A DNA stretch of 63,534 bases, the filler included, from Collodictyon triciliatum (lineage: Eukaryota): assembly GCA_043381765.1 (NCBI GenBank). It is 8 parts of 8 records of this genome, joined end to end, with 100 filler letters (N's around TTAATTAATTAA, not from the genome) between each part and the next. Parts side by side here need not be neighbours in the genome. Positions count along the whole stretch, not along the records: positions 33,923 to 42,559 come from JBHJMP010003342.1; 7 more parts are not named here. One strand, written 5' to 3'. Shown in pieces: positions 1 to 63,534 of the stretch. Each line of letters starts with the position of its first letter. Positions within the stretch are counted from its first letter, which is position 1. The position numbers were made by a program, and so were the translations under genes. The notes beneath the pieces were generated by a model. That model was given only the letters and a program-made list of their open reading frames with translations. It did no database searches and had not been told where the DNA came from.

Positions 1-957
1 GGATGCAAACAAGAGTCCATACAAGAAAATTCTAGAGGAAATATCGAGCAGGACATGGTTTATCGTGCTTCTTGAATAAAATCAAAATAAATAAATAAAT
101 GAAAACATAAATAAATAAATAAATAAATAAAAACAGGATTTGAATACATTTGTATTTTTTTCAACAAAGGCCTTCCTTTCGGAATCAAGAACAATCCAGT
201 GCCCAAAAAGATCAACTTGAAGCGTATGAGCTTCATTTTTTGAGTAACCAAGTTGATTTATGTCGATATTAATATGTGTTAAGAAACTAAAAATAAATAA
301 ATAAATACAGAATTTGTCGTTTTTGTAACTACACTGAGTCCCAAGCAACTATGAAAACTATCGAAGCTCACAGACAAAATGATTGCCCCATGATATTTCC
401 ATGTACTCATTGCAATCAGGTTGTATTTTAAGAAGCATTTCAAAATATAAGATTGTCTGATTCCTCTATTACTGTAAAATTCTTCGAACTGTGAAGTACT
501 TCATTCATATTCCATTTCAGCTGATAGAAATCAAAGATCTTGGACACCATTTAACTCGCGATTGCTCAGAAAAGGTATAGTAGACATTTTCTATTTAAAC
601 ACTTAACCGTCAATATATTAATTCGATTCAATTTAATAAACGAGAAAAAACGCAGGATAAATACATCGAGTGTGATGTGTGTCAGACGGTAATCCTTGGT
701 AGCCAGAGGAAAAGTCACACAATAAAATGCCAGCGTGAGTATTGATGTGCCCTCTCGATTGATTTTTTTGCTCAGCGTGAACTTGGTCGAAATATTTGCC
801 AGTTTCATTATGTATAAACTAATCCAGCTTCTCTTTAGCCCATTCAAACCCTGCTACCGTCCGTTGTCCGTTGTGCTGCGCTCTTTTTCTGCCCGAACGT
901 TGGGAAACTCATTTGCTTGAGCCTCCTGGTTGCGCAAAGAATCCAAGAACAGTATGA
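1..957 (+). CDS. CEP104: CEP104 homolog, 3' exons (C-terminal zinc-finger array), 5'-truncated
   Basis: Five to six GT-AG exons join to ICRFCNY..EAHRQNDCPMIFPCTHCNQLIEIKDLGHHLTRDCSEK-DKYIECDVCQ..HTIKCQ-PHSNPATVRCPLCCALFLPERWETHLLEPPGCAKNPRTV* (TGA 955-957). This matches the CEP104 C2HC fingers as I recall them (CxxC..H..CPM..C.HC.Q.VEI..L..HL..EC; RCPLCH...W..HL..P.GC..N.R). Confidence 0.85.
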
Positions 958-1549
958 CTAATCAATTTTTATCACGCGATATATCTTTTATGCTACAGTT
1001 TCCTGTGATTGGACATGAAGAAAACCAAAGGCTTTATTTTTTTTTGGATAGAAGATTTATTGAGATGATATGCATTGCAATAGATATAATAAAACTCTAA
1101 TCGCCATTTTTCTCACTTTCTTTATCATGGAATGCTCCCTTCGGCACGCATCTTCTAAGCGCAAGTTGAAGAAGGATTTTGAGGAATCCATGATGCAGTC
1201 TATGGTGAGGGAAAATCCTCTTACTGGTCGAAAGGGGACTGGGATTCCAGAAAGAACGGTTGCCGCTTCAAAGAGATAGCCCGAAAGAACCACGTTGTGG
1301 AATGGAGGCGCGTGAAGAAAATAAAACAAATGCAAATTGTATCTACTACCATATATACTTTACCGTACAAATACCGTTCACCCATATGTGGGTATTTATT
1401 TTTGGAACTCGTCTAAGACACGCTTTGCTGGTTTTTGTGTGTTCAACCTGACTAATCGCGAAGTGGAGGTCTTTTCTGTCCTGACGCCGTATGTTCTTTC
1501 ACTTTTCTGACGCTGGTTTCTTCAAGTTGGTCGCCCGCAAGAGTGGAGA

Positions 1550-8381
<6,832 letters not shown>

Positions 8382-8511
8382 CAATTAAAATAAATATGGT
8401 CTCCTTTTTAACATCTTGTATTGAATGATTTTTTTACTTACTTTTTTTAACTGCGTGAATCCAAAGTATAGATTGCGTCTAACCAAACATCCTACAATTA
8501 TCACCATCACC

Positions 8512-8512
<1 letters not shown>

Positions 8513-8609
<97 letters not shown>
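8513..8609. repeat. (ATT)n microsatellite
   Basis: Seen directly. Confidence 0.95.
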
Positions 8610-8649
8610 CACTCGCAATCACAAAAAATCCTTGCGAATCAGGAACGCC

Positions 8650-8749
8650 NNNNNNNNNNNNNNNNNNNNNNNNNNNNNNNNNNNNNNNNNNNNTTAATTA
8701 ATTAANNNNNNNNNNNNNNNNNNNNNNNNNNNNNNNNNNNNNNNNNNNN
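8650..8749. other. Artificial contig spacer
   Basis: N44-TTAATTAATTAA-N44, stops in all six frames; seven identical copies in the window. Confidence 0.99.
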
Positions 8750-9205
8750 TCTGCGGTCTGGAAGGAAGTGCGTAAACTATGCAGAGAAGTTGTCTTTGCA
8801 CTCGACCTAGTGCCTTTCTAACTCAATGCGAACTTCTCCTGTCCACCATCCTTTCAACACCTTGCGCCTCCAAAGTAGTATTCCCATCCTCTTCCACTCC
8901 CCTCTAAACATAATCAAGCCCGCTACTTTCCCTCTCTCAAGGATTTCACCACAAGTCCTATCCTAAAAGGAATCCCTGGGCCTCTTATCAAGCCCCAGGG
9001 TCATTACCTCCTTTTTTCTTTTCCTCTTCATCCTATTTTCTCTCCTTTATCTTTTCCCCATCTCTATACTCCTCTGATGGCACATCCACCATCACTTTCT
9101 CTTTTTACCTCGGAATACTTGCTTGGTGGTTGGAAAAAAAATTGTTGGCACGGGCGCCAACAGCTAAGTCTGTCGTGATTAAAATAATAAAATAATAATA
9201 ATAAA
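8750..9205 (+). mobile_element. Possible 3' end of a non-LTR retroelement
   Basis: Contig starts inside an open frame ending ..EVVFALDLVPF*, then a pyrimidine-rich UTR, a perfect hairpin TGTTGGC-acgggc-GCCAACA (9143-9162) and an (AAT)-rich tail. No RT motif seen. Confidence 0.35.
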
Positions 9206-9496
9206 TCAGCCACTTAATATTGGGTTTTGTACTGTCTCATTTGGAGTTCCTCTATTTTTTCTCGTAACGATGTGATTTCCTCGACTTTTCTACTTGATAA
9301 GCTTTTTTTTTAAGATTTATTGGGTAAAAAAAGAAGAAAAAAAGAGGACATATCATTCTCTTTGGAAATATTTCCATGGTTCTTTTTGCCATTATCACCC
9401 ATACACCTTTTCTCGTTAATAAGAGATTATGGCAATTAATTACTGTTTTAAGGTGAGAGCAAATAAGAGGAAAAAGAGGAAAATTTCAAGGAAGAA

Positions 9497-12400
9497 TTAT
9501 AGAGAGGACGATGAACCCTCTCTGAAGGTCGTCATTTCCATATCATTTTCATCTATCACTCTGTTTCTTATGCGAATGATTATTGATGATTTCATGATAG
9601 TCTCAAATATAGGGTGAATAAATCTCTCTATTTTTGTAAAGAAAGAGATGATTATTGCAGGGCCAGCTTTGGACAGAGAAACTATTGCAATCAACCCATT
9701 AGAGAAGGAGACAAGCAGAACGAGAAAATATTTGGTATATGTACTTATGTCTGAATAACGAAACAGAAGGCTTGTCATTAACGTAAAATAGAGTACTGAT
9801 GTTGACCAAATCTGATATTTCTTGAGGACATTTGACATGAACGGCTCGAAATATATCGACGACGCAATACTCAATATCAAAATCCAAGAGCCAAAGTAAA
9901 TTTGTAAAGCTGGAGAGAACAATACGCTAACAATAACAACAAGAAGCTTTTGCATCATCATAACTAATTCCCAGTAATAGCATCTTTCGTTGAACCCATC
10001 CATCAAAAATCGAAACAAGTTGTACGTATTAGATCCTGGATCAAGCAATAACGACCTTTTGGAAAACATATATAAAGCAAGAAATATCGGGCCACCAAAG
10101 CAGTACAGAACAACATAAACTATGCAAATATTTTTCCAAAGCAAATAAGTTGCATCATTGCACATGACTGACATATCAGCCTCCAAGTAATTTTCTTCAC
10201 CTAACTGTACACATCCGAATATGCTTGATATTGATGATGTTACTGTTGGGTGGATAAAAATCAAAATAACTAGCATATGAAATATGAATTCTTCATTGAA
10301 CTTATAAAATGTAAAATCCTTCTTATGAATTTGACATGTTTTTAATCTCCACAGAGTCTTAAATAACACTATTACTGAAACAATGACCACCAAAGCAAAC
10401 GGAGTAATCATCGCAAGAAAGACTTTGTCGTATACGTCCCAATCGAACTGACATTCCGTTGCATAATTGTCTATCGACAGAGAGAATGACAAAAAACTTG
10501 GAATTTTCATTACTGATATAATAGTCGCACTCCAGTCAACATCAAAGTTGGCTAGATAGGATAGAATCTGAAAATGTGTCGACAGCGTCTTCAAAATTTG
10601 AATATTCCCAGTTTTTGGTTGTCTTGACTGCTCTATCATGTAAAAAACAAACGAAAAGGGAAGCATAATTGCCAAAATAACCAGAAAACCATTTACACCT
10701 TTTTGCGAGCATTTTATGCAGTAATTTCCACCTATTTTCCCGTAACCTTCATTGCAGATACTGCACAAAACCCCGGTGTATCCCTCGGAACATGTGTTGT
10801 TATCTCCTCCCCTGCAAGATTCTTCGTTAAGACATTTGTATGTAATTAATTCACCTTTTGAACTCGGAGCTCGCCAATAACCTGGAGCTATCTTGATTTT
10901 GCTACTTCCATCACACGTAAATCCACTTGGACAGTCTTTGCACAGATTTGATTTAGAATCTAAGTATGTCGATGAAAAGCACAAACAATCATTCATGGTT
11001 GTAGACCCAATTATACCCCCATTCCACTCACTTGGGCACAAAGTGCAGTTTGTGTTAAATCCTACACTGAAGCTACCAGTTGAGCATGGTGCGCACGTTT
11101 TTTGAGCCAAATCATAGGAACCGCCTAAACAAACATCCCATATGTTGATGGTCCAATCACTGCCTCCCGAAACTATTTTTGACCCATCAAGCGAAGCGAT
11201 GACACTTTTAACACCGCCAATATGACCAGTCAATGTGCGAATCAAAGCTCCATCAGAAAGTTTCCAAATTTTGATGGTAGAATCGTTGCTTGCAGATATA
11301 ATTTTTGAACCATCAAAAGTAACAGAAACGCTCAAAACACAACTAGAATGACCGAATAATATTCGAATCAAAGTTCCATCATATATATTCCAAACTATGA
11401 TTGTAGCATCCGTGCTTCCAGACACAACGTTGTTACCATTAGGAGTAACAGCAACGGTTAAAACACCGCCTCTATGACCAAGCAAGGTACGATTCGAAGT
11501 TTCATCAGAAATATCCCAAATCTTGATACTTTCGTCAAGACTTCCAGACACGATTATCAAATCATCAGGAGTAACAGTAACACTAGTAACATAAGCAGCA
11601 TGACCACTTAATTTGCTAATAGAACTTAGATCAGAAAGATTCCAGATTAGTATTGTTCCACAGTCGCTTCCAGAAACAATTTTTGAGCCATCAGATGTAA
11701 CAGCAACACTAGTAACAACAGTTGTGTGATTAGTCAACGTGAGAATCAAAGTTCCATCAGAAAGATTCCAGATTCTTATTGTTCTATCATTGCTTCCAGA
11801 GATGATATTTGAGCCGTCATATGTAACAGTAACACTAGTAACCCCATCAGTATGATTAGTCAAAATGAGATTCAAACTTCCATCAGAAAGATTCCAGATT
11901 CTTATTGTTTTATCATCGCTTCCAGAGACTATTTTTGAGCCGTCAGGAGTAACTGCGACACTGTTAACATAATTGATATGACCAGTCAAATCTATATTCA
12001 AAGTTCCATTGAGAATATTCCAGATTTTTATTGTGCTATCATGGCTTCCAGAGACTATTTTTGAGCCGTCAGGAGTAACTGCGACACTGTTAACATAATT
12101 GGTATGACCAGTCAAATCTATATTCAAAGTTCCATTGAGAATATTCCAGATTTTTATTGTGCTATCAAAGCTTCCAGAGACAATTTTTGAGCCGTCAGAT
12201 GTAACAACAACACTAGTAACCCAATCAGTATGACCAGTCAATGTGTGAATCAAAGTTCCATTAGAAAGTTTCCAGATTTTTATTGTGCTATCGTCGCTTC
12301 CAGAGACGATATTTGAACCATCAGGAGTAATGGTAACACTTCGAATCCAATCGGTATGACCAGTCAACGTGCGAATCAAAGTTCCATTAGAAATATTCCA

Positions 12401-13103
12401 TATTTTGATTCCTAAGTCATGAAAGCTACCTCCGGAAACAATACTTGAGCTATCAGGAGAAACACAGACACTGTAAACACCAGTATCTTGATCAGGATTA
12501 TCAGTCAATATGAGAATCAAAGTTCCATTAGAAGCATTCCAAAGTCTGATTGTTCTATCAATACTTCCAGATACAATTTTCGAGCCATCAGGAGTGACTA
12601 TGACACTGTTAACACAATCGGTATGACCAGTCAACGTGCGAATCAAAGCTCCATTAGAAAGATTCCAAATTTTTATTGTACTATCAGCGCTTCCAGATAC
12701 AATTTTCGAGCCATCAGGAGTGATTATGACACTGTTAACACAATCGGTATGACCAGTCAACGTGCGAATCAAAGCTCCGTTAGAAAGATTCCAAATTTTT
12801 ATTGTACTATCAGCGCTTCCAGAGACGATATTTGAACCATTAGGAGTGATAGATACGCAGCGTACATCTATAGGACCTGATAAACTACGAATCAGAAAAT
12901 CATATTGCCCTTCAACTTGATGCACTTGACGAAATAAGATCAAACCTATTTTTTTTAATCATTTAAAAAAAGAAAGATAGGCTTGAATCGAATAAAGGAA
13001 ACCCAAAATTAGAAATAAAGCTATTGATATATTTCTAGAAAATAAGATATATTCGATCACTTAAGAGCGAAGCAGCCGCAATTCCCATAGAGGCCAATCT
13101 CAT
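9497..13103 (-). CDS. Signal peptide + 14 WD40 repeats + Cys-rich (TNFR/GCC-like) stalk + about 9-TM membrane domain
   Basis: 1148-aa ORF 9497-12943 plus a short upstream exon (MRLASMGIAAASLL.., ATG about 13103) that splices in frame. 14 GH..V.SV..TPDGS.IVSGS.D.TI.IWN repeats; CAPCSTGSFS, C.DCPSGFTC..PGYWR, CSEGYTGVLCSICNEGY; hydrophobic segments with the FLMDGF..YYWE...QK..PF motif. Confidence 0.88.
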
Positions 13104-16074
13104 TCTAAGAATCTAATTATGTATAGATTTTAACGATGCTAATTCTATAATTAATGGTGTATGATATAACAGTAACTTGAGTAAATTGCTACAATACTTT
13201 TTTAATACAAAAATCGATCGGATAATTGATTCATAAATAGTCGAAATATATTCAAGAGGAAAAATATCCATAGGAAAAACCCTTGCAAACATATAAAAAA
13301 AAAATTCACTGTTTACACTAAATTTCATACTCTCACTTTTTTGATTACTCCCTAGTCAGTGTAACCAGTTTAAGAAAAATATTTCGAAATTCATAAGTTT
13401 TGAAAATTTAATTATTAACTGTGTAATTATATAGGTCACTCAGTGCTTAATTAGAAACAGGATTGGACATGATTGGAGATGGGGGGGGGGGTATATATTT
13501 GGGGTAGGTAAATAAACAGAACATAGATATGTTTATACTTTATTAAATATGTGAAATATAAAGACCATGTTATCAAAATTTTAGGGGATTTCCCCAAATT
13601 GAGAATATCATAAGCATTTTGATGAAATATTTCTAATAATTGAAGCGATATTTATGATCAGAAACGGAATATATTGACATTCATTTGAAGCAAAAAATAC
13701 AACCAATTTCATTTTTATTATACCCCATAATAATACATATAAAATATGGTGTATATTTGAAGTATATCCATAAAAAAAAAACTTTCTCTTCTGATGTTGT
13801 GGTAGCCATTTACCTTTTTTTTTTTTAAAAAAAAAAGTGAGTGTAAGTATAATAGGTGCAATTAATGATAATTTACAATCGAATAAAAAAAATTAAACCC
13901 AACCCATGTAGAATCGAAAGAATTACATAAGGTACTTGGGTCAGTATATGAATGGAGAGTGCAAAGCAATAATAGAGATGATTTCGATCAAATAATTGGG
14001 CGTTTGTGTAGGTTATTTATTACGAAATTACATATGATAAAAAGCACCATATAGTGTAGCGTATCAATAAAATTGAATTATTGAATGTGATTCTTAGTTT
14101 GAGCTGTATTTGAGCACAATACAAGCGAATCAATAAGTGATATCTGATTGAAATTTATACAGCAGACATTATCATGCATAATCATTCGTTAATCTGGCTA
14201 ATGTAATGATTGCATTCATCAATTTAATATCTTGTTGCAAATTTTATAAGAAAGCGCAAAAAAAAATAAATAAATAAATTAAAAACATAGCTGAATAGAA
14301 GGGCCCGAGCCTAACTGAAGCTAAATAGTATTTGACATCAAGGTAATATCACTAATAATTTTTATCAGAGAAAAAGTAAATATAGAACGAAATGTCTCGA
14401 AACCAGTAACCTTTTATTTTGATCAAACTTTTAATGAATTTTCTAATATGTTTACATATTCATATTTCATTTTAAGAAACTAAAATATGGTAATATTGGC
14501 CTAGATATACCATAGAGCTCCATAGCTGAAGACAAATGTTTGCATGTTTCACAGGTAATCTTTATACACTATGTGTTTCATAACAAAGAACTAGGGAGAA
14601 AATATTTTTTCGAATATAAGTTTTCATAAAATTTATCACATCCTATGCATTTATTCATAGGGATTTATATTGGTAATCACAAGTGAAGGATTTAAGAGTT
14701 AATGAAAAAAATTTAGCCTCATACGTTTCACAAATATCGATAGTAATTAAAATGTCATCAGTTCGGTGATATTATGATCGGAAATATATGAAATGATGCA
14801 TAATCCACTTATTAAAACATAACATTAATTCCTGTGGTGTGCTTCATTTTTATCTGTTGTATTTTTATCATCCGAAAATTAGTTTCTTTTAGTTAAAACA
14901 TTACATAGAGTTCACTTTAACAATACCAATAAAATCAATAATACCAATACTAATACTAATGCTTTAAGTTGATGTTGAAAAATCGATGGATAGGAAAATT
15001 ATTGTGTTCTGTTGATTTTTAACATCTGACATTTGCAACTTTTAATTTTATACATAGATCTACTATTATAGGGGATATTAGAGGCACTTATCTCAACTTG
15101 AAAGATCATTCAAATTATAAAGTTATAATTGTAACTGATGCACACATAAATACCATGACATTGCAGATTTGAATATGCGCCATACTATTACGAATTTAAT
15201 TACTTTTAGATTATGATACATAAAATAAAACGAACAAAAGCAAATTGATTTTATAGAGATGAATATTTTAACCAAAAGTCTAGACATACTGATATTATTT
15301 TTATTATATTAACCTAGTTGAAGCTTTCTGAGTTATGTTGGTCATTTTCTTTTAAAGTCCGTGTGGATAAATTTATTCAAAAATTCTTAAACTCAATGAA
15401 TATAAATGACTAATTCAGAGTAACACCATGATTTTCTTTAAATCTACAGAGTGATGGAAAATGGTTATCACTCTCTTGAAATCAAAAACAGTAACACGAT
15501 AAAATTAGCTTTTGGACTGTAAATCAACATGTTATGATAACAAAACGTCACTTTTGCTGGTACAAGTTATAATCATATCAATCGATTTTTATTCTGTTAT
15601 CATTAACATATTTTTATATAAATGATGACATTTTCTTTTCTTGCCTGTATTTACAGATTAAAACTCTACCCTCGACTAATAATCTCATGAGATATAATAT
15701 ATTCAATATTACATAATATTCGAAGAATGTTATAATGCATAATCATAATAGAGTTTTTGGAATTGTTATAAAAATATATTATGTATCAATTCCATAATAT
15801 GCTCGGGATATGATCCCACGTAAAAAAATACCTTTTTAAAAGGGCATTTCCCTATATGAAAGAAAATTTGATTTATGTTAGGTCACAAGATGGATTCAAT
15901 TTTTAAGATTGTGTCATTATGCATTACATAATAAATAAGAAATTGATGTATAAGCACGACATAAACATTACCAGGTAAGTAGTCACAGAATTATAAATTT
16001 TGTAGTAAAATACGTCTTTTATCTTCGTATTGATAAAAAGAAAAAAAGGAAGGTTAAATGAAGAAAGAAGGGGA

Positions 16075-16315
16075 CGAGATGACCACATATGGTTATCCAT
16101 TCGGGGGTGTTTGGCCTACGATTGACCCCAGGGTATTGGTCCGAGTAGTTGTAGCTCTAAATGAGCAGTAATTACTCTCGACCCCGCCCTATGCGTAGGA
16201 ATGAGCTCCTGTTCAGTTTCTGTACCAAGCTGACCTACACCCGAATCCGACTCGCGTCATTGCTTTCAACCAAGATGCCAATAATTGCGCCGGACTGTAA
16301 ATAATAATAATAATG

Positions 16316-16412
<97 letters not shown>
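16075..16412 (+). mobile_element. GC-richer structured segment ending in an (AAT)n tail; possible SINE or truncated LINE
   Basis: About 220-nt GC-richer island in AT-rich DNA, several complementary stems, running directly into (AAT)n at 16299-16412. Confidence 0.3.
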
Positions 16413-16413
<1 letters not shown>

Positions 16414-17213
16414 TAAAAAAAACCTTCCTCTCCTTGAATCGAATAAAAGAATGAAATCATTTTGAGACACAATTCACCGATAATGGTCAAAATTGAATCA
16501 AAAATAGGTATTGGATGCCTAAGTTCATGATTTTTTTTTAAGAAATATCGAATAATCAATCAGATTTTTCGACTCTGCGTAGTACTATTTTTTGGAGAAT
16601 ATGCTTACACATTTCGCTTCCATAGTTAAACCTGTTTCATGGAATCTTTCGGTATCCCCATTTGTTGCATCTCTTTCAACACAAACAGCTGATTGCATGA
16701 CCATTGTTCGGCAAAATTGGAAATTTTCTTTAAAAAAAAAAAAGGGACCGTGTATATCAATTTTTTTTTCCTAATTATAAATTTTACATGGGATCAATAG
16801 ATAAAATATTGATAAACGAGTATCTCAAGTATCGTAGTATGAAATTATGCCCAGATCAATAGTTTCTCAAGCTAGTTCATCCAATAAGAATATTTTCCCT
16901 GTGTCGAATTTGATAGCTAGCTTATATTTGATTTCAAAATAACAATATATGGCCATACTATAAAAGTACTCGTGCTCTTCATCGGGAATGAGAAAAAAAC
17001 AGAATGATGAAAAGATAAATGAATCAGAGCAACTAATACTGAGAATCATATTCATACCTACCTTGCCATCCGTGGGTTGATGCCTTGAGCCTGCACCTTA
17101 AGCCTTTCAACACTTTCTCCCAGTAGCCTCTTGTTCCCTCGCTCCCCGTGGGTCGGTAGCTTGAGCTCGCTCCGTCTCTTTTATTCTTCTTTTCATTCCC
17201 CTTTGTGTTATAA

Positions 17214-17388
17214 GTATTATTAGTATTATTAGTATTATTAGTATTATTATTAGTAGTATTATTAGTAGTATTATTAGTAGTATTATTAGTAGTATTATTA
17301 GTATTATTATTAGTATTATTATTAGTATTATTATTAGTATTATTATTAGTATTATTATTAGTATTATTATTAGTATTATTATTAGTAT
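17214..17388. repeat. (TAGTATTAT/TAGTATTATTAT)n at contig end
   Basis: Seen directly. Confidence 0.95.
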
Positions 17389-17488
17389 NNNNNNNNNNNN
17401 NNNNNNNNNNNNNNNNNNNNNNNNNNNNNNNNTTAATTAATTAANNNNNNNNNNNNNNNNNNNNNNNNNNNNNNNNNNNNNNNNNNNN
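17389..17488. other. Artificial contig spacer
   Basis: Same linker. Confidence 0.99.
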
Positions 17489-17755
17489 TTCCTTTGGATG
17501 AGTAAGGGATTTGCAAATGCTCTGTTATTGAAGGGGGGGGGGAAAGAAAGCCAGGAGCATGTCAACAGTCTCATCCTATACTCACATAATATAGAAGAGC
17601 CACACTCGAGTGGCAGTTAAGGTTTGGATTGTGGAGTTGGTCACTTTTTTGTTTTACAAGGCATAGTGTCTGTGTAAAAGGTAGAGCAGAACTATTTTTT
17701 CTGTTTTCATAATGATGTTTCTTTATCTTGACTACAAAAAGTTTACTATCGACAA

Positions 17756-17786
<31 letters not shown>

Positions 17787-17826
17787 ATTTCCGGGCCCGT
17801 TATCCCCAGCACAAAAAGAAAAACCA

Positions 17827-17868
<42 letters not shown>

Positions 17869-18706
17869 GGTATTTCAGGCCCAGTTCTTCACAGATTAAA
17901 GTATAATACCAAAGCACGCCCAGAAGGCTGGTTTCCACGCGTCCCGAGGGATGCAGTGCACGCCTTGGCGATCAATGTCCTTATGGCGTTCATGTGCTTG
18001 GTGTAGTTCCTTTTGCCCAGCAAGTAGTCAGCAAAAGAAGGGTGTGGAGTATGTAGCTTCCTTTTTTTTTTATTCAATCTTTTTTTTTTAATTCAGAAAT
18101 CCATAAGATCGCGTGTTGCGAAGACAAATCCTAGATACCACGAATGAGAGACTCCACCCTGGCCTGTCTTCCAGATTCTCATTCCAGATATAGAAAATCC
18201 ACTTTCAAAACCTCGTTCCTTGCTTCTGTTGATAGGGGCGAGTGCTGCTTCTGGTTTTGCACTAAGTCAGTGCGTTCGCACGATCTGACGGCCACTTTGC
18301 TCCGAAGTGACTGAACGACGGCGCCTCTGGACTGTTGCGTCTTCCCTACTTTATTTGCCTTTACTCAGCTCCTTTTAGATGCGTCTAGCTTTCATTCTTC
18401 GTGACTGGTTTATCTTATTTTTTTTTTATCCTGTCTATGTGTCATCTTTTTCGCTCTAGCTGAATCTTTTCTATGACCTTTAGTTTTTTTTTTTTTTTTT
18501 TTATTTTTTTTTTTTTTTATTTTTTTTTTTTTTTTTTTTTTTTTACATATGTTCACTTTTATATAATTTATATTTTTTTCTGGTTCTTTACAATTTAAAT
18601 GGTTGACAAGAATCTTGCATATTATGCCTGCCACTTTATTCTTTTTGTGTGCGTCCAATATACGTTAACAAACACTCGCCATGAAATATCTAGCACATTG
18701 GTCCTA

Positions 18707-20481
18707 ATGAAGACAACTAGACTGACCCTCAGATGGGCTCTTTATCTCTGTTTGATTTCTCTTGGGTCTCTGAGTCTCTCGTACGCACACCTCCGTACTG
18801 TTTCTGGGAAACCTTTGACAAATAATGTATGACGCCTCCCAGTTTATATGTGATTTTCCTATGAAGCATATATATATACCTATATTATCTGACAGGTCTA
18901 TTGTTTGGGATTGTAGTCCTCAAGCTCTTCCGCTAGGAAACAAGATACACAAGTAATGAATATATGGACTGATAAGCAAATTGATGAAAGGAAAATCATG
19001 AAGAAAGCCCACAGAATAAAGTACCTAAAGGACAGGGTGGCGGCTAGGGAGAAAAGAATGAACTGTAGCTAAACTTTTATCCAACCGTATAGAAACATAT
19101 TTTTATTTTCGAAATAAGTCATCACTGCAATATGTTTTGGTCTCTTAACTATTGAAGAGGCTGTTTTCATGCGTTTTGCAAAATATTTAGCAGAGGAGTC
19201 TGTTTCAAAGTTTGTATTCATCCATATCTCAAGAACAGGCGGAACGACAATGAGATCAATTTTGAGAAACTATACAGTATTGCAATTTTGTTCACTTCTT
19301 ACCCAACAAGTGGTTACAAAAAGACAATTCACACAAGCTCATACACCCACCAAACGTAGGAATCAAGTAACATAACAAAGATATGCCCATACAACCACAT
19401 GTCTTCCTCTCTTGGACACACAAACCTCAGGAGAATATCAAAATACGATGTCATTATGGGCTCTTTTCCTTTTTTGGTCATCTCTTCGGTAAACATTGCT
19501 TTGCGAGGCCACTTTCCGGCGTGTTATGAAAACATGCATCATAGAGGAAACCATTTTTTTTAATCGTAATCATATTCAAGTAACGTAATACAGGAAAATT
19601 AACTGATTTCATGAATTCATGCAGTTTGTACCTGACAGCTTTCATTTTTTTACGATTCTGCGCCACCCTTTGGAAAGGATCATGTCTACCTACTTCAGCA
19701 GTTATAAAGGGAAATTAAGAAAAAATCTAGAGACCAACAACACCTTTTACAACTTCCTGCAGGAAAAAATACAGGAAAGGGGTCCATCAAAGCAGTGCGA
19801 TTGTCTGGGAATCAAGGATTCAAACGTAATCAAATAGATCATCTACTACGTTAGACAAACCCAAGAACATGTTATTTTATGAATATATTTCGCATACTAT
19901 GCATCCACGTCTATGGCTACCATACTTGTAATTAATACATACAACATTTTATTTAGCAAATAAAGCTTATTCTACAAAGCTTTGATTGGTTTGGAATAAC
20001 AGAAATGTATGATGAAAGTCTCCTGTTGCTCAGGGATGAATTCGGAATACAGATAAAGTATACCCGCAAGAAAGTAAGCCTTGGTCCATCATAATTGGCG
20101 ATAAAGAGTTTTGATCATTTCAATTTTTTCTGTCAGTGTTTTTTTCGGATTATTTTCATTCTTTATATTTGTTTTAAAATAGGAGACGGAGTGTGTCCCA
20201 ACTTTAAAGTATTTAGACAAAAGATTTCATTCTTTGGCTACAGAGTACTCTATTATATGATTATTTAATATTTTACATATTTAATAGCAATGGAATGAAA
20301 TATGTCTACAAATATACAATTTCCCCATAAATTCATAGTTTACAATTGCATCGAATTCTGATGCCCGCACGTTTATCATTTTCAATTTTACTAACATAAT
20401 TGCGCCAGACATTTGCGTTGTGAATACGAACTGTATCACACAGCCAAGAAAGTTTTAACAAGTAGACTGAAAGAAAAGTAG
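18707..20481 (+). CDS. Golgi-type (type II membrane) carbohydrate sulfotransferase, Sulfotransfer_2/Gal3ST/HS6ST-like, multi-exon
   Basis: N-terminal anchor WALYLCLISLGSLSL; 5'-PSB-like FVFIHISRTGGTT; 3'-PB-like FTILRHPLERIMSTYF; LVGITEMYDESLLLL; C-terminus EYELYHTAKKVL..* (TAG 20479-20481). Middle exon boundaries uncertain. Confidence 0.8.
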
Positions 20482-21710
20482 TCTTCTTTTTTTTTTTTTG
20501 TAATTGTAATTCCGACTTATTAAATGCTCTCGTGTCTAATACATGTTTTGTATAATGACGCCAATTTTATCAGTGGAATTGATTAGGTTTTTAAGTGGAC
20601 TCATAAAAAATATTTTTTTCTTTAGATACAAGACAAATAAAAATATCCAAAGGAAGTTGATTGCATTCCGTATGAGCTTGGAATCCCCCAGTGGCGAAAA
20701 AGACGGCACCAAAGCAGGGAAGAAGCTGCCTTGTAGAGCAATAGTACGAGACAAACAAAAGGAGCTGATTTCTCAGTTGCTTACGTATCCTTCAACTGAA
20801 CAAAATGCAACACGCCATTCTCTATAGTGACTATGAATCCTATTCTCTCCTTTCTTTTTGAATAAAGTAGCATCATAATAGGTCCCGCTTCCTCATTTCA
20901 TGCAATATTGCAAGTAAACTCGAAAAAATCCCTCGTACCGAGGTGGTCTCGACGCGATTGAAAAAGATTTTTAGTCGAGGGGAAAATATAAAAACTAGTA
21001 GTATTAAAAGATATGAGAGAAAAGAAAAGAGAAGGGCGAACCTCGCTAATGAACTCGCGCATTTTCGTTAAAAAAAAAACATATAGCAGGTCGTTATATC
21101 AATCTCTTTGCATGTACTCTTTAGTGCGGGGTGCTCGTTCTCTGCCGTATGGCCCCAATACATGCAGGGATTGCGCTGGACTTTGCGTTCGATTGGCGGA
21201 TTCAAAGATCACATTTTCTCATCCCACTTGCGCATGACATATATACTCTTTTCTTTGTCACACAAAAAAGGCGAGAACAAACTACTTGCGCAAACTCTCC
21301 CTGGTAAGTGACTTTTTACTCTTGCAGGCTCTAAAGTTTTTTCACCATTTTTTCTGGCTTATTGGTTCAGCAATTCTCGAGCCACTTTAGGATAGCTCAC
21401 AGCTCTCTCTTTCTTTAGCGCATGTTACTTTTCATGTATCGTCTCAAGTTTTTTTCGAACGATTCTGGAGCTATCGATCGCAGAATGTCACCGATCGATT
21501 ATTTTTTTTTCTTTATTCACTTGCTTTTTTTTTCTTTTTTGTTGGATTCTCCCGTTCCCTTTGGATATATTTTCTTTTGCCTCGCTTCACTTAGTCTTTT
21601 TGAGTTTTTATAAAGTTTAATTGGGGCCTGCAGGTTTTGTTTATTGGGTTAATTGGTCATATTTGATATTTGAGACTGTGATACAGAGGATTTGCTGTTG
21701 AGACGGGTTC

Positions 21711-24700
21711 GATGCAACCGCAGAGGAATCCAAAAGCACCGTTATCTGGCGAACCTACTGGACCGTGGCTTGCTGTTAGTTTCTCTATTGAACTTTATTT
21801 CCTTTTATCATAATTTTGTTTCGACGTGAAAGCAGTTCCTCATTTCCAATTTTTTTGTTGCGTGAGATGGTTACTCTCCTTCGTTTCATTTTCCTAATTT
21901 TTTAAAAAAAAAATTTTTTTTTCCTTTTTACTAACGCGTCTTTCCTTTCTGCTTTTCGTTTTAATACAGTGTTTGGTAAACGCCGATGCTCTTGACCGAA
22001 GGAATTATGAACTATTGGTCAAACACCTAACTGAGCAGGTTTTCATTTTGTATGAATATTCTGTTTCATTTTCTTAACTCTATGTATTATTCGTTAACCT
22101 ATTTTTTCTTTTGTTTTATACATCAAAGTGACGAGTTTAAATTGACAAGACTCTGATTTTCAATTAGTTTTTAAATGTGTTTTTTTTTCTTGTTTTTTAT
22201 AATAGGTCCCCGAACTCTTGAGGCAATGTTCCCAGAGACCAGTAACTTTTTCATGAACTCTTGGCATTTGATATTTCAAGTCACTTTGAGCATTTTCATC
22301 TTGCTTTACTATCATTCTCATGATTTTTGTTCTTCATTATTCAGTCACCATTGTCCATTCTGGATCAGAGCTGCAGCATCGCTGATATAGAAATGGTGAT
22401 TTAAATCGTGAAATGAATATTATTTTTAGAATAGTGATGCGTGTTTTCTAAGTTTGTTATTTCTATGATAGCAGATTTAGTCTAATTTCATCAACTAGGA
22501 AAGTTGATATCATACTGTGGAAAATTAAAATATGGAGTTTTCTCACTATTACCGAGTTTGACTCTTGATAATATAATTTTTGAACACATTTTAATTCTTA
22601 CTAACAAATTAACACTTAAAAAAAGGTTCAGTTTTTGATTGAAAAATGCCTCATGGTTTATGCTTCGAAGAGACACACCCTTTACGCTCTTCAGACATTG
22701 TGTAAAATTGACATGGGATACACTGACTTGAGTTAATAAATTCCAAATCATAAAAAGATTTTTTTTGAAAATTCATGGGATAATATTCTCATGTACAATC
22801 ATTCAAGTTTTCTTGCTTTTCTCCTTTATTTATTGATGCCTTTTCCCTTGAATCGAATAGAAGATTTTTTTTTAACACTTGCTTCTTTCATTCGTCGCAA
22901 AGTATGGGACAAAATAGAGATCCAGAATCCATCATTCTTCAAGGCGTATATATACAAGTGCAAACTTAGGCATGTACTTTCCTTTACATGAAATTAGTAT
23001 TTTACAGATAAAAATTGAATACATGCAAATTAAAATGGTAAAAATGTAATTGTAAGACCTCATAGATCTATTAAATGAAAAGAACGAGTTTCAAAAATAT
23101 CAGCTTATGCTTCTCCTCGTTATTAGGGATCAAATTTTAGTGTATAACCATCTTTACAATTGTCAAGATTATCTCTTACAAGAGCGGGAATCTTTGGAAT
23201 CTGCAAAGTCTTTACAATCATCACAATTAAATATTCAATTAAATCACTCAGCAGTGCTCAAAATACAACAACAGCTGCAAATAAATCATTATATGAGAGC
23301 TCATGGAGGTGCGCAGTCGCTTGCACATATGTTTCCACCAACCATTCAGAATCAAGGATATGGACCACCAAACCAGTATATGGGTAACCCTTACCAAAAT
23401 ATGCATCATTCCCAGTACCTTGTTGGATCCGGTAAGTCTTGTTTAATGTCTCTTTTTTCTTAGTGACTATATGCCCACAAACAAATGGGTTTTATTTTTC
23501 AAAAAGATGTACCACATAATTTTTTTATCGAAAAGCGTACAATAAATTAATACTTCATCGATTTCTGTGTCTAGTATATCCTCCCCAAACACCTTCAAGC
23601 TTGCCTTTCGGGCATGTAAGTTGAATATTTCTTTTACTTTTACTTTTACTTTTTCTTTTTCTTTTTCCTTTTTCCTTTTCCTTTTTCCTTTTTCCTTTTT
23701 CCTTTTTCCTTTTTCCTTTTTCCTTTTTCCTTTTTCCTTTTTCTTTTCTTTTCTTTTTCTTTTTCTTTTTCTTTTTCTTTTACTTTTTCTTTTACTTTTA
23801 CTTTTACTTTTTCTTTTTTCTTTTTCTTTTCTTTTTCCTTTTTTCTTTTTTCTTTTCTTTTTCTTTTTCTTTTTCTTTTTCTTCATGGCTTGTAAAATTA
23901 AAAAATTGTGACTTCACTATGAATACATTATGATGTTTGGTTATGTCATAGCCACATTTTAGTGGACATACGAGCGCAAATAGGCCACCTTCAGTCGGAC
24001 AATTAAATGAAGGCTTCAACCAACAGACCACCCCAGGACCGGTAAATTATATGTATGGGTCTCGCAGCTCGAGTTCGGGAATATCAGATAGTTCCACTAC
24101 AGGGTCAACACAACTGCTTGCCTCCAATTTGGAGACTGCTCTAGGATTTGGGAGCCGACCAAGCAGTGCTCATTTAAGCCCTGCATCGCACTCACCTGCA
24201 TCAAGCTACTCGCGGTCACCTGAGAATAGCCGACCCCCGGTTTCCACGATGACAAAAAATTGGCTCCAGTTCCATCACGTACCTGAAACGACTCACTCTC
24301 AAGGATATTATTTACCGTTGGGGCAGACACCACTGCATATATCTCCGACCCAACGGCCACATTCCTTAGAACCCTATCGAGAATCGAACGACAGCATCGG
24401 CTCACTGGGACAAAGTCACTCGGAAGATGACAGCAATGCAGGAAGTCGCCGAAATTCGTCGAGTTCACAAAGTTCCACGAGTTCCAATAGCTACCCTGAC
24501 GCACGACTCATACACGCGACGGTGCCTATGTTTTTACCCTTCCCACAGTCGGTTGGACCCACTGCAGCGGTACATGAGCCTCCAAAGCCACCCGTGTCAA
24601 TAGAATTAACTGAGATGGATGATGAGGACGATTATGGCGGTGTTCGGGGAATTAGTTTTGCAAACGCTTTTGATTCGGATGGCTTAGATAATAACCCTCA

Positions 24701-25069
24701 ATCTGCATTTCAGAGTCAAGAAACAGGAAAATCCTCAGAGTATCTTGCACGACAGCAGAGGACATTGCCTGCACATGCTAATCCGCGTCTACCGTTTCCT
24801 CAAGTCGGTCTCCAACCGGAGCCACAAACGAATATAAGCTCGTATGATTCAGAGAGGCCAACTCAATTCAATATCAATCCCTCTATTTTGAGAAATACTA
24901 CAAGCACTCCAACAGTAGGCAGACCATCAGAACAAGAACGCTTTTCTTCTGCTGCAAATGTAACAGATAGCTCTATATTTTCTGATTTTCAGATGAATTA
25001 CTCACCTCCCAAGAAGGCTGGGACTGCGAACCCACAGAGTGGACTCCAAAATAGCAATAACAAAGAAAA
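21711..25069 (+). CDS. Unknown protein: short helical N-terminus + long Ser/Pro/Gln-rich disordered region, 3'-truncated
   Basis: Exons MQPQRNPKAPLSGEPTGPWLA|CLVNADALDRRNYELLVKHLTEQ|..DQILVYNHLYNCQDYLLQERESLE.., then a 1.1-kb exon (about 23952-25069) open to the contig end. Confidence 0.6.
23630..23884. repeat. Intronic polypyrimidine (TTTTTC/TTTTTCC/TTTTAC)n
   Basis: Seen directly. Confidence 0.95.
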
Positions 25070-25169
25070 NNNNNNNNNNNNNNNNNNNNNNNNNNNNNNN
25101 NNNNNNNNNNNNNTTAATTAATTAANNNNNNNNNNNNNNNNNNNNNNNNNNNNNNNNNNNNNNNNNNNN
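25070..25169. other. Artificial contig spacer
   Basis: Same linker. Confidence 0.99.
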
Positions 25170-25241
<72 letters not shown>

Positions 25242-25310
25242 AAAAAAAACAAAAAAAAACAAAAAAACCTAAAACAAAAAAAGACTCAGCTCCACCACCG
25301 CCCAGAAACA

Positions 25311-28300
25311 ATGCACCCGCGCGCCGGTCCGCCCTTTGATCCGGCGTCCTTTGGAATTCTCGGCCCGCCTCCGAACCAACCGCCGCATCAACCGCTCCAG
25401 TCTCATCAGCCGCCCGCAGAGTTTCCGGCCGAGTCGTTCGCCCCGCCGTTTGCGCCTGCAGACTTCCCCACCGACTTCCCGGCCGATCCCTATGCGCCAC
25501 GCGAGCCAATACCGCTGCAAATGCCTATGCAAATGCCCATGCAAATACAAATGCCCATGCAAATGCCGCTGCAAATGTTTGCGCCCGTCCCGATTGAAGT
25601 GCAGATGCAAATGCAGATGGAAATGCAGATGCAAATGCAGATGCCCGATGCTCCTCCGCCATTCCACAAGCGTCATCGCCCCGATTTCGAGCTGCCGCCG
25701 TACTAGTAAGTCGATCAAACCCCATGACTGTGACGCGCAAATATCGCTGCTGAAACCATGCTCGAGAACAACAGCAGACAATCAAACTAACCATCTTCGC
25801 ATCCACCCTGTTATGTCTCCAGTGCCGAGCCCATCCCCCAGTGAGTCTCATCTGCCATCGCATTTTCTCTTGCTCCCATCACTCCGTTCTTCCGCCCTCT
25901 CTTTCCCTCTTTCTCCTTCTATCAATCCCATTCGCCTTCAAACCAGATTCACGCATGAGCCAAAATCGCCACCAACTCTATCCAATCAGGGCCTATGTCA
26001 ACGACATATATGCCGGCCCAGTCAAGACATACAAACAGTATCTCGATTTTCTTGGCGATGATGTCACTCCAGAGGAATCAAAAACTCTCTACGAGCAGTA
26101 CAAACGTGAAGTGCAGCGCCGTGACTGCAGACACTACTTTGACGAGACAAAGATGCAGGAATGGTTTGCCGCTCTGATTGTTTTCCTCTATTAATATGGA
26201 TAAGCGGATGTATGTTTTCCCTGGTGAACAAAGAAAAAAATCCAATAACAACAATAGCATGCTACTTTATCTTCCATGTTTGCTGCCTTGAATTATCATC
26301 TATATTTGTAGAATTTGGTTTTTTATTTTTATGATTATCCACTATCATCTAATCACTGAATTATTTAATTATTGATTATCTATTTTATTTATTGACGATT
26401 CATATGCATATCCCCATTATTTTATCACAGGTTTCGCGACCTTTACGACCCGGCAGCAATTTCCCAGCTGCGTGACGATAAAAATGCCCGTCTTTTGAAA
26501 AAGCAGCAATCATTCCTCGACTTGTTCTCCAAACAGTCGCTTGTAGTGCCGAACTTGGACAATGATTTCTTTACTCCAAACGAGTTTTGGACCACTGAAG
26601 GATTCGGTATTATTTATATCATTTTTGTTATTCGGATTTAACCCCCCCTCGGCAAGCCGATGTTCTTTGACATTATTGCCAGATATATTTTGATGGACCT
26701 ACTGGTGTACAACGTCATATAAGCCCACCCTGCTCTTCGACGAATCGTGTCCGGCCAAAGCATTTACTTTTCTCTAATACTTTTTCAGACAAGCCTGAGT
26801 TCAGTAAGACAGAAAACATCGGTATTGAAACAAGGGACCCAACATACAGCGACGGGAATGAGTCTGCACCCACCGCTCGAAAACCCAAAGGATTCTGGTT
26901 TGTGCTATTGCGCTTTGAAATACATAGTCACTTTCTATTATTACAAACGCTACAAGAAATACTGCCAATATTTTATTCAAAACATCCAGAACTTTTCTTT
27001 CATGACTGTCCTCCCTATGTTCAAGCACCCAAATACACCCAACGGTGCCTTTTACACTATCTCAGGTTTTTCGAAACAAACACCGTTTTTGTGAAAAAGA
27101 TTACTACAAAGATCACGCGGGATGACCTCAAAATAGCCTTTGGGAAATATGGCACCATCACAAAAATCTTCATTTCACCACCACTTCGTGAACAGGGGTT
27201 TGCAAGAATGGCCTGGATTACTTTTGAGAAAAAGGAGAATGCACAGGAAGCAATCAAGAAGTTACAAAGATTCAAGGTGATAGCGATGTTTAGATTTCTA
27301 TGCCTTTAATTTTTTTTTTATTATTTATTCTTTTCCGACAATTTAACTCACATACCACATGCCTGATCGCCCAGTTGAGTAAACGGGCAAATGATAATGG
27401 ACAAATCGGTTATATTTGCCTTTTATTCATACTGTTTCCACATACTAAAAAACTCGAGATTTTTATTTTGTTATTTTGCTATTCGCACGCTCCATATTTT
27501 CCATATTAGATGAACCTTAACCACAATTTTATCTTCTAAGTTTGTGCGATTCCTTTCCATCAGGTTCATGATTGTGAGTTATTGCTGTCGGTTTCACAGC
27601 ACCCCAACAGAGCTCCACACCAGGTCCCTGCCAGCTTCAGGTTGGTTCACTTTTACCTTGTTTAATTCATCACTGCTGGCTGCATAGACCAAAAACACCA
27701 CACTCACTAATATCGATATCTGCCATCACCATCGTCTTTATTTTAGCCTGCAACCGTCTTTGGAATCGGATTACCAAGTATCCAGGAGACTGGTGGAGGC
27801 TTTCGATGCGGAACGCAAATTCGATGGACCGAACCCAATCATCGCAGAATCGAACAAATCGGTACACGCTCAACACATTCATGTAGTTATATTTATTCGA
27901 CTGGTACTCCCAGAAAAGTTCCCTGTCTACAATGCGCGTCCTGGAGAATAGATACTTTGTTTTGATTGTCTTTGTCTATCTACTGAAATCCGTGATGAAC
28001 TAGAAACAACCCCCTCAATAAGCATCTATAGTGGCAATCTCTCATTGAATTGCACGTTGCATTCATTTTGAGTTGTGGAGAACATTCAGTTTCTGAGATT
28101 TTCTTATGATATTAGATACGACAAGCCCTAGACCTGAATATCTACTATCTCCGTAATGTTCATCTTTTTTGTTTTTACTGTGGGGAGGAGTTCGATGATG
28201 AGATAGAAATGTCCAAGCGCTGCGGAACGATTCATATCCGTGGAAGTCATTCCAAGATAGACGACCCTAGTTAGTTAACTATGCATTTTGTTTCACTACT

Positions 28301-29614
28301 TCCTGTTCCAAAACGGTTCTCGCTTAAGTATTGGATTGCAAACCGACTCTTACTGCGCTTTATATGTGCTCAATTTTATTTCCGTATCTATCACATTCGC
28401 CTCGTATTCACAAATGAAATGTCTAGACGCTCCCATATTCCAGTTCATTTATCTATTATATATATATTTTTTTTTTACTTCTCTTCGTCTTTAACATCGG
28501 CATCTTTCTTACCGAATACTCGGTACACTTTCATAGCATTGTGTGAGTGGAGGAGACAGCATGAGATGAGGGTTACGAGTCGCCTTAACAATCCAAGTGG
28601 GCGCTATCGGTTCATTTTTTCTGCTGAGGACAAGTGAGTTGAGCCTGGTTGTCGACAAACGATGTTTAAGAACCTCAATACCAATATTTTCAATTATGTG
28701 GATATGCGCATGTGTTCAAATACACAATAAATTGTGCCCCTGTTTGTAAGCAAAAACAAACAAACAAACAAACAAACAAACAAACAAACAAACAAACAAA
28801 CAAACAAACAAACAAACAAACAAACAAACAAACAAACAAACAAACAAAAACCTTCTCACGTTGACCAGCTCACCACCGAAATATTCGACCCAGAGCCATC
28901 GAAGAGTTCTGCGACCAGAACACAATCTACGTTGGTGCCGAGCGATTCCGATGCAGCATATGCCCAAAGAAAGTCTTTAAGGCACCGGAATTCGTGCGCA
29001 AACATCTGACCCTCAAGCACGCCGATCTTGTGGAGGAGCGGCGCGCGATGGTGTGTTGCATTTGTGGTTTGAAGAGCCGGTGTAATCCCCCTCTGCACCG
29101 TGATTAGATTCCCGAGGGACGGCGACAAAGTCCAAACTCACCTTTGCCACCACACAGGCGCGAAGCCAGCAGTTCATGCAGAGCTTCCTGGACGATGCTG
29201 AGCGCCCGTGTCCAGCTCCAGACAACACCCCGACAGGCCCGAGTGCAGGCGCATCTGCGCAGACACACGCCATCGTCCCCACGTCCTCGCTCGCCCATCC
29301 TGCCCGAGCAGCCTCTGCCCAGATGCCGTCCATGCCCGGCCAGGGCGCCCCGAACGTCGCGGATGGGTGGATTCGGCCAGGAAGCGTCGAGTCGTTCAAT
29401 GCAGGTCTGCCACAAAGACCCAGCTGCCAGCGAACTATGTCATTGTTCATTCATTTTCCTGTTCCTCTGCCTGTTTATTCATCGACTGTGGCGTTTGGAT
29501 TGGGTAGTTTTGCCGTCAGTCTTCCAGGAGATGCGCGAGAGAATCAACTACGAAGACCTCGCCCCAATCATCGGAGACCCTCGGTCGTACTACCGAACCA
29601 CCTTCTTTACATAA
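25311..29614 (+). CDS. SRRT: SERRATE/Ars2 RNA effector homolog, multi-exon
   Basis: KTYKQYLDFLGDDVTPEESKTLYEQYKRE..YFDETKMQEW|FRDLYDP (Ars2 N-domain); RRM; YLRNVHLFCFYCGEEFDDEIEMSKRCGTIHIRG; C2H2 finger CSICPKKVFKAPEFVRKHLTLKH; C-terminus RINYEDL. Start codon uncertain. Confidence 0.9.
28752..28848. repeat. Intronic (AAAC)n
   Basis: Seen directly. Confidence 0.95.
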
Positions 29615-29894
29615 CCACTCGGCGGTGGGTGTGCGCCGGCCAGCCGTTCTAACCCGCCCGAGACGCCGCAAACAACAACACGCAGCTGTTCCCTTTCCGT
29701 TTTCCCGAGCCCTTCGCATGTCGGGCGGCGATGTGCGGTGGCTCGTGTGTTTATGATGGAAACCGCGTTGGAGGCGGGCAACGGAGGAGAGTGAGAGTGG
29801 GGCACAAGGGATATAACGAAACATAAAAAGATAAAAAGGCGAAGGATTATGAGCTGCAGACAGCCGGGTGCTTTGTTGGTGGTGGCGCAGGCGT

Positions 29895-31174
29895 CTACCA
29901 TGCACTGCGCAGATTGGCCACGGTCCTGAGCTTGGCGTAGACCTTGTTTGGGGGCGAGCCTGTGTGCAGGGCAGAAGCAGAGGGTGAGAGATGGTGGGGA
30001 GCGGCGATGGCGGATGGGCCGGCCTACCGAGGATGAGAGAGACGACGGCGTCCTTGGCCACCTGGATGTTTGCGTACGACCCGAGAACGTGGACGCGGCT
30101 GGAGAGGCAGAGGCAGAGGCCGACATGGGTTGGAGGCGGTCAGTACAGTGCGTGGGTGGGCGGGGCAGGGATTTTGGCGATGGAGATACAGACTTGTCGG
30201 CCAGGACAATGCGGGTCTTTGTCGTGTTTTCGATCGTGTACTTTGTCTTGCCGTCCTTGCCGGCTATGCGGCCGATGGCGCGGGAGAGATGGTCGCCCTT
30301 CAGCATGCGCACTGCGTGGGGCGCGGGTGATGCGTGTCAGGCAAGTGGGGAAAGAAGGAGGAGGAGGGGCTGGAAATAAAAAGAAAAAAGAAAAAAGAAA
30401 AAAGAAAAAAGAAAAAAGAAAAAAGAAAAAAAAAAAGAAAAAAGAAAAAAGAAAAAAGAAAAAAGAAAAAGAAAAAAGAAAAAAGAAAAAAGAAAAAAAA
30501 GGAGCCGGCAGCAGACGCCAAAGACCAGGCACCCACCGTCCTCCACCTCAAACGAGTCGATGTAGAGATCGTCCAGCCGCAGCAGCGCAAGCGCATCGTT
30601 GACGTCGAAGCCGAGGGAAAACGCCTTGACAAAGTCCATCGCCTTCTGCAGTGCGCCGTGATCCTCCGTGGCCGCGCACGTCTTGATCTCGACACTCCGC
30701 GACTTTGTGTTGAAGCGGATCTGCAGCTTCATGTGCTCGACGACCGGCCCGTAGATCTTGAGCCAGTTCTGCTTCAGCGGTGTGTAGCGGTGCGGCGGGA
30801 TCGGCACCTTTACGAACTGGCTTTTCCCCTTCTGCACAGTCCGTGTGGCTTAGCCAGCTTCTCGAAGAAAAGAAAAAAGCCAAAGGAAAAAAGAAAAAAA
30901 AAGAAAGAAAGAATAAGCTGAGAAAGACAACCCCTGGGGCTGAGATGGACGCTGGCGCAAAGGTCGGTCGCTCCATCGCTGTCTCCTGCAGATCCTCCTC
31001 CGTGGCCAGCGCAGCAGTTGCCTCAGTCAGCGCAGGCGGCAGCCGCTCTCCGCGCAGCACCTTCGACTCAACGACCTGCTCTTCCACTTCCATCTCCTGC
31101 TTCTCTTCTTCTCTGCTTCGCTTGGCCTCTGCTTGCAAGGCGCCTTCTGTTGGGCTTGTGTTAGAGGCCTCCAT
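29895..31174 (-). CDS. PNO1: RNA-binding KH protein PNO1/Dim2 (40S biogenesis), 5 exons
   Basis: VPIPPHRYTPLKQNWLKIYGPVVEHMKLQIRFN..DALALLRLDDLYIDSFEVED|VRMLKGDHLSRAIGRIAGKDGKTKYTIENTTKTRIVLAD|..LGSYANIQVAKDAVVSLILG|SPPNKVYAKLRTVA. Confidence 0.96.
30378..30500. repeat. (AAAAAAG)n inside a PNO1 intron
   Basis: Seen directly. Confidence 0.95.
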
Positions 31175-31437
31175 CAACCGCCGGCAGAGGCTGCCCCTTC
31201 CTCCCCTTGTCCACAGCCCCCAGCAGAACACGCCGCTGCTTCGATCATTCTGTGGCGCTTTTGGGCTGACAGTGTTTCAGATTCATCAACCATAGTGGAT
31301 TTGTGGCGATCTGAATTTTCCAGAACTGGATAATTGTCTGAGTTTTCAATAAAGAGTAGCTTTTGTGGAGAAGGTTAGTAGCGCACTTTCTGTATCTGCG
31401 CTTCTTTTCACTTTTTCATTCTTGGGCGCTCGGTGGC

Positions 31438-31577
31438 AAAAAACAAAAAACAAAAAACAAAAAACAAAAAACAAAAAACAAAAAACAAAAAACAAAAAAC
31501 AAAAAAAAAAACAAAAAACAAAAAACAAAAAACAAAAAACAAAAAACAAAAAACAAAAAACAAAAAACAAAAAAAAA
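31438..31577. repeat. Intergenic (AAAAAAC)n
   Basis: Seen directly. Confidence 0.95.
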
Positions 31578-31699
31578 CTAAAAATCTCCAGAAAGTAATC
31601 AGCGGGCCAGGTAAATGACTCGGACATGACGCAGCGATTTATTCACAGGAGAGAGGAGGCCCCAAGACAGAGGACAGAAGCAGCCCATGCCAGAGGCCC

Positions 31700-33632
31700 T
31701 CACGAGAGATACCTTGTGGCCACCTCCAGCGTCTCCCGCTCCACCAGCGAATGCTGCCGCTCGAGATGACAGTCGCCGCCAACACTTGGATCCAGCCGGT
31801 ACTCTGTGAAGATGCCGCACGCATTCACCAGGAAGACCTGGCTGCTGCCCTTGATGGTGCAGACCGTAGGCACAACCGGCGCCGGAAGACGCACGGCCGC
31901 AAAGTCCCGGGCGTTGTCCAGGTAGTCTGTCACGCTGCCCGGAATGTAGGACGAGAGGTACGAGGAGGCCGAGACCACCTGTGTCGGGAGCAAGCTGCTT
32001 GCCCAGTCCTTGCTCTTCTGGTACCTGCAAGCATGGCCAGGCCGCAGTTGAGTCGCCACCGTTTCATACGCCGTGGAAAGGCAAACACATGGAACTCGGC
32101 ACCATGCATCGCGTCGTGGTATGCGGGCAATGCGAGCCGGGCTGGAGCCATGAAACAAACATGGAAGATGTGGCTGCGGAATGGATCAAAAACAAACGTT
32201 GACAGCTGGTCTAGTCGGTAGATATGAACCGTCCCGGTGTCGCTGGAGACCACCACGATGTTCGAGTCGTCACTGAAGCCCATGTGGAAGATGTTTGCAG
32301 AGTAGCTGCCACGGCGGAAGCTGTGAATCTTTGTTGCGCTTGGAATCGAGAAGATACGGATGATGGTGCCCTGAAGTATTGAAACGTTTCATTCTCGGCG
32401 GCTGCTCATAACGAGCATAAGAAACAAAACAAAACAAAACAAATGCGAGAGAAGAAAAAAGGAAAATGTACGAGACAATTGATAAAGATGAAGAAAAGAA
32501 AAAGGAAAGCAGGACATACAGTCTCCGATGCCGTCGCCAGAAGAGAGCCATTCTTGTTGAAGGTCATGTATGTGATTGCACCTTTGTGCGCCTGAATGGT
32601 GCTTGCCAAACTGCAGCTTGTGATATCGTATACGACAATATCTCCAACGTTGAGGCCGGGAGCTGCGAGATAACCTTTGGATTCATCACTCGAGAGCGCA
32701 CATATACCTACATTTCATGCCATCAGCGATTCACGAGGATTTGGCAGTACAAATAAATCCCATAAACAAAAACCTAACAGAGTCACAGAGCAATTCAGAT
32801 ACATAATTACACAAGAGCGAAAAGATGTGTTAAATGTTCAGATCTATGGGATTAAAAACAAAAACAATAGGGTGTACCCTTGAGATGTATGCGAAGATTT
32901 ATCTAAATTTTGGGTTTCAAGCAGTATGAGTCAAACCTAATGGATTCGAACTTGTATCAAACTCATGTAGCTTCTTCATGGTGGCCAGATCAAAAACATG
33001 CACCTTGTTCTCCGTGATAACAACCATTCTGATGATGTCACACGAAAAAAAAAAAAAGAGCAAAAGGAAAATTAAAGAAAAGCAAAATAAGTATAAAAAA
33101 AAAGAGCTAAATCATGATGTCTTCTTTCGCTGTGTGTTTGATTGTCATCTCGATCGCTAGTTGCAATGTGAGTGAAATAATATGATAACCATTCTATATA
33201 AAGGCAAACCTCTTTCGACTGAGTTTCACATTCAATACGGGCTGGCTCACTTCGCATTCGTAGAGCGGCGCATCTGTCTTTGAGTTCCATAAGCGAACGG
33301 TACGTTCATAGTTTGGGTTCGATGCATCTTCTTGGACAATCGCAAGTAACGACGTACAGAAAAGCATCTCAACAATCCGCGCCTTTCCTTTCCCTGTTAA
33401 AGAGGAACCGAATTATTTCAATTAAAAAGGATGCGACTGCTTTTTTTTTTAATTGAATCACTTTCATGTAATCTCTGTAGTGTGATTTCTCTCCATCAAC
33501 AGAATGAAACAGAAAGAAATAAAATGAAACAGAATGGAACAGAAACGAAAACCCACGGTTGCTGTAGCACTTTCGAAAAGGGTCTGTGGTGAAGATTTCG
33601 ATTCCTTCGTCAGTCCCAACAAAGACGCAGCT
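31700..33632 (-). CDS. ATG18: PROPPIN autophagy protein ATG18/WIPI1-2-like, multi-exon, 5'-truncated
   Basis: IFTTDPFRKCY; IVEMLFCTSLLAIV; SNPLG|ICALS; IQAHKG..FNKNGSLLATASET|GTIIRIF..HSFRRGS (FRRG phosphoinositide motif); SSDTGTVHIYRL. Confidence 0.93.
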
Positions 33633-33719
33633 GATGTTGGTCATACAACGCAGGTAAATGCAAAAGTACGTATTTTCTTTTATTTTTCATTTACTTGCGA
33701 CTTAAATAGTAGCAATAAA

Positions 33720-33822
33720 TAATAATAATAATAAAAATAACAATAAAAATAACAATAAAAATAACAATAAAAATAACAATAAAAATAACAATAAAAATAA
33801 CAATAAAAATAACAATAAAAAT
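33720..33822. repeat. (AATAAAAATAAC)n at contig end
   Basis: Seen directly. Confidence 0.95.
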
Positions 33823-33922
33823 NNNNNNNNNNNNNNNNNNNNNNNNNNNNNNNNNNNNNNNNNNNNTTAATTAATTAANNNNNNNNNNNNNNNNNNNNNN
33901 NNNNNNNNNNNNNNNNNNNNNN
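33823..33922. other. Artificial contig spacer
   Basis: Same linker. Confidence 0.99.
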
Positions 33923-34031
33923 ATACATACATACATACATACATACATACATACATACATACATACATACATACATACATACATACATACATACATACAT
34001 ACATACATACATACATACATACATACATACA
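33923..34031. repeat. (ATAC)n at contig start
   Basis: Seen directly. Confidence 0.95.
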
Positions 34032-35970
34032 TGCATATTGGTCATTTCATCTAACGCGAACAGAGGGATAAAAATTAAAAATTTGTGACAGGCACAGACA
34101 TATCTGAATATAAAACACATCCAAACCATGACATAATGTATTGAAATAAAATAGTCACATGTTCGTACAAAACAATAACAAGTATGAAGTATTCTCGCAT
34201 GGGGGATAGAAGATGCATATTGAAGCTGGATAATTGTTAGATATAGGACTGTAGTGAGTGAATCATAGAAACATACAATGTTTAAGTTAAATGGAAGCCC
34301 GTTTGAGGAAGGGAAACAAAACTCCCAAACGCTTCGAAGTTGGCAGCGCAGTCAGGAGACGAAGAGAACTTGGGCGCAAGGGTAGAGTATCTTAAATATT
34401 AAACATCCTAGTGATAGGACAGAAACCTATGAATGGAAAGGTGATGCATATATCAGCAAGATTCTTGACACGCATAAACCACACAAATATGAATATGAGA
34501 ATGATTGGATGTGGTATAAAGTGATAGAATGAAATTAAATCAGAAAATTATTTGGATAGGATAGACGAACGACCGAATGCCGAAAAAAAAACACTAATGA
34601 ATGCGCATTAAAAGCCAAAATGAATCATTGAATCCTGCGCTTTTGATGCAGAAAAGGAACATGGCTGAGTATATAGAACAATAATAATCGGTCGGAAGAA
34701 GGCAGGACATGCCATCTACATATAACAGTATTCCGAAAAGAACCGACTCCATAGCGGGGAGGATGTACAGTCAAGAGAGAATTCGATTCGTTAACCACTA
34801 CCCGAGTGAGCTAGCGAAAGACAACCGCGAACAGATGCTGTGAAAAGATGAAAAATAGGGATATGTTCATTCCAGCAAAACTGCTTTTCAAATGATGCGA
34901 GTAATTAAGAGGGCATGTTCGTTTGCGTCAGCTTTTTCTTGTTTAAGTAACTAGTGAGACTATGTATGCTTATCGAAAAGAAGATACTTCAATATTCTTG
35001 ATGTGTGCTGTCTGTCAAATTCTTATCCTTTATTTACTCGGCTATTGGGATACCTCAATTTTTTAAAAAAAATTCATCTTCATTAATACTATATCGACCT
35101 TATCGATTTCTGTTTTATCCTTATAACGTGTGCATTCCGACTAAAAAGCGGTTAATAACCCACACAGCCAAAAAAATAAAAATAAAAAAGGCCGTGTGCC
35201 TCGTTGAATCAGGTCTCAACACCCACTGCTCAGCACGAAAGTATATTCTGCAACGTGATAATTCTTCGAACTTTGTCTGCATTGTTTGACTATGTGCTGC
35301 TTTCGTGATTCTCGTTTACTCAGTGAACTGCAGCGAGTCGGTTCCCTTCGCAGCTTTTTTATTATGCTTTGCTTCGCCGCTTTGATTCACCGTTCGAGTT
35401 GATTCATTCGATAAACCCATCGCACAACGGTCAGAATGATAATTCCAGTCATGGATATATTCTTTGAATAAACTTTATATTTCTGGAAAATAATATATTT
35501 CTCGCCTCATTTAATCAGATTTTGATAAATATTAATTTTGAACTGTTTTTTGCATAAATATGCATTTATAATTCAACATATTACACATATTATTGTTTAT
35601 TTTCACTGTAATTCAATTCAATTTATTAGTTACGCAACATACAGTGGAAGTTTTCATTTCTTCTCGCTTTGGCGTTTTGTGTGATTGAATCAAGAATCCG
35701 CGAGATATCACTGCGCCAAACTACGTCTTGATTGCATCGCTGCAGTATTGTTGTGAGTGGACATAACCATATAATCATTGTTCTAAAATAAGAGTCACAG
35801 AGACCGCCATGTATATCGTCGTTCGAAAAAAAATAAAAGGTTTGAAAAGAAGGGAATAAGCATTCTAATGGCAAACATCTAAATACGACGAAATGATATT
35901 CCGTTCCAAAAAAAAAAAAAAGCGTCCATCACATAAAATAATGAGATAAAGGACAAATGCTTCTTCACAG

Positions 35971-36808
35971 ATACGGCCGTGGCGAAGCTTCTTTGCCATA
36001 AGAACCAGCTCCCTGCAAAGTTTACGGTGATGGGCAAAAAGTATCCAAAGCGCATCCTCAAAGAGCGTCCGCCAGCCGCGAACAACGAAAGACAAGTAAA
36101 AGCCTTGCAAAAGAATACACCTGCCAAACAGACAGGCAGCAATGGGGTCAAGAAAGTCAAAGCCAGGCAACAACTGAGCCCGAAAGACTCACAGCAGATA
36201 AGCGCATACAGCGACAGCGACGATGACATGAAAGGAAATCTCGGTTCCTCTTCAGAATCCTCGCACTCGAGCCCTCCACCGCCAACGCCGGACAAGCCCG
36301 CACATCGCAAGACCCAAGAGCAGCGCATCTCCAAACCCCGAAAGAAATCCCCCCTTAAACTTCCCATTCAGACTGACGTAAATATGGTTAACATGGGAGG
36401 CATCAAGGCAGTCTTCGTTACTTATCCGAAAGGATACTCCAAAGCGAAGGCTACACAAGAACCAGCGCCCACCAAAGATAGTCCGTTTACCTGCCCCAGC
36501 CCGTCACACCGAGAACCAAGGAGCAAGAGCAAACACCACAAGTCGAATCCAAGCTTGGAACTTCACACACTAAAGACAGTCCGAGCAAGCAGGAGTGTAT
36601 GTTTCTAAAACCACAAACGCGTATCCATACTCCGGTTAAGCAAAGTCCACTGCTTACTACGCATGGTCCCGATGCCAGGGGACGGTCAAGTGCCATTTCC
36701 GTGAATACCAGACAAACAACGATGCATCGCTTTCTATCTGAGTCACCCAGCAAGAAACGCAAGGAAAGTGACCCGTTGTCTCCTCGAAATACTCATCATT
36801 TGGAATGA
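35971..36808 (+). CDS. Exons of an unknown basic, Ser/Pro-rich disordered protein; upstream exons may reach about 34270
   Basis: Acceptor TTCACAG at about 35970, 209-aa K/S/P-rich ORF, then an in-frame short intron (about 36597-36640) to an exon with RQTTMHRFLSESPSKKRK. Confidence 0.5.
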
Positions 36809-37303
36809 AATAGGATGTAAACCTTGTCTGAGATAGACGGTTGAAAGGACTCGCCGGAATCGATTTGAGGAGTAACTGCCATGTGCGTACTTTCATCGAC
36901 CCGACAACTTTATCCGCTCTTCTGTCAGTCTCGAACACAACCAGAAATCGCGTTGAAGCTGATTCACCTCGGGTAGAATAGTCTGGGTGTGAGAACACTT
37001 TCTCTCATTCCTATCTTGTTTTCTTTCTATTTTCTTTTTCTTTCCACCCAAAACACAAAAACTCCAACCACACAATCCGGGGGTTTCTCACTGTCTTGTC
37101 CACATTATTTTTTTTTAAATAGGATATTATTTCAATTATCTATTTTTCAATGAAGCGTACAAAAAAAAAAAACTTAATAGGGGTTCCTTTATTTTTTTCA
37201 TAGTAGAGCCTACTTGGATAAAAAGCGAACTTGATGGCCAGAAATAGGGTCTGGGAAAGCTCAGAGCCTATTTTGACACCATCAGATTTAAGTTTTTCCT
37301 TTT

Positions 37304-37483
<180 letters not shown>

Positions 37484-37549
37484 GATCTTAAGCATAATGT
37501 TGTTGTAAAATAGACCTGTCTAAAATAATTTCGACTATATCATACCAAC

Positions 37550-40500
37550 TTATGCCGCCGAAGCTTTCTCTCTCCACTGCATCGCTTTATTGGTATCCCT
37601 TGCGACACCCCATCCATTTTCGTAGCATTCAGCAAGAGCTAAAATAGCTTCTTTACTTTTGAGCTCTTCCTCCTCTTCCATTTCCACGATTCCTTTCAAT
37701 GAATCGAATGCCTCCCTCGTGCCTTGCTGTGCAAGGTGTTTCAGCTTTTCAAATTTTTGTGCTTTTCCAAGCCATTCTGAGGTTTTCTCGATGTCTCTAT
37801 CAACGCCCCATCCGTTCTCATAACATTCAGCAACTATAGCCACAGCCTGAGGGTATTTATAGCTTCCATTCCACAACCTTATCTCAGCCACTTCAATCAG
37901 AACATCGAATGCTTCCCTCACCCCTTGATGTGCAAGGTGTTTCAGCTTTTCAAATTTTTGTGCTTTTCCAAGCCATTCTGAGGTTTTCTCGATGTCTCTA
38001 TCAACGCCCCATCCATTCTCATAACATTCAGCAACTATAGCCACAGCATGCAGATATTTATGCGTGTCTGCATCTTTGATATCAGCCACCGTTACGAGTG
38101 CTTCAAATGCCTCCTTGGACTTTTCTTGTGCTAGTTGCCTCAGTTTCTCAATTTTCCTGGCCTTTCCGAGCCATTCAATAGCTCGTCCCATATCTATATC
38201 AACTCCCCATCCATTCTCGTAGCATTCAGCAACAATAACCACAGCCTGGGGATATTTGTATTCCTCATATTCTTCTATCCCAGCCACCTCTATCAGAATA
38301 TTGAGAGCCTCTCTTGAACCTGCTTGCACTAATTTTTTAAGCTTGTCAAATTTTTCAGCCCTCCCGTACCACTTTGCCGCTTTATTAGTACTCTTCTCAA
38401 CACCCCATCCATTCTCATAGCATTCAGCCATCATATGAGCCTGGAACTTAGTAAAATGGCGTTGCTCGCAGTAGCTTATAAATTCCACATCAAAAGAGGC
38501 AGAACCTTCTTGCAGTAACAGTTTCTTACTCATCGCACTCAATCCTATGACATTCCTGTTCGAAATATGCGCTCCCTCGAACTTTCTTGAACCAAATATT
38601 CGAACCACACTGGTATGAACAATTTTATTTGTATCAATTGTCCTCCTTTCATCGATGGTTTCACAAAGAACCGGAATGTCGACACCCAAATTTTCTGTCT
38701 TGGAAACAGACCTATATCGCCCATACTCCGTTTCTGACTTTTGTAACCTGTATTCTTGGGTTTCAATACTTAATTCCAATATACGTACTAAATGATCAGA
38801 GCATCCATATACCAGCCAACTTTCGCCATTTGGTCCTTGAATACTGCAAACACTATTGACTGGCTCTGTATGCCCTTCTATTGTTTTGATTTGGTTTCCT
38901 GTGACTACATCCCAAATTTGTATTGTTTTATCATGACTTCCAGAGGCCAACCAATTTTCTCCATTCGGTCCTTGGATGCAGCAAATACCGTTGACATTCC
39001 ATGTGTGACCTTCTAATTTTTTGATTGGGTTTCCTGTGGCAACATCCCAAATACGTATTGTATTATCATGACTTCCAGAGGCCAACCAATTTTCTCCATT
39101 CGGTCCTTGGATGCAGCAAAGACTGTTGATAGCATCTGTATGTCCTTCTAATGTTTTGATTTGGTTTCCTGTAGCCACATCTAAAATCCGTAATTCATTG
39201 CCATTTGTTCCGTACGCCAGCCAATTTTCACCATTCGGACCTTGGATGCTGCAAACGCTGTTGATGTACTGGTCATAGATTTCAATTATTTTGGATCGAC
39301 ACCCGATAGATATATACCAAATACGTATTGTATTATCGCCACTTCCAGAAACCAACCATTTCTCGCCATTCGGACCTTGAATACTGCAAACACTATTCAC
39401 AGCATCTGTATGCCCTTCTAGTTTTCTTATTTGACTGCCTGTGGCTACGTCCCAAATACATATTGTATTGTCGCCACTTCCAGAAGCCAACCACTTTTCA
39501 CCATCCGGTCCTTGAATGCTGCAAACACTATTCACAGCATCTGTATGCCCTTCTAATTTTCTTATTTGACTGCCTGTGGCTACATCCCAGATACGTATTG
39601 TTTTATCATCACTTCCAGAAGTCAGCCACTTTTTACCATTCGGCCCTTGAACACTGCAAACACTAGAGACTCGTCTCTCATGACCGTTTGGTAATTTAAT
39701 TTGATTATTGGTAGAGATATACCAAATTCCTATTGTGTTATCATGACTTCCAGAGGCCAGCCAATTTTCACCATTCGGTCCTTGAATATTGCAAATACTG
39801 TTGACATTCCATGTATGACCTTCGAGTATTTTGATTTGGTTTCCAGTAACTACATCCCAAATGCATATTGTTTTATCATCGCTTCCAGAAGCCAGCCACT
39901 TTTCACCATTTGCCCCTTTAACACCACAAAGGCTACTGACAGCATCCTTATGCCTTTCTAATGTTTTGATTTGGTTTCCTGTGGTAATATCCCAAATACG
40001 TATCATTTTATCATCACTTCCAGAAACCAGCCAATTTTCACCGTTCGGTCCTTGAATACTGCAAACACTCATAATGGCTTCTGAATGATTTCCTAGTATT
40101 TTGATTTGGTTTCCCGAGGCTAAATCCCAAATGCGTATTGTATTGTCAAGACTTCCAGAAGCCAACCAGTTTTCACCGTTCGGTCCTTCAATGTTGCAAA
40201 TGGCCCTAATAGCGTCTTCGTGTCCTTCTAGTGTTTTGATTTGGTTTCCTGTGGCTACATCCCAAATACGTATTGTTTTATCTCCACTACCAGAAGCCAG
40301 CCATTTTTCGCCATTCGGTCCTTGAATACTACAAACACTCCAAACACCACTTGTGTGACCTTCTAATGTTTTGATTCGGTTTCCAGCTGCTACATCCCAA
40401 ATACATATTGTATTATCACTACTTCCGGAAACCAGCCAATTTTCACCGTTCAGTCCTTGAATACTGCAAACACTATTAACAGAATATGTGTGCCCTTCCA

Positions 40501-42544
40501 ATATTTCGATTGGGTTTCCAGTAGCTACATCCCAGATACGTATTGTTTTATCGTCGCTTCCAGAAGCCAACCAGTTTTCACCATTCGGTCCTTGAATGCT
40601 GCAAACACTCTTGACATAACCTGCATGTCCCAAAAACAAAGGCAAGCGACCAAAATTAACGCCTTTCATATTTGCGTCATCAAAAACACAGTTTGAAATA
40701 CACGCATTATAGAACAAAACATCCTCCAAGTTGGCACCTGTGAAGTCAGCACCATCAGCAACAGACTGTGACATATCAGCATTCGGAATGTGTATCCCTC
40801 TGAAATCCATGCCACTGAATGTAACGTCAGCATAATTCAGAATTGTGATAGCGTTTGATGCAGCTTGCGCTTTGGTTGCATCTGTCTTCGATTGCTCGAT
40901 GATCGAAAAGAGATTGTCTTTGTAGGTTTTGTCTTTGTTCACTTTTTCACTCAGGTTGAGCAGAATGGCAGGCTCAAGCTTTTTATCTAGAACATTCGTC
41001 TTCACTTTCGATTTCAACACAGAATGAACAGCATTTAAAAGCTTGAAGCTTGGTGATTTTGCATCAAATTCTCCATGTTTTGAATTCGCGGGTTCAGAGG
41101 ACGTTGCAACATTTTGAGCTTCCGTTGATGGTTCGGCAGAATCTTTATTTTCCGCATCGGAACTATTGATTTCATCTTTGATGTACTCAGCAGCAAAGAA
41201 TTCGTAGAGCGATTTGTGAAAGAACTCATATGTTGTGGCGCTAGATTTCTTAATAGGTGCACATCGCAATACGAAGACAGAGTAAGTTCGCTCACCATCA
41301 ATCATATGGTCTGGATTAGGATGGAAAAACTCATCGTATTCATGCTTTTTAGCCTTCCCCTCAACTTTGTCGTACTCCAAAGCAAGATGGCCTTTCTGGA
41401 ACATGACTTCTGCAATATCTTTGCACTTCACCCAAAGCAATCTTTCCAAATCTTCAGGCATTTTCTGTTTCAATGAAAAATTTTCTTCAAGCTTCTCTCT
41501 TTCGCGTTCGAACCATCTTCTCGAAAACCTGTCCAGAAAATCTGTTCTCATGATTTTTTCATTCTCTTTCGATTTCGACTCATCTCTTTCCTTCAGTATG
41601 GACGGCAGGGTGGTGGCTGCCATGAAAATCATAAACGGAGTGACAGTCAATTCGTCCAGCTCCTTTATTTTCTTCAATTCTTCCTCGTACTTTTCACCAT
41701 TTTCCCACCCTTCAATGGGATTTCTCGTAGCATACTTGTTGAAGTAATCAAGCCTTTGCTTAGTTTCAAAAGGTCTCAGATATATTTCATCCAGAGAGTA
41801 TCCATGACTAGCTTTGGGTGCAAAAAGCGATTGATACTGAGATTTCTTATCCAAAAACTGCTTGCGGCATCCAATGACAAACTTGCAGTTGGGCCATTCT
41901 TCAAGCTTATTTGATTTATAAAAGGATGTACCACTATCTTCAATCTCATCGTAACCATCCAGGAAAATGATGAATTTCATCTTTTTCAATTCTTTTATTT
42001 GTTCGACTCGAAAATCAGAGTCTGGGATGTAGAAGCTGTTTTTACTCTCAGAAAGAAGCAGTTCTTCGATGGCATTTTCTCTGGGCTTTTCCAATGAAGT
42101 GAGAGCAGCATACAAAGGAATATGTGACTTTCCATATTCATACTTTTCCCAAAGCAATCGCACAATAAACTGCTGTAACAATGATTTCCCAGAACCAGAA
42201 TCGCCAAGTATCAGCAGCACTTTTTCTTTTGTAGATGTAAAGAAATTCAGGATGTATTCTTGGGCACCAAAAACTTTTCCTTTCTCAACAATTCTTTCGG
42301 CTTGGCCAGGAATATACGTATTAAAACGACTATTGAATTCTTCATTTCGAATGGTCTCCTCCTTGATATTCTCGATGATGTCGTGAATCGTTCTTTCGTC
42401 TTTACCAGCCTTTTCAAAAAGTGCAGTTGGTAATGTTGACTCTTTTGGCTTATATTCTGCCATTTCTTGCTTTTTTGATTCCACAAATCGGTTAATAACC
42501 TCACTTTTCAGCCATTTTTCATGACGTGTGATATGCTCCATCAA
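37550..42544 (-). CDS. STAND/NACHT NTPase + pentapeptide repeats + 14 WD40 + Sel1-like repeats (NWD-type NLR-like), intronless, probably 5'-truncated
   Basis: Walker A LLILGDSGSGKS; Walker B IIFLDGYDEI; LRPF, TPFMI and FFHKSLYEFFAA motifs; ADMSQSVADGADFTGANLEDVLF pentapeptides; 14 x 45-aa WD40; 5 x AECYENGWGV. The frame stays open to the contig edge. Confidence 0.93.
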   Translation of the reverse strand: MMEHITRHEKWLKSEVINRFVESKKQEMAEYKPKESTLPTALFEKAGKDERTIHDIIENIKEETIRNEEFNSRFNTYIPGQAERIVEKGKVFGAQEYILNFFTSTKEKVLLILGDSGSGKSLLQQFIVRLLWEKYEYGKSHIPLYAALTSLEKPRENAIEELLLSESKNSFYIPDSDFRVEQIKELKKMKFIIFLDGYDEIEDSGTSFYKSNKLEEWPNCKFVIGCRKQFLDKKSQYQSLFAPKASHGYSLDEIYLRPFETKQRLDYFNKYATRNPIEGWENGEKYEEELKKIKELDELTVTPFMIFMAATTLPSILKERDESKSKENEKIMRTDFLDRFSRRWFEREREKLEENFSLKQKMPEDLERLLWVKCKDIAEVMFQKGHLALEYDKVEGKAKKHEYDEFFHPNPDHMIDGERTYSVFVLRCAPIKKSSATTYEFFHKSLYEFFAAEYIKDEINSSDAENKDSAEPSTEAQNVATSSEPANSKHGEFDAKSPSFKLLNAVHSVLKSKVKTNVLDKKLEPAILLNLSEKVNKDKTYKDNLFSIIEQSKTDATKAQAASNAITILNYADVTFSGMDFRGIHIPNADMSQSVADGADFTGANLEDVLFYNACISNCVFDDANMKGVNFGRLPLFLGHAGYVKSVCSIQGPNGENWLASGSDDKTIRIWDVATGNPIEILEGHTYSVNSVCSIQGLNGENWLVSGSSDNTICIWDVAAGNRIKTLEGHTSGVWSVCSIQGPNGEKWLASGSGDKTIRIWDVATGNQIKTLEGHEDAIRAICNIEGPNGENWLASGSLDNTIRIWDLASGNQIKILGNHSEAIMSVCSIQGPNGENWLVSGSDDKMIRIWDITTGNQIKTLERHKDAVSSLCGVKGANGEKWLASGSDDKTICIWDVVTGNQIKILEGHTWNVNSICNIQGPNGENWLASGSHDNTIGIWYISTNNQIKLPNGHERRVSSVCSVQGPNGKKWLTSGSDDKTIRIWDVATGSQIRKLEGHTDAVNSVCSIQGPDGEKWLASGSGDNTICIWDVATGSQIRKLEGHTDAVNSVCSIQGPNGEKWLVSGSGDNTIRIWYISIGCRSKIIEIYDQYINSVCSIQGPNGENWLAYGTNGNELRILDVATGNQIKTLEGHTDAINSLCCIQGPNGENWLASGSHDNTIRIWDVATGNPIKKLEGHTWNVNGICCIQGPNGENWLASGSHDKTIQIWDVVTGNQIKTIEGHTEPVNSVCSIQGPNGESWLVYGCSDHLVRILELSIETQEYRLQKSETEYGRYRSVSKTENLGVDIPVLCETIDERRTIDTNKIVHTSVVRIFGSRKFEGAHISNRNVIGLSAMSKKLLLQEGSASFDVEFISYCEQRHFTKFQAHMMAECYENGWGVEKSTNKAAKWYGRAEKFDKLKKLVQAGSREALNILIEVAGIEEYEEYKYPQAVVIVAECYENGWGVDIDMGRAIEWLGKARKIEKLRQLAQEKSKEAFEALVTVADIKDADTHKYLHAVAIVAECYENGWGVDRDIEKTSEWLGKAQKFEKLKHLAHQGVREAFDVLIEVAEIRLWNGSYKYPQAVAIVAECYENGWGVDRDIEKTSEWLGKAQKFEKLKHLAQQGTREAFDSLKGIVEMEEEEELKSKEAILALAECYENGWGVARDTNKAMQWREKASAA

Positions 42545-42559
42545 TTCGCGGACTTTTTG

Positions 42560-42659
42560 NNNNNNNNNNNNNNNNNNNNNNNNNNNNNNNNNNNNNNNNN
42601 NNNTTAATTAATTAANNNNNNNNNNNNNNNNNNNNNNNNNNNNNNNNNNNNNNNNNNNN
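42560..42659. other. Artificial contig spacer
   Basis: Same linker. Confidence 0.99.
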
Positions 42660-42678
42660 GATAGACGCTCAAAGGGCG

Positions 42679-43157
42679 ATGCCTTCGTATGCACCACCAG
42701 CGCCAATTCTTAGACCTCGACCTCCACCGATGTCGTTGGCGGGCTCGATCTTAGCTCACCACAAAAACATTCGACCACGGTACTTACTTGCTGCTCACCA
42801 GTCAGATGTGGAGGCAAGCAGTGCTCTACCAAGAGCTGCGGAGCAAGTACACGAGTTGATTTGCTCTTGGATTGATATTTGTTCAGTATCTACCATAAGA
42901 AATTATGACTTGATCGTAATAATATTTATTTGGCCAGGTCTTTTTCTCATTTTTACACAACAATCGCACACGTAATTAATATGTTTATTTTGGCAGGAAA
43001 AGTTATGCTCGGAAGAGCAGCATGCCGTCGAAAGGGGGTTTGCTGACTTTCATGAAGTAGAACTAGTGCGATATTGGGTGGAAATGATTCAAAATGTACT
43101 CCAAGGGGAAGATTATGAATGATACACCTTTTGATTTCTCGACAGGCAGCACCATAA
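42679..43157 (+). CDS. Small 3-exon hypothetical protein, possibly 5'-truncated
   Basis: Phase-0 GT-AG exons 42679-42885, 42997-43095 and 43146-43157: MPSYAPPAPILRPRPPPMSL..|EKLCSEEQHAVERGFADFHEVELVRYWVEMIQN|AAP*. Confidence 0.4.
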
Positions 43158-54656: not shown

Positions 54657-56297
54657 GGTTCTACAGGAGGCAATCAGGGCACAAGAGCACAGTCTCCCAA
54701 CACCACATTTGTTTATGAGGTCCCAACCTCAAAGACGGAAATAATATCGAGCGATGAGAGAAAGTTGGCTCAATTAATTGATGAAAGCGATGAAACAAAC
54801 AAATTGATTGATGAAATATACACTCCAGATGCTCTAAGCGAAAAATATCCAACGAATCCACTTGCAAGTCTTTCCTTCTTCCTCAGAATCGAGTATATTC
54901 TAAGTAATGCCGAGAAAATACAAAAACTACTAGCAAAGGCAGTTGAGACGAATCCTCTATTCAAAAAATTACGCGAAAATGTTACTTATATTGAGGTATT
55001 CAGAGAAGCACTAATCTATTTTGATGCTAATCCTAAGAAAGCTCAGATTCTATTTGTGCATTGTATCTTAAAAGATAAATCTTTCAGTCCTGCCTTTGTG
55101 GCACTCAGAGAGCTATACTATGCTTATCCCGAGCTCATCATTTTTCCAAGCGAGAGACCACAGTGCGACAAAATCCTGGAGCAAATTGAACACATCGAAC
55201 CGGAGGTGCTGAAGAAAGATATCAAGACCCTAGAGGCAGAAAAGTCTTATCCCATCGCCAATTACTTACTGTCGCTTTATTATTCATGGGGATGGGGTAC
55301 AGAGAGAGACTACGACAAGGCATACAAACTCCTCGAGGGACTCGACACAAGAATTCAGAAATACAAATCCTTTGGAATCGGATGTATCTATAAAAGAGGA
55401 TACACCGCCAGAAACATGAAGCCTAATGCTTTAAGCGCATTCACTGAATTTTTACAGGCAGCCCAGATGGAACATTGTGCATCCATATTGAACGTTGCAA
55501 ACACTTATATGTTTGGAGTCGGGGTTGAAAAAAGTGAAGAGGAATCATATAAATGGCTAAAAAATGCGGCAGTAAAAGGAGAGCCGGTCTCGCAGTATAC
55601 TTGTGCTCTGGTCGTGCAAAAGTCAAATGATGAAGAATATCAAAAATTAATCAAACAATCGTCTCGTAAGGGGTGTTCTCTTGCCCAATACAAGCGAGCT
55701 ACCGAGTTACTCGAAAGAGGACAAACTACTTCATCGATATTAGAACTGGACCGATGCATTGATTGGTTGGAGTTGGCATCGACACAAGGTCACCAACGCG
55801 CATCCCAGGTACTCCGCATACTGCAACTGAAGAAGGCAATTGAGAGCCAGTCTAAAATGGTGAGCGGTTTCAATGAGCCGAATGAAAACACGACGGCTGT
55901 GGAGATATTAGAAAAGCACCGCAAAGAGCTGTTTGTACTTCTTGACAGCGTGAAGGATGACAGCTTCATGGCAAAGTATGAAGTGGGGTGTGCGTACGCC
56001 CTTGGTCTTGGGACGGCAACTGACCCGAAGAAAGCCTTTCAGATTTTCGAATCCCTGTCGAGTGGCAGATTCAGTGATGCTCATATCCAATTAGGGCTCT
56101 GCTATGAGTTTGGAGAAGGAACACTCAAAGACGAATCCAAAGCACTTGAATTATACACACTTTCTTATGAAGACCGTCCCAGTGTCTCCGGACAGCACAT
56201 CAAGCGCGTCGTAAACACACTCAAATCAAAAAAACTGCACTCAGAGCAGGTCTCGGATATCCAAGCGCGATACCCAGCCATATTCAACGGCGCTTAA
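54657..56297 (+). CDS. Sel1-like repeat region; probably the last exon of the upstream pseudokinase gene
   Basis: YSWGWGTERDYDKAY, YMFGVGVEKSEEESYKW, YALGLGTATDPKKAF, LGLCYEFGEGTLKDESKA. No ATG near the 5' end of the open frame; acceptor CGCAG at 54656. Confidence 0.85.
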   Translation, partial: GSTGGNQGTRAQSPNTTFVYEVPTSKTEIISSDERKLAQLIDESDETNKLIDEIYTPDALSEKYPTNPLASLSFFLRIEYILSNAEKIQKLLAKAVETNPLFKKLRENVTYIEVFREALIYFDANPKKAQILFVHCILKDKSFSPAFVALRELYYAYPELIIFPSERPQCDKILEQIEHIEPEVLKKDIKTLEAEKSYPIANYLLSLYYSWGWGTERDYDKAYKLLEGLDTRIQKYKSFGIGCIYKRGYTARNMKPNALSAFTEFLQAAQMEHCASILNVANTYMFGVGVEKSEEESYKWLKNAAVKGEPVSQYTCALVVQKSNDEEYQKLIKQSSRKGCSLAQYKRATELLERGQTTSSILELDRCIDWLELASTQGHQRASQVLRILQLKKAIESQSKMVSGFNEPNENTTAVEILEKHRKELFVLLDSVKDDSFMAKYEVGCAYALGLGTATDPKKAFQIFESLSSGRFSDAHIQLGLCYEFGEGTLKDESKALELYTLSYEDRPSVSGQHIKRVVNTLKSKKLHSEQVSDIQARYPAIFNGA

Positions 56298-56993
56298 GCG
56301 CAACTGGTGGTTATCCTTGAATCGCGTCAATCAATATTGCATTATTATTATTATTATTATTTTATTGATTCATTCCGTCCAATTTTGTTTTTACAATCAA
56401 CCCACACCCTTTGGATGATACGTATTGACAGGTTGAATTCTCCACAATTCATAGGTTCGCACAAGCGGTCGCCTTTTCTGAAGGACGCAGCATTTCAAAT
56501 CCATTGCGCCAGGCCAACAAACCCCTACCTCACCTTAAAGAAAAAGAATGAAACCTCTCAAAGAAAAAAAAATACATTCTTTGCCTTGACCCACCGCACA
56601 AATAAAATAAAAAAAACAACAACTTAAAGAATAATGTGATGACGGGAACACAAAGAATCAGCAGCATTTTGTCGGGTGAGCGGATGAGCACCAAAATACA
56701 CGACTGGGTAGTAAAATATTCAGAGTTGGTTTGTAAGCGGCACCCCCCAAAAAAAGGCAATCACAATCATCATCATCATCATCTTTTAAAAAGAAAACAC
56801 AAGCGTATACCAACCCATAAGTGTGGATTTGCATTTTATCAACAACCGCGTCACCACAGCGCCACCCGACGTATTTTTTCATCACCCGCCAAGTCCGACC
56901 CAGCAAAGCACAAAACAAGATAAAAACACTGACACAACTACACAGTCAAAGCAAAGACAACCCAGAAGGCGGACAGCAGGCAGCAGACCCGGG

Positions 56994-57497
56994 ATGACAA
57001 CACCCACTCCGACCCCAGTGCTGGGCAACAATAGCAACAACAGCAACAGCAAGCACAACAGCAAGAGCGGCATCGGCCTCTTCAACACAAACATCACACA
57101 CATCTTGATGCCCTTTGACGGCGAAAACGCGCCTTCGACCGTCCGCTTCATCCGACACGGCATTTACGTGGCCAAAGCGCTCCACTGCAGAGTGACTCTG
57201 ATGCACGTGACAAAGCCGGAGCAGCGCCCGGGCACCGCAACAGAAGCCAAGCAACTAGACCAGACGCGGAAGGAGGTTGACAAGGTAGAGCAGATATCTC
57301 CTGAGCCCATACGACTACACGGCCTTTGCCACCTTGCCTCTCTCGCCGCCCAAGGCGTAGCGCCAAGAGCAACTCTGTTGGCATCATGCATGGACCGGCG
57401 GGGCGATAAACCGTGCAGGGCTTGTCGCGGTGACTTGTGCGTGAGCGTCCAGTCTTATTGTTATGTCAGCCTTGGAATCGTGCTGATGCTCGGTTAA
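56994..57497 (+). CDS. Universal stress protein (USP)-like N-terminal half; 3' structure unresolved
   Basis: THILMPFDGE....IRHGIYVAKALHCRVTLMHV fits the USP beta1-alpha1-beta2 pattern; donor-like AAG|GTAGAG at about 57284. Confidence 0.55.
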   Translation: MTTPTPTPVLGNNSNNSNSKHNSKSGIGLFNTNITHILMPFDGENAPSTVRFIRHGIYVAKALHCRVTLMHVTKPEQRPGTATEAKQLDQTRKEVDKVEQISPEPIRLHGLCHLASLAAQGVAPRATLLASCMDRRGDKPCRACRGDLCVSVQSYCYVSLGIVLMLG

Positions 57498-57693
57498 ATC
57501 CGTGCAAATGAGAGGCGATGGAGATGAGAGACAAGAGTATCTGCCATTTTCGGGATGGCTGTTGCTGGTTGTGATGATTATGATAATAAAAGGAAAACCT
57601 GAGGGGAAAATATGTTTGAGGTGATTACAGTGTGTTAGATTGGGGGTTGCCTTTCTTTCTACCAGTCAGGCAGTTTTGGACGTTCTTGGTAGT

Positions 57694-60000
57694 TTAGTTC
57701 ATAAACTTTGATGGGTGGATCGAACGGTCCCATTCAGATGCTAGCAGAGCCAGGATTTCGGAGTGGAGGGGGGTGAGAAGCAAAGAAAGCTCCTTTTGCA
57801 GCTCGGTAATCATCTCCCAATCAGATGTTTGGCATGCAGCCTAGATATCGTAATTTAATACATATAATAAATAAACAAACGAACACACAACCACACTGAT
57901 ATTGTTTAGTATCCGTATTTTTACATCCATGTTATACTACTGCTTTTATACATGATAACTTTTCCTATATTTGATTATATATATATATCGGATTTGATAG
58001 ACACACCAGAAGAGTTCCTAATAATGAAAGAATAACACCCGGTTCGCATCCAGTCACACTCCTCAGTTGCTTTTCAATCAGAACTAGGGTTTCTTCTGCA
58101 GGGTCGAAGCAGTTCTTTATGAAATGCATATTGAATTAAAAATACGAGGAATGCGAATTTTAAGTATGGAACGAACAGTGGCCGAAAAAAAAAACTGAGA
58201 GTAAGAAAGGACGAAATATTGTATTCATATTCGACTACAATAAAACGGTGGAAACATGTCAATTAAGATTCAAATTCCAAGTACTCGTGTCATCTGAAGG
58301 AGAAACAAGGAAATGTAAGCCTCTGATGTCGCTGTCTCTATGACACTGGCACACGGTCCTATCAAAATATGCTCAGTCTTTCAATATCTTTTCTTTTTGT
58401 GGTAGTTTGCCCACCTGTGTTTGGTCTATTCTTTTCTAATCTACCGATGATGACGTGAATCTTATGAAACGAAGATTCTACATCCTCTGTGATGGACATA
58501 AAAAGAATGCGTGGAAATTAAAGAAAAGAAAGATAAAAGGAGGATATTATATTAACTAAAGAATATCCTACTTTGAATTAAATATAGGGAAAAAACTAAA
58601 GAATATCCTATGCAACCCAACAGAATTGATTGATATATGCAAATATATGTTCCAAGTGACAAACATTAGTTTCATTTTATCGTTCCTAAATCGATTTTAA
58701 AACATCATGTCATGTATGATACACTTACCGTTTAGCACCAAACATTTAAATGAATCCTGCATGCATATCAACTCAGTCTGTGGGGCTTCATCTTTGTATA
58801 AAATCGCGGCTTTATCATAGAACTGGGCAGCATCAGAGAGCTTCCCTAAGGTCTATGCGATAGAAAATTAACAACCGGTGGTTTAAAAGAAAATCTCAAA
58901 ACATCACTAAATTTGTTAGTTTGTTAGTTTGTTAGTTTGTTAGTTTGTTTGTTTGTTAGTCAGTTTGTTAGTTAGTTTGTTTGTTTGTTTGTTAGTTTGT
59001 TTATGTATTCATTCCTTTTAAAAAAATACAATTTATTCCAGCTTGTCATGTTGAATCGAATGTTGATTCCAAAATAGTTATGAAAGTCACCTGCAAAGAA
59101 GTAGCAACCTCTCGGCACAATCTTGCAGCTGTCACGCCTTGCTTATATTTCACGTAAATCTAGAACCAGTAGCATTTATTACAATTCAACTAAAATATAC
59201 CGAAAGAATTTACATTTCAATATAGAGGGAAAAAAATGTCAAGCAACTGGCTAACATACATCAATGGCCATTAAATAACATTGAATAGAGTCGGCCAAAA
59301 ATTCATCCCATTGGTACTCTTGAAACGGGGCCTGCTCAATCTCGTACTGCATGAAAAGACGACCTATCCGATGAATATTTATGAATACAACAACATGGAC
59401 AAGGATTTCAACCCTTGAAATAATATCTGCAGCTTTCATACCAGCATCTTGTAGTCGGTTGGCTTGCAATCCAGGGTTCGTGATAGCCTCTTCGCTCCTG
59501 GACGAAAACATGCCATAAGTCACCCGCAGTATGGCGGTATATTTCTCGTAATAGCATGGAAGCCATTCGGATTTTATTCATGTGATTGTCTACATATTTC
59601 ATTTGGGCGAGAACACAGTCACTTAAAGATGCATACCTCGCATAAGCGATACAGAACAGTGCGGCATATGCGTGGTTTCCATCCTTCTTTAGGGAGTTTG
59701 CCATGGAAGATACTTGCTGGGGGGTGATTTGCTTGTTCTGTCCTTGGCGCTTAAATATGCTTCTCCTGTGAGCACATTGATAGTTCGATTAGAATCATAT
59801 ACTTGGAACGCAGGAAAGTCTTTGCTTTTGTTTGTAGACCCGACACAAAGACGCGGGTTTCAAAGAGTCGCGCGAATTGAGTCGCGGTGAATAATGGGTT
59901 AAACATATGGTTCTGTTTTATGTGGGCTTTGCAAGGATTACTTTCTTTGCAGTTGGGCAAGCATCGAGTTGTACTCCTCTAGGTACGGCGTTGACTCCAT
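57694..60000 (-). CDS. F8A1: 40-kDa huntingtin-associated protein (HAP40) homolog, about 11 exons
   Basis: YLEEYNSMLAQLQK..KTFLR..HAYAALFCIAYAR|SEEAITNPGLQANRLQDAG|RLFMQYE..AARLCREVATSLQ|TLGKLSDAAQFYDKAAIL..|AACQTSDWEMITELQKELSLLLTPLHSEILALL; collinear end to end with human HAP40 as I recall it. Confidence 0.82.
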
Positions 60001-60028
60001 TTTCCTATGCCAACAGATACAAACAATC

Positions 60029-60128
60029 NNNNNNNNNNNNNNNNNNNNNNNNNNNNNNNNNNNNNNNNNNNNTTAATTAATTAANNNNNNNNNNNNNNNN
60101 NNNNNNNNNNNNNNNNNNNNNNNNNNNN
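60029..60128. other. Artificial contig spacer
   Basis: Same linker. Confidence 0.99.
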
Positions 60129-60130
60129 GA

Positions 60131-60187
<57 letters not shown>

Positions 60188-60279
60188 GAGCAAAAAGGGA
60201 AAAAATGTAAAATAGTGTAAAATCTGTTTTTCTGTTTTATCGACCGAGAGTAGGATGAAGAGTGATAAATAAAGTGACA

Positions 60280-63380
<3,101 letters not shown>

Positions 63381-63441
63381 ATTACGTGGACGAATGAATG
63401 TACATGTTAGAAATCAAAGAAAGCCCTCTTCTTTCTTTCTT

Positions 63442-63484
<43 letters not shown>

Positions 63485-63534
63485 TTTTTTTTTTTGGTAA
63501 AATTTTTTATATTTTTTAGTAAATTTTTTTTAAA

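Follow-up and report, generated by a model that had tools for sequence, protein, structure and literature searches.

The gene described here, from the protist Collodictyon triciliatum, encodes a single chain in which 14 WD40 repeats are followed by a Cys-rich stalk and a membrane module of nine helices. The array is like those of NTPase-WD40 proteins, the C-terminal half belongs to a widespread protist and algal family of membrane proteins, and the array lies on the same side of the membrane as the stalk. We lean towards the reading that the gene is intact and that its NTPase (NLR)-type repeats replace the usual ectodomain of the family, held outside the cytosol on the stalk. Translocation of the array, a location at the cell surface and a function as a receptor are suggested by the sequence. 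An earlier note on this DNA had described a hydrophobic N-terminus on a small upstream exon, 14 WD40 repeats, a disulfide-type Cys-rich stalk and about nine TM segments, with no TM between the signal peptide and the stalk. All of these were recovered in our analysis, the first as a predicted exon, and structure modelling returned both the blades and the helices.

Results

Gene model and N-terminus

The gene was found on the minus strand of the window, the whole stretch of 63,534 nucleotides of DNA that was analysed (filler included), where it sits on one 8.6-kb piece of a fragmented assembly (Table 1). A stop-to-stop ORF (12958..9497, minus strand, 1153 aa) contains no Met ahead of the stalk, so that the WD40 part can be translated only from an upstream exon. 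The exon predicted from the sequence encodes the start of a signal-peptide-like N-terminus. Its start codon at 13103 is the first ATG of that frame after a TAG that stands four codons upstream, the sole usable GT donor lies at 13060, 43 nt after this ATG, and the acceptor at 12946 is the earliest AG to follow a pyrimidine/A-rich tract and regains the long frame via a split Ser codon. In-frame stops inside the predicted intron make read-through impossible. Exon 1 stands out as a GC island, at 0.49 vs 0.15-0.30 in the flanks. The GC content of the gene is 37%, with its two halves (0.376 and 0.365) alike, and there are no N letters within 9497-13103. Both exon 1 and its splice are predicted, and translation would begin in this exon. 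The protein of this gene was itself absent from the matches of every database search that we made.

The apolar stretch does not end at the splice but takes in four more residues at the start of exon 2, and by hydropathy has a KD of 1.82 over residues 1-19. Cleavage is possible after V-E-G (residue 27), a site picked by eye under the -3/-1 rule; the c-region is without a classic A-x-A site and V-E-G is merely acceptable. Residues 1-24 are disordered in the structure model. Strongly apolar N-termini were also found in 66 of the 146 Met-starting sequences among the 164 relatives of the module. The N-terminus of the protein may serve in targeting to the ER.

Table 1. Features of the gene, in positions of the window.
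Feature	Position	Strand	Description or basis
Whole gene model	9497..13103	minus	2 exons, spliced CDS 3492 nt, 1163 aa
Predicted exon 1, 43 nt	13061..13103	minus	ATG + 14 codons + first base of split Ser codon
Predicted intron, 115 nt, GT...AG, phase 1	12946..13060	minus	GC 0.226
Exon 2, about 3.4 kb, stop codon 9497-9499 included	9497..12945	minus	rest of protein, single open frame
End of apolar core (four residues) and polar c-region	12908..12945	minus	hydropathy; candidate cleavage site
14 WD40 repeats, residues about 28-619	11132..12907	minus	Pfam, DNA period, AF2 model, Foldseek; 17 N-X-S/T sequons
Cys-rich stalk, residues 620-762	10703..11131	minus	ephrin-receptor/TNFR-like module + DUF7630-like GY.G.LC..C..GYG module
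Nine-helix membrane module, residues 763-1117	9638..10702	minus	hydropathy, homology, AF2; YYWE / R-K motif after TM5
TM4-TM5 loop with beta hairpin and Cys pair C926, C943	10160..10213	minus	alignment, AF2 model
Basic C-terminal tail, 46 aa, 7 K/R	9500..9637	minus	predicted cytosolic

The array is of the NTPase-associated WD40 kind

The first repeat follows directly after the apolar N-terminus. Pfam recognised 14 stretches of PF00400 in repeats of about 42 aa (E 7e-128), and the underlying DNA is a 126-bp tandem repeat of 12.8 copies with a 75% match. The AF2 model of the array (pLDDT 84.9) showed 55 strands in about 14 four-stranded blades. Its best PDB matches were 14-blade or double-propeller proteins, with 2ymu_A, a “highly repetitive propeller structure”, at the top (43% identity, TM 0.79/0.86, E 5.5e-56) and 1nr0, with “two seven-bladed beta-propeller domains”, among them. 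In the model the array would form two seven-bladed propellers. The six Cys of the array (spliced positions 44-550) are not at equivalent blade positions, and comparison of Cys positions among blades revealed no blade disulfide pattern of the CRINKLY4 kind; C620 is already the first Cys of the stalk. Divergence between repeats (pN 0.266, pS 0.443, ratio 0.6, with pN<pS in 75 of 78 pairs) suggests only moderate constraint among them.

The closest relatives of the array are NACHT/NB-ARC/nSTAND-WD40 proteins, the highest identity (47-50%) being to a Reticulomyxa filosa “NB-ARC domain-containing protein” (P0252). The repeat motif reads IWDVSSGE...LEGHS in R. filosa and IWNLSNGA...LTGHT here, on a PDGSKIVSGS framework common to both; variable repeat positions were judged by eye from aligned repeats. 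These data support an assignment to the NTPase-associated (NLR-type) WD40 kind, the origin that the earlier note had proposed. The gene is nevertheless not an NLR, for it has no NTPase domain: no NACHT/NB-ARC P-loop NTPase occurs among the Pfam matches listed, and the repeats already begin near residue 28, which leaves no room for such a domain at the N-terminus. An NTPase exon further upstream was also considered and was rejected, as no protein-like ORF of at least 70 aa was found in 13.1-17.4 kb of the same piece.

A second property of the array is its wealth of N-glycosylation sequons, which number 17 in 595 aa or about 2.9 (2.86) per 100 aa. Shuffled arrays gave 10.2±2.7 sequons and 1% of the 2000 shuffles reached 17. 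All 120 WD40 relatives stay below 2.86, with a median of 0.18 (one sixteenth of the density seen here) and a maximum of 2.26 per 100 aa, and in a second, NLR-like WD40 array of the window there is 1 sequon in 613 aa. For the ectodomains of 47 members of the stalk and membrane module family the figure is 1.75 per 100 aa at the median, within a range of 0.8-3.26. The acidic residues of the donor-type repeat are replaced in a sequon-creating pattern at ectodomain-like density. Most sequons in different repeats use the identical codons AAT CTT TCT, which indicates few events of origin and means that the enrichment statistic overstates their independence. The sequons suggest that the array is glycosylated on the C-D loops.

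The stalk and the membrane module point to an array outside the cytosol

A single residue separates the last WD40 strand from the first of the 16 Cys of the stalk (spliced positions 620-760). As a single sequence the stalk scored under the Pfam cut-offs (DUF7630 25.6 bits vs 27, Ephrin_rec_like 20.7 vs 23.1), and its family profile matched solved extracellular domains of Mst1 (E 1.4e-11), EphB2 (7.3e-11), EphA2 (2.1e-8) and DR5 (1.9e-6). In a Foldseek search the stalk of the C-terminal model resembled TNFR 4-1BB/DR5 (E about 0.08-0.2); this model had 0 matches in the PDB at E<=0.001, and its helical bundle matched nothing. A zinc-finger stalk was rejected, the sole hint of one being zf-Tbcl_FmdE at E 0.14 against profile matches at E 1e-11 to disulfide domains. 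Our literature search found no paper on DUF7630.

The AF2 model of the C-terminal part (pLDDT 90.0, pTM 0.83) shows the stalk followed by nine long helices. The second of them (residues 794-813) is amphipathic, with a family mean KD of 0.95, and the count of nine consequently draws on the model and on Cys and charge logic and not on hydropathy alone. Between the N-terminus and the stalk there is no TM, the sole hydrophobic window (540-558, KD 1.53) being a WD40 strand region. Four helices separate the stalk from the Cys loop in the model, and C926 and C943 of this loop (C304 and C321 of the C-terminal piece) are invariant in an alignment of 63 sequences; the loop is acidic and poor in K/R. Across the family the loop after TM5 has a mean of 4.7 K+R and the tail one of 9.7, vs 1.7 in the two Cys-bearing loops. 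The invariant Cys pair within one loop, the positive-inside counts of the family and the homology of the stalk to solved extracellular domains all put the WD40 array on the non-cytosolic side. The array is on the side of the stalk, and in silico evidence supports that this side is extracytosolic, as had been claimed. With the signal-peptide-like N-terminus, disulfide-type stalk and nine-helix module joined to the array, the propellers probably face outwards.

A very large family exchanges its ectodomains

A phmmer search with the stalk and membrane part retrieved 7559 cluster representatives at E<=1e-3 and 131 at E<=1e-30 (best E 6e-75, residues 9-472 of 541), strong alignments spanning residues about 9-480 of the 541-aa C-terminal piece. 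Of the columns of the 63-sequence alignment the protein keeps both that are invariant and all 29 that are nearly so, including the stalk Cys, GYWR, GY.G.LC..C..GYG, the loop Cys pair and the W-E / R-K positions after TM5. Pfam identified diverse ectodomains among 85 relatives: TIG (about 35), beta-helix/PMP (8), RCC1 propellers (6), FG-GAP (2), and LRR, OpuAC and F5/8C (1 each). The module with its YYWE motif is thus as common, and as often fitted with other ectodomains, as the earlier note had held; the family is very large, uncharacterised, found in protists and algae, and exchanges its ectodomains freely. RCC1-like and FG-GAP domains give a precedent for propellers on the same chassis.

A second WD40 member was sought by several routes. 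Our own HMM found WD40 in 0 of 164 relatives of the module and Pfam found PF00400 in 0 of the 85; of the 7559 phmmer hits the best 150 entered the domain searches. A search across the WD40-stalk junction returned one match, to WD40 only, and no second case spanning the junction, which with 477 candidates is weak evidence. Within the window tblastn and the family HMM detected no second copy of the module. The combination is so far that of one gene, and “new receptor class”, as the earlier note put it, is an overstatement.

Discussion

Proposed working

The family plan is a signal peptide, a variable ectodomain, a TNFR/ephrin-like disulfide stalk and a module of roughly nine helices. On this plan the N-terminal apolar segment would direct the chain into the ER, where the array would fold into two seven-bladed propellers and become N-glycosylated on the C-D loops. 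The disulfide stalk would hold the propellers above the membrane, and their variable top faces could bind a ligand. The nine-helix module, with its N-terminus outside and its C-terminus inside, might be a distant relative of the PF06011 “TRP-like” proteins and would either anchor the propellers or pass a signal inwards.

We tentatively go one step further and suggest, as a possibility that we would not yet back, that the hypervariable WD40 array of NLR-like NTPases was moved outside the cell as the glycosylated, ligand-binding head of this nine-helix, possibly TRP-like module. A recognition domain of the innate-immunity type would then have switched from a cytosolic to an extracellular role, in what would be the first canonical Gbeta-type WD40 ectodomain of a eukaryotic membrane protein. 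Should export be true, blade disulfides would not be needed for the WD40 fold to work in the secretory pathway, and surface recognition could make second use of NLR-type repeat arrays. Attention is also drawn to a membrane-protein family of protists and algae that is very large, swaps its ectodomains (RCC1 propellers among them) and has no solved structure. With one gene to go on, the value of the finding is limited for now.

Alternative explanations

The gene could be a young product of domain shuffling, intact in sequence and non-functional, in which an NTPase-WD40 array recombined into a family member and is little expressed, not expressed or misfolded in the secretory pathway. We consider this unlikely but deserving of serious weight. 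It is the only case found by either domain search or among the junction candidates, tandem-array DNA is prone to unequal recombination, the pN/pS of the repeats (0.6) indicates weak constraint, the blades have no disulfides, and NTPase-WD40 genes are numerous among the relatives of the array and so are possible donors. The array is however not a fresh copy, for its nearest database relative is only 47-50% identical and yet 3.4 kb have stayed open. Moreover all conserved family positions are retained in the C-terminal half, the domain junctions are exact, and replacement of acidic residues has created sequons at the density of an ectodomain.

The same topology could also be realised inside the cell, in a membrane of the ER, Golgi or vacuole whose lumen would contain the propellers, in which case the protein would be no receptor of the cell surface. 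This appears rather improbable to us. Weak PF06011 matches to the TM part were found in 5 of the 85 relatives (best 27.9 bits vs a cut-off of 28.5), UniProt names one relative “TRP C-terminal domain-containing”, and the PF06011 protein TrpR of Aspergillus is reported to be Golgi-localised (PMC8618638). The present protein has no PF06011 match at E<=10, however, and TIG, FG-GAP, LRR, PMP-like beta-helix and F5/8C ectodomains of the family are typical of cell surfaces.

An error in the 5' model is more doubtful still. Either the array would be cytosolic, as in fusions of WD40 repeats with ion channels, or it would be an untranslated leader, the start being the first Met of the stalk. Exon 1 is after all a prediction, and 5 of 120 WD40 relatives have a C-terminal TM cluster without an apolar N-terminus, 2 of them with Pfam Ion_trans, so that cytosolic WD40 arrays on membrane proteins do exist. 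Against a cytosolic array, no TM intervenes between it and a stalk homologous to disulfide-bonded extracellular domains, and the apolar residues that open exon 2 make sense only within a signal sequence. Were the first Met the start, the protein would be a family member lacking a signal peptide and half of its stalk, and an open 1.9-kb leader is not expected by chance in an AT-rich genome. Finally, an assembly chimera, in which a WD40 array and the gene of a membrane protein were falsely joined, is hardly credible. The window does consist of pieces of about 8.7 kb from a seemingly fragmented assembly, and arrays of repeats are difficult to assemble. Yet the join keeps the frame and falls exactly on a domain boundary, the gene has no N and similar GC in its halves, and a coherent signal-peptide exon is predicted upstream of the array.

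Comparison with known systems

Within the family, Rigifila ramosa EP00004_P021075 and [Myrmecia] bisecta WJX72_005757 align end to end with the C-terminal 541 aa; family members have the same stalk motifs and helix order but differ in the ectodomain, which is WD40 here. Literature searches gave no report of a WD40 ectodomain, of a secreted WD40 protein or of a protist WD40 protein with signal peptide and ectodomain, and the accessible parts of publications on Reticulomyxa filosa and WD40 had none on this architecture. The STAND/NLR arrays (R. filosa NB-ARC-WD40 P0252, fungal NACHT-WD40 and 2ymu) have the same repeat framework and high internal repeat identity, but here there is neither an NTPase domain nor a pentapeptide linker and a signal-peptide-like N-terminus precedes the array. 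Several bacterial WD40 relatives of the array also begin with signal-peptide-like N-termini.

WD40-Ion_trans-type fusions (P0169, P0241 and three similar proteins) are likewise single chains with a multi-pass part and a long array of WD40 repeats. They differ in having no apolar N-terminus, no Cys-rich stalk and another TM family, so that their array is expected to be cytosolic. The fungal PF06011 “TRP-like” proteins (Flc1, Pkd2, TrpR) share the order of an extracytosolic N-terminal domain followed by a multi-pass module. A role in Ca2+ homeostasis is reported for proteins of this type (PMC9600462; PMC8618638), and it may be considered a candidate output of the module. Class C GPCRs are laid out alike, with an ectodomain, a Cys-rich domain and a bundle of helices, and Pfam NCD3G matches occur in the stalks of several module relatives. 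Their bundle is 7TM vs nine helices here; the protein has no Pfam 7tm match, and its Foldseek TM-scores to CaSR and other GPCRs (0.10-0.20 at E>0.1) are not meaningful.

Canonical WD40 propellers are intracellular scaffolds, and the earlier note's statement that WD40 propellers are almost always cytosolic or nuclear stands as a tendency but has to be qualified by the bacterial proteins above and by the plant receptor kinase CRINKLY4 (ACR4/PpCR4). In CRINKLY4 the ectodomain is described as a “WD40” propeller of seven blades that is extracellular and leads directly into a TNFR-like Cys-rich domain, after which comes the membrane (bioRxiv 10.1101/2020.08.10.245050). CRINKLY4 has one propeller (nearest structures BLIP-II and UVR8) with a disulfide per blade, a single TM and a kinase, whereas the present protein has two propellers of canonical PF00400 repeats without blade disulfides, nine helices and no kinase match in Pfam. 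The two nonetheless share the order of propeller, TNFR-like Cys-rich domain and membrane.

Gene structure and the WD40 array

The studied gene lies entirely inside the piece at 8750-17388. The window was assembled from eight pieces that are not contiguous genome, each about 8.7 kb long except for one of about 7.6 kb and the last, which the window end cuts at 3.4 kb. Since the pieces are concatenated, gene adjacency across the linkers is not genomic evidence. GC content is strongly uneven between pieces (0.27-0.52 in 2-kb windows). On the gene's own piece, the 4.3 kb upstream are rich in AT and contain microsatellites; no ORF there is protein-like.

Features of the window and their positions
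Feature	Position	Strand	Remarks
Predicted exon 1	13103-13061	minus	sharp GC island, 0.49 vs 0.15-0.30 in both flanks
Predicted intron	13060-12946	minus	115 nt, GC 0.23
Predicted exon 2	12945-9497	minus	
Stop-to-stop ORF	12958-9497	minus	1153 aa
NLR-like ORF	37598-42559	minus	large; 5' end lost at piece boundary
NIDO ORF	46220-47686	plus	Nidogen-like NIDO domain (E 1e-33); LRR-like sequence at end
Kinase-like protein	51577-54387	plus	Gln/Pro-rich repeat N-terminus, two kinase-like domains (Pfam kinase, 2 stretches)
Sel1-repeat protein	54651-56297	plus	Pfam Sel1, E 7.8e-25; same piece, 3' of kinase-like protein
Long microsatellites/low-complexity runs	16213-16473, 17033-17440, 23467-23933, 30331-30921		ATT/ATA, AAT-rich, AAG/GAA giving poly-K/E frames
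Linkers (piece joins)	8650-8749, 17389-17488, 25070-25169, 33823-33922, 42560-42659, 51295-51394, 60029-60128		N44-TTAATTAATTAA-N44; all six frames stopped

The first 650 residues of the stop-to-stop ORF contain no Met. An ATG at 13103 lies 145 bases 5' of its first codon, and an in-frame TAG stands four codons before this ATG with no other ATG in between. The predicted donor, a GT directly after the 43 nt that begin with the ATG, is the sole GT escaping the TAG downstream; the predicted acceptor, AG at 12946, is the first 3' of a T/A-rich tract. Splicing would return to the long frame via a split Ser codon and yield a CDS of 3492 nt encoding 1163 aa. The small upstream exon with a hydrophobic N-terminus read in an earlier note is recovered as a predicted 43-nt exon: by hydropathy, the apolar run begun there crosses the predicted splice and extends four residues into exon 2, which would be difficult to account for unless the predicted exons were joined.

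The 14 WD40 repeats counted in that note were confirmed by Pfam (PF00400, E 7e-128), and their coding DNA forms a tandem array with a 126-bp period (12.8 copies, 75% match). The AF2 model that it had called for, built with 30 relatives, has 55 strands at a pLDDT of 84.9; its top PDB match is a “highly repetitive propeller structure” (2ymu_A; 43% identity, TM 0.79/0.86, E 5.5e-56), with Aip1, Pwp2 and other double propellers next in rank. Among relatives of the WD40 part, the best 120 consist of long arrays, and NACHT, NB-ARC, NPHP3_N or nSTAND NTPases of fungi and bacteria carry most of these; some bacterial relatives have signal-peptide-like or lipoprotein-like N-termini. Highest in identity among the 120 is P0252, a Reticulomyxa filosa “NB-ARC domain-containing protein” (BLAST gives 50%, the alignment 47%). 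Both sets of repeats are built on PDGSKIVSGS, and P0252 reads IWDVSSGE...LEGHS where the studied array reads IWNLSNGA...LTGHT; relative to P0252, the studied repeats lose acidic residues and gain an N-x-S sequon. These relatives support an NTPase-WD40-type origin of the array, in line with the NLR-type source proposed earlier.

The window also holds a large ORF of NLR-like layout, in whose translation a P-loop NTPase-like region, a pentapeptide-like segment, WD40 repeats and C-terminal Sel1-like repeats were read by eye. It has 12 WD40 stretches with a period of about 46 aa, and the 25 Pfam families listed are all WD-type. P0252 and P0196, both NB-ARC/WD40 proteins of R. filosa, have a matching layout, and the array of this ORF is 37.6% identical to the studied one.

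The stalk and membrane module

The C-terminal 541 aa alone gave sub-threshold Pfam matches only (DUF7630, Ephrin_rec_like, TNFR_ELAPOR1). A phmmer search of 1.84 billion cluster representatives retrieved 7559 at E<=1e-3, 2332 at E<=1e-10 and 131 at E<=1e-30, which places this region clearly within a very large family. Named members come from Rigifila ramosa transcripts and green algae, and the matched proteins, roughly 900 to 6000 aa long, carry the module C-terminally in nearly all cases. As read previously, a Cys-rich stalk precedes some nine TM segments: the AF2 model (pLDDT 90.0, pTM 0.83, with 62 relatives) passes from a beta-rich stalk to nine long helices, the fourth and fifth of them flanking a beta hairpin. 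Foldseek and the family profile found no solved homologue of the membrane module. PF06011 “TRP” matched just below the cut-off in 5 of 85 relatives, one relative is so named by UniProt, and the studied protein had no Pfam match to PF06011. Fungal PF06011 proteins are linked to Ca2+ homeostasis (PMC9600462; PMC8618638). Because of these near-threshold matches and that Ca2+ link, a channel-like output of the module is worth following as a lead but does not count as a result.

Side of the membrane

An extracytosolic position for the stalk and the WD40 array, as the earlier note had proposed, is supported by four independent in silico lines that agree with one another. The stalk region of the family profile matches solved extracellular disulfide-bonded domains (Chlamydomonas Mst1, 1.4e-11; EphB2, 7.3e-11; EphA2, 2.1e-8; DR5, 1.9e-6); by Foldseek the stalk is nearest to TNFR 4-1BB and DR5, at an E of only about 0.08. 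In the alignment of 63 sequences only two columns are invariant, a Cys pair flanking the TM4-TM5 hairpin loop; this is consistent with a disulfide outside the cytosol, and four helices, an even number, separate the loop from the stalk. Family-averaged K+R is 4.7 in the loop after TM5 and 9.7 in the tail, against 1.7 in the two Cys-bearing loops, which also have more acidic residues; these averages point to N-out, nine spans and C-in. Finally, relatives of the module bear extracellular-type ectodomains. A strongly apolar N-terminus is present in 66 of the 146 relatives that start with Met (of 164), many of the remainder being metagenomic fragments or mis-started models.

The stalk's first Cys stands one residue past the final WD40 strand. 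Hydropathy and the model placed no hydrophobic segment between array and stalk, the single window above threshold being a beta-strand region, so that the propellers would be outside if the stalk is. The absence of a TM segment from the putative signal peptide to the stalk, noted earlier, stands. The NIDO ORF, which probably extends beyond an intron, encodes a further extracellular-type protein.

Over its 595 aa the array contains 17 N-x-S/T sequons, a density of 2.86 per 100; shuffling its residues 2000 times gave 10.2+-2.7, with 17 reached in 1% of the shuffles. Sequons per 100 aa have a median of 0.18 (maximum 2.26) in the 120 WD40 relatives. For family ectodomains the median is 1.75 (range 0.8-3.26), computed over the 47 members in which TM1 is preceded by 250 aa or more (15 of 62 relatives, being shorter, were dropped); the TM parts of these members have 0.47. 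A single sequon occurs in the 613 aa of the NLR-like array. By this density the array looks like an ectodomain rather than like its cytosolic relatives. As a caveat to this likeness, most of its sequons use identical codons in different repeats and thus trace to few events, spread by duplication.

Discussion

On balance we favour a gene that is intact and that would present its double WD40 propeller on the extracytosolic side, on the family chassis. The main rival, a young shuffled gene without function, we regard as unlikely. With repeat 4 set aside because of an indel, the other 13 give pN 0.266 and pS 0.443, with pN<pS in 75 of 78 pairs; constraint among them is moderate. By eye, the repeats diverge most in the three or four residues that follow G-H and in the one that separates SGS from D, which we take to be the top-face positions hypervariable in fungal NACHT-WD40 proteins. 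The candidate new receptor class put forward in the earlier note is not established by this analysis.

That the module is common in protists with other ectodomains was borne out by the 7559 matches and by Pfam in 85 relatives: TIG (about 35), beta-helix/PMP (8), RCC1-like propellers (6), FG-GAP (2), and LRR, OpuAC and F5/8C (one each). WD40 was found in 0 of 164 module relatives with a custom HMM (best E 0.034, 7 bits) and PF00400 in 0 of 85; as these checks drew on the best 150 of 7559 matches, rarer cases are possible. A 214-aa junction-spanning query gave a single match among 477 candidates, on the WD40 side only (20% coverage).

Five WD40 relatives (P0169, P0178, P0209, P0239, P0241) join long arrays to a C-terminal TM cluster, with Ion_trans in P0169 and P0241. 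None has an apolar N-terminus, and such fusions differ from the studied gene in that their arrays should be cytosolic. The nearest described case outside the family is the CRINKLY4 ectodomain, a propeller with a TNFR-like Cys-rich domain (bioRxiv 10.1101/2020.08.10.245050). CRINKLY4 has blade disulfides, whereas the six Cys of the studied array stand at non-equivalent positions; the missing disulfides would count against adaptation of the array to export. Within the family, RCC1-like propellers of up to 6 stretches precede the same stalk and TM module (P0099, P0101, P0130, P0092, P0039, P0064), and the apolar N-terminus of P0099 is clear. A second propeller of “nuclear/cytosolic” type has thus been recruited to the chassis; since the chassis clearly takes “intracellular”-type propellers, WD40 is a new passenger, not a new principle.

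Follow-up and report, generated by a model that had tools for sequence, protein, structure and literature searches.

An NLR-like NACHT–pentapeptide–WD40–Sel1 protein of Collodictyon triciliatum and the WD40 repeats that its family shares with a second NACHT class

The truncated protein encoded on contig C3342 of C. triciliatum is ordinary-looking in layout for a known NLR-like clade, and new in two respects: the diversifying pool of WD40 repeats that its family shares with a second NACHT class, and a putative lipid anchor at the N-terminus. We consider the protein more probably than otherwise a host-encoded NLR-like sensor of non-self that arose from a lineage-specific expansion. In such a sensor, the double propeller would bind a ligand that is foreign or altered, nucleotide exchange and oligomerisation would take place at the NACHT module, and the N-terminal HEAT/ARM-like domain would be clustered at the membrane, where cleavage at an LxGG motif exposing a myristoylatable glycine could anchor it. 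Ectopic recombination or gene conversion among the repeats would renew the specificities in both families, as in the HNWD family of Podospora, and the Sel1-like tail (0–7 units in close paralogs) would serve as an additional surface for interaction, one that is dispensable. Repeat diversification in the manner of HET-E has been documented for filamentous fungi; here, it concerns a single-celled CRuMs-like flagellate and two unrelated NACHT classes. The findings suggest that free-living protists possess NLR-like receptors able to generate repertoires.

The stretch of DNA analysed (63,534 nt; hereafter, the window) is composed of unrelated contigs joined via N spacers, among which C3342 occupies positions 33923–42559. 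Its minus strand carries a single-exon frame of 1,669 open codons (1,669 aa), which extends 15 bases past position 42544 up to the contig end and is open at the 5′ end (Table 1). The order of NACHT, pentapeptide, WD40, and Sel1 modules proposed in an earlier note on this DNA was confirmed within this one frame by Pfam and by the repeat period. Pfam NACHT (PF05729) matches aa 114–276 above the cut-off (E, 2.5e-7). As in STAND/NACHT NLR-like proteins, a P-loop with Walker A, Walker B, and a winged-helix motif are present, together with C-terminal superstructure-forming repeats. The WD40 array has an exact 45-aa period (TRF period, 135; 13.5 copies), and its 14 units would form two 7-blade propellers. 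The earlier note described 14 highly similar units of 45 aa; the count and the 45-aa/135-bp period hold, but the similarity is moderate (mean identity, 62% aa and 72% nt; 58–87% nt over 91 pairs), and units 11 and 14 are degenerate. All six GH motifs and the SGSxD variants that it quoted are found in the protein. The Sel1-like repeats are likewise present as five units (five PF08238 stretches agreeing with the 36-aa consensus; E, 7e-29), but with a period of 66–67 aa instead of the canonical 36, each unit having ~30 additional helical residues relative to the 36-aa Sel1. The DNA identity between units 3 and 4 reaches 95% across 105 nt, presumably through recent duplication or conversion.

Table 1. 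Features of contig C3342 in window coordinates
Feature	Position	Strand	Remark
Intronless open frame	37550–42559	−	5′ end cut by contig end
N-terminal helical (ARM_5 / NLR_Helical-like) domain, last 56 residues	42392–42559	−	aligns with paralog aa 750–800
NACHT module and helical linker	40835–42391	−	Pfam NACHT and paralog alignment
Walker A	42182–42205	−	conserved in NACHT alignment
Walker B	41948–41974	−	conserved in NACHT alignment
Winged-helix motif	41183–41221	−	conserved in NACHT alignment
Pentapeptide repeats	40646–40834	−	PF00805, aa 581–616, E 8e-8
14 WD40 units of 45 aa	38756–40645	−	aa 639–1268; Pfam WD40, E 7e-111
Linker with C-terminal cap motif of the family	38450–38755	−	pattern also in 25 of 188 outside homologs
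Five Sel1-like units	37553–38449	−	spacing 66, 66, 67, and 66 aa
Host-type microsatellite including (TTA)n at 37332–37483	37303–37483		just 3′ of the stop codon
Microsatellite (ATAC)n	33923–34037		same contig
N-run/spacer between unrelated contigs	42560–42659		end of C3342

A search of the genome with the C3342 NACHT gave at least 41 matches, at least 22 of them at 60–100% identity on 21 contigs; among these close matches, 16 span the whole query and the rest are pieces. The remaining 19 (a lower bound) are 22–35% identical. The family, whose size the earlier note had proposed to check, is thus multi-copy, with at least 22 close NACHT matches on 21 contigs. Comparison of C3342 with nine paralogs gave NACHT pN/pS values of 0.13–0.27 at pS of 0.25–0.81, indicating constrained paralogs rather than alleles. 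The close paralogs are single frames of 1,850–2,500 aa with, by pattern count, ~8–17 WD40 and 0–7 Sel1-like units. Contig C2561 (loci L034 and L010) has a 3,173-aa frame with two helical-NACHT modules, and C12522 (L077) shows a similar Sel1-to-helical read-through. In both tandem fusions, the Sel1-like array continues in frame into a second helical-NACHT module without a leader, so the C3342 gene itself could be such a second module. Contigs from two sets, X1 and X2, which are only guessed to be RNA, match the helical, NACHT, WD40, and Sel1 parts of L034, mostly with 90–99% likeness; they leave its LxGG region uncovered and are no evidence on expression or a 5′ exon. Six distant intronless LxGG-bearing NACHT-WD40 paralogs (L087–L092; LxGG/G, the slash marking the putative cut) are placed elsewhere in the NACHT tree, and this placement suggests more than one acquisition or an old duplication.

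Walker A is located at aa 119 of the C3342 protein and at aa 780–871 of most full-length paralog frames; the protein therefore lacks ~660–750 N-terminal residues. None of the contigs compared overlaps exactly with the 5′ end of this copy (best, 94%), and the missing part was read from the paralogs. The full-length paralogs begin with a leader, a Gln/Ser-rich stretch, and a helical domain of 340–390 aa, in the pattern leader-LxGG/G-x-x-x-S followed by the HEAT/ARM-like domain. ARM_5 was detected below the cut-off (E, 0.002–0.003) in two of the six close paralogs scanned, and would be equivalent to NLR_Helical. An iterated profile from the paralog helical domain recovers the N-termini of Mortierellaceae proteins with high scores, and by this profile evidence the domains are homologous. 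In the structure model (pLDDT, 73), which has two helical stretches, a solenoid of HEAT/ARM type is accompanied by a long hairpin and by a bundle, a fold as described for NLR_Helical in the available part of PMC9815663 (section 16, S1). Structure comparison gave no enzyme or pore-former match to the domain (best Z, 9.9, generic HEAT/ARM). A pore-forming role was also rejected on the grounds that no segment reaches transmembrane strength (best 19-residue hydropathy, 1.3–1.6). The earlier note was thus correct that the N-terminus is cut off at the contig end, but the effector that it assumed is, judged from the paralogs, a HEAT/ARM-like domain with no recognisable death or enzyme effector.

The leader ends in GG/G in 27 of the 28 paralogs (15/15 close and 12/13 distant; 0.65 expected by shuffling); the distant count covers 13 of 18 distant contigs, and the motif of L082 lies in the open frame that precedes a stop. 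Ser or Thr occupies position 5 after GG in 22 of the 27. The leader is under coding constraint: of 26 close pairs, 24 have pN below pS, and in two near-identical pairs the values are about equal. The motif is downstream of an upstream Met in the transcript-derived P0049 from D. rotans, and several paralogs have no in-frame Met ahead of it. Of the 89 outside representatives whose N-termini are long, 11 start with Met-Gly (the named carrier being Hexamita inflata), 12 have a GG/G-type site (~9 convincing), 66 have neither, and none has both. We take the Met-Gly starts to fit a myristoylation-type pattern. The either-or distribution of Met-Gly and GG/G is the best argument that GG/G hides the same glycine signal. 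Cleavage after LxGG may thus expose a myristoylatable glycine and give a membrane anchor, a proposal that we make tentatively. It is weakened by the leader model, which is not that of ubiquitin, and by the paralogs with no in-frame Met ahead of the motif, for which a further 5′ exon may exist.

A β-strand is predicted up to the motif, as in a ubiquitin-like C-terminus ending in LxGG. The leader was rejected as ubiquitin itself: its all-β model is of low confidence (pLDDT, 65), the best Z was 3.6 with no match at Z of 4 or above, and no ubiquitin Pfam match was found in the paralog leaders. Atlas searches with the leader returned blank results or values below 0.9, searches with the leader alignment and region yielded no new relatives, and own and outside leaders did not detect each other by profile (E >0.4). 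The prodomains of Amoebophilus may resemble the leader. The supplement of PMC3482391, which in its available part describes Amoebophilus APD1/APD2, contains no match to it. In Pseudomonas AvrPphB, a lipid anchor also follows proteolysis (PMC5091034, available part), and the acylated plant NLR PML5 is a lipid-anchored immune-related protein (PMC11467418, available part); both are unrelated in sequence to the C3342 family, in which cleavage would take place at a ubiquitin-like LxGG and the protein contains no protease of its own. An extended form of the proposal, which we likewise hold to be possible rather than probable, is that the myristoyl-glycine of the clade is either exposed (Met-Gly, in Hexamita and others) or hidden behind LxGG (in C. 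triciliatum and others), that a deubiquitinase-type cut, possibly by an enzyme of the invader, licenses or triggers the receptor, and that two unrelated NLR classes take new specificities from one common, diversifying WD40 library. Exposure or hiding of the glycine bears on the route by which the uncharacterised NLR_Helical family arrives at membranes; a cleavage-dependent anchor, if true, would be a mode of NLR licensing not found in the literature searched. Within that literature, whose coverage stopped short of subscription journals, there was likewise nothing on LRGG/LxGG with myristoylation and NACHT, on NLRs of Diphylleia, or on NACHT with Sel1 in protists.

In a search with a profile built from 16 own NACHTs, proteins of Mycoavidus and Mortierellaceae and one D. 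rotans transcript protein ranked at the top. Names were looked up for 30 outside proteins, many being without a name, and no named ciliate was present among the NACHT matches that could be named. The ranking and the NACHT relatives support the earlier assignment to NLR-like STAND proteins of the Mortierellaceae/endosymbiont type; PMC9815663 and PMC11291939, in their available parts, class the relatives in bacteria and fungi as NLR-like. The NACHT tree (FastTree; 188 regions, 433 columns, midpoint root), with rows below 300 matched positions and most Mortierellaceae matches left out, joins the C3342 clade to D. rotans P0049 and P0126 and to own L044, L082, and L083 (support, 0.98); P0049 is the sister of L044 (52–59% identity). 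The Mortierellaceae/Mycoavidus/Glomeribacter clade (support, 1.0) leaves the C3342 clade outside, and the deep nodes are weak; the phylogeny suggested in the earlier note thus sets the fungal and endosymbiont proteins on a separate branch and the own clade with D. rotans. The microsatellites on the contig, the D. rotans grouping, the close NACHT matches (at least 22 of 41, at 60–100% identity), and the NACHT pN/pS of 0.13–0.27 identify the C3342 gene as host DNA. No relatives were found in the viral contigs or plasmids searched; the matches in a GTDB scan were dominated by unrelated Sel1 proteins, and a metagenome scan yielded no named LxGG/G carrier.

The NLR_Helical-NACHT-WD40 proteins of Mortierellomycetes and Mycoavidus cysteinexigens, in the available parts of their descriptions, share with the C3342 family the two-stretch helical N-terminus, pentapeptide and WD40 repeats, a related NACHT (about 30% identity), and the C-terminal cap motif, and their NACHT–pentapeptide–WD40 order is that of the C3342 protein. 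In contrast to them, the C3342 family forms a separate clade with D. rotans and has 45-aa WD40 units with a longer loop, an added Sel1-like array of 66-aa period, and, in its paralogs, the LxGG/G leader that is absent in the Mortierellaceae proteins examined. The unannotated EukProt transcripts P0049 and P0126 belong to the C3342 clade and have 45-aa WD40 units; P0049 contains LRGG/GCGxS, and P0126 has the Sel1-like variant as in C3342. Both are about 30% identical to the C3342 protein, and their WD40 units are diverged, not homogenised. In the wider clade, P0085 and P0164 from the diplomonad Hexamita inflata are multi-copy NACHT-pentapeptide-WD40 proteins with a Met-Gly-Cys acylation-type start, and P0044, P0043, and several Mortierellaceae proteins have two NACHT modules per chain.

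It is conceivable, though rather unlikely, that the protein is a domesticated endosymbiont effector, its leader with LxGG/G being a former signal for secretion and host processing, and that it now serves as a membrane-anchored scaffold for managing symbionts or prey and not as an alarm receptor. The C3342 gene is intronless, and family members are single exons of 5–7 kb, whereas the housekeeping NMT gene of the same genome matches exon by exon and is split into short exons. The closest outside NACHTs are those of Mycoavidus, Glomeribacter, Mortierellaceae, and unnamed intronless metagenome proteins; the related loci L182 and L173 adjoin HU, ankyrin, and CCDC90-like genes and a DppA-like gene, respectively; and own paralogs fall into no fewer than two distinct regions of the NACHT tree. 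PMC11291939, in its available part, argues that such NLRs passed from Mycoavidus to Mortierellomycota. A bacterial origin of the intronless NACHT gene is plausible, but the C3342 clade lies outside every named bacterial clade and the deep nodes are weak, so that the tree points to no donor or direction of transfer. Such an origin would be compatible with a receptor role, and the hypervariable propeller faces suit recognition more than scaffolding.

For analysis of these faces, 230 ungapped WD40 units were collected (146 from 16 genes of the C3342 family and 84 from 12 genes of the second family), degenerate units, including two of the 14 of C3342, being dropped. Entropy peaks at unit positions 10, 31, 9, and 12 in both families and is lower at position 33; the C3342 array itself is variable at positions 9, 10, 12, 31, and 33. 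The 230 units display 220 different combinations of residues at the four positions. Positions 10/12 flank the conserved V11 and positions 31/33 the conserved D32; in HET-E, variable codons 7/9 and 25/27 flank the conserved 8 and 26 (PMC1805685, available part). By analogy, positions 10/12 and 31/33 would correspond to HET-E 7/9 and 25/27, and the peaks fit the earlier claim of variability at HET-E-equivalent positions under this presumed mapping. Selection was estimated from 58–67 disjoint close pairs of extant units. Relative to the framework pS, pN/pS is 0.35–0.45 for the framework, 2.8–5.0 for position 10, and 3.2–5.1 for position 31. Replacements exceed the silent changes of the same position at position 10 (p, 4e-5 to 2e-3), with p values of 0.001–0.08 at position 31 and 0.012–0.26 at position 33; positions 9 and 12 are not significant (p, 0.05–0.91) and also have raised silent divergence. 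After correction for 45 sites, the excess holds at position 10 alone (three of four settings); at two more of the four HET-E equivalents it is suggestive. Diversifying selection on the binding-face positions is thus likely, while variability at positions 9 and 12 possibly reflects local hypermutation or relaxed constraint, given their raised silent divergence.

Largely neutral birth-and-death of the family, with variability arising from relaxed constraint on exposed loops plus recombination, is in our estimation improbable. In its favour, several Sel1-array matches in the genome are interrupted by stops, tandem read-through fusions occur on C2561 and C12522, and silent divergence is also raised at positions 9 and 12; against it stand the long intact frames, the constrained NACHT (pN/pS, 0.13–0.27), the framework pN/pS below 0.5, and the surplus of replacements at position 10 (lowest p, 4e-5).

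The Sel1 array of C3342 has 178 matches in the genome, well beyond the C3342 family. In most of the 20 Sel1-match contigs examined, a pentapeptide–WD40–Sel1 cassette forms the final exon of an intron-rich gene, in which upstream TPR exons and a different NACHT were found (TPR and Walker A exons checked); the cassette of L056 (contig C5110) has the longest Sel1-like array seen, with ~16 units. The C3342 NACHT gave no tblastn match to any of 16 NACHT-TPR loci, several of which end short of the NACHT exons. For the pentapeptide block, DNA identity is 63% between families against 84% within, whereas WD40 units are 74.7% identical across families against 73.4% between genes of the C3342 family. At four-fold sites, the cross-family identity of the WD40 units reaches 0.657 and that of the pentapeptide block next to them 0.468, against 0.31 expected from base usage, and the majority WD40 codon agrees between families in 45 of 45 columns. 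Cross-family pairs with at least 90% identity number 46 of 12,264. The unit tree retains family structure (50 family-label changes; 68 ± 3 when shuffled; minimum, 1), and by these comparisons the mixing of the WD40 pool across families is strong but incomplete, with exchange either partial or past. The WD40 units of P0049 and of own L044 have diverged from one another and are conserved by position, so WD40 homogenisation is derived. The cassette link between the families is old, WD40 exchange having continued afterwards.

As in the HNWD family of Podospora, the repeats evolve in concert between genes and between NACHT clades. According to the available part of PMC1805685, HET-D/HET-E also combine NACHT with WD40 and have four variable positions around two conserved sites, and HNWD repeats are common to different NACHT clades. 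The C3342 family differs in that it has no HET domain (0 of 8 paralog N-termini), a NACHT of a different clade, additional pentapeptide and Sel1 modules, and weaker homogenisation (72% nt within the C3342 gene versus up to 100% in HET-D/HET-E), and in that repeat sharing reaches an intron-rich, TPR-bearing family without tblastn similarity in NACHT. The variable positions and repeat exchange as in het-d/het-e could indicate allorecognition or kin discrimination instead of anti-microbe defence. The lack of a HET domain and the different NACHT clade speak against this reading, and conspecific cell fusion is not known in these flagellates; we regard it as very improbable.

The earlier note regarded two repeat arrays in one STAND protein as unusual, a view that is weakened: WD40 followed by Sel1 is a minority layout that is not peculiar to the C3342 gene. 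The bacterial contig of L182 encodes the NACHT-pentapeptide-WD40-Sel1 order, Sel1 follows WD40 in four of 188 outside homologs (P0188, P0100, P0070, and P0126, by a small local Sel1 profile), and Pfam detects Sel1 in three of seven distant own paralog tails. The bacterial or metagenomic L182, P0188, P0100, and P0070 have the four modules in the same order as C3342, but with canonical 36-aa Sel1, ordinary WD40 units, and different or no N-terminal domains; a bacterial gene neighbourhood was observed for L182 only. The 66-aa Sel1-like unit is a local variant that D. rotans P0126 also has. A survey of fungal NLRs includes a 'mixed' category, and its available part does not mention Sel1 (PMC12258605). 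The dual layout by itself is of little importance. That C3342 is a bacterial contaminant or an assembly chimera between WD40 and Sel1 is largely refuted and hardly credible, for although introns are absent, bacterial relatives share the layout, and repeats are an assembly hazard, the contig has host microsatellites, intron-rich genes also carry the cassette as their final exon, the WD40–linker–Sel1 order recurs in many independent contigs, and the D. rotans transcript P0126 has the matching order and Sel1 variant.

Several other genes were observed in the window. The intronless gene at 9497–12958 (minus strand) has 14 similar 42-aa WD40 units of a different repeat family, variable at the corresponding GH and SGS positions. 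After the array come a Cys-rich ephrin-receptor-like/DUF7630 region and a number of hydrophobic segments; the product could be a membrane receptor whose propeller diversifies. The frames at 51577–54387 and 54651–56297 (both plus strand), possibly exons of one gene, encode two kinase-like domains after a Gln-rich repeat and then canonical Sel1 repeats. The region 46220–47686 (plus strand) encodes a NIDO domain and then the start of a leucine-rich-repeat-like segment.
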